Shown here: positions 1 to 64,000 of the stretch, piece by piece | Layout: every line of letters begins with the position of its first letter | Position numbering within the stretch: the first letter of the stretch is position 1 | From: Cyanobacteriota bacterium | GTDB lineage: Bacteria > Cyanobacteriota > Vampirovibrionia > JBFMGH01 | DNA length: 64,000 bases | Direction of reading: 5' to 3' | NCBI GenBank assembly: GCA_040752795.1 | Contig: JBFMGH010000608.1 | Span: 22,209 to 86,208, forward strand | Position numbers and translations under genes: made by a program | Notes under the pieces: generated by a model | The model's input: the letters and a program-made list of their open reading frames with translations, nothing else | Databases searched by the model: none | What the model was told of the DNA's origin: nothing

Positions 1-12341: not shown

Positions 12342-13485
12342 CTATAAGTTTTCCTTTTTCTACTTTAAAGACATCAATATCATCAAACCACTTATCCTTA
12401 AAAGAGTCTAAATCTGTTGTGGTTATTATTGTTTGATTCTCAAAGCCTATACTTTCAAACAAAAATTCTTGTCTTGATAAATCTAATTCAGCCAAAACAT
12501 CATCTAAAAGCAGTATGGGTTCTTCTTTTAAAGAGTTTTTTATTAATTCAAGCTCTGATAATTTAAGTGAAAGAACTATGGTTCTTTGCTGTCCCTGAGA
12601 AGCAAAAGTATTTGCTTCTTTTTCTTCAATATAAAAACATATGTCATCTCTATGTGGGCCAACAAGTATCTGTCCTTTTAATATTTCTTCTTCTGTTTTT
12701 TCTTCTATTTTAAGACTATAGCTTTCTTTTATCCTTTCAATTGGTGGTAATTCATCAAGATGACACAAGAAATTATATCCTACAGTACTATTATAACTAA
12801 CGGTTAAATCATCTTTAGTTCCAGAGATCTGCAAATTTTTCTCTCTGGCAAAAGGAACCACTTCTTTTAAAAACTTCTCTCTTAAATAAATAACATTGCT
12901 TCCTGCCGTAGAAAGTTGATCATTCCAGGATTCTAGCATATTTAACTGAACTGAACTTAAATTAGTAGCATGACCATTAAAAGATTTAATCAAAGCTAGT
13001 TTTTGCTGTCTGATCTTATTAAAAATATTTAACCTGCTATAATAATTAGGGTATAACTGACAAATTGCTGTATCAATCCATTTTCTTCGGTCTTTAGGTG
13101 ACCCTCTAAGTAATAACAAATCGTCAACAGAAAAGCTAACAACCACAAATTTTCCTAAAAAGTCATTAAAAGAGCTCTTTTTTACTTTGTTAACTTTTAA
13201 AAGTTTCTGTTTTCCAGGGTTTATTGCAACACTTAAATCCAGAAAAACATTATCTGTTTTTTCTACAAGACCGGAGACAAAAGCATTCTCACTTCCCCAT
13301 CTAACATACTCTGAATCTGATGAAGCTCTTGATGAATCAAGTGTGGCTAAAAAACAAATAGCTTCCACTAAATTAGTTTTACCCTGTGCATTACCACCGA
13401 CTAAAACTGTTTTATTTTTATTAAACTGAACCTCAAGATTTTCATAATTTCGAAAATTTATTAACTTTAAAGATTTCAGAAACAT
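12334..13485 (-). CDS. recF: DNA replication and repair protein RecF
   Basis: 383 aa. It has the Walker A GGNAQGKTNLVEA, an SMC-like signature region and a Walker B (ILLLDDVLAELD), and lies downstream of dnaN. Confidence 0.9.
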   Translation of the reverse strand: MFLKSLKLINFRNYENLEVQFNKNKTVLVGGNAQGKTNLVEAICFLATLDSSRASSDSEYVRWGSENAFVSGLVEKTDNVFLDLSVAINPGKQKLLKVNKVKKSSFNDFLGKFVVVSFSVDDLLLLRGSPKDRRKWIDTAICQLYPNYYSRLNIFNKIRQQKLALIKSFNGHATNLSSVQLNMLESWNDQLSTAGSNVIYLREKFLKEVVPFAREKNLQISGTKDDLTVSYNSTVGYNFLCHLDELPPIERIKESYSLKIEEKTEEEILKGQILVGPHRDDICFYIEEKEANTFASQGQQRTIVLSLKLSELELIKNSLKEEPILLLDDVLAELDLSRQEFLFESIGFENQTIITTTDLDSFKDKWFDDIDVFKVEKGKLIDG

Positions 13486-13574
13486 AAACTATCTTCTTTT
13501 TTCGTACATACTAAAGTCTATACTAAACAAATTAAAGGGTCAGTAAACTCTTACAAAAGTGCTTTAAACACCAT

Positions 13575-13600
13575 AAAACCGGGCCATTGAGTCCGGTTTT
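13575..13600. terminator. Stem-loop (AAAACCGG ... CCGGTTTT) between dnaN and recF, possible attenuator or bidirectional terminator
   Basis: An 8-10 bp inverted repeat with a 6-10 nt loop, whose arms include A/T tracts on both strands. It lies in the 132-nt dnaN-recF spacer. Confidence 0.35.
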
Positions 13601-13617
13601 ATCTATAAATAATTCTT

Positions 13618-14730
13618 TTACTTAACCTGAACAGGCATTATCAAGCAGAGATACCCTTCGTCCTCATCTGTTTTTAACAATGCAGGCGCTAAGCTTCCGC
13701 CAAACTCCATTCTAACATCATGAGATTCTATAACTTGCAGCGCTTCTACTAAAAACTTATAATTGAATGCTATTTTTAAGCCACCTTCTTTAAAATCAAC
13801 TTCCATTACATCAGAAGCATCTCCCATATCTGGTGTATTAGCGCTTAAATTTAGCTTATGTTTTTCAAAATCAAGTTTTACAATATTTGTTCTTTCATTG
13901 GCCATAACAGAAGTACGTCTTATAGAAGAAACAAGATCTTCTCTATTTGCTCTTACTATTGTTTCGTAATTAGCCGGGATTAGCTTTGGATAATCAGGAT
14001 ATCTTCCTTCTAGCAATCTAGATAACAGATATCTATCTGTAAGCCTAAAAGATATTTGACCTTCTGAAATTCCTATATAAAGCTCTTCATAGCTACCTGA
14101 ACTTGAAATTCTCAATAATTCATCTAAGATTCTTGTTGGTACAACTACAGAAAACTCTTTTTCTAAAGTGTTAGGTAGTTTTGTTTGTTTTCTGGCTAAC
14201 CTGTTACCATCAGTTGCTGCCACTTCAATCTCGTCATTTTTTATACTTAAATATACTCCGCTTAACACGTTATTTGATTCAAAGCTTGCAGCTGCAAATT
14301 TTGTTTGTCTTATAGACTTTAAGTATAATTCTAGCTCTATTTTGAACTCTTCTTTTTCTTGTATCCTGGTTATTTTAGGAAATTCATCTGCGCTTATGCC
14401 CATTATTTCAAATTTTGCTTGTGCGGAATTAATTTTGGCTATCATTTTTTCAGTATTAATATCAAATGAAACACTTTCTCCTGATAAATTTGTTGCAATT
14501 TCTATCAGTTTTTTTGCCTGTAGTGTTATTTGCCCTTCTTCTGTTACCGTTGCCGGTATTATTGCTTCAACCGATATATCAAGATCTGTTGCAACAAGTT
14601 TTAAGCTTTTTGAATCTATTGCATCTATTAAGATATTTGCTAATATTGGTTGAATTCCTCTGGAGGTTGTAGCTTTAGATACAGCGTTTAAAGCGTTTAA
14701 CAAGTTTTCTTTTTGAACTACAAATTGCAT
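13618..14730 (-). CDS. dnaN: DNA polymerase III beta sliding clamp
   Basis: 370 aa with a three-domain clamp architecture. The start is MQFVVQKENLLNALNAVSKA and the end is LIMPVQVK. It is directly upstream of recF. Confidence 0.9.
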   Translation of the reverse strand: MQFVVQKENLLNALNAVSKATTSRGIQPILANILIDAIDSKSLKLVATDLDISVEAIIPATVTEEGQITLQAKKLIEIATNLSGESVSFDINTEKMIAKINSAQAKFEIMGISADEFPKITRIQEKEEFKIELELYLKSIRQTKFAAASFESNNVLSGVYLSIKNDEIEVAATDGNRLARKQTKLPNTLEKEFSVVVPTRILDELLRISSSGSYEELYIGISEGQISFRLTDRYLLSRLLEGRYPDYPKLIPANYETIVRANREDLVSSIRRTSVMANERTNIVKLDFEKHKLNLSANTPDMGDASDVMEVDFKEGGLKIAFNYKFLVEALQVIESHDVRMEFGGSLAPALLKTDEDEGYLCLIMPVQVK

Positions 14731-14879
14731 TTTCCCCTCTCCTTAATTAGGTTCTTCTCAATATCATACCTCAACATTCAGATATGTTACACAGAAAAAA
14801 TTACTCAATTTCATTTTATATTACATGAATTACTCTAATAAATATATTAAATATTTAATTAGTTACAGTAGTAACCTCA

Positions 14880-15056
14880 ATTTTTTGTAGAAAACTGGTT
14901 TAAAGTTAATGATAGCTTAAAAAATAAATGTTCAAAAACTGTCAAAAAAGTGTATAAAATTAAAAAAGTTTTCTACAGGGGACTTTTTTTCTACAGCATG
15001 GTTTGACAGTCATGCAGGGCTTTTTAACATGTTTTCTACAGGTTTTCTACATGTGG
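14880..15056. promoter_or_regulatory. Cluster of four direct and one inverted copy of GTTTTCTACA(G) in the dnaN leader, candidate divergent DnaA boxes (oriC)
   Basis: Direct copies lie at about 14969, 14988, 15031 and 15044. The inverted copy TGTAGAAAAC lies at about 14887. The motif matches the DnaA box TTATCCACA at 7 of 9 positions. An AT-rich stretch at 14800-14880 is adjacent. Confidence 0.4.
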
Positions 15057-15581
15057 TTACATGCTTTTCTCTGTACGAACAACCTCTAATTAGCATTCTG
15101 GTTTGTTCTTTGGTTTTTATTTCTCCTTAATTATCTTTTGAGCATGTTTTCTGAGATATAATTAGAAGACTTAAATGCTATCTCATGATTTAAGAGTTGT
15201 AACCACCATGCAAAAACATTTCTTCCATGATTTATTTAAAAGTTGAACATGGGATTTTCTTTATTGCACATGTTGATACAATATCTTGATCATGCGAAAA
15301 CCATGTCTGACATGTGTTTTGACTATACAACATTTACGTTAATAATATTATAACATACTCAATATTTTGTTGTATACATGAAGTCTTTAGATCTTTTTAT
15401 GTTGCTTGAAAGGATCAGGTTTTAATTGTTTAGAACGTTTAAAAATCTTTCTGATTGTTTCTTTATCTTAAATAACTCAGTTTTAGAAGCTGCAGGTAGT
15501 TGTTTTATTGTCGTTCATCTAAATAAAACAGAAAGAACATTACGTTCTTTCTGTTTGTATCTTAATAAGTGTATATAAAAA

Positions 15582-16541
15582 TTATTCTATAAAAGCTCCC
15601 ATTTTTCTGAATTTTTCATATCGGCTTGATTTTAAGGTTTCTTTAGAAAGTCCATCAAGTTCTTCTAAAGCATTTACAATTGTATTCAGCATGTTTTTTG
15701 CTGTATATTCAGGGTCATTATGAGCTCCACCTGTTGGTTCTTTTATGATTCCATCGATAATGCCCAGTCTTAACAAATCCTCAGCTGTTAGTTTTAGGGC
15801 TTCTGCTGCATCGGAAGCCTTTTCAGCGCTTCTGAATAATATTGAGGCACAGCCTTCAGGTGATATTACGGTGTAATAGGCATGTTCTAAAAGATAAACT
15901 TTATTGGCTACAGCCAACCCTAAAGCACCTCCTGAGCAGCCTTCGCCTGATATTATTGATACAAATGGAACAGTTAAATTGGCCATTTCTCTGAGGTTAA
16001 AGGCTATAGCTTCACCCTGTCCGGTCTCTTCTGCTTTTATACCAGGGTATGCTCCAGGTGTATCAATAATAGTAACTATAGGCATTCCAAATTTATTTGC
16101 GTGATAAAAAAGTCTTAATGCTTTTCTATAGCCTTCTGGTTGTGGCATGCCAAAGTTGTGTTCCAGGTTTTCTCTTGTACTATTGCCTTTTTGTGTTCCT
16201 ATAAGCATTATAGATCTTCCGTTAAGCTGGGCTATGCCGCCTATAATAGCTCTGTCGTCTGAGCCATGCCTGTCCCCGTGTAATTCTACAAAGGTGTCTG
16301 TTATAAGGCTAACATATTGCTTAAAAGTGGGTCTTTTTTGATGCCTGGAGATTTGAACTCTTTGGGAAGGCTTCAAGTTAGTGTATAAATCTGTTTTAAA
16401 AGTTTCAGCCTGCTTTCTTAATACAGATATTTGATCCTCTAGATCTATACCTGTTTCAGCACTCAGAGATTTTAGTTCTTCAATTTTTGTTTCAATTGTA
16501 TGTATGGGTCTTTCAAACTCTAAAGGAGTTGCATTTTTCAT
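15582..16541 (-). CDS. accA: Acetyl-CoA carboxylase carboxyltransferase subunit alpha
   Basis: 319 aa. The carboxyltransferase alpha fold is evident (RHQKRPTFKQY, GAYPGIKAEETGQGEAIA), and it lies immediately downstream of accD. Confidence 0.9.
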   Translation of the reverse strand: MKNATPLEFERPIHTIETKIEELKSLSAETGIDLEDQISVLRKQAETFKTDLYTNLKPSQRVQISRHQKRPTFKQYVSLITDTFVELHGDRHGSDDRAIIGGIAQLNGRSIMLIGTQKGNSTRENLEHNFGMPQPEGYRKALRLFYHANKFGMPIVTIIDTPGAYPGIKAEETGQGEAIAFNLREMANLTVPFVSIISGEGCSGGALGLAVANKVYLLEHAYYTVISPEGCASILFRSAEKASDAAEALKLTAEDLLRLGIIDGIIKEPTGGAHNDPEYTAKNMLNTIVNALEELDGLSKETLKSSRYEKFRKMGAFIE

Positions 16542-16544
16542 TGT

Positions 16545-17459
16545 TTAATTACCTGCCATTGTTTCTACTTTTTTCTTTTGAGGGTATATTTTTTCTGGGC
16601 TATGTAGGTTAAGAAGAGTATAAAGAGTTTCTTTTAAATCTTTTCTGTGACTGATCATATCTACTTGACCAAATTTAAAAAGATATTGAGCTGTTTGGAA
16701 GTCAGAAGGCAGCTTTTGTCGTATAGTTTGTTCTATTACTCTTCTTCCGGCAAATCCAATTCTGGCATCTTTTTCTGCTATTAGAATATCACCAAGTGTT
16801 CCATAGCTTGCTGTAACCCCACCAAAGGTTGGTTCTGCGAGAATAGATATATAAAGAAGTTTTTCTTCATGCATTCTGGCAAGTGCACAACTTGTTTTTG
16901 CCATTTGCATTAAGCTTAGAATTCCTTCTTGCATCCTTGCACCACCAGTTGAGGTTATAGTAATAAGAGGGATTTTTTTCTCCAGGCAACCTTCAATAAG
17001 TCTGGTTGTTTTTTCTCCTACTACGGAACCCATGCTTCCACCCATGTAGGAAAAGTCCATGGCACCAAAACCAACCTGGTAGCCATTGATATATCCATAG
17101 CCTGTTATTATTGCTTCATTAAGCCCTGTTTTCTTGAGAGCCTCTTCCTGTCGTTCAAGGTAAGGCATTGTGTCATGGAAATCCAGGGGATTGGATGGTT
17201 TTATATGAGCATTGATTTCTTCAAAAGTGTTTTCGTCTAAGAGATGATAAATTCTTTCTTTTGCGCCAATACGAAAGTGATAGTCGCAGAAGGGACAAAC
17301 AAAGATGTTCTTTTTAAGTTCTTTTGTTAGAATGCTTTTCTCGCAATAGTTGCATTTCTTCCACAGTTTTTTGACTTCTTTGTCTGTGAGAGGTATATCA
17401 CCTAGTTTTATTTCATTTTTACTTTTTTTTCTATTTGCGAACCAGTCTGTTAAGGTCAT
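16545..17459 (-). CDS. accD: Acetyl-CoA carboxylase carboxyltransferase subunit beta with N-terminal Zn ribbon
   Basis: 304 aa. It has the CNYCEKS...CPFCDYH zinc ribbon followed by the carboxyltransferase beta domain (GGSMGSVVGEK, GGARMQEG). Confidence 0.9.
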   Translation of the reverse strand: MTLTDWFANRKKSKNEIKLGDIPLTDKEVKKLWKKCNYCEKSILTKELKKNIFVCPFCDYHFRIGAKERIYHLLDENTFEEINAHIKPSNPLDFHDTMPYLERQEEALKKTGLNEAIITGYGYINGYQVGFGAMDFSYMGGSMGSVVGEKTTRLIEGCLEKKIPLITITSTGGARMQEGILSLMQMAKTSCALARMHEEKLLYISILAEPTFGGVTASYGTLGDILIAEKDARIGFAGRRVIEQTIRQKLPSDFQTAQYLFKFGQVDMISHRKDLKETLYTLLNLHSPEKIYPQKKKVETMAGN

Positions 17460-17476
17460 AATGATATATTATACTC

Positions 17477-19384
17477 CTATTTTAGCTCTACATCAGGATT
17501 TAATATTTTCATTTTATCGAAATTAAAGGCGGATCGGCCTGACCCTAAGAAGAGATCTATGCCAAACAAAGATCTTTTTCTTGAAATATCGTAACCTATA
17601 CGAAATTTAAAATCTTCAGGGCCTACTCTAGCATAAAATTGGTTTTCCGTCATAAGTCTTGGTTCGGGTCCGTTTTTAGAAAGATTCATGCTTCTTATGT
17701 TACCGATGCTAAGATATTTGCAAATCTTAAAATCACCAGCCAATAATAAATTGCTTGTGCCACGTATAAATTCATCAAAGACAAAAGGAGTATGCCCCCA
17801 TATTCCTGCTTGAAAGTAGGAAGTGTTTAGAGAAAGTCTCCAGAGGTTCCAGTCAATTCTTGGTCCGCCTCTTAAAATTGTATAAGTATTACCTGTTCCA
17901 TAGGCGGCAAAATTAACCTGTGTTTGAAGGCGTAGTTTAATATAGTCTTTCAGGCTTAAAATAGGCTCATCACTCATTAAATTTGCCTGAACCTGTACTC
18001 TTGGTGTTGTTATACCATAGTCTACATCCCTTGCTATTCCCCCGGATATTCTTGTTGAGAGGGTATGTTTTAATGCTGTAACGACTTTTCTCTCATCAAC
18101 GAGTTCAGCAAGATAGAGTGGTCTATAAAAACCCATTCCCATAAAGCCTGTTTCAGGGTACTCATTGACATAGTATTTTATTTTGGTTGTATCTCTGAAT
18201 ATTTTCTGTTCACCTTTAACAACCAGCCTGTCTGCTGTTGATGTGTAACCGATATCAGTGTTATTTATAGGGGATCTGAAGCGTGCTATTCCGCCACCAC
18301 CTACTACGTGTTTTCTTCCGGCGGCAGAGAATACCGGGGAAATTCTCAACATAGAGTTTTTAGGTAGGTCTAGTGTAAGGCTTGGGCCGAAGTATATGCC
18401 AGCAATATTTTTATCAAAACCTACTTCAGGTAGCATCGCTTCTACAATTTTAGATTCATCACCTATTGTAAGAGTCATTCTTGGGAGTCTTGCCAGCTTA
18501 AATCTGCCAATATAAATTTTTGCATCTTTTACAATAAGATTTTGAGTTTTCTTTGCTCTGTCTAGTTCAATTTCTCTTGCTACAATCTTATATTTAGGAG
18601 GTTTGTTTTGGGGGTTGGCTGGTATAACCGTTCTGTATCCAGGCATGTTTTTTTTGATTTCTTCCGGTTTATAGACGCCAGCGGTAAGAGAAAGGTCAAG
18701 TTTTTCTTGCTCAAGGATAGCAGCCCCGTCATTTAATTCTATGAGTTCAGGATACAACACTGCCTCTTTTGCTTCCATTCTTACTCTCTCTATGACAGTG
18801 TTTGGATTGTTTATGAGAGCAGATTCTTTATCAAGCTCAACACGAGCGTAATCACCGTTTATAACCTTGTCATCTTTTGTTATTTGAAGATTGCCTTCTG
18901 CTGTTATATATTCTCCAGATTGGTAATAAATGACCTTATTTGCAGTTAGTATTGCATTTTGTCCTTCTACTACTACTTTTGCGTTTCCTGTTGCTACAAA
19001 CATATCCTGATCCTGAATATATTCGAGCTTATCGCTATCTACTTTTATAACGACTGCACTTGCAGATAAGGTTTTATTTTCTTTCTCTTCTTCGTCTTTC
19101 TTTGTTGATTTCTTGTGTTTTGTTTTTTTCTTTTTTTGGTGATCTGTTTTAAGTTCTTTTTCTGGGGGGATTTCTTCTTTTATTTCTATTTCTTCCTGCC
19201 CTGATTCTGTTGGTTCTATTTTTGGTGCTTCGTTATCAGTCAGAGATTCGTTTTTAGTTCCTTCAGAAAGATAGTCTAATACAGGTAGATCTGTCTTTGT
19301 TTGAGCAAATATTTGATTGGTGAGAAATAAAAATGTTAATAAGCTTATAATTAAGATACTTTTGTTTTTTGTTTTTAAGTTCAT
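17477..19384 (-). CDS. OstA/LptD-like outer-membrane protein
   Basis: 635 aa. It has a signal peptide (MNLKTKNKSILIISLLTFLFLTNQIFAQT), a K/E-rich linker and an OstA-N-like beta-jellyroll (VVIKVDSDKLEYIQDQDMFVATGNAKVVVEGQNAILTANKVIYY). The large C-terminal region is beta-rich. Confidence 0.55.
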   Translation of the reverse strand: MNLKTKNKSILIISLLTFLFLTNQIFAQTKTDLPVLDYLSEGTKNESLTDNEAPKIEPTESGQEEIEIKEEIPPEKELKTDHQKKKKTKHKKSTKKDEEEKENKTLSASAVVIKVDSDKLEYIQDQDMFVATGNAKVVVEGQNAILTANKVIYYQSGEYITAEGNLQITKDDKVINGDYARVELDKESALINNPNTVIERVRMEAKEAVLYPELIELNDGAAILEQEKLDLSLTAGVYKPEEIKKNMPGYRTVIPANPQNKPPKYKIVAREIELDRAKKTQNLIVKDAKIYIGRFKLARLPRMTLTIGDESKIVEAMLPEVGFDKNIAGIYFGPSLTLDLPKNSMLRISPVFSAAGRKHVVGGGGIARFRSPINNTDIGYTSTADRLVVKGEQKIFRDTTKIKYYVNEYPETGFMGMGFYRPLYLAELVDERKVVTALKHTLSTRISGGIARDVDYGITTPRVQVQANLMSDEPILSLKDYIKLRLQTQVNFAAYGTGNTYTILRGGPRIDWNLWRLSLNTSYFQAGIWGHTPFVFDEFIRGTSNLLLAGDFKICKYLSIGNIRSMNLSKNGPEPRLMTENQFYARVGPEDFKFRIGYDISRKRSLFGIDLFLGSGRSAFNFDKMKILNPDVELK

Positions 19385-19528
19385 GTTTATTCTGCTTATA
19401 CCTTATTGTTTCGCTATGATTGTTTTTCTTACATTTGTGCTTCTCAGTTTTGTGTAGTATATCACATTTAATAGAAGCAATTTGCATTGTATAGTTTATA
19501 AAATAAAGTTTTATTAATAATTACAGAG

Positions 19529-20713
19529 TTATCTTATGTATCCCATAGGGTTAGTGTGTTTACCGTTTATTCTGACTTCAAAGTGTAAATGTGGACCAGT
19601 AGAGTAGCCAGTGCTTCCCTCATAACCTATTACACTTCCTTTTGACACTTTTTGACCTTTGCTTACGTTAATAGATGACAGGTGAGCGTATAATGTTGTT
19701 ATGGATTTGCCATGGTCTACAATAACAACTTTTCCATAACCACCATACCAACCTGTATAGATAACATTGCCACCGTTAGCAGACTTAATAGGAGATCTGT
19801 TTTTTCCAGCAATGTCTACTCCAGTATGAAACTTTCTTGATTTAAATATAGGGTGTCTTCTCCATCCATATGGAGAAGAAATAGCACCATAAACCGGCCT
19901 GATAAAGGCCCCTGTCGCATAGGAGATTGTGTTACTGGTTGTTGCAGTTAAGGCTCGAATCTGATTTTCTATATCATTAGAGGCCCTTGCTAGCTCTCTT
20001 TCAGCAGACTCGTAAGAGAGTCTGTCAGTTTTTAGCTTTGTTACTAGTTCTTTATTTGCGTTTATTGCAATAGATATTTCTTTTTTCTGGCTGTCTATTC
20101 TATTTATTGTTGAAATAATTTGTTCTTTCTGTTCCCGCAGGTTTTGTCTGATTAATACTAATTCCCTTGTTTTTTCTTTTAGTTTATCAAGAACCTCTTT
20201 GTCTCTTTGAATCATTCTTTGTTGATAATAGAGATTATCTATAAATGTTGTTATATCCTTAGCTCCTAATATCATATGTAATAGGCTAAGGTGTTCACCT
20301 TTATAGATTTGTCGGATTCTTTTAGCTGCTTCGGCCTTTAATTTTAGCTGATCGTTATTTAGTTTTACAAGGCTAGACTCCAGGTTATCCAGCTGGTTTT
20401 TGGCAAGAGTTAGTCTGTATTGCTGATCCCTAAGAGATGTTGTGGCATAATCAAGACGATGCTGGTTTGATAATAGTTCTTGTCTGGCCTTATGCTCTTT
20501 TTGCTGGATAAGTTGTTTCTTTTGCTTTATTTGAAGAATTCTTTTGTTTATATTTTGTTTGTTTCTAATATATTCTTCAACACGTTTATTTTTGCTGGCA
20601 GCTGAAACTACAGGTGTTTCTATGAAAATAAAACAACAATAACAGGTTATAACAGCCAATAGAGTCCATACCTTAACAGGAGCAGGTATTTTACCAAATA
20701 GTTTAAATAGCAT
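19529..20713 (-). CDS. M23/LytM family peptidase with N-terminal coiled coil (EnvC/NlpD-like)
   Basis: 394 aa. A signal anchor is followed by a long coiled coil and a C-terminal LytM domain with intact HTGVDIAG and HLHFEV metal ligands. Confidence 0.8.
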   Translation of the reverse strand: MLFKLFGKIPAPVKVWTLLAVITCYCCFIFIETPVVSAASKNKRVEEYIRNKQNINKRILQIKQKKQLIQQKEHKARQELLSNQHRLDYATTSLRDQQYRLTLAKNQLDNLESSLVKLNNDQLKLKAEAAKRIRQIYKGEHLSLLHMILGAKDITTFIDNLYYQQRMIQRDKEVLDKLKEKTRELVLIRQNLREQKEQIISTINRIDSQKKEISIAINANKELVTKLKTDRLSYESAERELARASNDIENQIRALTATTSNTISYATGAFIRPVYGAISSPYGWRRHPIFKSRKFHTGVDIAGKNRSPIKSANGGNVIYTGWYGGYGKVVIVDHGKSITTLYAHLSSINVSKGQKVSKGSVIGYEGSTGYSTGPHLHFEVRINGKHTNPMGYIR

Positions 20714-20730
20714 TTACTTATATTAATCCT

Positions 20731-20835
20731 TTATCTGAAAAGCAAAGGAAGTAACATTGCACTAACTGTCCACAGAATAAATGAAAGAGCTATTATTGCA
20801 ACAATAATTTTGCTATTTTTGCGTAAAAATTCCAT
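20731..20835 (-). CDS. Unlisted 34-aa single-TM small protein immediately upstream of the M23 peptidase gene
   Basis: Hand-translated from the minus strand as MEFLRKNSKIIVAIIALSFILWTVSAMLLPLLFR*. An AGGT lies 8 nt upstream of the ATG. The stop is 17 nt before the M23 start. It is below the 60-aa cutoff of the ORF track. Confidence 0.3.
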   Translation of the reverse strand: MEFLRKNSKIIVAIIALSFILWTVSAMLLPLLFR

Positions 20836-21097
20836 AGATTTTACCTATATGAAATTTCATTTGTCACTACAATTTCTTTATATTTTACCCTACATTTACC
20901 ATAATGAAAATTAATTGTTGAGTTTAATGAAATAGAAGTCTTTGAAGTTTTATAGGAAGTAGATTTAGCCCTGTTTTGAAATGTAAATTTAATTTATGAA
21001 TAAAAAAAGTTTGATCATGTTCAAAACATGTTCAAAACTTATTGCCAAAATGTAATCTTCTTTGTTTGTCGGGGTTTTTGTTTGTCGAAAAGTTCTG

Positions 21098-22165
21098 TCA
21101 AAAAATTTTAAAATTATTTTTAGGCCATATAACAGAATGAATTTTGCCTTTAATAAATTTTTTATCAACTTCAGACCATATTCTACTATCCTGGCAGGCA
21201 TTTCTATTATCTCCTAGTACGTAGTAGTAGTTTCTTGAGATAGTTTTTTCTTCACAATGTCTGGCCATCGTGCAAATAATATTGTTATCAGGTTCTTTTA
21301 TATATTTTTCTTCAATTTTTGTTTTGTTTAAGAGAATTCCTTTTTCTCTGTTTATTTCTATTGTATCGCCATTTTTAGCCAATAGTCTTCTTATATAGAC
21401 TAAATCGTTGTTTTTTATATCTTTAAAGAGGGTCTTAAATGGTAAATCGATTTGTCCGGGCCTTATAGGAGATTCCAGGTAAAGCAGGTCATCTTTTTGT
21501 GGTTTTTTAACCAGGCCAGATATTTTATCTACGACTACAAGGTTTCTTGAAAGAAGAGTGGGGCTCATATCTTTGTTAGAAACTAAAACAAAATCAACTA
21601 TTTCAAGACGCAAAGGAATAAAAGAGATATAAATAAGGGGATTAAGAACGATAAGAAAGAATATAAAGAGAGACAATAATAAGTTACTGCTTTTAATGTA
21701 GTCTTTATTTATTATAGACGCAAGTTTTTTTTTAATAATATAAAAAGAAGCAATTGTGCAGACAAAAGAAAAAACAACAAAAAGTAATCCTGTGTAGATG
21801 TTAAAAGTTAATGTGACAAATAGCCCAATAAATAAGCTTATCACTATTATATTTGCAGGCATAAATACGAGAAGACTACTTATAACGGTTGTTTCTTTCC
21901 TTGTTATATTGTTTGTTTTCTCCTTTGAATATGCGACTTTTAAAGCTAGTCCGCAGAAAATGTTATACAGCATGCCTATTGATGAGGAAAATAAAAATAA
22001 TAGAAAGATTTCTAGCCAGGAAATGTTTGAATAAATGTTGAAGACCTTACTTGTGGAGAGTAATATTGCATAGAAAATGGGTAGGCCAATAATGCAAAGA
22101 AAACAATGATAGCTTGAGCCTTTAAAAGTAAGGTTATTTATAAGTTTTTCTGTGTTGCTGGCCAT
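21098..22165 (-). CDS. lepB: Signal peptidase I (S26) with unusually long polytopic N-terminal extension
   Basis: 355 aa. The C-terminal half has S26 motifs (DMSPTL catalytic Ser region, KRLLAKNGDTI, GDNRNACQDSRIWS). The N-terminal half, about 170 aa, contains 5-6 TM helices. Confidence 0.75.
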   Translation of the reverse strand: MASNTEKLINNLTFKGSSYHCFLCIIGLPIFYAILLSTSKVFNIYSNISWLEIFLLFLFSSSIGMLYNIFCGLALKVAYSKEKTNNITRKETTVISSLLVFMPANIIVISLFIGLFVTLTFNIYTGLLFVVFSFVCTIASFYIIKKKLASIINKDYIKSSNLLLSLFIFFLIVLNPLIYISFIPLRLEIVDFVLVSNKDMSPTLLSRNLVVVDKISGLVKKPQKDDLLYLESPIRPGQIDLPFKTLFKDIKNNDLVYIRRLLAKNGDTIEINREKGILLNKTKIEEKYIKEPDNNIICTMARHCEEKTISRNYYYVLGDNRNACQDSRIWSEVDKKFIKGKIHSVIWPKNNFKIF

Positions 22166-22644
22166 CTACCCTTTAATTTTTTACTTACTTACTATTCATT
22201 TAGCTTAAGATATATTACTACAAATTAACTTGTGTTAATAATCTGGCATTGAGACACATATATTTCCTACGGAAATTTTTTAATATCAGTTTTTTCAGCC
22301 ATTATTTAAAAATAATAAGCAAAATACAGCCGTTTCAATAATTATTAATATTTAATTTTCTTAAGCTTAATGATATATAATAACTTTACATTTGAAACTT
22401 TTTAATAGATAATTAACTGCGAAAAATTTAATAACCTAAAACTTAGCCCTGACTGTATTAGAAAAGCTTTTGTATCACTCTTAAATTTTAAGTTATATAA
22501 AAAAGATAATAAAAATAAATACCTTAAATATGTTGTGATATAAAGACCTGCTGAAAAATGTAACTGATTTTACTTATTATGAAAAAGAAATGCCATGTTT
22601 GTATTGACAATGCACTCATGGGTAGTTAAAATAAAAAGTAGTAT

Positions 22645-22716
22645 TGGGGCGTGGCCAAGCGGTAAGGCAGCTGGTTTTGGTCCAGCCATTCAGAGGTTCG
22701 AATCCTTTCGCCCCAG
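22645..22716 (+). tRNA. tRNA-Gln (anticodon TTG)
   Basis: 72-nt cloverleaf. The acceptor arm is TGGGGCG/CGCCCCA, the D-arm is GCC-AAGCGGTAA-GGC, and the anticodon stem GCTGG/CCAGC carries loop TTTTGGT. The T-arm is AGAGG-TTCGAAT-CCTTT. It closely resembles E. coli tRNA-Gln. No CCA is encoded. Confidence 0.85.
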
Positions 22717-22750
22717 TATCTTTTTTTATCTAGAGAGGAAGTTGGAAGAA

Positions 22751-23365
22751 ATGTCTACAATTATTCCGGAAATACAAGTAACAGATAGAGATAAATCTGT
22801 TAATCCTAGGATGTTAAGGCGTGAAGGTAGGTTGCCAGCTACTGTTTATGGTGGCAGGGTGGACCCAGTTTCTATAGATTTAGACAAGAAGAACTTTACG
22901 TATTTGTACTATAACCAGTTCCTTAATCTGGTAACCCTTAATAAGGGTAATAACAGGTTAAGTGCTCTTGTTAAAAACGTTCACATAGATCCTATATCAG
23001 CAGAGCTTTTAAATGTAGAGTTTTTGCGTGTTAGTGATGACGAGAAGGTTACTCTTTCAGTGCCTATATTGTTAGAGGGAGAGGCTCCAGCCTTTAAAAA
23101 AGCTGCTACAATGCTTCAGTTGATGGATGAGGTTGAAGTTCAATGCCTGCCCAAAAATATTCCGTCTATTCTTGTTGTTGATATGACAGCTGTGGTAGAT
23201 ATTGATACAACAGTAACTGTTGCTGATATTAAATATCCTGAGGGAGTCTTTACTACACTGCCTCCTGACACCCCTGTTCTAAGGGTTTCGCCTCCTAAGG
23301 GCACTGCTGCTGACGCTGAAGAAGGCCAGGGAGGAGAGTCTGCTTCTTCATCACAATCGGCATAA
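22751..23365 (+). CDS. rplY: Ribosomal protein L25 / general stress protein Ctc (long form)
   Basis: The track ORF starts at 22595 and runs through the tRNA. The true start is the ATG at 22751 (MSTIIPEIQV), preceded by a GGAAG SD. The L25 motif LRREGRLPATVYGG is present, and the protein has an acidic, Ser-rich C-terminal tail. Confidence 0.85.
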   Translation: MSTIIPEIQVTDRDKSVNPRMLRREGRLPATVYGGRVDPVSIDLDKKNFTYLYYNQFLNLVTLNKGNNRLSALVKNVHIDPISAELLNVEFLRVSDDEKVTLSVPILLEGEAPAFKKAATMLQLMDEVEVQCLPKNIPSILVVDMTAVVDIDTTVTVADIKYPEGVFTTLPPDTPVLRVSPPKGTAADAEEGQGGESASSSQSA

Positions 23366-23429
23366 AAAGCTTCAGAATAAATTTATAATGTTATATATAC
23401 CAGATTCCATTATTGAGGAGTCTGGTATT

Positions 23430-24179
23430 TTATGTGTTTTTTAAACCTAAAACAAACCGGAGATTACTTATAATATTATTGTTGAAAATTTTGTTACCAG
23501 CTCCATAGCCAACGCTGATTATTTTATCCATGTCTGGCATGGCAGTACAATCTTCTGCTATTGTGCTTAATATAGCTGCACCTGTAGGCGTTAAGCATTC
23601 CTCTTTTATATTGGGGTTATTTTTTATATGAATATTATGATCTTTTAAAATTTGAAGGGTAGCAGGCGCAGGTATTGGTATATATCCATGCTGACAGTAG
23701 GCTTCACCAGAGCCTACTGGTAATGGGCTGATCGAGCAAATGTCAATATTTAGTGAGTTATAGCAAATACTAAATCCTACTATATCTATTATAGAATCTA
23801 TTGCTCCTATTTCATGAAAGTGAATGTCATCTATTGATTTGTTATGAATGTGTGCTTCTGCTTTTGCAAGTTTATAGAATATTTTTTTTGACAACTCTTT
23901 TGCTTTATTGTCTATATTAGAGCATTCTATTATATTACAAATACTTTTATAGCTTCTGTGATGGTTATCTAAGGTGTTGATAGATATGTCTATCTTGCAT
24001 GTGTTGATAGAACTTCTGTTAACATATGTTTTTTCAATTTTAAATGAATCGTTAGGGAGATCCAACTTAGCAAGTTCTTTTTTAAACCAGTCAAAATTAA
24101 TAGCATTATCAAGTAAAGCCCCTAATAACATGTCTCCGCTGGCCCCTGAATAGCAGTCAAAATAAGCGATGGTGATCAT
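23430..24179 (-). CDS. larC: LarC-family (DUF111) nickel-insertion protein, N-terminal domain only
   Basis: The protein begins MITIAYFDCYSGASGDMLLGALLD, the hallmark LarC/DUF111 N-terminus. It starts at the ATG at 24179 behind a GAGGT SD (the track ORF starts at 24218). It is about 249 aa, whereas full-length LarC is about 400 aa, so the C-terminal CTP-binding domain is absent. Confidence 0.6.
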   Translation of the reverse strand: MITIAYFDCYSGASGDMLLGALLDNAINFDWFKKELAKLDLPNDSFKIEKTYVNRSSINTCKIDISINTLDNHHRSYKSICNIIECSNIDNKAKELSKKIFYKLAKAEAHIHNKSIDDIHFHEIGAIDSIIDIVGFSICYNSLNIDICSISPLPVGSGEAYCQHGYIPIPAPATLQILKDHNIHIKNNPNIKEECLTPTGAAILSTIAEDCTAMPDMDKIISVGYGAGNKIFNNNIISNLRFVLGLKNT

Positions 24180-24418
24180 TTTATAATACCTCTGAAAGAA
24201 CCACTTTTTATGAAGCAATTTTAATTGAAAAACTTTTTAATCAAAAATAAAAATTTTAGCATTTTGATTCAATGATCTTATTTTACTTATTATCAACTAA
24301 GAAGTAGCATTCTATATGCTTTTTAAATAGGATAATATTTAGCAAATAATTTTATTTTGTGGTTAAACTGTATTGTAAATAGTTTTATGTTGATAAAAAT
24401 TCAAGAAAGGTTAAATAA

Positions 24419-24727
24419 ATGCCTGATCAAACAAACTACCCAAGAATAACCCTGCAATGTCTTTGTGGTAATGAATTTAATGTTAACGTAATGCGAATGA
24501 AAAATAGAGAACCTGTTTTATGTCAGGTTTGTGGGCAGGTTTTTTCAGAAGAACTCGGTGAAAAGTTTGCACAGGCATTCGAAGATCTTTACAAGGTCAA
24601 ATACCAAATAGATAAAGATGGTAATCCTTTTAAATATGCATTTGTTTACAAGTCGACATTTAATCAACCTCCGTCTCCATTCCCTGTAGGAAAGGAAGAG
24701 GAGGATAAAGCATCGGAAAAGGATTAA
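24419..24727 (+). CDS. Small Cys-containing hypothetical protein (possible zinc-ribbon)
   Basis: 102 aa. It has CLCGNEF ... CQVCGQVF cysteine pairs and an acidic C-terminus, and is followed by a terminator-like hairpin. Confidence 0.4.
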   Translation: MPDQTNYPRITLQCLCGNEFNVNVMRMKNREPVLCQVCGQVFSEELGEKFAQAFEDLYKVKYQIDKDGNPFKYAFVYKSTFNQPPSPFPVGKEEEDKASEKD

Positions 24728-24750
24728 ATATATAGCTTTTTAAACAAAGA

Positions 24751-24790
24751 AAAACCTTATCTTTACAAAAAGAAAGGTTTTACTTTTTAA
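24751..24790 (+). terminator. Rho-independent terminator-like hairpin after the small Cys protein
   Basis: The stem AAAACCTT ... AAGGTTTT is followed by ACTTTTTAAG. Confidence 0.4.
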
Positions 24791-24950
24791 GAGTGATTTT
24801 ATTTACAATATTAATGAGCTATTTTGCTAACATTGAAATATTTTTAAGTAAATGATTAAGAAATTGTGTATTTTGGTCTTTTTTGCAAGTTAAACCGTTA
24901 TAATGTTTCAAAATCATATAAAGTGACTGTAGGGAGCTAGGGATATTCAA

Positions 24951-25661
24951 ATGAGAGATAAAAAGAAGAAGCAAGAAAATAAAATGCCTGAAAATCAAAA
25001 GAAGGATGTATTAGAAGGAAACCCTTTTTATTGTAGCCCTCATGACAGGCCTGAGACTGTAAGTAAAGAGCCTGACGGTTCGAGCAATGCTGCAGAGGAA
25101 GAATCAACGGTGTTGAATGATTCTGATTTTGATAAAACCGGTCGTTTTGATGAAATAGAAAAAACTAATCAGCAATTAAAAAATGAGCTTGAAACTTTAA
25201 ATAACCAGTATGTTAGATTGGCTGCTGATTTTGATAATTTCCGAAAAAGGCAATCTCAAGAAAGACAAGATTTATCCAAGCTGATTACGGCAGATGTTAT
25301 TGAAAACTTTCTTCCTAGTTTTGATAGCCTTGATAAAGCCTATATTTCTTTTAAAGAGCTGGATGATGTTGAAAAATTAAAAGAAAGTTTTAATGTCCTG
25401 TATAGGCAAATGCAAGAGAGTATGATCAAAGTAAAGGTTGTTAAAATAAAAACAGCCGGAGAACTATTTGATCCAAACTATCATGAAGCTGTTATGCAGG
25501 AAGAAACAACAGAATACCCTGATAATGTTATTATGTTAGAGTTACAGCCTGGTTATATGGTAGATGATAAGGTAATAAGGCCTTCTATGGTTAAGGTAGC
25601 ATCTAATCCGGATGGTTGTGTTGCTCCAAACATGCAAGAACAAAATAAAAATGAAAGTTAA
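24951..25661 (+). CDS. grpE: Nucleotide exchange factor GrpE
   Basis: 236 aa. It has the GrpE signature RLAADFDNFRKRQSQER and a coiled coil plus beta-sheet C-terminus, and sits upstream of dnaJ. Confidence 0.9.
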   Translation: MRDKKKKQENKMPENQKKDVLEGNPFYCSPHDRPETVSKEPDGSSNAAEEESTVLNDSDFDKTGRFDEIEKTNQQLKNELETLNNQYVRLAADFDNFRKRQSQERQDLSKLITADVIENFLPSFDSLDKAYISFKELDDVEKLKESFNVLYRQMQESMIKVKVVKIKTAGELFDPNYHEAVMQEETTEYPDNVIMLELQPGYMVDDKVIRPSMVKVASNPDGCVAPNMQEQNKNES

Positions 25662-25707
25662 ACCTTTTTAATGGTAATTATATATAGTAAAAAGGTTATA
25701 TTGAGCG

Positions 25708-26853
25708 ATGGCAAAAAGAGATTATTATGAGGTTCTGGGCGTAAACAGAGAAGCCTCTCAGGACGAAATAAAAAAAGCATTTCGTTCTAAAGCCCGTGAA
25801 TATCACCCAGATGTTAATAAATCACCCGATGCAGAGTCTAAATTCAAGGAACTGGGTGAGGCTTATGAAGTTCTGAGTGATCAGGAAAGAAGAAGTATGT
25901 ATGATCGTTATGGTCATGAAGGTTTATCTGCATCAGGCTACCAGGGCTTTACAGGCTCTTTTGATTTTGGAGATTTCTCAGATATATTCAATGCTATTTT
26001 TGGAGACATGGGCCTAGGAGGCTTTGCGGGAACCAGGGCAAACCCAAATGCTCCTTCTAGAGGAAATGACCTAAGGCTTGATTTAGAAATCGACTTTAGT
26101 GATGCTGTTTTTGGAATCAAAAAAGATATTGAAATAGATCACCTTGAATCCTGTACTAATTGCAGAGGATCAGGAGTTAATCCGGGCTCTCAGCCAGTCA
26201 GATGCCCAACGTGTAATGGTGTGGGGCAAATAAGGCAATCTGTCAGGGTTCTTTTAGGGTCTTTTACTCAGGTTACAACATGTCCTGATTGTGGTGGAAA
26301 TGGGCAAAAAATTACTGATCCCTGTAGAGAGTGTTCAGGCCAGGGAAGAAAAGAAGTTTCTAAAGTTATTTCCATAACAATTCCAGCTGGTGTGGATAAT
26401 GGTGCAAAACTTCGTGTTAGTGGAGAAGGTGACGCAGGTAGAAATAGAGGTCCTAATGGAGATCTTTATATAGTTCTTCATGTGAGACCGCATGATCTTT
26501 TTAAAAGAGAAGGCGTTGATATTTATCTTGAACAGCCTATAACAATAACCCAGGCAGCTCTAGGAGATGTTAAAGAAGTCCCTAAAATTGATGGTGTTGA
26601 AAAGCTAAAAATTCATGCCGGTACACAAACAGGCTCTGTCTTGACAATAAAGGGTGCCGGGGTACCGTATTTAAATGATCCCAGGCGGAGAGGTAATCAG
26701 TATGTGCGTTTGATAGTGGTTACTCCAACACACCTTAATGATGAACAGAAAAAACTATTAAAACGTTTAGAAGAAATTGAAATGGAAAAATCTTCGAAAC
26801 ATCAAACTATTTTAGACAAATTTAAAGATGCCTTTACAGGAAGCGGGCACTAA
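25708..26853 (+). CDS. dnaJ: Chaperone DnaJ
   Basis: 381 aa. It has a J domain with HPD (YHPDVNK), a G/F-rich region and four CxxCxGxG zinc-finger repeats. Confidence 0.95.
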
Positions 26854-26888
26854 GTTATGCTTATTGAATTACGACGTTTTAGGAGGGT

Positions 26889-28583
26889 TTGTCCTTGGTC
26901 TTTAAAATAAATAGCTCGAAAGTTTTATTAACCATATTACTTTTTTTAACTTTGATAGTATCATTTAGTTTTAATATACAGCAGACAAAAGCAACAGATT
27001 TGCCAGATGGTGTTATTGAGTATGTTAAAAAGAACTATCCTGGTTGCAATATAAGGTTTGATGGTCTTGTAGAGTTAGAAGATGGAACACTTTATTTGCC
27101 AGTTCTTCCAGTTGTTTATGCAGAACATCAGGGCCCTGTAAGGGTCACTATGTCTGTTCCTGAGAATATAGATAAACCAGATTTAATTATCTTTTCTAAT
27201 AATTTGTCTTTATTAAAAATAATAACTAATGAAAAAGGAGAAAAAACAGTAATTTCCGGGTCACAAGTGCCATTAAAAGTAAAATTAGGTTTGTTGCCTC
27301 AGGATATGGTAGTGCCTGAAGGGTTTATTATACCATCTGACTTGAGTTCTATTCTTGGAGACTTGGTAATTCCTTCTGCTAAGTATGATTCTACTAATAT
27401 AATTATGACAGATAAAGTAGCAACAGATTCTGGAGATCAATCAAAACCACAAGTTAATAAAGTAGAAGATAAAAATACAGCTACACCAGTGCAAACAGAT
27501 AAAGTTATATCCCCTGATGCTGATACAACAAGTGTTCCAGAGGTAGAACCTTTAAAGCCAGCGGATAATGTAAATAATCAGGCTAAGCTTCCGGGTCTGA
27601 CAACAGATAGTCTCTTTGGGCTTAGCAATAGGTTGTTATATGTTATTAATATTGCTGGTACTGTTTTGTATGTTGTTGATCCTCAGTTGTCCAAGGTATC
27701 AGAGACTATAAATGTGGCTGCTCTGCCATTTAGCGGTGTCTTAAGCCCTGATAAAAAGCATTTGTATGTTATTTGTATGGCTGCAAATTCTATAGCGTCA
27801 ATCAACATAGATACCAATCAGTTAGAAAGTCTTATAAAAGTTGGTTTGAAACCTGTTGGCATTGCTCAGTCTCCTGATGGAAGTAAGATATATGTTACAA
27901 ATAGTGGTTCTGGCAATGTTAGTGTTATTGGTACAGAGTTCTTTGAAATAATTAATACCCTTGAAGTACAGGGTATGCCTGATGGTATTGTTCCTTCAAA
28001 TGATAATAAAAGCTTTTATATCTTTAATAGGTCTTCAGGTATTGTAAGTAAATGGGATTCTTTAAATTTTGAAAATAGGCAGTTTTTATTTATGGTAAAA
28101 AATCCATGTGCTATAGCGGTGGATTCTTCTGAGACAAAGTTATATGTTTCAAGTAGAACTGAAAATAATTTAATGGTGTATAATCTTAAAGAAAATAGAT
28201 ATGAAGGGGTTGTTAAAGTTGGAAAGAAACCGATAGATGTTAAGGTTTCTCACGATGGCACCCGTATTTATACACTGGATGCAGCAGATGATGCTATTAG
28301 TGTTATTGATGCAGGAAAGTTAGAGATCATTCAAACAATAGATCTTTCCTCTGGAGGGTTTCCTAGCTCAATAAATATGATTCCAAATGAAAATAAAGCT
28401 TTGATTACTAATGCTGAATCAGACAAGATTACTCTTGTAGATCTTGATAAATACGATGTTATTACTACTTTGCCTGTTGGGATTACTTCAAAATCTTTAG
28501 TTGTAGGGCCGACACCAGCTGAAAAAGTTAGGTATAAGATCAAGAAACAGCAGGAAGAGCAAGAAAAAAAAGAAGCTGAATAA
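26889..28583 (+). CDS. Secreted YVTN-type beta-propeller repeat protein
   Basis: 564 aa. It has a signal peptide and repeated motifs (LYV.N...VSVID, KIYVTNSGSGNVSVIG, RIYTLDAADDAISVID) typical of 40-residue YVTN propeller blades. Confidence 0.7.
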   Translation: MSLVFKINSSKVLLTILLFLTLIVSFSFNIQQTKATDLPDGVIEYVKKNYPGCNIRFDGLVELEDGTLYLPVLPVVYAEHQGPVRVTMSVPENIDKPDLIIFSNNLSLLKIITNEKGEKTVISGSQVPLKVKLGLLPQDMVVPEGFIIPSDLSSILGDLVIPSAKYDSTNIIMTDKVATDSGDQSKPQVNKVEDKNTATPVQTDKVISPDADTTSVPEVEPLKPADNVNNQAKLPGLTTDSLFGLSNRLLYVINIAGTVLYVVDPQLSKVSETINVAALPFSGVLSPDKKHLYVICMAANSIASINIDTNQLESLIKVGLKPVGIAQSPDGSKIYVTNSGSGNVSVIGTEFFEIINTLEVQGMPDGIVPSNDNKSFYIFNRSSGIVSKWDSLNFENRQFLFMVKNPCAIAVDSSETKLYVSSRTENNLMVYNLKENRYEGVVKVGKKPIDVKVSHDGTRIYTLDAADDAISVIDAGKLEIIQTIDLSSGGFPSSINMIPNENKALITNAESDKITLVDLDKYDVITTLPVGITSKSLVVGPTPAEKVRYKIKKQQEEQEKKEAE

Positions 28584-28682
28584 ACTGAATAATACATAAA
28601 GTTTGATGATTTTCATAGTTTTTTATTTTTTTTCAGTTTATAATTAGTAGTTGTTTATTATACAGCTTCCCAGATATATCTT

Positions 28683-29639
28683 ATGGATTACGAAGAGCTA
28701 CGTCAAAAAGAACTGGATAAAATTATCGAACGGATAATATCAGAAAGAGAATTTCCGGTCTCTCAACGATTGAAGTCTCTGGATAGTTTAGAAATTACTG
28801 TAGCAGGCAGTGTCTCGTATATTTTGTTGGAAGTTTTAAAAACAGAAGTTGATCCTAATGTCGTAATTCATATATCTAATATTCTTGCTAGAACAGGTGA
28901 TGAAGAAGTTGTAATGCCTCTGGTTGATATAGCTCTTGGCAATAGAGAGGTTCATGGTGGAGAAGATCCTTTAAAAGAAAACAAACAGCAATATGAGAAA
29001 GTTAGATGCGCTATAATAAAGTCTCTAGGAAGGCTTAAGGACGAGAAAGCAGTTATACCCTTAATGTATATGCTTAATGACAGGAACGAAAATTATAAAG
29101 TAAGGTTAAATGCTGCGGAGGCTCTAGGTCGTATAGGTGATACTTATGCTGTTAACCCTCTTATTAATCTTGTTGCTGATGAAAAAGAAGATTCTATATA
29201 TGTAAGAGAGTCTGCTGCAAGAGCATTAGGTATGCTTGGAGATGTTAGAGCTATTAAACCGCTTGTAAAAATACTAGAATCCAAGAGAGGTATCTTTGAT
29301 AAGTTTACATTTTTAAAAGAAAGAGCAATAGAAGCAATTGCCAAACTTGGAGGAGGTTCTGATAGAGATGCAATAAAGGCCTTAAAAGAATCACTTATTG
29401 ATGAGGCCCCCTCAGTTAGGCTTTCTGCAGTAGAAGCTATTTCTTCGATGGGAGACTCTTCGTTAATACCGATTTTAATTCCTATGGTCTATGATGAAGA
29501 AGAAGATGTCTCGAGAGAGTCTGTTAGGGCTATATACTCTCTTGAAGGCCATTTAGAGCTTGAAAAGCTTCTTAAGGATGATAGGCTTCCAGGATGGTCA
29601 AGAGATGAAATTGAAACTGTTTATAATGAGGAAGAGTGA
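28683..29639 (+). CDS. HEAT / PBS-lyase-like repeat protein
   Basis: 318 aa with repeated ARALGxLGDxxAIxPLxxxL units (AAEALGRIGDTYAVNPLINLV, ARALGMLGDVRAIKPLVKIL). Confidence 0.7.
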   Translation: MDYEELRQKELDKIIERIISEREFPVSQRLKSLDSLEITVAGSVSYILLEVLKTEVDPNVVIHISNILARTGDEEVVMPLVDIALGNREVHGGEDPLKENKQQYEKVRCAIIKSLGRLKDEKAVIPLMYMLNDRNENYKVRLNAAEALGRIGDTYAVNPLINLVADEKEDSIYVRESAARALGMLGDVRAIKPLVKILESKRGIFDKFTFLKERAIEAIAKLGGGSDRDAIKALKESLIDEAPSVRLSAVEAISSMGDSSLIPILIPMVYDEEEDVSRESVRAIYSLEGHLELEKLLKDDRLPGWSRDEIETVYNEEE

Positions 29640-30334
29640 TGGGTCAGAAGTCTGCTGTAGCTCTTTTGTCTGGTGGTCTAGATTCTGTAGTTAGTCTTTC
29701 TTTTTGCTTGAAAGAATGTGATGTTAAGTTTGTTGTTATTTTTAATTATGGTCAGAGATCATTTTCATCAGAGTATAAAGCTGTTAAGATTATATGTGAG
29801 TATTATGAGTTGTCTTTTAAAGTTGTAGAATTGCCATGGTTAGAAGAAATAACTACAACTTCTCTTGTGGATAAAGCTAAACAGGTTCCCAGATATACTC
29901 TTGAGGGTCTTGAATCTGATATAAAAGTTTTGAAGGAGTCTGCTAAATCTGTTTGGGTTCCAAATAGAAATGGTGTAATGTTAAATATAGCAGCTTCTTT
30001 TGCGGAATCTTTGCATTGTGATTATGTTATATTTGGGGCCAATGCAGAGGAAGCTGTAACATTTCCCGATAATTCCAATACATATGTAGAGAAATTAAAT
30101 GAATCCCTTTCTATTTCAACTTGTAATGCCGTTAAAATTTATGCACCGTTTGCAGAAAAGACAAAATCAGAGATAGTAGATTATGCAATAAAAAATAATG
30201 TTCCACTGGGTTTTTTGTGGAGCTGCTATTTTTCAGGAGAAAAGCATTGTGGAACATGTGAATCTTGTGTACGTCTAAAAAGAGCACTAAATAATAATAA
30301 TCAATCTGATGTATGGAGGGAAATTTCTGTATAA
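29636..30334 (+). CDS. queC: 7-cyano-7-deazaguanine synthase QueC
   Basis: 232 aa. It has the PP-loop LSGGLDS and the C-terminal Zn-binding cysteines CGTCESC. It overlaps the upstream HEAT gene by 4 nt. Confidence 0.85.
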   Translation: MMGQKSAVALLSGGLDSVVSLSFCLKECDVKFVVIFNYGQRSFSSEYKAVKIICEYYELSFKVVELPWLEEITTTSLVDKAKQVPRYTLEGLESDIKVLKESAKSVWVPNRNGVMLNIAASFAESLHCDYVIFGANAEEAVTFPDNSNTYVEKLNESLSISTCNAVKIYAPFAEKTKSEIVDYAIKNNVPLGFLWSCYFSGEKHCGTCESCVRLKRALNNNNQSDVWREISV

Positions 30335-30900
30335 TGCAATATAAATATATTGAAAATACCTGTATTAATTATACGGGTGAACAATTAAGATCACATTGGA
30401 TCTATGAAAAATTTGATATTTTAGGAGATGCAATAGTTGCTTTTACTGGTAAATGTGATGTTAGCTGTGATCACATGGTTGATTTAGAAGATGTAAAAAA
30501 TAATGATTTTATTTATTCTGAAAAAATGCTTCATTTTATTATTGAACATTTTCAGTTATCTTTAGAAGAGATTGTTTTGAGGCAGAGGTTATTTATTTGT
30601 ATTATTCAAGATTCTTTAAATGAAATATTAAGAGAAAATATAGTAGTAAGAAATGGCAATGATTTATATTATAAAGAGGCTAAATTATCTGTATCTATTG
30701 CAACAATTAGCCCTGTATCAGGCCTTGTTCATGTTGGAATTAATATTGATTCTAAAAATACTCCAGTAAAAGCAGCAGGATTGTTAAGTGAAATGAATGT
30801 AGAAAATATAAAGGACTTGGCTATTCAACTTGTAAAGCGTTATACTAATGAACATCAACAAATAAAGAAATCAATTTATAAAGTTAAACCTGTTAATTAA
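30334..30900 (+). CDS. Conserved hypothetical protein translationally coupled to queC
   Basis: An ATG overlaps the queC stop as TAATG (MQYKYIENT). An alternative upstream start lies at 30313. The protein is 188-195 aa, soluble, and has no motif I recognise. Confidence 0.4.
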   Translation: MQYKYIENTCINYTGEQLRSHWIYEKFDILGDAIVAFTGKCDVSCDHMVDLEDVKNNDFIYSEKMLHFIIEHFQLSLEEIVLRQRLFICIIQDSLNEILRENIVVRNGNDLYYKEAKLSVSIATISPVSGLVHVGINIDSKNTPVKAAGLLSEMNVENIKDLAIQLVKRYTNEHQQIKKSIYKVKPVN

Positions 30901-30935
30901 TTACTTACCATATAAAATCAGGAGAACCTTTTAAG

Positions 30936-31712
30936 ATGAATCCTAAATTATTAGTAGGTCTTTTGTTTATAGTAACCTTTGCGGTTTCGTTTATTATTTA
31001 TCTATTAGTAGTTAATATAATAACTCCTCATATAGATCTTTCATCAACAACTAAAAGTTCTATAGAAGTAGGCCCCGAACTAAACGAAGATACTTTCAAT
31101 AAAAGAAGAGAGGTTACAGCGGTTCAAGAGCTTCAAGAAAAAGCTATGCAGGACTCTGGAACTTATGAGACTGATATTTCAAGTATGTTAAAAGATTCTA
31201 GTGGTAATTATATTCCAGGGGACCAAGCAGGTGATTCGGATGAGAATCTTCCCGGTGTTTTAGATAATGATAATCCTGAAAAAATAAGTGTTCCTGGAGA
31301 GGAATCAGGGAGAGTTTCTACCACAACAACGACTAATTCTGTTGAAGATAGTTCTAATAATACAAATAACTCAAATTCCAGTGTTTCGGCAACTGGGGTT
31401 GTAAATGATCTGGGGACACCTGTTCTTGATAATTTTACTCCTGATAATAAAGTTAATACGGCAAGTGATAACCAGGGTGGTTCTAATAAGTCTGTTAGTA
31501 GGGTTGTTGTTGGCTCTTATTCATCTATAGATGAAGCTAAAAAAGCTTATGACAACATGGTTAAAACTGATATTGATGTAGCCCCAATAATAAAAGAAAT
31601 TGATGGAAATTATACATTGCAGGTAGGTGCTTTTACAGATAAGCAAAAAGCACAAAACATGGCAGATAAGCTTAAAGATAAAAATTATTCAGCAACTATA
31701 AAGAGTGAATAA
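30936..31712 (+). CDS. SPOR-domain septal peptidoglycan-binding protein
   Basis: 258 aa. An N-terminal TM anchor is followed by an S/T/N-rich linker and a C-terminal SPOR fold (VVVGSYSSIDEAKKAY ... YTLQVGAFTDKQKAQNMADKLK). Confidence 0.7.
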   Translation: MNPKLLVGLLFIVTFAVSFIIYLLVVNIITPHIDLSSTTKSSIEVGPELNEDTFNKRREVTAVQELQEKAMQDSGTYETDISSMLKDSSGNYIPGDQAGDSDENLPGVLDNDNPEKISVPGEESGRVSTTTTTNSVEDSSNNTNNSNSSVSATGVVNDLGTPVLDNFTPDNKVNTASDNQGGSNKSVSRVVVGSYSSIDEAKKAYDNMVKTDIDVAPIIKEIDGNYTLQVGAFTDKQKAQNMADKLKDKNYSATIKSE

Positions 31713-31718
31713 TTAAAC

Positions 31719-41183: not shown

Positions 41184-41935
41184 TCTTTTGACTGTTTTAC
41201 TATTAATGAGGCAATAGTGCCAGCTCCATAACCATTGTCTATGTTAACAGTTGCTACGCATGATGTACAACTGTTAAGCATGGCCAATAATGGTGTTAGA
41301 CCATTAAAATTAGCGCCATATCCTTTTGAAGTAGGAATGGCTATTACGGGGCATGAGCTTATACCTCCAACAAGGCTGGCAAGGGCTCCTTCCATTCCTG
41401 CTGCAACCACTATTACACTTGCTTTCTGGATAATGTCAATGTGGCTAAAAAGTCTATGTGCTCCGGCAATACCACAGTCAAAAATGTGTTTTACGCAAAC
41501 ACCATTTGCTTTAATGGTTATTATTGCTTCGGTAGCTACAGGAATATCTGCTGTGCCGGCGGTTATGACTAGTGCATAATTTGAGCTTTGTTGTGCTGGA
41601 TACTCACCCCATTGTATTATTTTAGCCTCTTTTACATATTTTGCTTCTGATATTTCTTTTAACACTGCAGCAGCAGTCTTTTTATTTGCCCTGGTCGAGA
41701 GTACGATTGAATGATATTTTTTTAGTTCTTTCATAATATCGATTATTTGTTCTGGTGTTTTTCCCGGGCAGTAGACAGCTTCAGAAAACCCCTGCCTGAG
41801 GTGTCTGTGAGTATCAACTTTAGCAAAATCTATGTTTTTAAATGGGGCTGTTTTTATATAATTAACAACTTCTTCCTGATCAATATTATTATTTTTGTAG
41901 TCATTTAATAGCTTAATTAGTTCGTTAGTGTTCAT
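41180..41935 (-). CDS. larB: LarB-like PurE-family carboxylase (pyridinium-3,5-biscarboxylic acid mononucleotide synthase)
   Basis: 251 aa. The about 110-aa N-terminal extension (HRHLRQGFSEAVYCPGKT) and the PurE/AIR-carboxylase fold (VITAGTADIPVATEA) match the LarB architecture. It overlaps larE by 11 nt. Confidence 0.7.
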   Translation of the reverse strand: MNTNELIKLLNDYKNNNIDQEEVVNYIKTAPFKNIDFAKVDTHRHLRQGFSEAVYCPGKTPEQIIDIMKELKKYHSIVLSTRANKKTAAAVLKEISEAKYVKEAKIIQWGEYPAQQSSNYALVITAGTADIPVATEAIITIKANGVCVKHIFDCGIAGAHRLFSHIDIIQKASVIVVAAGMEGALASLVGGISSCPVIAIPTSKGYGANFNGLTPLLAMLNSCTSCVATVNIDNGYGAGTIASLIVKQSKD

Positions 41936-42737
41936 TATTTTCTAATATAACCTCATTTAGACTTCCTGTTCTATAACCTTGCAGGTCTAATACAACATAT
42001 GTATAACCAATTTCTTTTAATTTTTCTATTACAAGGTCAGCATGGAATGATACAAAATTAATAATCTTGCTTTTATCAACTTCTATACGGGCAAGATTGT
42101 TATGATGCCTTATCCTTACTGGCGAATAACCCAGCTCTTTAAGAAACTTTTCAGCATCAGAAATCATTTTAAGATTTTCAGGTGTTATTTTAATACCATA
42201 TGGTATTCTTGAGGCCAGGCATGGATTGGCTGGTTTGTTGCAGTTAGGCATATTAAGTTCTCTGGCAAGGCTATAGATCTCATTTTTGGTTATACCAGAC
42301 TCTAGTAGCGGGCTTTTTATACCCAGTGAATGAGCGTGCTTTAGCCCTGGTCTGTAATCTTGAAGATCATCAATATTGTCACCTGACGCAACATATCTAT
42401 AACCTTTTTGTTCTGCAATTTTAATAATCTGCTTAAAGCGAATATCTTTACACCATTTGCACTTGTCTTTTGGGTTGTTGGTAAATTCAACATATTTCAA
42501 CTCATCAGATTCAACTATAAGATGAGGCCATTTAAAAGTTTCGGCAATTTTTTTTGCTTCTTCTAATTCTGCAGTGGTGATGGTTTCTGAATTTGCTGTT
42601 ACGGCAAGAAATTTGTCCTGTAATACTAAATGTGCAAAATAGCACAGAATAGTACTGTCAACACCACCCGAGAAGCCAACAATAACTGATTCATATGATT
42701 TTAAGATCTCTTTTAACTTTTTAATTTTTTCTTCCAT
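41925..42737 (-). CDS. larE: LarE-like PP-loop ATP pyrophosphatase (sulfur-insertion protein)
   Basis: 270 aa. It has the PP-loop GFSGGVDST, the conserved Cys region NKPANPCLASRIPYG and a length typical of LarE (TIGR00268). Confidence 0.7.
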   Translation of the reverse strand: MEEKIKKLKEILKSYESVIVGFSGGVDSTILCYFAHLVLQDKFLAVTANSETITTAELEEAKKIAETFKWPHLIVESDELKYVEFTNNPKDKCKWCKDIRFKQIIKIAEQKGYRYVASGDNIDDLQDYRPGLKHAHSLGIKSPLLESGITKNEIYSLARELNMPNCNKPANPCLASRIPYGIKITPENLKMISDAEKFLKELGYSPVRIRHHNNLARIEVDKSKIINFVSFHADLVIEKLKEIGYTYVVLDLQGYRTGSLNEVILENNEH

Positions 42738-44634
42738 TTTTTTTATTCCAGATATACCTTTTTGCCTGTAAAAGTTTTGTAATTCTATTCATTTCGAGTA
42801 CAAGATAAACAAAGGGGTTTATAATATTATGGACTCTTTTAGCTGTTAGAAATTCTCCGTTTTCAGAACTGGTAGTCATATTAGCAAGTATATTAACAGC
42901 TGGGGGTCTGGCAGCATCTACAATACCGAAAATATACAGATCTGTTTTTTCGCCGTGAGCGTTATTGATTTTACCTTCAGCAATTTTCTGAGCTAACATA
43001 TTAAGAGCAGGTGACTCTGTAGTGGTTCTGCAGCTTGCATCATAAACTTCGTGGAATGGTTGATAATTGTTATTTACCTGTTTTATGGGTTCTGGTATGA
43101 ATTTTATTAGCCATGTTTTTGTTTCCAGTATTTCTTTTAGCCTTATAGCTAGTGGGTCATTAGGAGGGAGCTTGTATCCTGGTTTTTCTTTCATTCTTCT
43201 TTCTATTTCTTTTATTATTTCTTTTTCTTCTTCCTGAAGGCCTAATAGAATCTGTTTAATACACCCCCTTGTGGTTTGAACATCAACAACTTTTGGTATT
43301 TCAACGCAATGATTCCAGTCTGTAACAAGTATAATAATTCTATGGTTAAGGCTTTTATCCTTAATTAGCTCTCTATGTGCTATTCTTAGAGCTGTTTCAA
43401 TATCAGTGGTGTAGTCTTGGTTCTCTGTTAACTTAAAAGAATAGTTGATTGGGCCTCCGTCTCTATTTATTGCTTTTACATATTTTTTAAATTCTGTAAA
43501 AGCGTTGTTTTTATCAGGCCCTGTTGGTGGAAGTAAGTAAGATAGATCTGTAGAACCTGCAAAAGGTAGAAAACCTATCTTGAATATTTGAGAAGGGCCA
43601 GCCTCTTCTTTTTCCAGTAGGTTGGCAAAGGTATACAAACCACTTCTTACCATTTCAATTCTGGAAATAGCACTGTCTCCCCAGTTTATACTTTCTGTGC
43701 TTGCTAGAGCTGATAAAGCATTATTAAACTCTGTGAACCTTAAGTCTGCTATTTGTTTTGCTGCAGCCTGCCCCAGTGGGTGGCCAAAAAGTTTATCTAT
43801 TGGCATGTCAAATAGCATAGATGGTCTATATCTCTCGTCAAAATCTGTTTTTGGATTATCATATATGCTGCCAACTGCAAAATCATCTTCATTTTTGTAT
43901 TTCTGGTGTGGTGTTCCAAAAGTTCCGTCATAAGATACATCAACATTACAATTATTGTAAATATAATTTATAACCTTTTCGGGTGGTGTATTTTTTGCAA
44001 ATACGGGATATTTTTCTTTTGGGACTGTTTTTGTAGCCTCTTCGTTTGGATCAACAACAGCCAGTGGGTTATGGCCCCATCCATAGTTTGACATAGACAT
44101 TGAAGGTGTCATGTCTACAACAAACATTATTCCTATAGCTGGCTCTTCAAATTTTTTCTCAGGCTTTTGAATTAAAATTTTGCTACCTAACACAAGGCTT
44201 GGCTTTGGTACATCAATTTTAGGCATTTTATAGAAGACTTCCAGTGTTGCATCTATTAAATAATTTCCGTCTGGAAGAAGCCGCTCATTTTTTTTGGAGG
44301 AATATGAAACGTTGCGGAGTATCCATCTGTAGTGAATATTTGTTTTTTGATCTTTATAAATTTGAGTTTTTATTTCATAATCATTTTTTTGATTGAATAC
44401 ATTATATTCTTCTAAAACCCCGATAAATTCAGGGCTACTTCCAACAGCTTTTTCCATAAGGCTACTTGCTACAGCTCTTTCGTGGCTTAATAGTTTGCCT
44501 TCGGCACCGGACTGACCACTAGTACTGCCTCTGCTTATTACTATAATTGGTATAATAGCAAGTGAGATAATAAGTAAACTTATTGCCAGTTCAACCATGC
44601 TAAATCCAATATAACCGTTTCTCTTTATTGACAT
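42721..44634 (-). CDS. Modular type IV prepilin-like protein with von Willebrand A module
   Basis: 637 aa. The class III signal MSIKRNGYIG/FSMVELAISLLIISLAIIPIIV has the expected G-1, F+1 and E+5. The vWA MIDAS-like motifs are VVDMTPSMS and IIILVTDWN. Confidence 0.65.
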   Translation of the reverse strand: MSIKRNGYIGFSMVELAISLLIISLAIIPIIVISRGSTSGQSGAEGKLLSHERAVASSLMEKAVGSSPEFIGVLEEYNVFNQKNDYEIKTQIYKDQKTNIHYRWILRNVSYSSKKNERLLPDGNYLIDATLEVFYKMPKIDVPKPSLVLGSKILIQKPEKKFEEPAIGIMFVVDMTPSMSMSNYGWGHNPLAVVDPNEEATKTVPKEKYPVFAKNTPPEKVINYIYNNCNVDVSYDGTFGTPHQKYKNEDDFAVGSIYDNPKTDFDERYRPSMLFDMPIDKLFGHPLGQAAAKQIADLRFTEFNNALSALASTESINWGDSAISRIEMVRSGLYTFANLLEKEEAGPSQIFKIGFLPFAGSTDLSYLLPPTGPDKNNAFTEFKKYVKAINRDGGPINYSFKLTENQDYTTDIETALRIAHRELIKDKSLNHRIIILVTDWNHCVEIPKVVDVQTTRGCIKQILLGLQEEEKEIIKEIERRMKEKPGYKLPPNDPLAIRLKEILETKTWLIKFIPEPIKQVNNNYQPFHEVYDASCRTTTESPALNMLAQKIAEGKINNAHGEKTDLYIFGIVDAARPPAVNILANMTTSSENGEFLTAKRVHNIINPFVYLVLEMNRITKLLQAKRYIWNKKNGRKN

Positions 44635-44755
44635 TAGGTTTCCTTTGATAGTTTTGAAGTTTGATGTAAATTTTTATGGTAATTTAAATTTTACTACTAA
44701 AAGATTTAAAGTCTCTACCGACAACATGTTAAATGGTTAATTAAAGGAAAATTTT

Positions 44756-46024
44756 ATGATAAAAAGAACACAAAAAGGTGCTGGGGCGATAATCCTTACC
44801 GCATTTATTTTATCAGCGATTCTGGTAGGTGTAGCTGTTGTATTACAAATGAATAAATCAAAAGAAATAGAGCGTGTTGTTGCTACAGAATATAATTTAA
44901 AAACATATTATGTAGCACTAGCTGGTATAAATGAGTGTATAGCTTCAAGAATGGCACCAAGGTCAAATGTATTACTTAAAAGAAACGATGTTAATGATGT
45001 AAATAAAGATAAGTACGAAAGACTGGTTAACTCAGGTTATGTTTATGCGAATCCTTATGAACAAAACCAGTTTAAAACTATTGGTGAGTATACATATGTA
45101 TCATATGTTGTGGTCAAAGATGAAAACGGTCAATATAACATTGACGAATTCAATAATAATTGGAAAGATGAAAAATATCTTGTTTACAGTAAAGGGGTAA
45201 CGCAATTACCCGATGGTAGCAAGGATTCTGTTATTATTAAAACTATTTTTGACTTGAATCGCTTTGATAATGATACTTCTAATGCTGATGAAATAGAAGA
45301 ATTTAAGATAATTCCTCCATCTGATCCAGAAACAAAAATGGCAGAAGGTTTAATAGAAGAAACTAAAAAAGATAATGATCCACCAATGGTCAGAGAAATC
45401 AAATTTAATGACCTGATGGGCAGTGAAATTTCTCTTGGTTTGCACGATAAAAAAGATAAGGTTGAGATTGAGAATGTTGGGGTTAGAAGCAAGGTTGAAA
45501 TTATTTTTACTGAGCCAATAGATGCCAGGTTTCTTGAAGGTATTAATATTACCAATATTAAATCAGATAAACCTGTTGACACTGTTGAAAAAGTAGTATT
45601 ATCTCCAAAAAATACCGAGGTTGTTTTATTACCGCCAGAAAAATCTGATGGTAGAATTCTTGACTATGATACAACTTACAGGTTGGATATCTCTAAAGTG
45701 TCAGATTATAATGGCAACAGATTACCAGAAGGGCCTGAAATTATCTTTAAAACAGAATCTCCGTCTTATGAAGGGGTTGTTGTAAAAGAAGCTTTTGATG
45801 ATGGTTGTGGTGGTTGTACAGGCAAAGGAGTGGATGGAAGGCAGAAGGGCTCTGCGGGCACTGACTCTAATCCGTTTGGGAACCCTTTTCTGGGGTCTGG
45901 AGGGTTTGATTCAACAGGCTTTGGTGCATCTAATCAGTCTGGTTTTCAGAATACGGGGTCAGGTAATGCAGCCGGTCTTAATGCTCCTGTTGGTGTAACT
46001 CCTAAAAATATTGCCTCTCCATAG
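44756..46024 (+). CDS. Membrane-anchored surface protein with Ig-like (SbsA-type) domains and Gly-rich C-terminus
   Basis: 422 aa. It has an N-terminal signal anchor (GAGAIILTAFILSAILVGVAVVLQ) and an Ig-like segment (VEIIFTEPIDARFLEGINITN ... VVLSPKNTEVVLLP). The C-terminus is G/S/N-rich. It is divergent from the pilin gene, 121 bp away. Confidence 0.45.
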   Translation: MIKRTQKGAGAIILTAFILSAILVGVAVVLQMNKSKEIERVVATEYNLKTYYVALAGINECIASRMAPRSNVLLKRNDVNDVNKDKYERLVNSGYVYANPYEQNQFKTIGEYTYVSYVVVKDENGQYNIDEFNNNWKDEKYLVYSKGVTQLPDGSKDSVIIKTIFDLNRFDNDTSNADEIEEFKIIPPSDPETKMAEGLIEETKKDNDPPMVREIKFNDLMGSEISLGLHDKKDKVEIENVGVRSKVEIIFTEPIDARFLEGINITNIKSDKPVDTVEKVVLSPKNTEVVLLPPEKSDGRILDYDTTYRLDISKVSDYNGNRLPEGPEIIFKTESPSYEGVVVKEAFDDGCGGCTGKGVDGRQKGSAGTDSNPFGNPFLGSGGFDSTGFGASNQSGFQNTGSGNAAGLNAPVGVTPKNIASP

Positions 46025-46227
46025 CCAGAAAGAGTGTATTAAACGAATTCTAAAACCCTGTAATAGAATTTTTCATTTGTTCTTGCTTTGTTCTAAAACT
46101 TGAAAGCAATTGTTAACTTTATATAACTTTTTGCCAATTTCTGTAATAAGCTTCATACTTAAATTAGAGTGGTATTATTAAAGCTTTACTAAAGTTATTA
46201 GAACTAATAAAGCTCTTTGATTATAGA

Positions 46228-47187
46228 GTGCCTGAAATAGTGAACAGTACTTTTAATAAATATTTTCACCAGCCTGTAATGGTAAATAAAGTTATAGAAG
46301 CTTTAGATTGTGAGCCAGGAAAAGTTTATGTTGATTGCACAGTGGGTGGTGCAGGGCATTCTGTTTTAATTGCTCAAAAAATAAAACCAGATGGAAAACT
46401 TATTTGTCTTGATGTTGATCAAAATGCTATTGATGAGGCAACAAATAACTTAAAATCTTTTAATAATGTATATATATTAAGGTTGAATCATCTTAATTTA
46501 CCACAGGTTTTGAACCAGGTTGGTGTTGATAAAATAGACGGTGGAGTACTAATGGATCTGGGCGCTTCATATTATCAGTTAACCTCCCCGGATAAAGGAT
46601 TTACTTTTCAATGTTCTTCCCGGCTTGATATGAGAATGGATGAAACATTAATTACTTCTGCCGAGGATCTTGTTAACAATCTTAGTGCTGAAGAATTAGC
46701 TGAAATATTCTGGAAATATGGAGAAGAAAGGCATTCTAGAAAAATTGCATCCGCTATTAGTAATTATTCTAAAAAAGAGAAAATAACAGATACCCTTCAG
46801 CTTGCTGAAATAATTAAAACTGCTATACCCGGATACAAAAAATACAAAATACATCCTGCAACCAGAACATTTCAGGCGCTGAGAATTTTTATTAATAAAG
46901 AGTTAGAGGTATTGGAAGGTTCTCTATCTAACTTAATTAGTCTTACATCTCCCGGGGCAAAAATTGTTGTAATAACTTTTCATTCTTTAGAAGACAGGAT
47001 TGTTAAAAATTTTTTTAAACATTGGTCAAAAGACTGTGTATGCCCATCAGAAATGATTGAATGTAGATGTAATCATAAAAAGAAGCTAAAAATAATAACA
47101 AAAAAACCAATTGTTCCAGATAATAATGAGTTAGAATGTAATCCTGCAGCACGTAGTTCAAAATTAAGAATTGCAGAAAGGGTTTAA
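46228..47187 (+). CDS. rsmH: 16S rRNA (cytosine1402-N4)-methyltransferase RsmH
   Basis: 319 aa. It has HQPVMVNKVIEAL, the SAM-binding DCTVGGAGHS and PATRTFQALRIFIN motifs. Confidence 0.9.
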   Translation: MPEIVNSTFNKYFHQPVMVNKVIEALDCEPGKVYVDCTVGGAGHSVLIAQKIKPDGKLICLDVDQNAIDEATNNLKSFNNVYILRLNHLNLPQVLNQVGVDKIDGGVLMDLGASYYQLTSPDKGFTFQCSSRLDMRMDETLITSAEDLVNNLSAEELAEIFWKYGEERHSRKIASAISNYSKKEKITDTLQLAEIIKTAIPGYKKYKIHPATRTFQALRIFINKELEVLEGSLSNLISLTSPGAKIVVITFHSLEDRIVKNFFKHWSKDCVCPSEMIECRCNHKKKLKIITKKPIVPDNNELECNPAARSSKLRIAERV

Positions 47188-47188
47188 A

Positions 47189-47599
47189 ATGTTATCTTCA
47201 AAAATATTTAGAAGTGAAAGAAACATTATTGAAAATAATTACGACACAGATTTTGAAGAAGAATCAAGATTTAGTGGGGCTTTTAAAAAAATAGTATGTA
47301 TACTTGTTCTTTTTGCAGCAATATCTTCCTTTGTCAGTTATACATTAGTACTCTCAAAAGAAAAAGAATTGCAGTTTTTACATTCTAAAACTGTTTCAAA
47401 GGAGATGGATAACATATATATGAGAAATAATGTTGAGTTTACTAAAAGCCTTTATAATGTTAACAAAAAGGCAAAGTCGATTAATTACCTGCAAAAGCCA
47501 TTAAAGATTATTGAAATTGATTTAGATGAAAAAAAATTAAGTATAGATCTTGATAAAACATTGCAATATTCAAATGATAGAATAGTTGCAGGTTATTAA
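47189..47599 (+). CDS. FtsL-like small bitopic cell-division protein
   Basis: The ATG at 47189 is 1 nt after the rsmH stop (the track shows an upstream TTG at 47171). The protein is 136 aa with a single TM (IVCILVLFAAISSFVSYTLVL) followed by a coiled-coil-like region. It sits at the ftsL position of the dcw cluster. Confidence 0.45.
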   Translation: MLSSKIFRSERNIIENNYDTDFEEESRFSGAFKKIVCILVLFAAISSFVSYTLVLSKEKELQFLHSKTVSKEMDNIYMRNNVEFTKSLYNVNKKAKSINYLQKPLKIIEIDLDEKKLSIDLDKTLQYSNDRIVAGY

Positions 47600-47667
47600 T
47601 ATACCTGTTATATTTGCTTATTATGTATTATTTGTTATTAAAACTAATGGTATAAATTTTTATTAAT

Positions 47668-49203
47668 ATGGAGAAAATTAAATTGGCCAAGCATTTGACA
47701 GATTTATTAGAGTTAAAAAATATAAAATATGATTTAATTAAAGCGGAAAATGATAATAACCCTTTAATAAACGCTATTTCGTATAATTCTAAGACTACAG
47801 AACCAGGTAATATATTTGTTTGTCTGGTAGGTGAAAATTTTGATGCACATAAATTTGTTGATGATGCAATATTAAAAGGTGCAGTGGCAGTTATAGCACA
47901 GAAAAATATTAAGGGGTTAAGTGTTCCTGTAGTAGTAGTAGAAAATACTGCTAAGGTAATGGCTGTAGTAGCTACAGAAATATATGATAATCCAAGCAAG
48001 AGAATAAGACTTATTGGTATAACAGGGACTAATGGTAAAACTACAGTCACACATCTTGTAGAAAAGATTCTTGAGAAAAATAAAAAGAAATGCGGTCTTA
48101 TCGGTACACTTGGCCATAGGTTTAAGAGTACTGATAAATATTTAAATAGTAAGCATACTACACCTCAAGCCCCTGAGTTGCAGTCTTATCTAGCAGAAAT
48201 GGTTGATCAGAAATTTGATTATACGGTTATGGAAGTTAGTTCGCATGCACTGGATTTACATAGAGTCCAGGATTGTCATTTTGCAGTGGCCCTCATAACA
48301 AATTTAACTCAGGATCATCTTGATTTTCATGTTACTATGGAGAACTATGCCAGTGCTAAATTAAAGTTATTCAGTCAATTGGCAGAGTCTGAGTTAGAGA
48401 ATAAAACTGCTATTATTAATATTGATGATAATTATGCCGGAAAATTTCTTGAAATAATACCTGATAACATAACTAAATTGACTTATGGTTTAGCTTCTGA
48501 TGCTGATATTCAAGCTGTTGATATTGAATATTCTGTCAATGGGACAGTTTTTACCTGTGTTGCACCTGAAAAAACATTTAAAGTAAACTTAAAATTAAAA
48601 GGACTATTTAGTGTTTATAATGCTTTATCTGCAATAAGTGTTTCTATAGCTGAAAAAGTTCCACCTGAGATAATATGTGAAGCGCTTGAAGAAATTGAGA
48701 ATATACCTGGCAGGTTTGAAACTGTATCAAGCAATCCTTTAATAATAGTAGACTACGCACATACACCAGATGGGTTATCTAATGTGCTAACAGCAGCAAG
48801 AAAACTAGTACCAGATGGTGGAGAATTAATAACATTATTTGGTTGTGGTGGGGATAGAGATCCTACAAAACGTCCTAAAATGGCTAAAATAGTCGAGGAT
48901 CTTTCAGATAAAATTATTGTTACCTCTGATAATCCAAGAACGGAAGACCCTCAACAAATTATAACAGACATATTAACAGGCATTAAAAGTCTGGGTTCAA
49001 GTCATGTTAAGGTTGAAATAGATAGAGCACTGGCGATTGAAATGGCTATTAAATCTGCAAAACCTGATGATGTAATTGTAGTTGCTGGCAAAGGTCATGA
49101 AGATTACCAGATATTAGCTGATAGAACAATTCATTTTGATGACAGGGAAGAAGTTAAAAAGGTAATTGAAAAATTGAATCTTGCTAAATCAATAAGCACT
49201 TAG
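47668..49203 (+). CDS. murE: UDP-N-acetylmuramoyl-L-alanyl-D-glutamate--2,6-diaminopimelate ligase
   Basis: 511 aa. It has the Mur ligase P-loop GITGTNGKTT and the DAP-specifying region DNPR (SDNPRTEDP). Confidence 0.9.
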   Translation: MEKIKLAKHLTDLLELKNIKYDLIKAENDNNPLINAISYNSKTTEPGNIFVCLVGENFDAHKFVDDAILKGAVAVIAQKNIKGLSVPVVVVENTAKVMAVVATEIYDNPSKRIRLIGITGTNGKTTVTHLVEKILEKNKKKCGLIGTLGHRFKSTDKYLNSKHTTPQAPELQSYLAEMVDQKFDYTVMEVSSHALDLHRVQDCHFAVALITNLTQDHLDFHVTMENYASAKLKLFSQLAESELENKTAIINIDDNYAGKFLEIIPDNITKLTYGLASDADIQAVDIEYSVNGTVFTCVAPEKTFKVNLKLKGLFSVYNALSAISVSIAEKVPPEIICEALEEIENIPGRFETVSSNPLIIVDYAHTPDGLSNVLTAARKLVPDGGELITLFGCGGDRDPTKRPKMAKIVEDLSDKIIVTSDNPRTEDPQQIITDILTGIKSLGSSHVKVEIDRALAIEMAIKSAKPDDVIVVAGKGHEDYQILADRTIHFDDREEVKKVIEKLNLAKSIST

Positions 49204-50345
49204 TTTTGATAGACCTTAACATTGTTTCTGCCATCATTTTTAGCTTCATATAATGCTATATCTGCCCTTTCAATTAATTCTTCAGGCGAATTAATGTTAT
49301 CTTTTGATTTTAATGTTGCTACGCCAGCAGATATTGTAATGGATTTAATGTTTTCATTGCTTCCTGCCCTGACTCTTGATTCAATTTTCCTTCTAATTGA
49401 TTCAGCAAGGTTTTTAGCCTGTTCTGAACTTAGTTTAGTTCCGATAATAACTATTTCTTCACCACCATATCTAGCAGCAACAATGTTCTTAGTGCATGCG
49501 TCAAGAATAATATTTGAAACCTGCTGTAATACCTGATCACCTATTTGATGCCCCAGTGTGTCATTGATATTTTTAAAGTGATCAATGTCAAGCATTATCA
49601 CAGATAAATAGTGGTTTCTAAGTTTTGCAAAGCTAAACTCGTTTTTAAGCCTTTCATTCATATATTTACGTGTTCTCAGTTTTGTTAAAGTGTCAGTAAT
49701 TATTTCTTTTTCCAGCTGGATATTTTTGTTCACCAGTTCAGCTTTTTCTCTATCTAAACGTTTAATTATTAAATTATAAGCTTCTTTTAAAGCATTATCT
49801 TTACGCTTAGAGGCTTTTTCATTTACAATTTCTTTTTTAAGATTTTCAATATTTCTTTTTACCCTATCTTTAGAGGTAATATCACTTTTGTCATGGCTTG
49901 TTTTACTGCTTGAACCAGATGAATTATCTGCTGTAAGCCTGTGGGCTTTTTGATGTTTATAAGATTTAGCATTTTTACCAATGCTTATAAATGCGTTTTC
50001 GTAATCAATTAATTTTGTTACGTAATATTCAAGAATACAACCAATTAGCACGCATAGTGCAAGAGTTGTCAGACTTGAGAATTCCAATAATCCACCTGTC
50101 TGTCTGATGAAAAATTCAGGGAAATATGCTTGAATTGATTCTGGTAAAAAGGGATTTATTGAGTTAAAAACGAAAGAAACAGGAAAGTTAATTATGTCAG
50201 TTAAGAAATACACAGGTTTTGAAATGTAAGCATAGTCAGGAACTCCAGTATGAATTCCATTGAACTTTAAAAATAACCTTGTTATAAACAGGGCAGATAG
50301 TGCAATATAGCTTAATTTAATTATTATTTTTAAAGTTTTAAACAT
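49200..50345 (-). CDS. Membrane-anchored diguanylate cyclase (GGDEF, active-site GGEEI)
   Basis: 381 aa. Two N-terminal TMs and a coiled coil precede a GGDEF domain with RYGGEEIVIIG. It is last in a four-gene minus-strand operon. Confidence 0.8.
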   Translation of the reverse strand: MFKTLKIIIKLSYIALSALFITRLFLKFNGIHTGVPDYAYISKPVYFLTDIINFPVSFVFNSINPFLPESIQAYFPEFFIRQTGGLLEFSSLTTLALCVLIGCILEYYVTKLIDYENAFISIGKNAKSYKHQKAHRLTADNSSGSSSKTSHDKSDITSKDRVKRNIENLKKEIVNEKASKRKDNALKEAYNLIIKRLDREKAELVNKNIQLEKEIITDTLTKLRTRKYMNERLKNEFSFAKLRNHYLSVIMLDIDHFKNINDTLGHQIGDQVLQQVSNIILDACTKNIVAARYGGEEIVIIGTKLSSEQAKNLAESIRRKIESRVRAGSNENIKSITISAGVATLKSKDNINSPEELIERADIALYEAKNDGRNNVKVYQN

Positions 50346-50349
50346 GTAA

Positions 50350-52032
50350 TTACAACTTAAATACTTTTTGTATTTCTGTAAAGCTAGTAAATCCTGATAT
50401 AACTTTATTTAACGCAATATCAAGCAGTGTTTTATGGCCAGAACTCTTCAGAAATGTATTTAGTTCATCTTCTGGTATGCCGTCATTAAATAGATTGATA
50501 GTTGTATCGTCCATATAAAAGACTTCAAAAATACCAGTTCTGCTTTTGAATCCAGTAGAATTGCAGTCTTTGCAGCCTTTTTCTTTAAAATATGTAATAT
50601 TTTCAGGAAGGTTGTATTTTTCGATTAACCTATTATCTATTTTATGTTCAATTTTACATTTATTGCAAAGTTTTCTGATTAATTTTTGATCAAATGTTGC
50701 ATTAACAATTTTACAAATGAGCTTGGGCTCAATACCATATTCTAAAAGGCGGTAAAGAATATTTGTAGCACTATCAGCTATTATTGATGTGATAATAAGC
50801 TGACCTGATAAAATCGATTTTACTATTAAATCAAGATTATCAAGGTTTGTTATTTCATCTATGTATAAAATATCAGGTTCTTGAAGAAAAACATTTTTTA
50901 AAGCTGTTTCAATATCAAAACTTTTAGATATGCTAAGCTGACTTTGATTAATTTTATCTATGTTGTACCTGATGGGAGATTCAATTGTCATTATATTTTT
51001 CTGTTCAGAATTGATAGACTCCAGTATAGAGTACATTGTTGTAGTTTGTCCTGATCCAAGTGGCCCTGCAGCAATTACAAGACCATTTTCTTTTGATATT
51101 CCACTTTTTAATAACTTTAATTGATCGTTATATAATCCAAGTAATTCGATATTAGGTGCTTTAGGAAAAATTTTAATAACAATTTTTTCTCCATAGTTTA
51201 TCGGATAAGTAGATACTCTTGCATTGATAATATCTTTACCAATATTTACTTCTAATCTGCCATGCTGCGGTAAATATTCTTCATTTATATCAAGGCCTGC
51301 GGCAGACTTGATTCTTGAAATGGGCTCGGGAGCCAGTAAAATTGGGAGGCTGCCCCTGCTATACAAAAGTCCGTCAATGCGAAATCTTACAATCATTTCA
51401 TCCTGTTGCGGGTCCATGTGTATTTCGGAGGCATTCTCATGTATAGCCTGATAAATTATGGCTCTTACAAGTCTATATACATTTACTTCGTCTGTATTGT
51501 CATCATTAAGCTCACTCTGCCAGTCAAATTTGGGTTTTTCCGGCCCTTTTTTAGTTGGTTCTATATTGTCAGAGTTAGCAGACTTAGTTTTATAATAATA
51601 GTTTATTGCGTGTGAAATGCTTCTTTCTGAGCAAATAACTGGTTCAACCTTATAGTTTGAACTTATATCAAGATTATTTAAGGCAAATAAATCTAAAGGA
51701 TCTGACATGGCAATGGTTAGAGTGTCTTCAATCTTAAATAGCGGTATTATCCTGTATTTAGTGGCCTCTTCAGAGCTTATTAGCCCTATGGAGCTGGAAT
51801 CTATAGTGTATTCATCAAGATTAACGTATGGGATATGAAGTTTTTTCTCCAGAAAATTAAGTAATTTCTCTTCATTTATAATATTATTTTGAATAAGAAT
51901 TTGCCCTAGGTTTGTTTGTTCGTTTCTTGAAAGGTCAATGGCATCAACGAGCTGGTTATAATCTAATAAACCTTCTCTAACCAGGTCATATTTGAGTTTA
52001 TCTATGGCCTTGTTTGTTATTTTATAATCCAT
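50350..52032 (-). CDS. GspE/PilB/MshE-family secretion-ATPase homologue with degenerate catalytic motifs (predicted pseudo-ATPase), MshEN-type N-domain retained
   Basis: 560 aa. The Walker A is GPLGSGQTT (Lys to Gln). The Asp box is IESPIRY (Asp to Ser). The Walker B is EPDILYIDEITN. The His box is ITSIIAD (His lost). The tetracysteine cluster CNKC ... CKDC is intact. The N-terminus has a T2SSE_N/MshEN-like motif LGQILIQNNIINEEKLLNFL. Confidence 0.75.
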   Translation of the reverse strand: MDYKITNKAIDKLKYDLVREGLLDYNQLVDAIDLSRNEQTNLGQILIQNNIINEEKLLNFLEKKLHIPYVNLDEYTIDSSSIGLISSEEATKYRIIPLFKIEDTLTIAMSDPLDLFALNNLDISSNYKVEPVICSERSISHAINYYYKTKSANSDNIEPTKKGPEKPKFDWQSELNDDNTDEVNVYRLVRAIIYQAIHENASEIHMDPQQDEMIVRFRIDGLLYSRGSLPILLAPEPISRIKSAAGLDINEEYLPQHGRLEVNIGKDIINARVSTYPINYGEKIVIKIFPKAPNIELLGLYNDQLKLLKSGISKENGLVIAAGPLGSGQTTTMYSILESINSEQKNIMTIESPIRYNIDKINQSQLSISKSFDIETALKNVFLQEPDILYIDEITNLDNLDLIVKSILSGQLIITSIIADSATNILYRLLEYGIEPKLICKIVNATFDQKLIRKLCNKCKIEHKIDNRLIEKYNLPENITYFKEKGCKDCNSTGFKSRTGIFEVFYMDDTTINLFNDGIPEDELNTFLKSSGHKTLLDIALNKVISGFTSFTEIQKVFKL

Positions 52033-52035
52033 AAC

Positions 52036-52407
52036 CTATGTTAACTCTAGGTACTTTTTAACTAACTTTGTTATAGTTTCAATATCAAAAGGCTTTGTAA
52101 TGTACTCGTTGGCGCCTGTTTCTTCTCCAATGATTTTATCTTCTTCCTGAGTTCTTGCTGTAACCATTAAAATAGGAATATGCTTGTATTTTGCATCGAA
52201 TTTTAAAAGCCTGCAAACCTTATATCCGTTGATTTTAGGTAACATTACGTCAAGAACAATTAAGTCAGGGTTCTGGGTTTTGGCTAAACTTAAGGCTTCT
52301 TCACCGTCATATGCAACAACACACTCTAAACCTTCACTTTCAAGAATGAATTGCAGTGTTTCTACGATATCCTTTTCGTCATCAACTATTAATACTTTTT
52401 TGCTCAT
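52036..52407 (-). CDS. Single-domain CheY-like response regulator
   Basis: 123 aa. It has the receiver acid pocket (VDDEKD), the phospho-acceptor D in LIVLDVMLP, and the conserved T and K (ILMVTA, ITKPF). Confidence 0.85.
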   Translation of the reverse strand: MSKKVLIVDDEKDIVETLQFILESEGLECVVAYDGEEALSLAKTQNPDLIVLDVMLPKINGYKVCRLLKFDAKYKHIPILMVTARTQEEDKIIGEETGANEYITKPFDIETITKLVKKYLELT

Positions 52408-52443
52408 TGTTGACCCTCAATACAGCTTACTATTTACTTTAAA

Positions 52444-54537
52444 TTAGCATTTTAGAATTGGTATTGTGCTTTTAAGGCTTAATTCAATAAGTTCTTCACT
52501 TACAATAGCGTCATCAGGATAAATAGCAATTCCTAAGGTTAAGTTAGATTGATTACTTTCACACATATCTTTCGAAAATTGCTTCTTGATTCTTTTTACT
52601 ACGTTTTTTGCAGCAAATTTATCAGTATTTGAAAGAACTATTTTGATTATATTATCTTCGATTAAAAACTTTGATTTATCATCTTTTCTAAAAATATTTA
52701 CAATTTTATTTGAAACTTCTTCCATAACGTCTTTGGAGTATTCATTATTGTTTTTTATAGAAATTAAAGCAAGGCAGGAGTGGTTTTGCTTGGATTGCTG
52801 GAGTTTACTATCAAGTTCTAATAAGAAAATACTTTCCTGTCTTGCTGTAGGTAATATTAAGCAGAATTTACTGCCCTTATTTAACTCACTTTCAACCCAT
52901 ATTTCTCCTCTATGAGCATCTACGAGCTGTTTGGTTATGGCCAGGCCTAGGCCTGTTCCACCTACTTCACGGCTAAGGGAGCTTTCAATCTGTTGGAACT
53001 TGTCGAATACTTTATGAATATCTTCTTTTGCTATGCCTACACCCGTATCTTCTATTGCTATCTTAAGATACTCACCTTTAATTTTCTGACCTGCTTTGAT
53101 GTTTATAGAAGCTGGATCTTTATAGAAAAGTGTGTCATCCAGATTGGATGCGTCAACTAACTCAAGTGTTACTTTAATCTTTCCTCCACTGTGGGTGAAT
53201 TTTATTGCGTTTGAAACAAGATTGGCAAAAATTTGTTCTAACTTAGTGCAGTCTCCATAGATTTTTGGGAAGTTATTCTCTGGAATATTTGTTTCAATAA
53301 AGATATTTTTAGGATCTGCTACTGGTTTAAAAGTTGATATAACCATATTTAGTGGCTCGGCAATATCCAGTTCTGCAAATTTATAATCCATTTTGCCAGC
53401 TTCAATTTTAGAAAGGTCAAGTAAGTCATTTATAATACTTGATAACCTATCAACGTTTCTTTTGGCATTAGAGAGAAATTTTTCCTGTATAGATGTTATA
53501 TCTCCGCCTTTTTTTGTTAAGATAATATCTATAGAGCTTTTGATTGCTGTAAGTGGTGTTCTAAGTTCATGAGAGACTATTGAAATGAATTCAGATTTTA
53601 ATTTTTCTAGTTTCTCCAGTTTTATATTTTTTTCTTTGATTTCTTCGTAAAGAATAGCACTCTCTAAAGGTAAAGAAACCTGTTTAACAACGGTCTGAAA
53701 GCAGGTTATATCTTCGCCGGTAAATTCTGTTTCTCTAATAATTTCAACGGCTCCAAATGGGTTATCTGCAACGTTTATAGATGAGAACAGGTAGTCTTTA
53801 TCTAATATGTCAAGAGTTAACGTTTCATCTGATTTTCTTATGTTTATTTCAACTTCTAAATCCTCGGGTGTTAAATCGTCTCGATCTTCTCCTGTGTTTT
53901 CAAGATAGTTTGTGAGAATTCTTTCTTTAAGTTTTTCAAGTAATTCTTCAGTAATACTTTTTGAAGAATTTATAATAAGAAGAGGTTTTCCTTCATCAAG
54001 CACTAGTGTGCAGCATAAAGAGTGCTTAAGGCTTTTTTCAAGTCCAGTGTTCATTATTTTTAGGAGTTTATTTTTATCTAATGTGCCGGCAAACTGTGAA
54101 GAAGTATTGTATAATACATTTAGCTGGTATAAACTCTTAGCTAATTCACTATTGTTGGTATATAGAATATCTAATAATTTTTTAATACGCAGATGTGCAT
54201 TGATTGTAGCAATCAAAATACTATCACTAAAAGGCTTGGTTATGTAACCATCTGCACCGGCTAATATCTCATCAGGAGAGGAGTCTTTATCTGTAAGTAA
54301 TAATATTTGTATGTCATTAGTTTGAGTATAGAATTTCAAGTTTTTGCATATATTTGATAGGTTATCCTTGACTACTGTGGCGTCTATTAGCACTATATCA
54401 GGTAAATTTTCGTTAGTTAGTGCAATTGCTTCATCGCCGTTTTTGGCTAATAGCACTTCGTAGCCAAACTCAGCCAGGAGATTATGAATTTTATCAGCTC
54501 TTTTTAAGTTGTTATCTACTAAAATAATTTTTGACAT
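52444..54537 (-). CDS. Hybrid sensor: N-terminal receiver, HisKA, HATPase_c, C-terminal degenerate GGDEF-like domain
   Basis: 697 aa. It has a receiver (ILVDNN ... VLIDATV ... ITKPF), an H-box SHELRTPLTAI, and G1/G2 boxes (EDTGVGI, GGTGLGLAI). The about 130-aa C-terminal tail aligns to the GGDEF fold (LTLGIAIYPDDA), but the GG(D/E)EF position is IEDNI. Confidence 0.75.
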   Translation of the reverse strand: MSKIILVDNNLKRADKIHNLLAEFGYEVLLAKNGDEAIALTNENLPDIVLIDATVVKDNLSNICKNLKFYTQTNDIQILLLTDKDSSPDEILAGADGYITKPFSDSILIATINAHLRIKKLLDILYTNNSELAKSLYQLNVLYNTSSQFAGTLDKNKLLKIMNTGLEKSLKHSLCCTLVLDEGKPLLIINSSKSITEELLEKLKERILTNYLENTGEDRDDLTPEDLEVEINIRKSDETLTLDILDKDYLFSSINVADNPFGAVEIIRETEFTGEDITCFQTVVKQVSLPLESAILYEEIKEKNIKLEKLEKLKSEFISIVSHELRTPLTAIKSSIDIILTKKGGDITSIQEKFLSNAKRNVDRLSSIINDLLDLSKIEAGKMDYKFAELDIAEPLNMVISTFKPVADPKNIFIETNIPENNFPKIYGDCTKLEQIFANLVSNAIKFTHSGGKIKVTLELVDASNLDDTLFYKDPASINIKAGQKIKGEYLKIAIEDTGVGIAKEDIHKVFDKFQQIESSLSREVGGTGLGLAITKQLVDAHRGEIWVESELNKGSKFCLILPTARQESIFLLELDSKLQQSKQNHSCLALISIKNNNEYSKDVMEEVSNKIVNIFRKDDKSKFLIEDNIIKIVLSNTDKFAAKNVVKRIKKQFSKDMCESNQSNLTLGIAIYPDDAIVSEELIELSLKSTIPILKC

Positions 54538-54619
54538 ATTGATATTTTACCAGTTTTGATAAGTATTTTTTTAGAAATTTTTGTTATATCATTATCCTTT
54601 AATAAAGGGAGTAAAATCA

Positions 54620-55051
54620 ATGGAAAGATGTCCTTCTTGTAATGCACCTGTAAGCTCAAATAGTAAGTTTTGTAATGAGTGTGGATATGGTTTAATACAG
54701 AGTTCAACTTCTAATGTGCCATCTGATACAACTAAAAGGTCATACAAGTTACGTTCCCCTATATTAGAATCAGCTATATTGTATGACGATACAACCGAAA
54801 AAAAGCATGGTATGCTTGTTATCCTTTCATATAGTTTTTGGTTTTTTGCTGTTATATTTATAATTTATGGTATTATGCTTATCTATAAAAACTATACTAT
54901 AGATATTTTTAAGTCAGTAGTAGATGCCTCAATGCTATTTGCGCTTTCATTTGTGTGCTTTATACTTCCTGGTATTATAAATATACTTGTAGATATAGAA
55001 GAAAATCTTAAAGTTTTAGTAAAGGAGAGCAGGAAAGATAAAATAGACTGA
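54620..55051 (+). CDS. Zinc-ribbon membrane protein
   Basis: 143 aa from the ATG at 54620, which follows a GGGAG SD. The N-terminus has CPSCNAPV ... CNECG (a double CxxC ribbon), followed by two TM helices. Confidence 0.55.
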   Translation: MERCPSCNAPVSSNSKFCNECGYGLIQSSTSNVPSDTTKRSYKLRSPILESAILYDDTTEKKHGMLVILSYSFWFFAVIFIIYGIMLIYKNYTIDIFKSVVDASMLFALSFVCFILPGIINILVDIEENLKVLVKESRKDKID

Positions 55052-55137
55052 ATCATATAATTGAGTATCTTGCTTTTTAACTAAAACTGATCTACTATAA
55101 AAAATGAAGTTAGTATAAAAAGAGTGGTAATTGGAAA

Positions 55138-55518
55138 TTGAACAATAGTACTACGACTTTAGAAAACGTTAAACTTTCTCCAGATATAGAAAAACTTTCA
55201 CTAATAGAATGCCCTATAGAAAGGGCAATGGAATTAATAGGGGACAAATACTCTGTTTTAATAGTTTTAAATCTTGCACAGTATGGTAAGCAAAGATTCA
55301 TAGAACTAGAGCAGTCAATTAAAGGAATTTCACCAAGAACGCTATCTGCAAGACTGAAACACCTGGAGAAGTATGACATTATTACAAGAAAACAATTCTC
55401 AACTATACCACCCAAAGTGGAATATTCTTTAACTGAAAAAGGCGAGCGGTTTAAAGTTGTTATTGAGCATATGAGTGACTGGGTAAATCAATGGTACCCA
55501 TATACTGCTCAAAAATAA
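55138..55518 (+). CDS. HxlR-family transcriptional regulator
   Basis: 126 aa. The winged-HTH core is CPIERAMELIGDKYSVLIVLNL ... RTLSARLKHLEKYDIITR. Confidence 0.75.
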   Translation: MNNSTTTLENVKLSPDIEKLSLIECPIERAMELIGDKYSVLIVLNLAQYGKQRFIELEQSIKGISPRTLSARLKHLEKYDIITRKQFSTIPPKVEYSLTEKGERFKVVIEHMSDWVNQWYPYTAQK

Positions 55519-55532
55519 ATACTGATAAATAT

Positions 55533-56237
55533 TTAGTCTTCAAAACGATATTTAAATAAAGTCCATATAGCCTGAAGTCCATCTTTCCAGGTTATCTTTT
55601 TACCTTCTTCATAGTCTCTGCCCTTATAAGAGATAGGTATTTCAATTATTTTATATTTTCTTTTCATTATTTTGGCGGAAATTTCAGGCTCAAAGTCAAA
55701 TTTGTTAGATTTAATGACAAAGCTTTTAATTACATCTGCCCTGAAAACTTTATAACAGGTTTCCATATCAGTTATAGAAGCACCATATAAAAGGTTGGTT
55801 AAAAAAGTTAGAAGCTTGTTAGCCATAAAACTTAGAAGTAAAAAGTTCTTTTTACTTTCTTCAGAAGCAAATCGTGAACCGTATACGATATCAGCCGTAT
55901 TGTTTTTAAATGGTTCTAGTAGTTTATTGTATTCAGATGGGTCATATTCAAGGTCAGCATCCTGAATTAATATTATGTCACCTGTTGTATAGTGCAAACC
56001 TGTTCTTAAGGCAGCTCCTTTTCCCATGTTATGGCCATGATAATAGATTTTGTATTTTTCTGTATCTTCTAATTTGTTTAATAAATCTCTAGTTCCATCT
56101 GTTGAACCATCGTCAACCAGTACGATTTCTTTTACAATATTACCAATATCTACGCTTTCTACTTTTTTAAGGACTTCTTCTAAGAACTTTATTTCATTGT
56201 AGATTGGTATTAAAATACTAAGCTTATTTATATTCAT
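55533..56237 (-). CDS. Family 2 glycosyltransferase (polyprenyl-phosphate hexose/pentose transferase-like, soluble)
   Basis: 234 aa. It has the GT-A motifs [27 protein letters not shown] and a DxD (QDADLEYD). Confidence 0.8.
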
Positions 56238-56249
56238 AAAATACCTCTA

Positions 56250-57272
56250 TTAAGTTGTTTCTGATTGACTTTCTTCTGGTAGTTCCTTTAAAGAAAGATG
56301 GCTGTGCCATGATAGAATTAAACCAATCAATACTACAGGGCCAATCATAATGAATTGAGTTGCAATAGCTATTGCTAAAGCGGTATCTTTCGGAACAGCT
56401 GACAAATCTAAGGCTAATATAAAAGCGTATTGATAGGGTCCTATAAAAGCAGGTCCTGATGGTATCATTGTACTGAATGCTACAAGTACAATTAAGAAGG
56501 CTACAGTTAAAGGTGTAACTTTTGTTGGGATGTCAAACCCACTTATAATACAAAATATTGTAGTCCACTCTAGAAACCAGGCACATATGCTGGTGAATAC
56601 AATAAATAATAAACTCCTGAAAGATGTTATGACACCTAAGCCAACAATGAATGATTTTAGTATTTTTTCAATTTTATTTTGTAAAAATTCAGGTAAAGCC
56701 TTTAAAATGCCAGTTATAAAACTATAATTTAGGTTTTCAGATCTTGATATGAAAACAATAACTGCCAGGCCTGTCAAGAATATCAGGCTGGTAACAATAC
56801 ATATGTGTACCAATAGCGGAGATTTATAAAAGAACATGATAAGTATAATCATTAGACTAACCAGTGTTAATCCATCAAAGATTCTCTCGGCAACAATAGA
56901 ACCTAAAGCCCCACTACGAGTTATCTTTTGCTCAGTGCCTATAATATGGGCTCTATATAACTCCCCCATTCTGGCTGGTAAAAGGGTATTTGCCATATAT
57001 CCTATGTATAAAGCTTTAAGTACTCCGAGAAAACTTATTTTCTTTGAGACAGAAAGTAGTTGTCTCCACCTGAAAGTTCTAATAATATATGATAATGCAT
57101 ATATTATTATTGCAGGTAAGGCATATTTAATATTGAAAGATTTTATTGAAGATATAAACTGGTTAATATTTATATTGTAAAAGATAAGTATCAAGAATAA
57201 TATACTAATAAATATTCCGAAAGTTTTATGATTAATCCATTTTGGAAACGTTAGTTCTTTTTGCATACTCAA
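56250..57272 (-). CDS. Flippase-like polytopic membrane protein (lysylphosphatidylglycerol-synthase TM-region family)
   Basis: 340 aa with about 8 TM helices, and a charged loop RTFRWRQLL after TM2 as in MprF/LPG_synthase_TM proteins. It is adjacent to GT2. The 5' end overlaps the UXS-like gene by 35-41 nt depending on start choice. Confidence 0.6.
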
Positions 57273-58188
57273 TATACCAGTTTATAGACTTTAACAGCCC
57301 TTCTTCTAGCCCTACAACAGGTTCCCAATTTAAATGTTGTTTGGCAAAAGAAATATCAGGTCTCCGGACTTTAGGATCATCTTCAGGCAGTGGTTTGAAA
57401 ATGATATCACTTTTACTATTACTTAATTTTATAATTAATTTGGCTAAATCCAAAATAGAAATTTCTTGTGGGTTACCAATGTTGACAGGAGTATTGATAT
57501 CAGAGTTCATCAGGGCAAATATGCCTTCTATAAGATCTGAAACATATTGTATACTTCTGGTTTGAGAACCATCGCCAAAAACTGATAGAGGCTCATTTTT
57601 AAGTGCTTGATTAATAAATGTTGAAACGACCCGCCCATCATCTGGTCTCATTCTTTCGCCATGAGTATTAAAGATTCTTGCAATTCTGGTATTGAGCCCG
57701 TGTTCATTGTGATATGCAGTAGTTAATGCTTCACCGAATCGTTTGGATTCATCATAACAGCCTCTTGGGCCAATAGGGTTAACATTGCCCCAGTAGCTTT
57801 CTGGCTGTGGATTAATTAGTGGATCTCCATAAACTTCTGATGTTGATGCAAATAAAAATTTAGAATGCTTATTCATTGCTAGCCCAAGTGCATTGTGAGT
57901 TCCTAGTGATCCAACCTTAAGTGTTTGTATCGGGTAATTAAGATAATCAATAGGGCTTGCCGGGGAAGCAAAATGTATAACCCAATCTAGCTTTTGAGAA
58001 ACATAAATATACCTGCTTACATCATGGTAGATAAATTCAAAATTTCTATTTGATCTATGAATTTCCAGGTTTTCAATCATACCTGTAATAAGATTATCTA
58101 AAACATACACTTTATGACCTTCTTCTATTAGTTTGTCACATAAGTGTGAGCCTAAGAATCCTGCTCCGCCTGTTATTAATATATTCAT
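57232..58188 (-). CDS. UDP-glucuronate decarboxylase (UXS/ArnA C-terminal-domain-like SDR)
   Basis: 318 aa. It has [18 protein letters not shown], the catalytic YDESKRFGE region and [26 protein letters not shown], which is typical of UXS/ArnA decarboxylases. Confidence 0.8.
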
Positions 58189-58189
58189 T

Positions 58190-59632
58190 TTAAAATCCTA
58201 TTCCTGCTCCAATTCTTTCCATTTCGGTACTTCTGCCTACGGTATAATGTAAAATACCTTTTTCTTTTGCTGTCTTAGGGTCAATAATATTTCTAGCATC
58301 TATTATTATTGGTATAGCCATCACTTCTTTGACTTCAATCAAGTTCATATACTTGAACTCATCCCATTCAGTAACGATTATGATAGCTTCACAATCTTTC
58401 GCAAGATCCATTATGTTATTTTCATATGTTAATTCAAGTTCGGGATTTTGTTCTTTACAGTTAGGCATTGCAATTGGATCATAAGCCTTTACCCGGGCAC
58501 CCATTTTTATCAGTTGTCGTATTATTGTCAAGCTAGGTGCATCCCTTAGGTCGTCAGTGTTAGGCTTGAACGATAGGCCTAAAACCCCTATGGTTCTGCC
58601 TTTAATTATTTTTAGAGCTTGTTGTAGCTTTTTAACAATGGTTTGTCTTTGTTTCATGTTGACGTTGATAGTGGATTGAAGCAGTTCTGGGTGAAAATCA
58701 TATTCTTTTGCAATGCTTATAATAGCGTTAAGGTCTTTGCCAAAACAGCTACCTCCCCATCCAATACCTGCTTTAAGAAATTTACCGCCTATTCTGGAGT
58801 CCAGTCCAATGCCTTTTGCTACCTGTTCTATATCTGCTCCTACGCTTTCACAAATATTTGCAACTTCATTAATGAAGCTAATTTTTGTTGCTAGAAAAGC
58901 ATTAGAGGCATATTTTATCATTTCTGCGCTTGTGATGTCTGTAACAACAAGTGGTACAGCGTTAATGCCAGCTGGAGCAACAAGTTCTTTTATAGGTGGT
59001 GTAAAATTCTGCTGTAATATTGGTTCATATAGTTTATTTAGAATAATTACAGCTCTTTCATCACTGGTGCCAATTACAACTCTATCTGGATAAAGTGTGT
59101 CATATATAGCACTACCTTCTCTCAAGAACTCGGGATTACTCGCTACAAGAAAACCAGGATTGCAACAGCTATTTATATTGTTTTCTTTGCTGCACTTTTC
59201 ATGAGCTTTTCTCACCCCTTCGTTTACAAGCATTTCAACCCAGTTCCCTGAGCCTATTGGAACAGTTGATTTGTTAATAATTATTCTTACTCTATCAGTA
59301 TCTAAAGCCTCGCCAATAGCATATGAAACATTTTTAACGTATTCTAGATTAGGTTCACCATCTTCTAATGGTGGTGTGCCAACAGCTATAAATACTACTT
59401 CAGATTTTTTAACGGCACTTATAGTATCTGTAGTAAACTTAATGTTGCCACTTTTAATACATATTTTTAGAAGTTCTTCTAGGCCTGGTTCATAAAAAGT
59501 AGGTATTCCTTGTTGTAATTTCTCTACTTTCTTTGCATCTATATCAACACAATTAACATTATTGCCTAAATAAGCAAGGCATACGCCTGTTACCAATCCC
59601 ACATAACCTGTACCAGTTACACAAACTTCCAT
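58190..59632 (-). CDS. ugd: UDP-glucose 6-dehydrogenase
   Basis: 480 aa. It has an N-terminal Rossmann ([10 protein letters not shown]) and the catalytic Cys region GGSCFGKD. It lies 2 nt upstream of the decarboxylase gene. Confidence 0.9.
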
Positions 59633-59831
59633 TTATTTATCCTCATTGTTTAGTATTTTCCAGCAAGAATAATATACCAAAGATATAAAAGCCATGGGCA
59701 TTTTTATTAAGTAATCATATCAGTTTAATTTAGAATTTATACTTTTGGTTTTGTTTTCAATTATAATAACTCTTAAGCTTAACTAACATTAATAGTTAAT
59801 CAGTTATAAATCTTGTTATGGAAATCAAATA

Positions 59832-60581
59832 TTGATTAATAATCACAAAATAGCGGTTGTTATACCTGCTTATAATGAAGGGTTATTAATAACTTCTACA
59901 ATTGAGGGTATACCTGCTTATGTTGATTATATTATAGTTGTTGATGATTCATCTGAAGACAATACGTCTACTAATGTTAGGGAAATAGATAGATCAGGTT
60001 TGATATTATTAACACATAATAAAAATTATGGAGCTGGAAGAGCTATAGTATCTGGATATAAAGAAGCATTATTATTAAATTGCGATATTGTTGCTGTCAT
60101 GGCAGGAGATGGGCAAATGTGTCCTGGTGACCTTTTAAATATATTAGCACCTATTATTGAAGGCAAAGCCAATTATTCTAAAGGAAACAGGTTTATCTCT
60201 AAGGATTGTATTCTGATAATGCCAAAATTGCGTGTATTTGGTAATTTTTGTTTTTCAATAATTTCCTGTATTGCTTCAGGATATTATCATATTTTTGATA
60301 CACAATGTGGTTATACAGCAATTGATAAAGATACATTGTTGAAACTTGATTTAAATAATCTGTATTTTGGCTATGGTTATCCTACAGACTTTTTAGCGCG
60401 GCTTGGAATGATTTATGCCAGGGTTGTAGATGTACCAGTAAAAGCAATCTATAATACAGAAACATCTGGTATAAGACCTTTACCTTATACTTTGACAATT
60501 ATTCAATTGGCTATAAAGCTTTTTATAGAAAGACAAATTCAGAGAACGAAACGAAAACTTGCTTTAATTCAGAATTATTAA
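59832..60581 (+). CDS. Family 2 glycosyltransferase (ArnC/DPM1-like, soluble)
   Basis: 249 aa with an apparent TTG start. It has VVIPAYNE, VVDDSSEDNT and NYGAGRA motifs and DGQM as the DxD-equivalent. Confidence 0.7.
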   Translation: MINNHKIAVVIPAYNEGLLITSTIEGIPAYVDYIIVVDDSSEDNTSTNVREIDRSGLILLTHNKNYGAGRAIVSGYKEALLLNCDIVAVMAGDGQMCPGDLLNILAPIIEGKANYSKGNRFISKDCILIMPKLRVFGNFCFSIISCIASGYYHIFDTQCGYTAIDKDTLLKLDLNNLYFGYGYPTDFLARLGMIYARVVDVPVKAIYNTETSGIRPLPYTLTIIQLAIKLFIERQIQRTKRKLALIQNY

Positions 60582-60626
60582 TTACTCTGGCAAGTTGCGT
60601 GTTAAAACACTTTCAGGAGTAAGTCA

Positions 60627-61727
60627 ATGAGATTAATAATGCCAGAAATAGATGATAAAGAGTTGAATCTTATTAAAGAAGTTTTGGATTATGGTATACT
60701 TACTAACGATTTGAAGGTAAAAGAATTTGAAGATAAAATAGCAAGTTATATCGGTAAAAAACATGCTATAGCGGTTTCAACGGGTTCTGCCGCACTTCAT
60801 CTGGCTGTTCTGGCTGCAGGCATTGGAGAAGATGATGAGGTGATAGTTCCTGCAATGGCTTTTCCTGCTACTGTTAATGCTTTATTGTTTGTTAAAGCTA
60901 AACCGGTTCTTGTTGATATTAATATTAATACACTTAACCTTGATCCTATTGGTATTGAGCAAAAGATAACCTCTAAAACAAAAGCTATTATACCTGTTGA
61001 TCTTTTTGGTTTGCCCTGCGATATTGATAAAATAACTCAAATTGCATCAAAGTATAACCTTGTTGTTATACAGGATGCTTCGTATGCTTTTGGCTCTACT
61101 TATAAAGGCCAGCCTTGTGGAGCAAAATCAGAAATAGCGGTCTTTAGTTTTAATGAGCGAAGGGTTATAACCTGTGGAGAGGGTGGTATAGTTGCTACGG
61201 ATAACCAGGGAATAGCTGATAGAATTAGACTTTTTAGAAACCATGCCATGCATAAAGAAGGAAAAGATCAGCCAGCTATTTTTATGGGAGTTGGATATAA
61301 TTACCGAATGAGTGAAATACATGCCGCTGTTGGCCTTGCACAGCTAGATAAGCTTAATGGTATTCTGGAAAAAAGGCGCAAGCTTGGCCTTGAATATAAT
61401 AGAATTATTGAAGAAATGCCAAATGTTACTCCACCAAGAGAACCAAAGGATTATACTCAGAACTTTGGAAATTATGTGATTAAACTAGATGTTACACTTG
61501 ATACAGAGCACATAAAACGTAAGCTTGGTGAACGGGAAATCCCTACGACTATTGGTACATACTGTATACATCAACAACCAATGTATTGCAGTATTGAAGG
61601 GATAGGGCATAACTATCCTGTTGCTGAGTATACTTACAAATATGGTATTAGTTTACCTATAAATACTAAGATGAATCTGGATACTATATATTATATTTGT
61701 GAGATGCTTGAGCGTTTTGTAGTATAA
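60627..61727 (+). CDS. DegT/DnrJ/EryC1/StrS-family PLP-dependent sugar aminotransferase (ArnB-like)
   Basis: 366 aa. It has the N-terminal TGSAALHLA motif and the PLP-Lys region (SFNERRVITCGEGG). Confidence 0.85.
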   Translation: MRLIMPEIDDKELNLIKEVLDYGILTNDLKVKEFEDKIASYIGKKHAIAVSTGSAALHLAVLAAGIGEDDEVIVPAMAFPATVNALLFVKAKPVLVDININTLNLDPIGIEQKITSKTKAIIPVDLFGLPCDIDKITQIASKYNLVVIQDASYAFGSTYKGQPCGAKSEIAVFSFNERRVITCGEGGIVATDNQGIADRIRLFRNHAMHKEGKDQPAIFMGVGYNYRMSEIHAAVGLAQLDKLNGILEKRRKLGLEYNRIIEEMPNVTPPREPKDYTQNFGNYVIKLDVTLDTEHIKRKLGEREIPTTIGTYCIHQQPMYCSIEGIGHNYPVAEYTYKYGISLPINTKMNLDTIYYICEMLERFVV

Positions 61728-61731
61728 GCTA

Positions 61732-62640
61732 TTAGTAAATTAAGTCTTTAAAGTCTTTAAAGTCTTTAATATTATCAAAATCGGAGTCTGTTTTTGCGTA
61801 ATTCTTGAACTCTGGCTCTAATTCAATAGCTTTTTTAAGGTCATTTATAGCTTTTTCAAGATCATTCATTCTTGCATATGTGCATGCTCTATTATAATAA
61901 GGATAAGCATCTGTGGGGTTCATAGAATTTGCTTTGTTAAAATAATCTAATGCTCTATCAAGATTGTTTAATGATAAAAATGTGTTGCCACAGTTATCAT
62001 AAAGAGTTGGATTTCCAGGACTAATTTCAATAGCTCTTTCATATGCTTTTAAAGATTGTTCAGGCTTCCCTGTCTTATCTAGAGATACCGCTAGATTAAC
62101 CCAGGCAGCCGAATGTTTAGGGTTTATACTTATGCATATGTTATAACATTCAATAGCTTCACTGTGCTTTTCAATTTCAGATAGTACAGTTCCTTTATGA
62201 TAATAAGCATCTGCATCATCCGGGTTAATCTTTATAAAACATTCATAACAATCCAGGGCTTTATCAGCGTTATTTATTTTGGAATATGCTATACCCATAT
62301 TGAAATGAGCTAAAACCAAACTTTTGTCATATTCTATGACTTTTTTATAGTGGTTTATAGCTGATTCAAATTTGCCAAGATCAAGTAAATAATTGCCATA
62401 ATTATAGTGAATGGCACCATTATGAGGTTCAATTTCCAGTGCTTTAGAATACGACTTTATAGCATCTTCTTTTAATCCAAGTTTAGCCTGTGTTTCTGCT
62501 ATCCTTGTCCAGGCTAGAGAGTTGAATGGGAATGTTTTAACAATACAAAAGTAGTCAGACAGGGCATTTTGATAGTCTCCCTGGCTGGAGTACAGGTCTC
62601 CCCTATCTAATAAATAGCTATATGAGTCTTCGTTATTCAT
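61732..62640 (-). CDS. Tetratricopeptide repeat protein
   Basis: 302 aa with eight or more TPRs (AWTRIAETQAKLGLKEDAIKSYSKALEIEPHN and similar). Confidence 0.8.
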   Translation of the reverse strand: MNNEDSYSYLLDRGDLYSSQGDYQNALSDYFCIVKTFPFNSLAWTRIAETQAKLGLKEDAIKSYSKALEIEPHNGAIHYNYGNYLLDLGKFESAINHYKKVIEYDKSLVLAHFNMGIAYSKINNADKALDCYECFIKINPDDADAYYHKGTVLSEIEKHSEAIECYNICISINPKHSAAWVNLAVSLDKTGKPEQSLKAYERAIEISPGNPTLYDNCGNTFLSLNNLDRALDYFNKANSMNPTDAYPYYNRACTYARMNDLEKAINDLKKAIELEPEFKNYAKTDSDFDNIKDFKDFKDLIY

Positions 62641-62642
62641 TT

Positions 62643-63473
62643 TTAGTGGAAGCTTAAACTGAAATCTTTTCCTAAAACACTTTCTCTTAGTTTAATCAGG
62701 TTTTCTCCGAATATATCGGTCATTTCTTTTCCAAGATGTTTTTCAACTTCAAGTAGATAAATATCGTGCACTACTACTTCTTTAATGATCAAGACAATTC
62801 CTGGGTGCCTTGTGCAAACAGCTTGAGGTACTGTTTTGTTATCAGAAACAGTTCCAGCTATGCCATGAGAGTTGTCTACTGCCATTATAATCCATCGTCC
62901 GCCCAGCTCATCTTCAATCTTTTTTCCGAGTGCGTGCTGATAAACGGTTCCAAAATCGAGTTCAATATTATCATAAGCTACTATTTTTATTTCTACTCCA
63001 TTGGAGTTAGCCTCAGCAAGGTGAGGTTTTAGCATTTCTATGTCTTCTCTCCATAGTTCAAGGAAGATTTCTTTGTGTGCTGAGTTAATTATGTCAATGG
63101 CATACTCAAAAATTCCTTTAGATCCTCTTATGTTAAGAACTGGTTCGACAAAATCTGGTGCTATATTTGGCAGGTTTGTTCTTAAAAAATCAAGAGATGA
63201 TAAGTAAGATTTTTCGCATCTATCAAGTAGTTCATCAGGATTGATAGGAATATATGTTACCGGTTTATTTCCTGTTGGTACTACTACTTTTCTGCTTTCA
63301 AGAACCTTAAGGGTATCATACGCCCTTGCTTGAGGAACGCCAGACTCTTTGCTTACCTCGTATCCTGTTGCAGGGTGGTGTCTTAAAAGTGACAGATATA
63401 CTTTTGCCTCATAGGTATTGAATCCTAAATCCTTTAATTTGTTTAATAAATCATCCATAGTAAGATACCCCAA
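62643..63473 (-). CDS. TrmB-family sugar-responsive transcriptional regulator
   Basis: 276 aa. It has the N-terminal winged HTH LGFNTYEAKVYLSLLRHHPATGYEVSKESGVPQARAYDTLKVLESRKVV and a C-terminal TrmB-type effector domain. Confidence 0.7.
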   Translation of the reverse strand: MGYLTMDDLLNKLKDLGFNTYEAKVYLSLLRHHPATGYEVSKESGVPQARAYDTLKVLESRKVVVPTGNKPVTYIPINPDELLDRCEKSYLSSLDFLRTNLPNIAPDFVEPVLNIRGSKGIFEYAIDIINSAHKEIFLELWREDIEMLKPHLAEANSNGVEIKIVAYDNIELDFGTVYQHALGKKIEDELGGRWIIMAVDNSHGIAGTVSDNKTVPQAVCTRHPGIVLIIKEVVVHDIYLLEVEKHLGKEMTDIFGENLIKLRESVLGKDFSLSFH

Positions 63474-63576
63474 AATACTACCTTATGTTAGTAGTATACT
63501 ATTTACAAAATTTTTAACAAGTTAAGAATACCTAACAATGTTAGAATGTTTAACATTAATACAGTCAGTGAAAGAA

Positions 63577-64000
63577 TTAATTAATTCTCTGGAACATGTA
63601 TCCTATGCCACGTGCAGTTAAAATAAGTTCAGGATTAGAAGGATCAACTTCAAGTTTTGATCTTAATCTACTAATGTGAACATCAACAACCCTGGTGTCT
63701 ATTCTATGATCTGGTGGATAAGACCAAACATGTTGTAATATTTCACTACGAGAGAATGGTTGCCCGGAATTGCTTACTAATAACTCAAGTAAACTGAACT
63801 CCATTCCGGTAAGCCTAATTCTTTCATTCTTACGATAAACTTGTCTGCGGTTGATATCGATTCTAAGAGTACCTGTGGTTATAATATTTTTTGTAACTTT
63901 TCCACCACCGGTAGTTTCTCTGCTAGTAGTTCTCCTGAGAACAGCTTTAACTCTTGCCTCTAGCTCTTTAGGGCTGAAAGGTTTAATAACATAATCATCA
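63577..64000 (-). CDS. OmpR-family response regulator (partial; N-terminus lies beyond the window end)
   Basis: The winged-helix C-terminus is FSRSEILQHVWSYPPDHRIDTRVVDVHISRLRSKL ... GIGYMF. The reverse complement of 63805-64000 continues in frame as DDYVIKPFSPKELEARVKAVLRR, the alpha4-beta5 region of a receiver. The track ORF is therefore an internal-Met fragment. Confidence 0.8.
   Translation of the reverse strand, partial: DDYVIKPFSPKELEARVKAVLRRTTSRETTGGGKVTKNIITTGTLRIDINRRQVYRKNERIRLTGMEFSLLELLVSNSGQPFSRSEILQHVWSYPPDHRIDTRVVDVHISRLRSKLEVDPSNPELILTARGIGYMFQRIN

Follow-up and report, generated by a model that had tools for sequence, protein, structure and literature searches.

A probable chromosomal replication origin in the accA–dnaN spacer of a Melainabacteria-type member of the Cyanobacteriota

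We analyzed a 64 kb stretch of DNA (64,000 nucleotides, hereafter the window) from the MAG of a non-photosynthetic, Melainabacteria-type cyanobacterium, in which an intergenic spacer separates dnaN from accA (Table 1). The window DnaN has 100% identity with the DnaN of 'MAG: Cyanobacteriota bacterium', and a contig scan with DnaN returned one locus. A first-pass annotation had read accA as occupying, upstream of dnaN, the place where dnaA usually lies, and the gene there matches Pfam ACCA. The neighbors of the spacer are housekeeping genes in conserved synteny (accA, accD, dnaN, recF, dciA, and gyrB), with no Rep, integrase, or partition genes among them, and an origin of the iteron type found in plasmids or mobile elements was rejected for want of an adjacent Rep gene or a mobile-element context. 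Neither an ORF above 50 aa nor an Rfam family passing the gathering threshold was identified in the spacer (matches at E <= 1 were noise only); since only short motifs at fixed spacing are conserved, its reading as an RNA or small-protein locus was likewise set aside. The terminator-like hairpin of accA is the outer limit of the proposed origin region.

Table 1. Features of the accA–dnaN spacer and its flanking genes, in window coordinates
Feature	Position	Strand	Description
dnaN (DNA polymerase III beta clamp)	13618-14730	minus	three of three Pfam DNA_pol3_beta domains, E 1e-27 to 1e-34
accA–dnaN spacer	14731-15581		851 bp
Proximal dnaN promoter-like site	14763-14790	minus	GTAACA-16-TATGAT, from promoter scan; followed by Shine-Dalgarno GGAGAGGGG
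AT-rich stretch, predicted DNA unwinding element	14808-14867	none	88.3% AT; adjoins trio element
DnaA-trio-like element	14857-14874	plus	in dnaN orientation, TTA CTA CTG TAA CTA ATT
Strong DnaA box proximal to the unwinding element	14886-14894	minus	exact 9-mer TTTTCTACA; points to trios, AT-rich stretch, and dnaN
Three degenerate boxes (predicted sites)	14929-14937, 14940-14948, 14951-14959	minus	TTTTGAACA, TTTTTGACA, and TTTTATACA, respectively; 11-bp period, one orientation
Four strong DnaA boxes in opposite orientation	14969-14977, 14987-14995, 15032-15040, 15043-15051	plus	PWM 15.9-18.9 bits
CATG array	14997-15314	none	14 tetranucleotides, starting at 14997, 15011, 15028, 15050, 15060, 15143, 15184, 15207, 15226, 15248, 15269, 15291, 15302, and 15311; from counts, conservation, and phasing
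Inverted repeat	15077-15108	none	GAACAA(C/G)C ... G(G/C)TTTGTTC; conserved
Distal promoter-like element	15347-15376	minus	-35 TATACA, 18 nt, extended -10 TGTTATAAT; faces boxes and dnaN
accA terminator-like hairpin	15526-15556	minus	inverted repeat with 13-bp perfect stem and 5-nt loop
accA	15582-16541	minus	Pfam ACCA, E 2e-137

The spacer contains five exact copies of the 9-mer TTTTCTACA within a span of 166 bp. These had first been described as five 10-mers in 170 bp, four direct and one inverted; the five sites and their orientations stand, while the 10-mer GTTTTCTACA itself is exact in four of them only (14886-14895 on the minus strand and 14968-14977, 15031-15040, and 15042-15051 on the plus strand), the fifth, TTTTTCTACA at 14986-14995 on the plus strand, matching it at 9/10 positions. 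Taking a DnaA-box cluster to be at least three 9-mers in one intergenic region, with no more than two mismatches to TTATCCACA or to the consensus of the lineage, the five copies form such a cluster. In the whole window TTTTCTACA occurs nine times against 1.84 expected, a count reached in 0/100 shuffles; five of the nine lie in the spacer, and there is no other box cluster within the 64 kb. The 9-mer agrees with the E. coli box TTATCCACA at 7/9 positions, as originally noted, differing at positions 3 and 6, and with the cyanobacterial box TTTTCCACA at 8/9; the relevant reference is the cyanobacterial box and not the E. coli box alone. Across 12 loci compared, we counted 45 instances of TTTTCNACA, comprising 36 of TTTTCTACA and nine of TTTTCGACA. 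Position 6 was thus T in 36 and G in nine but C in none (0/45), and the canonical cyanobacterial TTTTCCACA was never found among the boxes of these loci. Because none of the 45 boxes has C at position 6, we file the origin as a variant, and on sequence comparison the box consensus TTTTC(T/G)ACA is a lineage variant of TTTTCCACA.

The position of the single minus-strand strong box is held by TTTTCTACA or TTTTCGACA in 11/12 compared loci and by TTTTATACA in the remaining one (L011). Among the plus-strand boxes, those at 15032-15040 and 15043-15051 form a tandem pair 11 bp apart, and the pair and the 14969 box recur with the same 11-bp and 74-bp spacing in L001 and other relatives; the 14987 box is not conserved among them. 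The region of the three degenerate boxes coincides with a conserved block, GACAnnTTTTTAAACAnnTTTTGAACA, in alignment A2, and PWM matches of 6.9 and 7.6 bits suggest that DnaA may bind these sites as well.

More than 15 related regions upstream of dnaN, with DnaN identity as low as 43–51%, retain the boxes, the spacing, and the inverted arrangement; the flanking sequence and even the upstream gene vary among them. In an alignment of nine spacers (DnaN identity 51–86%), conserved islands amid diverged sequence were formed by the boxes, by the 11/74/83-bp distances between them, and by their inverted arrangement. Loci with a gene other than accA upstream (L008, L010, L011, L012, and L044) have the arrangement too, as do seven further dnaN-linked metagenome loci. 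The constant element is dnaN, which the spacer directly precedes, a link unaffected by changes of the gene on the other side. Scanning metagenomes with the tandem box TGTAGAAAACYTGTAGAAAAC gave 31 loci, of which seven are dnaN-linked low-GC relatives and several are short low-GC fragments without dnaN; the high-GC loci have unrelated contexts (glycosyl hydrolase, TonB, citrate synthase, and TnpB-like). No dnaA was found at any of the 31, which had been sought for a second box cluster linked to dnaA.

Conservation extends to several elements around the boxes. The proximal promoter-like site falls in a block, TTTGTAAC...TGTTGAnGTATGAT, that is conserved in alignment A2. The distal element is the top-scoring site of the region (10/12 with TG), and its TGnTATAAT together with about 25 nt downstream is conserved in 7/9 aligned loci; both sites are predicted to act as promoters. 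The inverted repeat corresponds to the A2 block AGAACAAAGC-N17-GCTTGTTCA, conserved in 8/9 loci, and in the window it carries a two-sided change (ACC...GGT versus AGC...GCT). A third, GAACAAGC-like copy of the inverted-repeat element lies inside the degenerate box TTTTGAACA (14929-14937).

Between the boxes and dnaN, the 60-bp stretch of more than 85% AT that had been annotated within 14800-14880 was recovered at 14808-14867 (88.3%), in the top 0.15% of all 60-bp intervals of the 64 kb, with 82.7% AT for 14800-14880 overall. Within the spacer, duplex stability is lowest for the 40-mer beginning at 14818 (dG -36.5, against a 99th percentile of -39.5 for the window), and this minimum adjoins the trios. 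The box cluster is flanked by an AT-rich, predicted DNA unwinding element, which lies exactly where a module of box, GC cluster, and DnaA trios predicts. The plus strand of the trio element corresponds to 3'-AAT GAT GAC ATT GAT TAA-5', in which three consecutive 3'-NAN-5' trios (TTA CTA CTG = 3'-AAT GAT GAC-5') begin 11 nt from the box. A basal unwinding system (BUS) is recognized by at least three consecutive 3'-NAN-5' trios, no more than 16 bp from a DnaA box and in the correct polarity (PMC8287927), a run that the window contains only if TTA is counted at the 11-nt spacer. The third trio is non-conforming (TAA, TGA, or CAA) in the window and its close relatives, most of the latter having only 2+2 trios, interrupted at position 3. 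Alignment A2 has period-3 conservation at the trio element (CTn/Cnn/CTn), and L008, L011, L016, L024, and L039 carry CTA CTA CTA CT(G/T/A) after a 14-nt spacer mostly ending in CCC, with five conforming trios in L011 and four in each of the others. Relatives carry CTACTACTACTG, which is the string of the experimentally tested module of Synechococcus elongatus PCC 7942, TTTTCCACA TTTTCCACA GCCC CTACTACTACTG (PMC8287927 supplement). At the other end, past the tandem pair of the opposite box array, there is neither a GC cluster nor a run of trios, and a second such module on that side was rejected.

We also identified an array of CATG tetranucleotides in the spacer. With additional copies at 14824 and 15377, the spacer contains 16 against about two expected, and CATG is its only enriched palindromic 4-mer (P 9e-10). 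The positions of the copies relative to box 1 are conserved across relatives, with diverging flanks, and the copies are helically phased (best period 10.5 bp, R = 0.87, P < 0.001). Ten loci of this CATG type have 7-29 copies against 1-4 expected, CATG being again the only enriched palindromic 4-mer, and phasing at 10.4-10.6 bp is strong in 8/10. In Vampirovibrio-type relatives, GATC clusters stand in place of CATG, with 21 copies in L010 and 16 in L012 against about 2.5 expected, and these arrays are not significantly phased. CATG as a degenerate DnaA box was ruled out, as relatives with identical strong boxes use GATC. What is found in the spacer is an over-represented, positionally conserved palindromic motif of methylation type, and its pattern across the loci suggests a lineage-specific array of methylation sites. 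Many cyanobacteria methylate GATC with an orphan Dam-like enzyme, and Synechocystis and Anabaena cannot do without this methylation (PMC6105098). Enzymes producing m6A at CATG exist elsewhere. We tentatively propose that, in this low-GC melainabacterial lineage, the phased CATG array stands where the homologous origins of Vampirovibrio-type relatives have GATC clusters, and that an orphan CATG adenine methyltransferase and a reader of hemimethylated CATG may control origin firing.

There is a substantial chance, if somewhat short of even, that CATG acts instead without methylation, either as binding sites for an origin protein or through phased flexible CA/TG steps that aid the wrapping of DNA round the initiator complex. 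The phasing in eight of the ten CATG-type loci, by which every site faces the same side of the helix, is in line with such a role, as are the lack of significant phasing in the GATC arrays of L010 and L012 and a window in which Pfam annotation identified no DNA methyltransferase gene. However, the array motif switches cleanly between palindromes of the form N-A-T-N (CATG at ten loci and GATC at two) with the DnaA box unchanged, both motifs are known m6A targets, and replacement by GATC is not expected from a pure bendability role. SeqA is not known outside gammaproteobacteria. A search of the available literature returned nothing relevant on the oriC of Melainabacteria or Vampirovibrio or on CATG at origins. 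If the methylation proposal is true, it would mean that a Dam/SeqA-like circuit evolved, or switched specificity, outside the Proteobacteria, and that an origin can exchange its entire set of methylation sites for another motif and yet retain its DnaA boxes.

Evidence of a different kind comes from nucleotide skew. The GC skew at third codon positions (GC3 skew) is negative in 10/10 genes left of 14730, where the data cover 15 kb only, and positive in 43/43 genes right of 15582, whatever the gene strand; accA has a value of +0.29 versus -0.12 for dnaN. The best breakpoint is the spacer, with a residual sum of squares of 46 versus 182 for 22 kb and 374 for no breakpoint. A GC-skew check had been recommended by the first-pass annotation, and when run it located the third-codon switch at the accA–dnaN spacer and at no other point of the window, 22.2-22.6 kb included; the cumulative GC-skew minimum of the whole sequence is broad (15-20 kb). 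The same switch occurs at the homologous spacer in six syntenic relatives (L001, L003, L004, L005, L006, and L009), so that the negative to positive shift of an origin's polarity is seen at the site in the window and in all six. It is roughly present in L010 and L012; the distant relatives L008 and L011 have no clear switch at dnaN and are therefore uninformative either way. With this polarity, accA is the first gene of the other replichore, and its transcription is head-on to the predicted rightward fork. All five genes from accA to lepB, right of the site, are oriented head-on to that fork, which is unusual beside an origin.

No dnaA was detected in the 64 kb by Pfam, in scans of 53 out of 57 ORFs with 120 aa or more (three of the other four overlap longer scanned ORFs), nor did tblastn with E. 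coli DnaA, a query validated against Pfam Bac_DnaA, find a match in the window or in 43 fetched loci. The absence of dnaA upstream of dnaN, reported in the first-pass annotation, is thereby confirmed. The accompanying view that an origin without adjacent dnaA is atypical is true only against the proteobacterial and firmicute norm; it does not apply to this phylum, because dnaA away from dnaN is normal in Cyanobacteriota, in which oriC adjoins dnaN, dnaA is encoded separately, and the phylum box is TTTTCCACA (PMC4674748, PMC7198777). Some cyanobacteria replicate without DnaA (PMC7198777). With no dnaA detected in either the window or the fetched loci, dependence on DnaA is here a point that we infer.

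The candidate origin of the first-pass annotation has gained support from the skew switch, from phylogenetic footprinting, and from the unwinding module, and we consider it highly probable that the accA-dnaN spacer is the chromosomal oriC of this Melainabacteria-type member of the Cyanobacteriota. We hypothesize that DnaA, encoded elsewhere in the genome, would bind the lineage-specific boxes G-TTTTC(T/G)ACA-G, which form back-to-back sets, one of strong boxes, spaced 11 bp, that point away from dnaN (14969-15051) and one of a strong and three weak boxes that point toward it (14886-14959). From the dnaN-proximal box, a DnaA-ATP filament would extend across the short spacer onto the trios (14857-14874, plus strand) and melt the adjoining 88% AT stretch (14808-14867), where helicase would be loaded, presumably with DciA, which is encoded two genes downstream. 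Forks would depart both ways, giving the sign switch of GC skew at the spacer. The CATG array, upstream of the boxes, would most likely serve as an adenine-methylation cluster read after initiation, like GATC in E. coli; this is the least certain step, and every protein step of the scheme is a prediction.

That the repeats are dnaN operators only, bound by DnaA or another regulator, with the true origin elsewhere, appears improbable. In other bacteria, dnaA-dnaN operons are known to be regulated through DnaA boxes, and two promoter-like sites face dnaN here (15347-15376 and 14763-14790) with the boxes between them, where bound protein could block or tune transcription. An operator-only function nonetheless leaves unexplained both the GC3-skew switch in the window and six relatives and a box/GC-cluster/trio/AT-rich module laid out as the tested cyanobacterial one, and it is further opposed by the lack of a second box cluster in the 64 kb. 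Control of dnaN may instead be a second role for the same boxes.

We give very little weight to the spacer being a true origin whose 9-mer is read by a non-DnaA initiator, that is, to DnaA-independent initiation as proposed for some cyanobacteria. At position 6 the box (T/G, never C) is unlike every cited DnaA box consensus, no dnaA was found in the window or fetched loci, and some cyanobacteria lack DnaA or can dispense with it (PMC7198777, PMC6105098). Conversely, the 9-mer agrees with the cyanobacterial DnaA box at 8/9 positions; the head-to-tail boxes 11 bp apart, the arrays set back to back, and the trio module are hallmarks of DnaA-type origins; and a dnaA missing from 64 kb says nothing about a megabase-size genome. 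An origin in the divergent, AT-rich lepB/tRNA-Gln intergenic region at 22.2-22.6 kb, with the dnaN boxes as a DnaA titration or regulatory site, would make all neighboring genes co-directional with replication and be compatible with the broad cumulative minimum, but it is rejected as very improbable on account of a breakpoint fit four times worse, GC3 skews of +0.16 to +0.48 in the five genes at 15.6-22.2 kb (like all genes further right, despite their minus strand), and the absence of TTTTCTACA from 15051-30798 even allowing one mismatch to the 10-mer.

As a chromosomal oriC, the spacer would provide a sequence-level origin map (boxes, unwinding module, promoters, and spacing) for the almost uncultured, non-photosynthetic sister group of cyanobacteria, and a reference point from which read coverage (peak-to-trough ratio) in gut and groundwater metagenomes could yield growth rates for these MAGs. 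Origin-finding tools search for TTTTCCACA in this phylum, and TTTTC(T/G)ACA would be worth adding. Moreover, the replacement of CATG by GATC offers a clean natural experiment on the use that origins make of short methylation-type motifs.

In E. coli, oriC combines a DnaA-oligomerization region with a cluster of Dam GATC sites read by SeqA. The present locus resembles it in having back-to-back box sets that include weak boxes at 11-bp spacing, an unwinding element flanking one end, and one palindromic tetranucleotide over-represented about 10- to 20-fold at conserved positions. It differs in that the tetranucleotide is CATG rather than GATC, strictly helically phased, and mostly outside the box region and unwinding element, and in that dnaN is adjacent rather than gidA/mioC, with no SeqA, Dam, or IHF site identified. 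The Caulobacter origin Cori carries CcrM GANTC sites and CtrA sites. The parallel with Cori, where cell-cycle control relies on a methylation motif other than GATC and on a further DNA-binding regulator, is conceptual only, as motif, proteins, and lineage are all different; CtrA is mentioned in PMC10225481.

The likeness to the basal unwinding system (Richardson/Murray; Pelliciari et al. 2021) lies in a strand reading 5'-TTTTCTACA-3', on whose 3' side come a spacer no longer than 16 nt, repeats of 5'-CTA-3' (3'-GAT-5' on the opposite strand), and AT-rich DNA. Unlike that system, the third trio is non-conforming in the clade of the window, which itself has GAGG instead of a CCCC cluster and no second box recognizable in the spacer. 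There is also close correspondence with cyanobacterial oriC (S. elongatus PCC 7942, Cyanothece 51142, and Anabaena PCC 7120), which is likewise intergenic and immediately upstream of dnaN with dnaA not adjacent, and shares with our locus a cluster of TTTTCCACA-family 9-mers, a GC-skew shift, and an AT-rich stretch (PMC4674748, PMC7198777), as well as the module order of box, GC cluster, and CTA CTA CTA CTG trios (PMC8287927 supplement). In contrast to those origins, the boxes here are TTTTC(T/G)ACA and never TTTTCCACA, and where the S. elongatus module has two perfect boxes that abut and a GC cluster of 4 nt, the module next to the unwinding element here has a single strong box with a spacer of 14 nt. 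Upstream, the locus also carries the phased CATG array, spanning about 260 bp, and the conserved distal promoter-like element. Since the layout is common to S. elongatus and the melainabacterial lineage, it is probably ancestral, and a dnaN-linked, dnaA-unlinked origin with a box-plus-trio module probably predates the divergence of oxygenic cyanobacteria and Melainabacteria.

We identified the 851-bp non-coding spacer between dnaN and accA (14731-15581) as very probably the chromosomal replication origin, in support of the first-pass annotation, which had proposed a candidate origin here. This reading draws on a GC-skew switch at the spacer, conserved DnaA-box-like motifs, and a putative unwinding module. 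Searches of the spacer gave no Rfam family, and none of its ORFs exceeds 50 aa. Downstream of dnaN the order is recF, a DciA-family gene, and gyrB, while the minus-strand genes upstream of accA encode AccD, a conserved 635-aa protein, an M23 peptidase, and LepB. The 635-aa protein (17477-19384, minus), in the gap between accD and the M23 peptidase gene, had no significant Pfam match; its synteny is kept in all close relatives, at lengths of 600-674 aa. The DnaN of the window has 100% identity to a protein annotated "MAG: Cyanobacteriota bacterium"; its relatives at greater distance carry the labels Melainabacteria, Gastranaerophilales, and Vampirovibrio. Some public labels among the related loci appear to be wrong: L001 (CAZFBA010000005.1, "uncultured Gammaproteobacteria"), L011 (JALMRX010000095.1, "Ignavibacteriales"), and L012 (DnaN labelled "Oculatellaceae cyanobacterium") are melainabacterial or Vampirovibrio-type dnaN loci with origins.

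Features of the predicted origin and its flanking genes, in window coordinates
Feature	Position	Strand	Remarks
dnaN	13618-14730	minus	
Proximal promoter-like site and ribosome-binding site	between AT-rich stretch and dnaN		
AT-rich stretch	14808-14867		88.3% AT
Trio-like element	14857-14874		after short spacer
Strong box, toward dnaN	14886-14894	minus	
Three weak boxes, toward dnaN	14929-14959	minus	
Four strong boxes, away from dnaN	14969-15051	plus	include tandem pair, 11-bp spacing
CATG array	14997-15314		
Inverted repeat GAACAA...TTGTTC	15077-15108		conserved in nine-sequence spacer alignment
Promoter-like element, extended -10 (TATACA, 18 nt, TGTTATAAT)	15347-15376	minus	conserved; best promoter match in region
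accA terminator hairpin	15526-15556		inverted repeat
accA	15582-16541	minus	

Plain GC skew is negative to about 15 kb and positive beyond 20 kb, and leaves the position of the switch ambiguous because it stays near zero in between. We therefore rely on skew at third codon positions in 53 non-overlapping ORFs, which separates the effect of gene strand from that of replication. All 10 genes left of 14730 were negative (-0.12 to -0.35) and all 43 right of 15582 were positive on either strand (+0.01 to +0.61), with dnaN at -0.12 and accA at +0.29. When gene strand and side of breakpoint were fitted together as two terms, the best breakpoint fell at the spacer, with a residual sum of squares of 46 versus 182 near 22 kb and 374 with no breakpoint. 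On the plus strand the sign turns from negative to positive, which is the polarity of an origin under the usual rule of a G-rich leading strand. A switch at 22.2-22.6 kb had been raised as an alternative at first pass, and an origin at 22.4 kb is disfavoured by the poorer skew fit, by the right-replichore skew of the five minus-strand genes at 15.6-22.2 kb, and by the lack of a box at 22.2-22.6 kb. These genes (accA, accD, the 635-aa ORF, the M23 peptidase gene, and lepB; 15582-22165) lie head-on to the predicted rightward fork, an arrangement kept in all close relatives. Further right, the mechanical ORF for ribosomal protein L25 (22595-23365) crosses a tRNA-Gln(TTG) gene (22644-22717), and the true start codon of L25 is probably the ATG near 22753. 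The homologous spacer carries the same sign switch in six syntenic relatives; the switch is roughly present in the Vampirovibrio-type loci L010 and L012, appears in locus L007 as a shift with no clean sign change, and is not clear at dnaN in L008 and L011.

Five 10-mers, four direct and one inverted, had been reported from the sequence, and their count and orientation hold; one of the five begins with T in place of G (TTTTTCTACA, against four exact copies of GTTTTCTACA). All five lie within 14886-15051, the plus strand carrying four and the minus strand one, and share the 9-mer TTTTCTACA, which occurs 9 times in the window versus 1.84 expected, a count reached in none of 100 shuffles. This motif is one base apart from the box of the cyanobacterial phylum, TTTTCCACA (PMC4674748, PMC7198777). 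Across 12 loci we found 45 instances of TTTTCNACA (36 TTTTCTACA and 9 TTTTCGACA), none with C at position 6 and with G favoured on both flanks. The box at 14987-14995 (TTTTTCTACA) is specific to the window, the rest of its clade reading CTGTTTA/CTGTCGA-type there, so that the number of strong boxes varies from 1 to 5 among close relatives. Relatives also carry degenerate boxes on the same 11-bp grid as the tandem pair, and L008 has five exact copies consecutively. Elsewhere, a 51% GC contig (Ga0209426_1001155; L032:710-1095) holds 13 copies of TGTAGAAAA/TTTTCTACA within 386 bp, of which several fall on a 21-bp grid; a GH5-like glycosyl hydrolase lies downstream of them, with neither dnaN nor dnaA nearby. 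The same 21-mer is found in tandem in other high-GC contigs, in unrelated contexts.

The comparison covered 12 dnaN-upstream regions (one from a genome scan and 11 from protein-identity look-ups) and 7 more that a metagenome scan with the tandem box brought in. In an alignment of nine sequences, with DnaN identity from 86% to 51%, the spacer is mostly diverged and short blocks are kept at near-fixed distances from the dnaN start; box spacings of 11, 74, and 83 bp are common to the window and L001. The box layout persists where the gene upstream, in place of accA, encodes a transposase, an ankyrin protein, DAHP synthase, or ProA, and the element therefore travels with dnaN. In L011 the proB- and proA-like genes are fragmented. 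A GAACAAGC-like motif occurs three times in the window, once at 14929-14937 and twice, about 23 bp apart, as the arms of an inverted repeat; the repeat is kept in 8 of 9 aligned relatives, with one two-sided change in the window.

Of the 57 ORFs that reach 120 aa, Pfam scans covered 53 (3 of the 4 unscanned overlap longer scanned ORFs) and found no dnaA in the 64-kb window; tblastn with E. coli DnaA, a query scoring 252 bits on Pfam Bac_DnaA, had no match there or in any of 43 related loci. The origin of S. elongatus has been experimentally mapped near dnaN, at the GC-skew shift point (PMC4674748, PMC7198777). Since the DnaN of the window comes from a Cyanobacteriota MAG, the missing dnaA reads differently from the first-pass interpretation: no dnaA is near, as stated there, and the layout is typical of the phylum rather than atypical.

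In E. coli, oriC consists of two back-to-back sets of boxes with the unwinding element past one end, and the window is laid out likewise. Its AT-rich stretch, also noted at first pass, holds the least stable 40-mer of the spacer, and its AT content places it among the top 0.15% of 60-bp windows. As defined by Pelliciari et al. (PMC8287927), a basal unwinding system begins with a DnaA box and no more than 16 nt of spacer, commonly closed by a GC cluster of about 4 bp; three or more 3'-NAN-5' trios follow, whose consensus is 3'-GAT-5', or 5'-CTA-3' on the box strand. The module of S. elongatus PCC 7942, whose DnaA unwinds its cognate scaffold (PMC8287927, main text), reads AAAAGGTGT AAAAGGTGT CGGG GATGATGATGAC from 3' to 5' (PMC8287927, supplement) and TTTTCCACA TTTTCCACA GCCC CTA CTA CTA CTG on the box strand (PMC8287927). 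At the dnaN-proximal box, L008, L024, and L039 read TTTTCTACA, 14 nt ending in CCC, and CTA CTA CTA CTG; after it, L016 has CTA CTA CTA CTA and L011 has CTA CTA CTA CTT ATT, while L044 (Gastranaerophilales) and the close relatives of the window have 14 nt ending in CCC and CTA CTA nnA CTA ATT. The window itself reads AAAAATTGAGG and TTA CTA CTG TAA CTA ATT, which agrees with the three-trio rule at an 11-nt spacer without the CCCC cluster, and the AT-rich minimum directly follows. As judged from sequence, this module of box, trios, and adjoining AT-rich minimum backs the unwinding site predicted at first pass, and it is the strongest mechanistic evidence for a predicted start of unwinding at about 14860-14810.

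The distal promoter-like element faces the origin from about 620 bp upstream of dnaN, and conservation extends some 25 nt beyond it; it might direct transcription across the origin or yield a long dnaN leader. Because two promoter-like sites bracket the boxes, a dual role as origin and operator is plausible. That the boxes are operators only is very unlikely, as this would leave the skew switch and the unwinding module unexplained. That an initiator other than DnaA reads the boxes is likewise very unlikely, since boxes of this family, an 11-bp grid, and trios are all hallmarks of DnaA. A plasmid-type iteron origin is ruled out by the housekeeping synteny and the lack of a Rep gene.

In addition to the boxes, the spacer contains 16 copies of CATG versus about 2 expected, 15 of them within 500 bp, where the next densest 500-bp stretch of the 64 kb has 6. 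Copies at 14824 and 15377 lie outside the array, which the first-pass annotation had missed. In each of ten low-GC loci, CATG is the sole enriched palindrome among the 16 palindromic tetranucleotides (7-29 per locus versus 1-4 expected; P 1e-2 to 7e-15). Distances from the first box are kept in the clade of the window (-263, -254, -221, -159, -136, -95, -12, and -2), and some recur in L008 and L011, with diverged sequence between sites. In the homologous spacers of L010 and L012 (about 50% GC) the TTTTCTACA boxes are kept, CATG falls to 0 and 1, and GATC is the sole enriched palindrome, with 21 (5346-6000) and 16 (5489-6000) copies, respectively, versus about 2.5 expected; GATCTGTAGAAAAC in L010 occupies the place of CATGTAGAAAAC in the window. 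Neither motif departs far from Markov expectation outside the spacers, where counts are close to it or mildly lower. This switch of array motif while the DnaA boxes stay argues that the reader of the array is not DnaA domain IV, and therefore favours a cluster of methylation sites. In cyanobacteria a widespread orphan Dam-like enzyme, essential in Synechocystis and Anabaena, methylates GATC (PMC6105098), and NlaIII-type enzymes are known to place m6A in CATG; a review counts the Thermoplasma CATG m6A enzymes among archaeal orphan methyltransferases. By analogy with the GATC cluster of E. coli oriC, we tentatively hypothesize, at somewhat less than even confidence, that the CATG array may be such a cluster. 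The window contains no methyltransferase gene; in L010, a GATC-type locus, an N6_N4_Mtase-family gene (12907-13125) begins 5.8 kb downstream of dnaN and is truncated where the locus ends. The array could equally consist of direct binding sites for a protein or of phased flexible CA/TG steps, in keeping with its strict helical phasing (best period 10.4-10.6 bp, R 0.81-0.94 in the clade of the window; P <= 0.005 in 8 of 10 loci).

To a specialist the origin call itself would be unsurprising, and the replacement of CATG by GATC is the part that could matter; the limited literature searched offered no account of origins in Melainabacteria or Vampirovibrio, nor of CATG clustering at any origin. By the features tested, the spacer belongs to the cyanobacterial class of dnaN-linked oriC with a basal unwinding system, and a DnaA-driven start of replication in it is predicted. 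It differs from the described members of that class in its box, where position 6 is T or G and never C, and in the presence of a phased CATG array.

Follow-up and report, generated by a model that had tools for sequence, protein, structure and literature searches.

The window, by which we mean the whole 64-kb stretch of DNA analysed here, encodes a 637-aa protein that joins a prepilin-type N-terminus to a large vWA domain (henceforth the vWA-prepilin) and that probably serves as a modular minor pilin in a type IV filament, located at the filament tip together with the product of a divergently transcribed partner gene and adhesive in function; we put the probability of this reading at roughly 0.68. 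Most likely, the vWA-prepilin itself represents a type of protein that is already known. What is new is the partner gene, which had so far gone unnoticed and whose pairing with the vWA-prepilin gene is strict.

The vWA-prepilin gene occupies exactly the position, strand and length that an earlier note on this DNA had claimed for it, and its 5' portion is organized as follows.

42721..44634, minus strand: vWA-prepilin gene, 637 aa, ATG start (ORF listing, exact-sequence look-up, homologues)
44605..44634, minus strand: codons of the leader peptide, aa 1-10, MSIKRNGYIG, ending at the putative prepilin-peptidase cleavage Gly (translation)
44533..44604, minus strand: alpha1-N segment (aa 11-34, FSMVELAISLLIISLAIIPIIVIS), which includes E15, the Glu+5, and a conserved proline, Pro29 (family alignment, AF2)

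A Shine-Dalgarno sequence, AAGGAAA, lies 8 nt upstream of the gene, and exact-sequence look-up identifies the product as NCBI entry MEW5822353.1, 'hypothetical protein AB1782_19320'. In translation, the protein starts with a 10-aa basic leader (MSIKRNGYIG) with a terminal Gly, and continues as FSMVELAISLLIISLAIIPIIVIS, with Phe at +1 and Glu at +5. The class III signal peptide reported earlier (KRNGYIG, then FSMVEL, with Glu at +5) is borne out in all its elements, that is, a hydrophilic leader ending in Gly, some 20 hydrophobic residues and Glu at position 5 of the mature protein; the hydrophobic stretch measures 24 residues and AF2 places a helix at 13-34. When all six frames of the 64-kb window were scanned with a relaxed class-III motif, this site was the sole match. 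On the window protein alone, Pfam N_methyl (PF07963, IPR012902) scores E 0.037, or 14 bits against a cut-off of 21.2. Note that the window protein has Met at +3, where Leu is usual for N_methyl.

The vWA-prepilin family is small, comprising just 35 of 1.84 billion cluster representatives, and its named members all come from Melainabacteria/Vampirovibrionia. Across an alignment of 37 members, which are 21-95% identical, Gly-1 (Gly10), Glu+5 (E15) and the helix Pro+19 (P29) are invariant in 37/37. The positions around them vary within limits: +1 is F, L, I, V, M or G, +2 is S or T, +3 is L, M or I, and +6 is L, A, I, V, M or T and never Y or F. As with N_methyl, the Pfam VWA_2 score of the window protein alone (E 1.1e-3, 20 bits) remains below its curated cut-off, which stands at 27, but both assignments are rescued at the level of the family, where N_methyl is detected in 11 of the 37 members at E < 0.01 (best E 8.6e-6) and VWA in 26 (best 1.4e-12). 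One close homologue, P0004, carries a precomputed PF07963 match and the NCBI name 'prepilin-type N-terminal cleavage/methylation domain-containing protein'.

Beyond the leader, the protein is predicted to fold into a pilin module and a vWA domain, with the following parts.

44155..44604, minus strand: predicted pilin module, aa 11-160 (AF2 model, pLDDT about 75-90 there)
42739..44142, minus strand: vWA domain, aa 165-632, broken by two insertions (family profile, Pfam VWA, AF2 and Foldseek)
44101..44115, minus strand: MIDAS loop 1, D174-M-T176-P-S178, a DxTxS variant of DxSxS (family alignment, translation)
43405..43407, minus strand: MIDAS Thr410, invariant in 37/37
43318..43320, minus strand: MIDAS Asp439 in IIILVTDWNH, invariant in 37/37
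43675..44094, minus strand: insertion 1 (aa 181-320), which separates the MIDAS loop of the vWA domain from helix alpha1 (profile-to-SpaC alignment, AF2)
43099..43302, minus strand: insertion 2 (aa 445-512), an extended helical hairpin that follows the D439 strand (AF2, pLDDT 89-97)

In the AF2 model of the full protein (pLDDT 83, pTM 0.73), an N-terminal helix lies on a small sheet and is followed by a vWA fold. Residues 11-160 are predicted to adopt a pilin fold, with an extended alpha1 helix (13-34 and 42-64) packed on a three-stranded antiparallel sheet (101-108, 124-134 and 147-156); a profile of this module searched against the PDB returned pilins as its sole best matches, at non-significant E values of 0.1-0.9. 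As for the vWA module, which the earlier note had described as embedded and had proposed to check by structure prediction, the model recovers the fold and Foldseek agrees, but the module follows the pilin module on its C-terminal side and is in turn interrupted by an insertion of about 140 residues. In the PDB, the profile of the vWA-prepilin family hits SpaC at 9e-12, complement factor B at 6e-10 and Streptococcus sanguinis PilB (7b7p) at 5e-6. PilB, which had been named as a precedent, is indeed the closest solved structure, giving the best Foldseek PDB match (E 1.8e-5, 600 aligned columns, full length) ahead of SpaC and Mfa5.

Judged by its residues, the MIDAS of the vWA-prepilin is complete (D174, T176, S178, T410 and D439): the segments VVDMTPSMS and IIILVTDWN, from which the MIDAS had originally been suggested, are present, and T410 is the fifth residue. 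D174 is found in 37/37 family members; at position 176, 29 have S and 8 have T, at position 178, 36 have S and one has T, and distant relatives have the canonical TDGxP at the position of D439. The two insertions differ in distribution and in the confidence of the model. Insertion 1, over which the profile jumps from 194 to 337 while SpaC moves just from residue 119 to 125, holds a conserved D251 and a T263-x-x-D/N-E motif and is modelled with moderate confidence (pLDDT 53-94). Insertion 2, with AF2 helices at 453-483 and 494-510, is specific to the close clade and missing from the shorter distant relatives.

Turning to the other side of the divergent promoter region, the 121-bp spacer and the 422-aa Ig-like neighbour are both present as previously described.

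44756..46024, plus strand: partner gene, 422 aa (ORF, Pfam, AF2/Foldseek, homologues)
45389..45754, plus strand: Ig-like domain of the partner, a beta-sandwich covering aa 212-333 (Big_5 in Pfam, E 5e-5, exceeding the cut-off)
44635..44755, between the genes: divergent intergenic region, 121 bp, common to vWA-prepilin and partner (ORF listing)
44665..44709, between the genes: 45-bp conserved block, near-identical in the window, L001 and L002

The idea that this Ig-like protein is a partner of the vWA-prepilin, raised as a possibility in the earlier note, is strongly supported by gene order. In all ten loci that we read (the window, L001, L002, L008, L003/L004, L005, L006, L007, L009 and L010), a homologue of the partner stands head-to-head with the vWA-prepilin gene, and in six of them the other neighbours are unrelated. 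The pairing reaches distant relatives of about 22% identity; for the partner at L009, homology is given by hhalign at 100% probability (E 4e-46). Within the intergenic region, promoter-like hexamers occur on both strands at a frequency not above expectation (three found versus 1.8 in shuffled sequence). The 45-bp block is near-identical between the window, L001 and L002 despite an identity of only about 50% between the proteins on either side; it is unique within the window, and an exact 16-mer from it recurs in the intergenic regions of L001 and L002. The block is a candidate for a shared promoter or operator.

The partner itself begins with a basic stretch that runs to Gly8 and continues into a hydrophobic helix of about 22 residues without Glu at +5, followed by an alpha/beta domain (aa 45-205), the Big_5 domain (aa 212-333) and a disordered tail rich in G, S and N (aa 340-422). 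All 14 partner sequences have Gly8, and Glu occurs at +5 in none of them; Big_5 was found in four of seven partner homologues. At the level of pattern, the partner resembles GspK and PilX, which likewise have a basic leader, an invariant Gly, about 22 hydrophobic residues and no Glu5, and then a long helix with a beta-sheet and a bulky extra domain. However, neither sequence nor fold linked the partner to GspK, PilX or other pilins in searches of Pfam, NCBIfam, PDB sequences and Foldseek: besides Big_5 there was no Pfam or NCBIfam match at E <= 1, PilX_N included, no PDB sequence was matched, and Foldseek, applied to a mediocre model (pLDDT 66), matched only the Ig-like domain (to the Sap S-layer and TssM Ig-like domains, E about 7e-4). 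The pilin-like nature of the partner is a matter of pattern, then, and finds no support in any search run.

The earlier note had also stated that no assembly genes are adjacent to the vWA-prepilin, and screening about 45 ORFs of the window with Pfam, which returned no pilus assembly gene, confirms this for the window. Specifically, neither a prepilin peptidase nor an assembly ATPase, platform protein, secretin or major pilin is encoded in the 64 kb, and in related loci the same genes are absent within 10 kb of the pair, bar a Flp-like pilin in L010; two scans of GTDB genomes recovered no relative. A pil-locus arrangement of the PilB type was rejected, as the pair is an orphan in all ten loci read. 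The one pilus-type component nearby is degenerate, as its description as a pseudo-GspE had correctly implied.

50350-52032: PilB/GspE-like gene, degenerate (alignment with PilB 5ZFR)

Aligned with PilB 5ZFR, its Walker A motif reads GSGQTT (K to Q), its Asp box ESPIRY and its His box GQLIITSIIAD. We rejected it as a working GspE/PilB assembly ATPase because the Walker A lysine, the Asp box and the His box are not intact. Three orthologues have likewise degenerate motifs, while the MshEN domain and a tetracysteine motif are kept. Points that speak against a minor pilin include the lack of linked machinery, the pseudo-ATPase, the sub-threshold Pfam scores of the window protein itself and the non-significant profile of its pilin module.

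How does the pair compare with known systems? The view expressed in the earlier note that pilins with vWA modules are rare is contradicted by the literature: more than 1,200 modular pilins have been found, and pilin plus vWA ranks within the 15 commonest architectures (Raynaud et al. 2021, PMC8179133), and CpaL and TadG have the same layout (PMC11870444). S. sanguinis PilB is a tip adhesin that belongs to a PilABC tip complex, in which PilA lacks Glu5 (PMC8179133, PMC9934059) and PilC is a modular pilin with Ig and lectin modules (PMC9934059). The vWA-prepilin shares with PilB (7B7P/7BA2) a class III signal peptide with Glu5, a short pilin module, a C-terminal vWA domain and a five-residue MIDAS, and where PilB works at the tip with the Glu5-less PilA and the Ig-bearing PilC, we find here a partner that is both Glu5-less and Ig-containing. 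There are clear differences, too. Identity in the structural alignment is about 8% with a low TM-score (0.27-0.40), the vWA-prepilin is about 180 aa longer owing to the two vWA insertions, its MIDAS is DxTxS rather than DxSxS, its host is a diderm cyanobacterial relative rather than a firmicute, and its gene lies outside any pil locus in a conserved unit of two genes, not three.

CpaL of Caulobacter crescentus, which we compared by its published description, and TadG of Aggregatibacter resemble the vWA-prepilin in the order of modules, the presence of an insertion after the MIDAS and a length of about 630 aa. In CpaL, a pilin module is joined to a split vWA domain with a DxTxS MIDAS, and a position at the tip with two other minor pilins has been proposed, along with a possible role in adhesion or mechanosensing (PMC11870444). 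However, these proteins have a Tad-type N-terminus and are encoded in tad loci, whereas the N-terminus here is of the N_methyl type, with Glu+5 and no aromatic residue at +6, and the insertion of CpaL consists of two beta-rich domains where AF2 predicts a mixed, partly helical arm. Membership of TadG/CpaL was rejected, there being no G/xxxxE[YF] N-terminus, no TadE/Tad match and no adjacent tad genes.

A vWA domain at the tip of a type IV pilus, in the company of a Glu5-less capping subunit (PilX/GspK), is also known from PilY1/PilC with PilVWX/FimU (PMC8179133, PMC9934059). In contrast to that system, the pilin module here carries the vWA domain in the same polypeptide, and there is no four-pilin operon. 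PilY1, for its part, is no pilin: its signal is one for signal peptidase I, and its C-terminal part is a beta-propeller. The vWA-prepilin was rejected as a tip adhesin of this kind, as it has no Pfam match to the PilC/PilY1 beta-propeller, its model ends in vWA helices and its N-terminus is of the prepilin type. Finally, SpaC of Lactobacillus rhamnosus GG (6M48) is the best vWA profile match (E 9e-12) and the second-best fold match, and shares with the RrgA/EbpA-type proteins a tip-displayed vWA domain whose MIDAS is flanked by inserted arms, but all of these are sortase-linked LPXTG proteins without a pilin alpha1 helix.

The resemblance to CpaL raises the question of whether the filament is of another kind, so that the vWA-prepilin would be a minor subunit of a non-T4a system, either a Tad (T4c) tip subunit like TadG/CpaL or a subunit of a T2SS pseudopilus. 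Such a subunit would work in the same way, through prepilin processing, a position at the tip and display of the vWA domain, and only the machinery would differ. We consider this unlikely, even though the layout of CpaL is a close match, with the vWA domain split right after the DxTxS MIDAS loop and MIDAS residues D160, T162, S164, T470 and D515 (PMC11870444) facing D174, T176, S178, T410 and D439 here, where the insertion spans 181-320. Two observations point in the same direction: the distant locus L010 has a Flp/Fap-like pilin close to the pair (Pfam E 3e-6), and one of the 37 family members gives a weak Flp_Fap match. Yet that pilin is below the Pfam cut-off and present at just one of ten loci, none of the 37 members matches TadE or Tad in Pfam, the N-terminal motif is that of N_methyl (T4a/T2SS), namely G before F-S-L-I-E-[LAIV], without the Tad Tyr/Phe at +6, and neither T2SS nor Tad genes lie near any copy read.

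One might alternatively suppose that there is no filament at all, and that the vWA-prepilin is a BatA/BatB-like envelope vWA protein held in the inner membrane by an uncleaved signal-anchor, with a similarly anchored Ig-like neighbour in the periplasm or at the surface. That pilus genes are linked to the pair in no locus, that the partner has no detectable pilin homology and that the window protein scores below the N_methyl threshold would all fit such a model, as would the only NCBIfam match, a very weak one to BatB (E 0.11). But a plain anchor needs no invariant Gly-1, Glu+5 and helix Pro across proteins that are 21-26% identical. In addition, the region after the helix is predicted to be a pilin-like alpha/beta fold, the model as a whole best matches a genuine modular pilin, and the closest vWA relatives by profile, SpaC and PilB, are pilus tip adhesins; we regard a simple anchor as quite improbable. 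Even less can be said for a functional tie to the biosynthesis of the nickel-pincer cofactor, suggested by the adjacent genes for LarE (TIGR00268, 309 bits) and LarB (NF033503, 263 bits). The stop of the vWA-prepilin gene overlaps the larE start by 17 nt, L001, L002 and L008 have these genes in the same order, 2-12 nt apart, and the genes are probably co-transcribed. However, these loci are syntenic over their whole length and hence count as one observation, the genes downstream of the vWA-prepilin in all distant relatives (L003-L007, L009, L010) are unrelated to lar, LarC lies about 19 kb away and there is no biochemical rationale. The larBE adjacency noted earlier is real in the window but, being shared only by the close syntenic clade, carries no functional weight, and its absence from distant relatives effectively refutes the link.

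If the vWA-prepilin is a modular minor pilin, as we favour, the prepilin N-terminus and pilin module would serve as a carrier that inserts into the filament and to which the large vWA domain is fused. A prepilin peptidase encoded elsewhere in the genome would cut after Gly10, and Melainabacteria genomes have been reported to contain pilA, pilB, pilC, pilT and pilD (PMC5877343, PMC4451040). The mature protein, starting with Phe and bearing Glu+5, would then join the partner in the inner membrane, the latter (Gly, hydrophobic helix, no Glu+5) resembling capping subunits such as GspK, PilX and S. sanguinis PilA. A complex of the bulky vWA-prepilin and its partner should fit only at the filament tip, where it might prime assembly and display the vWA domain along with the Ig-like domain and tail of the partner for adhesion to a surface, host or prey. 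From its residues, the MIDAS would be expected to coordinate a divalent cation, either Mg2+ or Mn2+, by way of which it would engage an acidic group of the ligand.

Known priming complexes comprise three or four minor pilins, and the presence of only two genes here is a point against a tip complex. Going one step further, one could imagine that the pair is a self-contained two-gene 'tip cassette' of Vampirovibrionia/Melainabacteria, a minimal priming and adhesion complex that replaces the HIJK or PilABC sets, although we hold this extension to be rather doubtful. Such a cassette would consist of a Glu5-less Ig cap with a variable mucin-like or proline-rich tail and a single Glu5-bearing vWA pilin, would plug into machinery encoded elsewhere, and could set what epibiotic, predatory or gut-associated cells attach to.

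Modular pilins explain how simple type IV filaments acquire specific adhesive functions and, to our knowledge, very few have been studied, namely PilB and PilC in a firmicute and CpaL in Caulobacter. The family described here places the modular-pilin design in the non-photosynthetic sister lineage of Cyanobacteria, the Vampirovibrionia, which include algal predators and gut commensals. Public pipelines call the window copy and several of its relatives 'hypothetical', and the strictly co-inherited partner is unrecognised by databases. Were the vWA-prepilin merely a membrane-anchored vWA protein, the finding would be routine. If, on the other hand, the two proteins do form a tip complex of two subunits, no priming complex described so far would be simpler, and the pair would provide a handle on how Vampirovibrionia attach.

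The reading frame that the earlier note had singled out as a prepilin with an embedded vWA module is present as described, and beside it stands a divergently oriented gene for an Ig-like protein:

42721-44634, minus strand: vWA-prepilin gene, 637 aa, ATG start
44756-46024, plus strand: partner gene, 422 aa, divergent from the vWA-prepilin gene

The vWA-prepilin ATG is preceded, 8 nt upstream, by a Shine-Dalgarno-like AAGGAAA. The translated N-terminus, MSIKRNGYIG/FSMVELAISLLIISLAIIPIIVIS, begins with a basic, Gly-ended leader of 10 residues, followed by Phe at +1, Glu at +5 and a 24-residue hydrophobic stretch, and is the sole class-III site that a relaxed motif scan of all six frames finds in the window. 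Both MIDAS-like strings noticed earlier are in the translation, as D174-M-T176-P-S178 and as D439 in IIILVTDWN. NCBI holds an identical sequence on a 198-kb contig (MEW5822353.1, 'MAG: hypothetical protein AB1782_19320 [Cyanobacteriota bacterium]'), and an NCBIfam search with the protein gave nothing useful. Taken singly, it scores below the curated Pfam cut-offs for both modules (N_methyl: E 0.037, 14 bits against a cut-off of 21.2; VWA_2: E 1.1e-3, 20 bits against 27), and we therefore built the case on its relatives and on predicted structure.

Five close homologues (46-95% identity) were found by word-indexed protein search, one of which, from a Vampirovibrionia MAG, is named by NCBI a prepilin-type N-terminal cleavage/methylation domain protein. 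When 1.84 billion cluster representatives were searched exhaustively with phmmer, just 35 proteins reached E <= 1e-3, mostly 480-790 aa long and 21-31% identical; those with a name are called 'vWA domain-containing protein' and come from Melainabacteria or Cyanobacteriota MAGs. A profile search of the word-indexed database (A2) added only two unrelated vWA proteins, and scans of GTDB genomes with alignments of close-clade and distant-clade vWA-prepilins found no relatives. In the resulting alignment, the N-terminal pattern (a short basic leader, Gly, [F/L/I/V/M]-[S/T]-[L/M/I]-x-Glu and a hydrophobic helix) recurs in 37 of 37 sequences, with Gly-1, Glu+5 and the helix proline P29 invariant, which bears out the earlier identification of a class III signal peptide. 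The MIDAS residues D174, T410 and D439 are likewise invariant, S178 is kept in 36 of the 37, and at position 176 there are 29 sequences with S and 8 with T. Pfam recognises VWA in 26 family members (best 1.4e-12) and N_methyl in 11 (best 8.6e-6). One further member, the 732-aa P0043 (MEW5820473.1), lies outside the window and belongs to the P0013 cluster, whose representative shares ~22% identity with the window protein. The accession of P0043 falls in the same NCBI series as those of the window proteins, so that a second paralogue may exist in the same MAG.

The main rival reading is that the protein is merely a membrane-anchored vWA protein. We disfavour it because a plain anchor has no reason to fix a Gly, a buried Glu and a Pro across such divergence. 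Nothing else argues as strongly for a true prepilin signal at the N-terminus as these invariant residues do, and the predicted pilin module also speaks against a simple anchor. An AlphaFold2 model built from the 37-sequence alignment is usable (mean pLDDT 83, pTM 0.73). In it, the pilin module is predicted as an N-terminal helix (13-34, 42-64) packed on three antiparallel strands (101-108, 124-134, 147-156) and joined directly to vWA strand beta1 (167-174). The vWA fold, for which structure prediction had been proposed as a check, appears in the model interrupted by two predicted insertions, one at about 181-320 with moderate confidence and one, a confident helical hairpin at 453-510, confined to the close clade.

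Comparison with solved structures points the same way. The family profile matches solved vWA domains, best those of SpaC, the tip adhesin of sortase pili (9e-12), complement factor B (6e-10) and Streptococcus sanguinis PilB (5e-6); in its alignment with SpaC, an insertion of ~140 positions separates the DxSxS loop from helix alpha1. When the model was searched against the PDB with Foldseek, the top two matches were the PilB entries 7BA2 and 7B7P (E 1.8e-5 to 1.1e-4, probability 1.0, ~600 aligned columns), followed by SpaC, the Mfa5 vWF domain and vWF A1, with two minor pilins weakly matched lower in the list. TM-scores of these matches are low (0.27-0.40), as is expected because of the insertions and the free orientation between modules. 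A profile of the pilin module by itself has pilins as its best PDB hits, at non-significant E-values (0.1-0.9).

The most informative result of the analysis is the pairing with the divergent gene. In the close clade (L001, L002, L008) the entire neighbourhood is syntenic with the window, so that pairing there says little. The neighbours in distant relatives are all different, comprising riboflavin and flagellar genes in L003/L004, uvrB and surE in L005, and different genes again in L006, L007, L009 and L010. Each of these distant loci carries an unannotated gene for 399-711 aa head-to-head with its vWA-prepilin gene. These genes are homologous to the window partner, with which they share the invariant motif YY-A-AG--E--A-R--PR-N (for the L009 gene, hhalign gives a probability of 100%, E 4e-46), and three more pairs are implied by location on the same contig or by consecutive accessions. 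A profile search of the word-indexed protein database (A4) added close partner homologues only. What had been suggested as a possible partner is found beside the vWA-prepilin gene even where the surrounding genes are unrelated.

The partner opens with a basic stretch, an invariant Gly8 and ~22 hydrophobic residues, never with Glu at +5. Next, in a mediocre model (pLDDT 66) built from a 10-sequence alignment, come a predicted long helix and a beta-sheet domain. Its Ig-like sandwich is a Big_5 domain (Pfam E 5e-5) whose Foldseek matches are Sap and TssM Ig-like domains, and its tail is disordered and, in the window, G/S/N-rich. The tails of its homologues are hypervariable and of low complexity, being poly-proline in L003 (8276-9787) and made up of long Thr/Pro/Asn repeats (TNTYTPSNTYT...) with a Cys-rich knob at the end in L006 (234-2042) and L009 (178-2313). 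Such composition suggests that the variable tail may form an extended, possibly glycosylated stalk. The Glu5-less N-terminus of Gly and hydrophobic residues resembles that of the capping subunits GspK, PilX and S. sanguinis PilA (PMC9934059). Searches of Pfam, NCBIfam, PDB sequences and Foldseek found no pilin homology for the partner, and a PilX/GspK-type role is a pattern-level hypothesis only.

Between the two genes lie 121 bp, within which a 45-bp block (44665-44709) hardly differs between the window, L001 and L002, where the flanking proteins are only ~50% identical; the three have the exact 16-mer AATTTTACTACTAAAA in common. The block occurs once in the window, is consistent with a regulatory element shared by the two genes, and may serve them as operator or promoter. 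A promoter-consensus scan of the intergenic region yielded nothing above shuffled expectation.

On its other side, the vWA-prepilin gene meets larE and larB (41180-42737), whose identity we confirmed. Its stop codon overlaps the larE start by 17 nt (42721-42737), so that larE-larB probably share a transcript with the pilin gene. The adjacency that the earlier note reported is real, and we reject a functional tie because it is restricted to one close syntenic clade. A 262-aa frame with a LarC N-terminal (nickel-insertion) domain lies 19 kb away, at 23430-24218.

As had been claimed, no pilus assembly gene adjoins the pair: the 64-kb window contains none, nor a second prepilin, and is otherwise ordinary chromosome (gyrB, recF, dnaN, accA/D, grpE-dnaJ, queC, rsmH, murE and polysaccharide genes). 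Its one PilB/GspE homologue belongs to a conserved four-gene cluster (49200-54537):

49200-50345, minus strand: GGDEF cyclase
50350-52032, minus strand: PilB/GspE homologue, full-length alignment with true PilB (E 4e-95)
52036-52407, minus strand: single-domain response regulator
52444-54537, minus strand: hybrid histidine kinase

The homologue, rightly called a pseudo-GspE, has Gln for the Walker A Lys and degenerate Asp and His boxes, all three shared by its orthologues in L001, L002 and L008, and it retains a c-di-GMP-binding MshEN domain. Judged by these motifs and by its position between the kinase/response-regulator pair and the cyclase, it is a signalling pseudo-ATPase and not a motor for the vWA-prepilin, and the cluster looks like a c-di-GMP signalling module around it.

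Three other features of the window deserve mention. A 456-aa protein (38805-40175, plus strand) contains long low-complexity runs, rich in Ala and in Gln/Met (for example MQMFMQMFMQMMQMMMQMMGMG), as well as calcium loops like those of EF-hands and dockerins, and its orthologues in L002 and L008 have a precomputed PF26745 (SPM) match. A 635-aa protein (17477-19384, minus strand), between accD and an M23 peptidase gene, combines a signal peptide and a Lys/Glu-rich linker with a C-terminal region whose sequence resembles that of an outer-membrane beta-barrel; it has no Pfam match at E <= 1e-3. The genes dnaN-recF-DciA-gyrB lie on the minus strand (~13600-22000), and a cumulative GC-skew minimum at ~18-20 kb suggests a replication origin in or near that stretch.

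The best-supported reading is that the vWA-prepilin is a modular minor pilin. Its pilin module would act as a carrier inserted into a type IV filament and would there expose the vWA/MIDAS effector alongside the Glu5-less partner; the tip is the most plausible site. S. sanguinis PilB within the PilABC tip complex offers a parallel (PMC8179133, PMC9934059), CpaL/TadG of Tad pili have the same split vWA domain and DxTxS MIDAS (PMC11870444), and PilY1 with PilX is a looser parallel. The filament itself may be T4a, T2SS-like or Tad. The N-terminus is of N_methyl type and without the +6 aromatic residue of Tad pilins. A Gastranaerophilales genome is reported with pilA, pilB, pilC, pilT and pilD, and Vampirovibrio chlorellavorus with complete type IV pilus genes (PMC5877343, PMC4451040). 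Small pilin genes adjoin the pair in none of the distant loci, except in L010 (2275-2841, plus strand), where a gene with a sub-threshold Pfam match to Flp_Fap (E 3e-6) encodes a Flp/Fap-like pilin with a G/QSLVEY motif and a long Ser/Thr/Pro-rich tail. This gene lies ~580 bp past the end of the partner gene, with a 149-aa DUF4864-like gene in between, and hints that some organisms with the pair have Tad-type filaments.

To call vWA-bearing modular pilins rare, as the earlier note did, was an overstatement: Raynaud et al. counted >1,200 modular pilins, and pilin+vWA is one of the 15 commonest architectures in their count (PMC8179133), so that the vWA-prepilin belongs to an already known kind. 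Its own family is lineage-restricted and mostly unannotated. What is new here is a strictly conserved two-gene unit unlinked to machinery, along with the partner family itself. A more novel reading, in which the two proteins would make up a minimal two-subunit tip cassette, is plausible, although we consider it rather less likely than not.

Follow-up and report, generated by a model that had tools for sequence, protein, structure and literature searches.

A locus that encodes a hybrid histidine kinase, a CheY-like receiver, a PilB/GspE homolog, and a diguanylate cyclase side by side raises the question of whether its PilB homolog is a motor or a component of a signaling pathway. ATPases of the PilB type are generally regarded as motors, and discussions of how they are regulated usually concern the control of an active enzyme. 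The locus lies in a 64-kb stretch of DNA (here called the window) from a non-photosynthetic cyanobacterial relative (Melainabacteria). Its four genes are co-directional, with intergenic gaps of 36, 3, and 4 nt, and the ORFs match exactly the four minus-strand genes (49200 to 54537, with 3- to 36-nt gaps) that an earlier note on this DNA had described:

52444..54537, minus strand: hybrid histidine kinase (HK), 697 aa (Pfam/NCBIfam, AF2 models, Foldseek)
52036..52407, minus strand: CheY-like receiver (REC), 123 aa (Pfam Response_reg, 1.7e-30)
50350..52032, minus strand: PilB/GspE-family pseudo-ATPase (pseudo-PilB), 560 aa (Pfam, alignment with PilB structures, tree)
49200..50345, minus strand: accessory membrane diguanylate cyclase, 381 aa (Pfam GGDEF, 2.4e-44; ortholog alignment; hydropathy)

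HMM searches recovered the domains called in that note (Response_reg, HisKA, HATPase_c, MshEN, T2SSE, and GGDEF), except in the kinase tail. No published description of the cassette was found in the literature searched. We consider it probable that the locus is a two-component cassette that has a PilB-family pseudo-enzyme for its output partner, with the kinase acting through REC on a non-catalytic PilB-like adaptor.

The PilB homolog matched MshEN (1.8e-18) and T2SSE (1.2e-78) in Pfam. Its domains occur in the same order as those of PilB, MshE, and GspE, namely, N1D/MshEN (motifs at residues 12 to 35 and 41 to 64), N2D, and a C-terminal ATPase domain, which here has a degenerate core and a retained tetracysteine (CxxC...CxxC) zinc motif. 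It is 33 to 38% identical to these proteins over its full length and matched solved PilB structures with an E value of 1e-95. Unlike them, it scored below the NCBIfam equivalog cutoffs for both PilB (TIGR02538, 401 bits; cutoff, 676) and GspE (TIGR02533, 339 bits; cutoff, 630), and its catalytic motifs are disrupted. In an ungapped alignment with the solved PilB structures, the Walker A Lys, the Asp-box Asp and Glu, and both His-box His residues were all absent: Walker A reads GPLGSGQT (K to Q), the Asp box TIESPIRYN (D to S and E to R), and the His box SGQLIITSIIAD. Functional motors have GxxGxGK[ST] in Walker A, with a Lys that contacts the ATP phosphates, EDPxE in the Asp box, and TGHxxxSTxHT in the His box. 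All 17 long-form clade members in the motif table are catalytically degenerate, with the Walker A Lys replaced by Gln in 16 and by Gly in 1; the Asp-box Asp/Glu and the two His-box His residues are gone throughout the clade. Neighbors at ≤38% identity that retain the full C-terminal domain are all canonical in their catalytic motifs. The alignment and the clade-wide motif loss together support the earlier note's view of the homolog, which is catalytically degenerate.

A motor that still works, hydrolyzing ATP (or another NTP) with noncanonical residues and powering the pilus or secretion system in these organisms, is very improbable. Such an enzyme could draw on the Walker B Glu (in DILYIDEITN, from which the Arg is gone), on the partly kept RFRIDG arginines and glycine-rich loop, and, in some members of a short form that lacks the entire C-terminal zinc-binding domain, on a retained Walker A Lys; given these Lys-keeping members, parts of the family may have residual nucleotide binding. 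Also in its favor, no other PilB was present in any locus retrieved, and a prepilin-like gene lies 6 kb away in the window. These points are opposed by the simultaneous loss of catalytic residues from the Asp box (Asp/Glu), the His box (both His), and, in the long form, Walker A (Lys), by a P-loop that varies within the clade (SSSGIGQT, GAFTSGQS, and GSLCSGGM), by the weak constraint on the ATPase core described below, and by the fact that mutation of the Walker A Lys abolishes the function of Myxococcus xanthus PilB. The gene neighborhood also differs from that of a motor, with no pilC, pilT, or pilM beside the cassette. No second PilB/PilT-type gene occurs anywhere in the 64-kb window, Pfam scans of ~30 of its larger ORFs detected no PilC/M/N/O/Q, and no pilus platform genes linked to the cassette were found in the Melainabacteria loci examined. 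The absences in the window agree with the earlier view of a regulatory paralog rather than a motor. The suggested tie to a modular pilin at 42.7 to 44.6 kb proved weak, with prepilin genes near the cassette in 3 of 45 loci.

REC is encoded directly upstream of pseudo-PilB in 41 of 41 loci (only loci with room upstream were counted), and HK precedes REC in 28 of 30. The genomic contexts around the cassette are otherwise unrelated among loci. The arrangement is far beyond chance, since dozens of metagenomic loci have it independently of one another. Conservation of the four-gene order in relatives had been named as a check; the HK-REC-pseudo-PilB part is retained across loci, but the cyclase is lineage specific, lying downstream in 5 of 7 long-form and 0 of 18 short-form loci. 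The core unit thus consists of three genes, with the cyclase as an add-on of one lineage.

Phylogenetic analysis placed the pseudo-PilBs in a monophyletic clade (60 of 60 bootstraps) that is sister to the active PilBs of similar cassettes (59 of 60 bootstraps) and has branches 2.4 to 3.2 times longer than theirs. The conservation pattern was inverted between the two groups, with values of 0.84 for N1D and 0.62 for the ATPase core in the pseudo clade versus 0.65 and 0.83, respectively, in the active sisters. Among the folded domains of pseudo-PilB, constraint is weakest on the ATPase core, and N1D is near-invariant. Pseudo-PilB is strongly constrained, mostly in its N-terminal N1D/MshEN domain. 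The long branches, the less conserved ATPase core, and the short form's loss of the whole zinc-binding domain would also be expected of a drifting, decaying duplicate that is kept only through recent ancestry or synteny. We find this explanation hardly credible: full-length ORFs persist among sequences that are only 38 to 63% identical, 55 alignment columns are invariant (40 of them within the first 135 residues), ESPIRYN is a new conserved motif of the clade where EDPIEY stood, and the linkage to REC holds across unrelated contexts. Intact ORFs are present in >40 loci. Because identical losses span the whole Melainabacterial clade, the homolog is, judging from its sequence, a pseudo-ATPase that has been conserved rather than a gene in decay.

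The nearest active PilBs are encoded in the same HK-REC-PilB order, in an unclassified MAG (L007), Nitrospirota (L008), and Syntrophales (L010). In addition to gene order, these active cassettes share with that of the window an orthologous HisKA-HATPase core, an equally noncanonical MshEN motif, and, in L008 and L010, a kinase tail matching the profile of the dead GGDEF tail described below; the RECs of L007 and L008 are 68 to 70% identical to that of the window. They differ in that their PilB retains every catalytic motif, that their kinases sense via PAS/CHASE rather than REC-GAF domains, and that the cassette of L008 adjoins pilMNO, a secretin gene, and pilS/pilR. Among unrelated PilB loci, just 1 of 80 contained the cassette. 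The active cassette, too, apparently has no description in the literature searched. The Melainabacterial module did not arise in isolation; it descends from an HK-REC-active-PilB cassette of other phyla, found in Nitrospirota and Syntrophales.

REC is a canonical receiver (D9/D10, D53, T83, and K105) and is better conserved than any other protein in the cassette (~76 to 90% identity across Melainabacteria). The adjacency of their genes suggests that HK and REC are a cognate pair. Phosphorylation-dependent binding of a regulator to a pilus extension ATPase is an established principle, cyanobacteria included. Receivers that bind PilB comprise PixG and PixE of Synechocystis, which target PilB1, and PilG of Pseudomonas aeruginosa, and PixG binds PilB1/PilC only when phosphorylated (PMC11181946). 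Those regulators involve a PATAN output domain or Che-like systems and act on an active motor, whereas the receiver in the window is a stand-alone REC encoded beside a dead PilB paralog.

The kinase has three candidate inputs, namely, a receiver, a GAF domain, and a dead GGDEF domain. Pfam assigned Response_reg, HisKA, and HATPase_c. The receiver (residues 1 to 112) retains D52/T82/K104, with D-N as its acidic pair. The GAF domain (residues ~104 to 311) is flanked by long signaling helices; its AF2 model (pLDDT, 82) was most similar in Foldseek to 6oap, a REC-GAF dual-sensor HK, and then to many GAF domains. In the catalytic core (HisKA, 314 to 381; HATPase_c, 429 to 565), SHELRTP is invariant and HATPase_c has its N, G1, and G2 boxes. 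The tail (residues ~566 to 697) was missed by Pfam on the full-length kinase. Its earlier assignment as a degenerate GGDEF domain was upheld by weak PF00990 matches in 7 of 7 orthologous tails, by PDB profile searches topped by diguanylate cyclases, and by an AF2 model (pLDDT, 82.6) for which all top 50 Foldseek PDB matches were GGDEF domains (best match: E value, 5.8e-9; TM, 0.72).

In this tail, IEDNI replaces GG(D/E)EF at the A-site, which is unconserved among orthologs. The sequence FRKDD-KSKFL-IEDNI places an RxxD I-site at the canonical spacing of five residues before the A-site position. Within the window's lineage, the one that has the cyclase, FRKDD is present in 13 of 13 kinases; the I-site reads IRKGD in the nearest relatives and has drifted farther out. 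Since the RxxD Arg drifts beyond the window's lineage and ~27% of orthologous kinases have no tail, the core cassette cannot depend on c-di-GMP input. In the window's lineage, the retained I-site makes the dead GGDEF domain a credible c-di-GMP receptor of the PopA/SgmT type, in line with the candidate role given to it previously. [quoted passage not shown] The likeness rests on shared domains, which are ordered GAF-HK-REC-GGDEF in SgmT and REC-GAF-HK-GGDEF in the window's kinase, and SgmT is partnered with the DNA-binding regulator DigR rather than with a CheY and a pseudo-PilB.

The cyclase comprises two N-terminal TM helices, a variable linker, a conserved coiled-coil stalk, and a GGDEF domain. 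The intact GGEEI reported before lies within an RYGGEEI that is invariant in five orthologs, and the substrate-binding residues are intact (DxFKxxND, GHxxGD, and ADxALYxAKxxGRN are present). The A-site ends in Ile, where Phe is usual, and there is no RxxD I-site. From these motifs, the cyclase looks active.

The pseudo-ATPase itself had been proposed as a c-di-GMP receptor, its MshEN domain binding the product of the neighboring cyclase and making the protein a responsive scaffold. This proposal did not hold up well, and we regard it as unlikely. The MshEN fold, the 24+5+24 spacing, and the Leu positions are retained, and in MshE this hydrophobic Leu skeleton gives most of the binding energy (PMC5013675). 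N1D is also the most conserved part of pseudo-PilB, and the cyclase adjoins it in the window's lineage. However, the motifs read K-L-K...S and N-L-G...K, with five key positions substituted (I.1, R to K; I.3, G to K; I.24, Q to S; II.1, R to N; and II.24, Q to K), and the score against the NCBIfam c-di-GMP motif model NF053729 was 33.7 bits (cutoff, 38). In PilF GSPII-A, Q-to-H, Q-to-R, and R-to-S substitutions each abolish c-di-GMP binding, and a G-to-A substitution lowers affinity (PMC12002112); three of the five substituted positions are those where GSPII-A substitutions abolish binding. The active sister group deviates identically, as do the short-form loci, which are never accompanied by the cyclase. 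By analogy with PilF GSPII-A, c-di-GMP binding by this domain is predicted to be lost, and a role as a canonical receptor is unlikely.

In the two-component cassette that we favor, the kinase would integrate signals and phosphorylate REC, and phospho-REC would bind pseudo-PilB and alter how it oligomerizes, where it is located, or how it binds partners. Pseudo-PilB would resemble a permanently nucleotide-free PilB. At a type IV pilus platform, it might serve as a regulatory subunit or as a competitor; alternatively, it might signal to envelope or polysaccharide functions independently of pili. In the window's lineage, the downstream membrane cyclase would supply c-di-GMP locally, and the likely receptor would be not the MshEN domain but, as in SgmT, the RxxD I-site in the dead GGDEF domain of the kinase.

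A pilus-independent output could be more specific, with the adaptor controlling an adjacent Arn-like sugar-lipid or envelope glycosylation cluster, which we judge quite unlikely. In the window, the genes immediately upstream of the cassette on the same strand encode Ugd, an epimerase, LPG_synthase_TM, and GT2, and they also flank it in four other loci (L001, L002, L003, and L006), and M. xanthus PilB signals to EPS production. This neighborhood is nevertheless missing from the short-form loci, where the cassette lies in unrelated contexts, and the common flank may be mere synteny of close relatives.

A Walker A variant of M. xanthus PilB (K327A), which is apo-like and without ATP binding or hydrolysis, signals to EPS in a dominant, gain-of-function manner that is independent of pilus assembly (PMC5544727). 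A natural Walker A-less PilB would resemble it. That variant was made in the laboratory from a bifunctional motor, whereas the Melainabacterial loss is natural, ancient, and clade-fixed, and pseudo-PilB is coupled to a dedicated kinase and CheY. More tentatively, pseudo-PilB could be the first natural "signaling-only" PilB, fixed in the nucleotide-free state that Black et al. proposed as signaling in M. xanthus PilB, with phospho-CheY on the hyper-conserved N1D as a switch under a dedicated kinase. The cassette-linked PilB subfamily, active and dead, might then have exchanged MshEN-based c-di-GMP sensing for a phosphorelay, with c-di-GMP sensing now located in the dead GGDEF domain of the kinase.

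To our knowledge, almost nothing is known about signaling or surface behavior in Melainabacteria, in which the cassette is ubiquitous, including the abundant gut Gastranaerophilales. Automated annotation labels the pseudo-PilB gene "PilB" or "type IV pilus assembly protein," so motor capacity may be overestimated wherever it is counted in an inventory of pilus genes. A motor has apparently been turned into a signaling adaptor, with a kinase and a CheY-type switch paired with a catalytically dead PilB. The HK-REC-PilB cassette, which appears unstudied, offers "live" (in other phyla) and "dead" versions for comparison. A conserved, clade-wide dead PilB that is always found with a CheY and a kinase amounts to a natural experiment on a "signaling PilB," and it supports a signaling role of PilB separable from pilus assembly, which until now was based on a laboratory Walker A mutant.

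The four minus-strand open reading frames described in the earlier note were recovered at exactly the coordinates it gave, and Pfam and NCBIfam agreed on their domains (i.e., receiver, HisKA/HATPase_c, MshEN/T2SSE, and GGDEF):

52444-54537 (minus), hybrid kinase (HK), 697 aa, Response_reg, HisKA, and HATPase_c
52036-52407 (minus), stand-alone canonical receiver (REC), 123 aa
50350-52032 (minus), PilB/GspE homologue, 560 aa, MshEN and T2SSE
49200-50345 (minus), GGDEF cyclase, 381 aa, GGDEF

The genes, which belong to a MAG of Melainabacteria/Vampirovibrionia, are separated by gaps of 36, 3, and 4 nt, and murE is convergent with the last of them, the cyclase gene. A protein identical to the PilB homologue is on record as "ATPase, T2SS/T4P/T4SS family." A promoter and terminator scan gave fewer promoter-like matches than shuffled sequences did, the GC content of the window (approximately 32%) making such a scan uninformative.

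HMMER alignments to solved PilB structures revealed that the PilB homologue has lost its catalytic motifs: Walker A is changed from GSGKT to GSGQT, the Asp box from EDPVE to ESPIR, Walker B from GEIRD to DEITN, and the His box from TGHLVLSTLHTN to SGQLIITSIIAD. The alignments were ungapped across the catalytic region, so the losses reported earlier are not a product of misplaced gaps. A motif comparison of 120 homologues distinguished three classes. In all of the 17 closest homologues (49 to 100% identity), the Walker A Lys (replaced by Gln in 16 and Gly in 1) and both His-box His residues were lost, and in most of them ESPIRYN had become a new conserved motif. Gastranaerophilales-type genomes encode a second, likewise degenerate group of approximately 455 aa, in which the C-terminal zinc domain is missing (short form; the window protein is the long form). 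Homologues of at most 38% identity that retain the full C-terminal domain were all canonical.

In a neighbor-joining tree, long and short forms fell into a single clade (60/60 bootstraps). The sister group of this clade consisted of active PilBs (59/60), and the branches of the degenerate clade were 2.4 to 3.2 times longer. The closest relatives were only approximately 60% identical, with synonymous sites saturated. Within the degenerate clade, conservation was highest in the N-terminal MshEN motif region (0.84) and relaxed in the ATPase core (0.62), whereas the order was inverted in the active sisters (0.65 and 0.83, respectively); 40 of the 55 invariant columns lie within the first 135 residues. 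This inverted constraint, with the N-terminal MshEN domain (N1D) the most conserved part, is typical of a functional noncatalytic protein and not of a decaying pseudogene. The PilB homologue is thus a conserved pseudo-ATPase (here, pseudo-PilB), in which catalysis was lost and a function centered on the N1D was kept or gained.

In an exhaustive search of 1.84 billion representatives clustered at 50% identity, this family was reduced to a handful of representatives among 10,123 PilB/GspE-like ones. Among the best 150 representatives, one other degenerate PilB was found, the unrelated and partly degenerate P0460 (577 aa), in which the degeneration is independent (GPRRSGKTTT, TAESPIEWH, PEIED, and NGYRLLSSLDTKYA). 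Many proteins of approximately 1,000 aa (P0371 to P0385 and similar) matched the query in at least two stretches; these seem to be fusions or tandem copies of PilB-like proteins, or PilBs with several N-terminal GSPII domains.

We evaluated conservation of the gene order in 45 loci, comprising contigs that encode clade members, metagenome contigs found by a clade-specific DNA scan (back-translated KLKYDLVR(E/D)G), and the window.

Linkage of genes to pseudo-PilB
REC orthologue as the immediate upstream neighbor of pseudo-PilB: 41/41 of the loci with enough flanking sequence
Kinase preceding REC: 28/30 (all but L099 and L112)
Cyclase following the long form: 5/7
Cyclase following the short form: 0/18

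The contexts of the short-form loci were unrelated (e.g., SMC/ScpAB or TilS neighborhoods), and one of these loci has an MCP-signal gene in place of the cyclase. Together with the linkage counts, these contexts reveal an autonomous three-gene cassette to which the cyclase is a lineage-specific addition; of the four-gene order proposed earlier, the HK-REC-pseudo-PilB part is conserved, but the cyclase is not. REC homologues of at least 71% identity were numerous in Gastranaerophilales, "Ca. Adamsella" (on 305 contigs), and several Melainabacteria metagenome-assembled genomes (MAGs). Judging from these taxon names, the cassette is widespread in Melainabacteria, gut members included. Neither the window nor any other of the 45 loci contained a second T2SSE-family gene, and no pilus platform genes were linked to the cassette in the window or the Melainabacterial loci.

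The surroundings of the cassette in the window were as follows:

3984-8087 (plus), membrane protein, 1,367 aa, PMT_2 (glycosyltransferase family 39-like) and DUF2298
42721-44634 (minus), very large pilin-like protein, 637 aa
46228-49203 (plus), dcw-cluster fragment with rsmH, an ftsL-like gene, and murE
54581-55518 (plus), Zn-ribbon membrane protein and HxlR-family regulator, upstream of and divergent from the kinase gene
55533-61727 (both strands), Arn-like sugar-lipid cluster, upstream of the cassette; minus strand, GT2 (234 aa), LPG_synthase_TM (340 aa), NAD-epimerase/decarboxylase, and UDP-glucose dehydrogenase; plus strand, a second GT2 and a DegT aminotransferase

The minus-strand genes of the Arn-like cluster keep their synteny with the cassette in four loci of relatives (L001, L002, L003, and L006) but not in short-form loci; as an upstream neighbor of the cassette, the cluster is confined to the long-form lineage. 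The Zn-ribbon/HxlR pair occupies the same position in L001, L003, and L006 and is missing from L002. No ftsI/PBP gene lies between the ftsL-like gene and murE in the window or in L003; L001 has a PBP_dimer/Transpeptidase gene at that place. The pilin-like protein has a prepilin-type leader (NGYIG|FSMVELAISLLI) and otherwise a weak VWA_2 match; L001 and L003 encode orthologues of approximately 635 aa in the corresponding place. Linkage to a prepilin gene was rejected as a systematic feature of the cassette, being found in only 3 of the 45 loci.

The catalytically intact PilBs nearest to pseudo-PilB were P0019 (locus L007, from an unclassified MAG), P0029 (L008, Nitrospirota), and the PilB of a Syntrophales locus (L010), and all three are encoded in the same order of HK, REC (123 aa), and PilB. 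The window REC shares 68 to 70% identity with those of L007 and L008, the kinase cores of these active cassettes are clearly orthologous to that of the window, and the kinase tails of L008 and L010 match a profile of the dead GGDEF tail (45 and 27 bits, respectively). The L008 cassette adjoins pilM/N/O, a secretin gene, and pilS/pilR. As a background set, we used 80 PilB loci listed as matches to a generic PilB peptide (LT[IVL]AM[AS]DPL) in GTDB species-representative contigs; these were canonical PilBs of other phyla, with no Melainabacteria, and the cassette occurred in one of them (L010). Shared gene order, REC identity, and kinase orthology indicate that the Melainabacterial module derives from a pilus-linked HK-REC-PilB cassette whose motor became noncatalytic. 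Elements related to c-di-GMP occur in all three of these loci: a GAF-HD_5 gene adjoins the cassette in L007 (4557-5930), a PAS-HD-GYP gene lies nearby in L010 (8700-9899), and the tail of the L008 kinase (7037-8548) is detected by Pfam as GGDEF although it is degenerate (PTNGE). The cassette may have had a connection to c-di-GMP ancestrally.

The MshEN domain of pseudo-PilB, suggested earlier as a c-di-GMP receptor, is unlikely to have that role. Its motif spacing and hydrophobic skeleton are kept, and c-di-GMP binding by MshE is mostly hydrophobic (PMC5013675), but none of the five polar key positions is kept (R to K, G to K, and Q to S in motif I; R to N and Q to K in motif II), and the NCBIfam c-di-GMP motif model scored under its cutoff. 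In PilF GSPII-A, a natural nonbinder, Q to H, Q to R, or R to S each abolish binding, and a G-to-A change at the third position weakens it (PMC12002112). By this comparison, canonical c-di-GMP binding by pseudo-PilB is unlikely, and the strict conservation of the N1D more plausibly reflects a protein partner. The active sisters deviate likewise (G to K, Q to A, R to P/T/S, and Q to K), and the G, Q, R, and Q are mostly kept in other PilBs. The deviations shared with active sisters indicate that the noncanonical N1D is a trait of the cassette-linked PilB subfamily and older than the catalytic loss.

The kinase carries the better candidate for c-di-GMP input. Its C-terminal 130 residues adopt a GGDEF fold in an AF2 model (pLDDT, 82.6), for which all top 50 Foldseek PDB matches were GGDEF domains (best E value, 5.8e-9); cyclases also ranked first in profile searches against the PDB, and 7/7 orthologous tails matched PF00990, in agreement with the degenerate GGDEF domain proposed earlier. 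The A-site reads IEDNI and is not conserved. Exactly five residues upstream of it lies an RxxD I-site (FRKDD), which is kept by 13 of 13 kinases from the window's lineage, reads IRKGD in the nearest relatives, and has drifted in more distant kinases; the tail is absent from approximately 27% of orthologous kinases. In the model of residues 104 to 311, which carry no Pfam domain, long helices flank a GAF domain (pLDDT, 82); the best structural match was a cyanobacterial REC-GAF dual-sensor kinase (6OAP), followed by many GAF domains. The N-terminal receiver (residues 1 to 112) keeps the phospho-acceptor Asp, the Thr, and the Lys; its acidic Mg-binding pair is D-N and varies among orthologues (e.g., ICEK and LSRD), and it may be an atypical receiver or a pseudo-receiver. 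[quoted passage not shown]

Five cyclase orthologues share two transmembrane helices, a conserved coiled-coil stalk, substrate-binding residues, and RYGGEEI, confirming the intact GGEEI reported earlier, and all five lack an RxxD I-site. The cyclase is plausibly an active membrane enzyme without product inhibition. Because the lineage that retains FRKDD is the one that carries the downstream cyclase, their co-occurrence supports a local c-di-GMP input there. The core proposal of the earlier note, an operon with a pseudo-ATPase, stands; its c-di-GMP framing is only partly right, being plausible for the kinase tail and the cyclase and unlikely for the MshEN domain.

As judged from sequence, the kinase is intact, with three candidate inputs, and the canonical CheY-like REC is inseparable from pseudo-PilB. 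The kinase would phosphorylate the REC, and phospho-REC would bind pseudo-PilB, which would behave as a permanently apo PilB and either act on the pilus platform or signal independently of the pilus. Such a mechanism has three supporting precedents: an M. xanthus PilB Walker A mutant is apo-like and signals to EPS as a dominant gain-of-function variant (PMC5544727), PixG of Synechocystis binds PilB1/PilC only when phosphorylated (PMC11181946), and a contact between the N1D and the stator has been predicted (PMC11656802).

The paralogues treated in a 2024 review on how PilB is regulated are all active ones, such as TfpB and PilU. Full-text searches, which covered few subscription-journal papers, turned up no account of a dead PilB/GspE paralogue or of an HK-REC-pseudo-PilB cassette. 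Every part of the cassette belongs to a known family; the novelty is the inclusion of a PilB-family pseudo-enzyme in a two-component cassette.

Follow-up and report, generated by a model that had tools for sequence, protein, structure and literature searches.

Positions 50350..52032 of the window, by which we mean the whole 64-kb stretch of DNA analysed here, hold an open reading frame of 560 amino acid residues on the minus strand, beginning with ATG. Pfam models place the protein in the PilB/GspE family, T2SSE (PF00437) matching residues 180-555 (E 1.2e-78, 264.8 bits) and MshEN (PF05157) residues 66-150 (E 1.8e-18, 66.7 bits). The equivalog models for PilB (TIGR02538, 401.4 bits) and GspE (TIGR02533, 339.2 bits) score below their curated cut-offs of 675.65 and 630.25. 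Judged from its residues, the product is a PilB/GspE-family pseudo-ATPase. The identical protein (P0001) is recorded from two sources, NCBI and Logan, on two contigs. Members of its cluster are annotated in the sources as 'type IV pilus assembly protein PilB' or 'GspE/PulE family protein'. The operon in which the gene lies reads as follows:

52444..54537, minus strand: hybrid histidine kinase, 697 aa (Pfam, alignment, orthologues upstream in related loci)
52036..52407, minus strand: single-domain response regulator, 123 aa (Pfam Response_reg, 105.9 bits; no output domain)
50350..52032, minus strand: PilB/GspE-family pseudo-ATPase, 560 aa (Pfam, orthologues, AF2 model, motif mapping)
49200..50345, minus strand: diguanylate cyclase, 381 aa, with a hydrophobic N-terminal region (Pfam GGDEF, 151 bits; GGEEI at aa 294)

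The start codon of the pseudo-ATPase gene falls 3 nt past the stop codon of the regulator gene, and its stop codon lies 4 nt before the start of the cyclase gene, which is the last of the operon and overlaps at its end the convergent murE. The kinase runs from an N-terminal REC domain through a region of about 190 residues, HisKA and HATPase_c to a C-terminal degenerate GGDEF-like domain (nt 52447-52830), in which IEDNI replaces GGDEF and RKDD, an RxxD-like motif, stands five residues upstream. RKDD is conserved (7/7) in the long-form clade described below, and an RxxD motif is conserved in that clade only. The signalling residues are in place: the kinase has its H-box (SHELRTPL, nt 53548-53586) and HATPase_c domain, and the regulator, whose nearest solved structures are receiver domains of the OmpR/PhoB type, has the acidic pocket, the phospho-acceptor Asp (within LIVLDVMLP, nt 52234-52266), and the Thr and Lys of a receiver. 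Kinase, regulator and putative target are adjacent, as in a two-component cassette.

Searches with canonical PilB (tblastn) of the 64-kb window, and of the 8 kb around each of 89 related loci, found no second T2SSE gene, and none of the genes flanking the pseudo-ATPase gene is pilC, pilT, pilM-Q, gspF or gspL. One prepilin-like ORF, 6 kb from the gene, is the sole sign of a pilus machine in the vicinity. A promoter and terminator scan of the operon gave fewer matches than shuffled sequence. The cumulative GC-skew has its minimum near 20 kb, and a replication origin there was considered and rejected, a Pfam scan having found no dnaA among the flanking ORFs.

The PilB fold is retained and most of the catalytic motif residues are replaced

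Structure prediction and superposition on PilB, proposed with the initial annotation, was carried out. The AF2 model (pLDDT 86.4) keeps the PilB fold and superposes on chain E of the PilB:AMP-PNP structure (5tsh_E) with an rmsd of 2.0 A and a TM score of 0.91; the best matches among solved structures are of the PilB type (E 1e-95). The features of the protein, all on the minus strand, are:

51841..52011, minus strand: N1 four-helix bundle, aa 8-64, matching the MshEN motif pair (24 residues each, 5-residue spacer)
51583..51837, minus strand: MshEN C-terminal subdomain, aa 66-150 (PF05157), starting with the conserved HIPYVNLD
51508..51528, minus strand: linker motif FDWQSEL, aa 169-175, clade-specific, in general form (F/Y)(D/N)W(Q/R/K)xEL
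51133..51492, minus strand: N2D domain, aa 181-300, with PQHGR in place of PQDGR
51040..51066, minus strand: degenerate Walker A, GPLGSGQTT, aa 323-331, Lys to Gln
50965..50985, minus strand: degenerate Asp box, IESPIRY, aa 350-356, Asp to Ser and Mg-coordinating Glu to Arg
50845..50880, minus strand: altered Walker B, EPDILYIDEITN, aa 385-396, family-typical Gly to Asp
50767..50808, minus strand: degenerate His box, SGQLIITSIIADSA, aa 409-422, both His replaced
50563..50667, minus strand: tetracysteine Zn module, C456/C459/C487/C490 (CNKC...CKDC), from sequence and alignments

Residues were mapped by alignment to the PilB of Geobacter metallireducens, with residue roles taken from PMC5424180. 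All four motif strings of the initial annotation (Walker A, Asp box, Walker B and His box) were re-read from the sequence and proved degenerate. The Walker A Lys is replaced by Q329, the Asp-box Asp by S352 and the Mg-coordinating Glu (E357 in G. metallireducens PilB) by R355. The Walker B Gly has become D392, and the Arg and Asp that follow the catalytic Glu are also gone. The gamma-phosphate Arg finger (R286) is K287 (nt 51172-51174), and the His-box residues H413 and H420 are Q411 and I418. In PilB these histidines serve in gamma-phosphate coordination and subunit coupling (PMC5424180); no degenerate member that we scored has a His at either position. All scored positions are canonical in 7/7 catalytically intact comparators (two canonical PilB/GspE and five intact relatives from a kinase-linked clade), and the canonical consensus motifs occur at high frequency in the 78 non-degenerate sequences of alignment A3.

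The claim that every nucleotide-hydrolysis motif is mutated thus stands for the motifs but not for all their residues: the catalytic Glu E393, R259 and the Arg finger R272 (R271 in G. metallireducens PilB; nt 51217-51219) survive. R453 (R455 in G. metallireducens numbering) is also retained, and the Gly to Asp change at 392 makes a classical hhhhDE Walker B (YIDE) in the long form. Because it has neither the Walker A Lys nor the Glu that binds Mg, and neither the gamma-phosphate Arg finger nor the histidines of the His box, the protein, on the evidence of these residues, is no longer able to perform the ATP-hydrolysis chemistry of its family.

When regular expressions for Walker A, Asp box and Walker B were applied to the best 150 representatives from 1.84 billion proteins, a test confined to the nearest relatives, P0009 (long form), P0070 and P0305 (both short form) alone lacked all three motifs.

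N-terminal domain, linker and Zn module

The MshEN consensus, (R/K/L)LGxx(LVI)(LVI)xxG(LVI)(LVI)xxxxLxxxLxxQ, occurs in two copies with a 5-residue gap (PMC11731258). The 24+5+24 spacing and all hydrophobic positions are kept in our protein, where the N-terminal motif NLGQILIQNNIINEEKLLNFL lies at aa 41-61. Departures from the consensus are Lys for the position-3 Gly and Ser for the final Gln in motif I, and Asn, Asn and Lys at positions 1, 10 (the central Gly) and 24 (the final Gln) in motif II. The c-di-GMP motif model NF053729 (cut-off 38 bits) gave 33.7 bits with the full protein and 38.2 bits with its isolated N-terminus, as against 72.6 and 79.6 bits for canonical PilB/GspE N-termini used as controls, 22 bits for the short form and 28-32 bits for the intact relatives. 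The N1/MshEN domain was annotated as retained. This is borne out by the fold and by the C-terminal subdomain, which is modelled with pLDDT mostly between 70 and 90, but the c-di-GMP motif pair is only borderline by the above scores.

The first helix of N1, IDKLKYDLVREGLL, is invariant across the 17 long-form orthologues, and its core KLKYDLVR, polar residues included, is conserved at 80-100% in 80 short-form sequences. The (F/Y)(D/N)W(Q/R/K)xEL linker is likewise conserved in both degenerate forms and is absent from the intact relatives. The tetracysteine reported earlier is indeed kept, with CNKC...CKDC read at C456, C459, C487 and C490. It is invariant in the long form and in the active relatives and is deleted in the short sister form, so that the Zn domain is dispensable for the family.

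Two degenerate forms share an ancient and conserved loss

Full-length (long-form) orthologues (n=17, 49-63% identity) all have degenerate Walker A, Asp box, Walker B and His box, and the orthologue comparison suggested by the initial annotation therefore found the same substitutions to be common property (17/17). Gln occupies the Walker A Lys position in 16/17 and Arg the position of residue 355 in 15/17, and the catalytic Glu393 is present in most. P-loop glycines drift (SSSGIGQTT, GPLESSQAS, ASSGNGQNT). The short sister form (~460 aa) lacks the Zn domain, and its degeneracy follows another pattern. This form keeps the Walker A Lys (GxxxxGKT) in 79/80 sequences and has Lys at the position of residue 355 in 80/80; in Walker B the Gly is replaced by Glu in 80/80 and the catalytic Glu by Gly in 73/80; the Arg fingers are changed from R271 to Ser in 77/80 and from R286 to Lys in 80/80; both His are gone.

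Related loci number 383 among GTDB species genomes, mainly of Gastranaerophilales, and most carry the short form, many of these from human and animal guts. The long and short forms together make up a monophyletic group (support 100/100), and the distance of this degenerate clade to canonical PilB is 1.6-2.1 times that of the intact sister clade. In every case where the source names the organism, it belongs to Vampirovibrionia (Melainabacteria), cyanobacterial relatives that do not photosynthesise. The organisms that carry the gene are uncultured. On this tree the catalytic loss is ancient and common to the whole long-plus-short clade.

The dN/dS ratio, obtained from the closest pair with DNA available, is 0.072 for the pseudo-ATPase overall, 0.033 for N1 and 0.094 for the dead ATPase core, with 0.006 for the neighbouring REC gene and 0.034 for the kinase gene. 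Alignment entropy tells a similar story: N1 has 0.60 in the degenerate clade versus 2.11 in active PilBs, and the ATPase core 1.45 versus 1.11. Conservation thus runs in opposite orders: in the degenerate clade N1 varies least and the core is among the most variable parts, and in active PilBs the reverse holds. By these measures the whole protein, dead core included, is under strong purifying selection. The suggestion that a pseudo-enzyme is being maintained has accordingly gained, at the level of sequence, the conserved losses, the dN/dS of 0.072 and the monophyly at 100/100 as its basis.

Motif losses taken alone would also fit an ordinary pilB that is decaying into a pseudogene or has been corrupted by an assembly or frameshift error. 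We give this practically no credence and consider it ruled out: the reading frame is unbroken in all lineages (17 long-form orthologues, about 80 genomes with the short form), two independent sources give the identical protein, dN/dS is 0.07, and the replacement motifs are themselves conserved (IESPIRY, GQTT, YIDEI), which is evidence against decay.

A further explanation would be a rewired enzyme, in which D392 could bind Mg and R355 replace the Walker A Lys, allowing slow NTP hydrolysis or NTP-dependent switching. D392 does recreate YIDE beside the kept catalytic Glu, a basic residue is conserved at 355 in both forms, and the P-loop of the short form is perfect in 79/80. Nucleotide binding therefore may be possible, given the catalytic Glu and hhhhDE of the long form and the GxxxxGKT of the short form. 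Hydrolysis is another matter. The long form has no P-loop Lys and its P-loop glycines drift, the short form has lost the catalytic Glu and both Arg fingers, and the two forms have therefore lost different indispensable residues; both His-box histidines are missing in all members, and the core is the least constrained domain. We consider a rewired enzyme very improbable.

A kinase and a regulator accompany the gene

A REC orthologue lies directly upstream of the PilB-like gene in 83 of the 84 informative loci, with the kinase upstream of REC; 'directly upstream' means that the REC tblastn match ends 5-294 nt before the PilB-like match. This REC is 85-91% identical to 52036..52407 at long-form loci and 63-79% at short-form loci; for the catalytically intact relatives from other phyla the figure is 64-72%. 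In Vampirovibrionia the cassette has no pilus genes beside it, and what lies downstream varies. The cyclase follows in 6/7 long-form loci (the window, L001, L003, L005, L090 and L091) and was not found in L004 or in any of the 80 short-form loci, which have no conserved downstream partner. Their commonest downstream neighbour is a convergent prepilin gene, adjoining in 9 loci and found in 11 when the two nearest ORFs are counted; an unrelated membrane protein occurs equally often (9 and 11 loci).

These data bear on the possibility that the protein is mainly a c-di-GMP receptor, N1 binding the product of the cyclase and the dead body serving as an effector scaffold, with the two-component system merely tuning expression or cyclase activity. 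An active-looking GGEEI cyclase 4 nt downstream, present in most long-form loci, is what such a receptor would have, and the N1 motifs show the exact 24+5+24 spacing, all six hydrophobic cluster positions, a Lys at motif position 1 that is compatible with binding (PMC11731258) and, for the isolated N-terminus, a score at the NF053729 cut-off. The key determinants are changed in both motifs, however; canonical PilB/GspE scores twice as high, and the short form and the intact relatives score even lower than our protein. Neither L004 nor any of the 80 short-form loci has the cyclase, while regulator and kinase are seldom missing, and the polar residues of helix 1 are invariant far beyond the needs of ligand binding. 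We therefore regard a primary c-di-GMP receptor as unlikely.

Catalytically intact relatives in other phyla

The nearest relatives of the degenerate clade (P0018-P0046, 36-38% identity) are catalytically intact PilB-like proteins linked to a kinase and a regulator, in metagenome-assembled genomes (MAGs) of Nitrospirota, Thermodesulfobacteriota, Planctomycetaceae and Pseudomonadota. All named matches in this sister clade are uncultured MAGs, with no characterised organism among them. They share the cassette of a kinase with a C-terminal degenerate GGDEF domain, a 123-aa REC and the PilB-like gene. At a Nitrospirota locus the REC is 68% identical to that of the window. The kinases align at 37% identity over 406 aa, a stretch that takes in the C-terminal domain, and the C-terminus of the Nitrospirota kinase is identified by Pfam as GGDEF; in a Nitrospirota MAG the cassette with an intact PilB directly adjoins pilMNOPQ. 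The intact clade resembles the degenerate one in its N-terminal variant (K/R)LK...GL and its K(L/I)HIPYV motif, and differs in having all catalytic motifs, no FxWQxEL linker and normal PilB evolutionary rates.

The ancestral cassette beside pilMNOPQ could suggest a poison subunit, one that inhibits a genuine PilB through mixed hexamers or by occupying its docking site on PilC/PilM, with the regulator timing the block. The N2D and CTD fold, the packing-unit architecture and R453 are retained, as such a subunit would need. Paralogous pilus ATPases are reported to interact (PMC11656802), and type IV pilus genes are reported in the genomes of Vampirovibrio (PMC4451040) and Gastranaerophilus (PMC5877343), both of which speak for it. 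No intact PilB is found near any of the 89 loci, however, the core is the fastest-evolving structured part of the protein, and the short form has lost the Zn domain; the last two points argue against precise co-assembly. We judge the odds to be against a poison subunit, which is in any case a special case of the explanation we prefer and not an exclusive rival to it.

Discussion

Comparison with known systems

In the order of N1 (MshEN/GSPII), N2D, CTD and Zn module, the pseudo-ATPase equals the PilBs of Geobacter metallireducens and G. sulfurreducens (5tsh, 5tsg, 5zfr) and Thermus PilF. Unlike type IVa PilB, it has lost the catalytic residues listed above, and its gene follows a kinase and a regulator rather than pilC, pilT or pilM. 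A functional parallel is Myxococcus xanthus PilB, whose signalling does not depend on pilus assembly (Black et al. 2017, PMC5544727), an ATPase-deficient Walker A variant and the nucleotide-free state being the active signalling form (PMC5544727). A PilB that naturally lacks the Walker A Lys would resemble this form in function. In M. xanthus, PilB still works as a motor besides its second role, and its c-di-GMP motifs are canonical, whereas here the motor function has been lost clade-wide and the partner is a dedicated two-component system.

Control of PilB by regulators without a DNA-binding output has precedents. Xanthomonas DrdR binds PilB and modulates it post-translationally (PMC13507683), as do the PatA-type proteins PixE/PixG of Synechocystis (bioRxiv 10.1101/2021.06.11.447907). 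The logic implied for our REC/PilB-like pair, an output-less regulator acting on PilB, is the same, although DrdR and PixE/PixG are orphan or chemotaxis-linked and act on an active PilB, whereas here a plain 123-aa receiver is fixed beside a dead one. In Synechocystis, binding to PilB1 was a property of the PATAN domain and was not seen with CheY-type regulators (bioRxiv 10.1101/2021.06.11.447907), so that the contact in this precedent is not made by a receiver, which counts against the adaptor role preferred below.

Enzyme folds kept after catalytic loss are also known from type IV filament systems. TadZ/CpaE is an atypical ATPase of Tad pili. FimX, a degenerate GGDEF-EAL protein, acts with PilZ-PilB in pilus control (PMC11656802). 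Both resemble the pseudo-ATPase in having retained an enzyme fold as a regulator or localisation factor, with folds of a different kind (GGDEF/EAL and MinD/ParA versus PilB/GspE); our literature search found no reported case of the PilB/GspE motor fold itself as the degenerate component, and no description of a PilB/GspE pseudo-ATPase or of a Melainabacteria kinase-regulator-PilB module. The cassette kinase has a counterpart in M. xanthus SgmT, a hybrid histidine kinase with a c-di-GMP-binding degenerate GGDEF domain (PMC3509222). The two share HisKA-HATPase, a receiver and a C-terminal degenerate GGDEF domain with an RxxD-type site; their domain order differs, and c-di-GMP binding by the cassette kinase would be putative.

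Proposed role

We think it probable, on balance, that a motor has here lost catalysis and come to serve a two-component pathway as its output or adaptor. The initial annotation suggested a binding or scaffolding role for the pseudo-ATPase. The invariant link with a response regulator and a histidine kinase, which that annotation does not mention, gives the suggestion a much stronger motive, and we infer such a role. In the ancestral state, kinase and regulator would have controlled a pilus extension motor post-translationally; in Vampirovibrionia the motor would then have become a pure signal adaptor. The phosphorylated regulator may dock on the pseudo-ATPase, conservation pointing to N1 helix 1 (KLKYDLVREGLL), which is nearly invariant, or to the FxWQxEL linker of this clade as the likeliest site, and docking would alter the binding of the pseudo-ATPase to a partner. 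As partner, PilM/PilC or a real PilB at the base of a type IV filament machine is one candidate, on which the pseudo-ATPase could act as a brake or placeholder; alternatively, the output might be a downstream pathway, comparable to the one from nucleotide-free PilB to exopolysaccharide synthesis in Myxococcus. The paired charge swap, from the Mg-coordinating Glu to Arg/Lys and from the Walker B Gly to Asp/Glu, probably forms a salt bridge at the former Mg site, which would lock the core in a single nucleotide-independent state. The long form may have c-di-GMP, made by the co-transcribed cyclase, as an additional input through the RxxD degenerate GGDEF domain of the kinase, and possibly through N1 too.

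More tentatively, and as a conjecture that may well prove wrong, the cassette could be an old post-translational control module of type IV pili distributed over several phyla, whose motor subunit became in Vampirovibrionia a dedicated phospho-signal transducer, with the salt bridge freezing a 'nucleotide-free' signalling state and the phosphorylated regulator switching the output at the N1 helix.

Significance

To our knowledge, PilB-family ATPases are treated as obligate motors, and signalling by PilB has been observed to date in Myxococcus alone, with the protein in an engineered or conditional state. A whole bacterial class that has kept the PilB fold and discarded catalysis offers a natural separation of signalling or scaffolding from motor activity, and the cassette points to a likely interaction partner, the plain receiver protein. 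With active PilBs in other phyla, the kinase/regulator/PilB cassette represents an undescribed regulatory module. Counts of 'pilB' in surveys of Melainabacteria may include the dead paralogue, and what has been concluded from them about motility and competence could be wrong. The finding is relevant to gut bacteria, since the short form occupies most of the 383 related loci, many of them from human or animal guts. If the conjecture of a phospho-signal transducer is true, this would be the first secretion-motor fold known as a two-component output element, the locked core would correspond to a state that Myxococcus PilB adopts only transiently, and most gut Gastranaerophilales would carry such a transducer form of the motor subunit.

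Motifs and predicted fold of the PilB-like protein

The ORF at 50350..52032 (-) begins with ATG and encodes 560 amino acids, in which Pfam recognizes MshEN (residues 66-150) and T2SSE (residues 180-555, E 1.2e-78). The top NCBIfam models are PilB and GspE, with scores of 401 and 339 bits against curated cut-offs of 676 and 630 bits, respectively. When the translation was re-read, every motif string quoted in the initial annotation was found in its place.

Motifs of the window protein
aa 323-331, Walker A, GPLGSGQTT
aa 350-356, Asp box, IESPIRY
aa 385-396, Walker B, EPDILYIDEITN
inside aa 409-422, His box, ITSIIAD
C456, C459, C487 and C490, zinc cysteines
N-terminal motif string, NLGQILIQNNIINEEKLLNFL

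The same protein (100% identical) is recorded in NCBI and in Logan, its source labelled a "Cyanobacteriota bacterium" MAG, and this agreement of two sources excludes a local assembly error. The nearest solved structures are those of Geobacter PilB (E 1e-95); catalytic residues were mapped by alignment to them, using the residue roles described for G. metallireducens PilB (PMC5424180).

Catalytic positions of G. metallireducens PilB and the aligned residues of the window protein
Walker A Lys, Q329
Asp-box Asp, S352
Mg-coordinating Glu E357, R355
Atypical Walker B glycine, D392
Gamma-phosphate Arg finger R286, K287
His-box H413, Q411
His-box H420, I418

The catalytic glutamate E393, the Arg finger R272 and R259 are kept, so the statement that every nucleotide-hydrolysis motif is mutated holds for the motifs but not if extended to every catalytic residue. 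An AF2 model built on a 95-sequence alignment has a mean pLDDT of 86.4, and its ATPase body (N2D and CTD) matches PilB:AMP-PNP chain 5tsh_E with an rmsd of 2.0 A across 381 columns and a TM score of 0.91; in this model the PilB fold is intact.

An ancient degenerate clade

A search of 5.8 billion proteins returned 16 more full-length orthologues (together with the window protein, the long form) at 49-63% identity, and below this set there is a gap, the next relatives lying at 38%. Those with an organism name belong to Vampirovibrionia, and the organisms are uncultured. The initial annotation had proposed asking whether orthologues share the substitutions, and they do: the degenerate motifs are common to 17/17 long forms, with Gln for the Walker A Lys in 16/17 and Arg for the Mg-binding Glu in 15/17, and the replacement strings IESPIRY, GQTT and YIDEI are themselves conserved.

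A second clade, the short form of about 460 aa, is without the zinc and C-terminal region. Scanning one genome per GTDB species gave 383 loci that encode relatives, of which 80 were kept (1 long form and 79 short forms, labelled mostly Gastranaerophilales or Melainabacteria). In the short-form sequences the Walker A Lys is retained in 79/80, while in 80/80 Ser stands for the Asp-box Asp, Lys for the Mg-binding Glu and Glu for the Walker B Gly; the catalytic Glu is Gly in 73/80, the Arg fingers are Ser in 77/80 and Lys in 80/80, and both His-box histidines are lost. Seven intact comparators are canonical at each of these positions. That the protein is a rewired NTPase, still active, would accord with the lysine kept in the short form and with E393 in the window protein, yet given the remaining substitutions we regard it as very improbable.

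In a neighbour-joining, distance-based tree (60 taxa, 443 columns, 100 bootstraps) the long and short forms are monophyletic in 100/100 replicates and adjoin a catalytically intact clade; mean distances to canonical PilB are 1.44 for the long form, 1.91 for the short form and 0.91 for the intact sister clade. From the monophyly and the larger distances we read a single loss of catalysis followed by faster divergence.

The closest pair with DNA available, the long-form loci L090 and L091 (84% amino-acid identity), has a dS of about 1.3, close to saturation yet usable; among the pairs, one alone is not close to saturation in dS. For this pair dN/dS is 0.072 over the whole PilB-like gene, 0.033 in the N-terminal four-helix bundle (N1), 0.071 in N2D, 0.094 in the dead ATPase core and 0.074 in the zinc region. 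Column entropy in the degenerate clade is likewise lowest in N1, at 0.60, with a high value of 1.45 in the ATPase core, and the order is reversed in 78 active relatives (2.11 and 1.11), only this reversal of rank being meaningful for sets of unequal depth. A pseudogene or artefact, which the altered motifs might by themselves bring to mind, carries practically no weight with us beside these ratios and the identical second record. Judged from the sequences, the catalytic loss is ancient, shared and under selection.

Among 1.84 billion 50%-identity representatives, the entire long-form clade is one representative (P0009, 919 bits), and the next single-domain match scores 530 bits. The survey for further degenerate lineages spans the 150 nearest representatives, among which the long form and two short forms only are without all three motifs tested, Walker A, Asp box and Walker B. 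The searches also returned many proteins of about 1000 aa with two tandem T2SSE ATPase modules (P0184-P0209, P0219-P0235); by regular expression, several have complete motif sets in both halves and some in one half.

A conserved kinase, regulator and PilB-like cassette

The genomic context is the main new result on the PilB-like gene, which is the third gene of a tightly packed minus-strand operon.

Operon genes in the window
52444..54537 (-), hybrid histidine kinase: REC, unassigned region of about 190 aa, HisKA, HATPase_c, C-terminal domain
52036..52407 (-), single-domain response regulator, 123 aa, 36 nt after the kinase
50350..52032 (-), PilB-like gene, 3 nt after the regulator
49200..50345 (-), GGDEF protein (cyclase), hydrophobic N-terminal region, active site GGEEI, 4 nt after the PilB-like gene

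The operon is flanked by a convergent murE on one side and, on the other, by a divergent zinc-ribbon gene and then polysaccharide genes. We surveyed 89 loci by tblastn with the window proteins, together with the gene tables of L090 and L091. A regulator orthologue lies directly upstream in 83/84 informative degenerate loci, its match ending 5-294 nt (mostly <100 nt) ahead of the PilB-like match, with a kinase orthologue upstream of it; three more loci, which begin at the edge of a contig, give no information. The sole exception is L061 (2789-4174), a short-form gene with an unrelated 549-aa ORF in place of regulator and kinase. The regulator is conserved far better than the pseudo-ATPase: identities to the window proteins are 85-91% versus 49-60% in long-form loci and 63-79% versus 35-46% in short-form loci, and regulator dN/dS is 0.006. 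The cyclase is found downstream in 6/7 long-form loci, the exception being L004, and in none of the short-form loci surveyed.

The MAGs that make up the nearest intact clade come from Nitrospirota, Thermodesulfobacteriota, Planctomycetaceae and Pseudomonadota, with no cultured member, and the clade carries the same cassette. In a Nitrospirota locus the cassette immediately follows pilM-pilN-pilO-(unassigned ORF)-secretin; its regulator shares 68% identity with that of the window and its kinase 37%, the kinase alignment running through a C-terminal domain called GGDEF by Pfam. Gene order and homology show that the window PilB-like gene derives from a cassette that elsewhere holds a catalytically intact PilB beside pilus genes. 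Alignments and substitution rates mark its product as a non-catalytic protein of PilB fold that is kept under strong selection, and the gene is tied genetically to a kinase and a receiver.

Several neighbouring features were recorded. The zinc-ribbon gene (54581-55051, +, 156 aa), divergent from the kinase and syntenic in L001, L003, L090 and L091 but absent from L004, possibly has a regulatory region in common with the operon. A polysaccharide/lipid-modification block (window 55533-59632, -) adjoins the cassette across the long-form clade (L001, L003, L004, L090, L091) and holds a GT2 glycosyltransferase, an LPG_synthase_TM-family membrane protein and an NAD-dependent epimerase, plus a UDP-glucose dehydrogenase in the window; the arrangement may reflect mere collinearity, or else a functional connection comparable to Myxococcus PilB-to-EPS signalling. 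On the other side, in part of a division/cell-wall cluster (window 46228-49203, +), lie mraW, a 142-aa ORF and murE with no PBP/FtsI gene between, where L001 (9292-13680) has a 600-aa PBP_dimer/Transpeptidase gene; an ORF of 173-175 aa between cyclase and murE in L001, L003, L090 and L091 is missing from the window. A 637-aa ORF (window 42721-44634, -) with no Pfam match starts with a prepilin-type signal, KRNGYIGFSMVELAISLLII, so a minimum of one large protein resembling a type IV pilin or pseudopilin is encoded in this genome, some 6 kb from the operon. Cumulative GC skew is minimal near 20 kb of the window (about 18000-22000), where gene orientation flips from mostly minus to mostly plus; the ORFs there include an M23 peptidase, a signal peptidase, ribosomal protein L25 and acetyl-CoA carboxylase subunits, with no dnaA seen among them, and an origin at this place is at most tentative.

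In a minority of Gastranaerophilales genomes the short-form gene is followed immediately by a convergent prepilin gene (MFVHKSKKGFTLAEILITLAVIG...), as in L006 (7004-7585, -) and 8 other loci, or in 11 when the two nearest ORFs are counted. One Gastranaerophilales MAG (JAQVCB01, isolate STD2_79) has two complete short-form cassettes on separate contigs (L006 and L007, with pseudo-ATPases 42% and 46% identical to the window protein), which may reflect duplication or a mixed bin. Seven contigs with Melainabacteria-type cassettes (L005, L014, L015, L021, L030, L031, L043) were deposited under other names (such as uncultured Gammaproteobacteria, Muribaculaceae, Anaerovoracaceae, Alistipes senegalensis, Clostridium sp.) and are probably mislabelled or contaminated bins.

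N-terminal domain, linker and a possible link to c-di-GMP

In the N-terminus of the window protein the MshEN motif pair is laid out exactly as 24+5+24, with 6/6 positions of the hydrophobic clusters kept, and a Lys in position 1 of the motif does not conflict with c-di-GMP binding (PMC11731258). Against binding, motif I carries Lys in place of Gly at position 3 and ends in Ser rather than Gln, and in motif II positions 1, 10 and 24 are Asn, Asn and Lys. Against NF053729, a curated model of the c-di-GMP motif whose cut-off is 38 bits, the full-length protein scores 33.7 bits and its isolated N-terminus 38.2, compared with 28.0-32.5 for the intact clade linked to the kinase, 22.3 for the short form, and 72.6 and 79.6 for canonical PilB/GspE N-termini. 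At the C-terminus of the kinase we found a degenerate GGDEF-like domain of about 130 aa, missed by Pfam (window 52447-52830, -), in which IEDNI replaces GGDEF. An RxxD-like RKDD stands at canonical I-site spacing in 7/7 long-form kinases, the same lineage as the cyclase, and is lost from most short-form kinases; the architecture recalls SgmT, a c-di-GMP-binding kinase of M. xanthus. A link of the window protein to c-di-GMP is possible. That it is primarily a c-di-GMP receptor, as the motif layout would allow, appears unlikely to us given the substituted motif positions and modest scores, but in the long form such a role may be combined with the adaptor function proposed below.

Helix 1 of N1, IDKLKYDLVREGLL, is invariant in the 17 long-form orthologues, polar residues included, and its core KLKYDLVR is conserved at 80-100% in the 80 short-form sequences. 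A clade-specific linker motif, (F/Y)(D/N)W(Q/R/K)xEL, keeps its Trp and Glu-Leu at >=90% in short forms and F169, W171 and E174 invariant or nearly so in the long form; it is absent from the intact relatives. Conservation beyond the needs of a ligand site makes both elements point to protein-protein contacts.

Proposed role

We propose, as the most probable mechanism, that the ancestral cassette regulated pilus extension post-translationally and that in Vampirovibrionia the motor turned into a signal adaptor. The phosphorylated receiver would bind the pseudo-ATPase, with N1 helix 1 (a contact we infer from its conservation) or the linker motif as best candidate sites, and would thereby alter the interactions of the pseudo-ATPase. 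Precedents exist: the output-less regulator DrdR of Xanthomonas binds PilB and PilT (PMC13507683), and PatA-type regulators of Synechocystis bind PilB1 and PilC via the PATAN domain, whereas CheY-type proteins did not (bioRxiv 10.1101/2021.06.11.447907).

In the core, the paired charge swap (Glu to Arg/Lys and Gly to Asp/Glu), both positions facing the Mg site in the published geometry (PMC5424180), suggests an internal salt bridge, which might replace Mg-nucleotide and fix one conformation. The target could be the base of a type IV filament or a genuine PilB, on which the protein would act as brake or placeholder, or alternatively a downstream pathway such as polysaccharide synthesis; in Myxococcus, exopolysaccharide production receives a signal from an ATPase-deficient PilB that is nucleotide-free (PMC5544727). 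Action as a poison subunit on a genuine PilB would be a special case of the adaptor model, to which the intact predicted fold is congenial; neither the window nor the stretch within 8 kb at any of the 89 loci has another gene of the T2SSE family, and we think this version rather doubtful.

Annotation and place in the PilB/GspE superfamily

By homology and fold the window protein belongs to the PilB/GspE superfamily, but it departs from that family in its defining catalytic features and scores below the curated thresholds for PilB and GspE. Annotation as a pilus assembly ATPase, the function that source annotations of cluster members do name, is therefore inappropriate. Full-text literature searches returned nothing relevant on a pseudo-ATPase or degenerate PilB/GspE/PilT, nor on pili and two-component systems of Melainabacteria, and a 2024 review of PilB regulation and multiple PilB homologues does not mention a dead paralogue (PMC11656802). 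The fold and the regulatory logic are known, while the combination of a class-wide dead motor with a dedicated two-component cassette appears undescribed. Genome papers on Melainabacteria count "pilB" among pilus genes by automated searches (PMC5877343; PMC4451040), and these counts may include the pseudo-ATPase.
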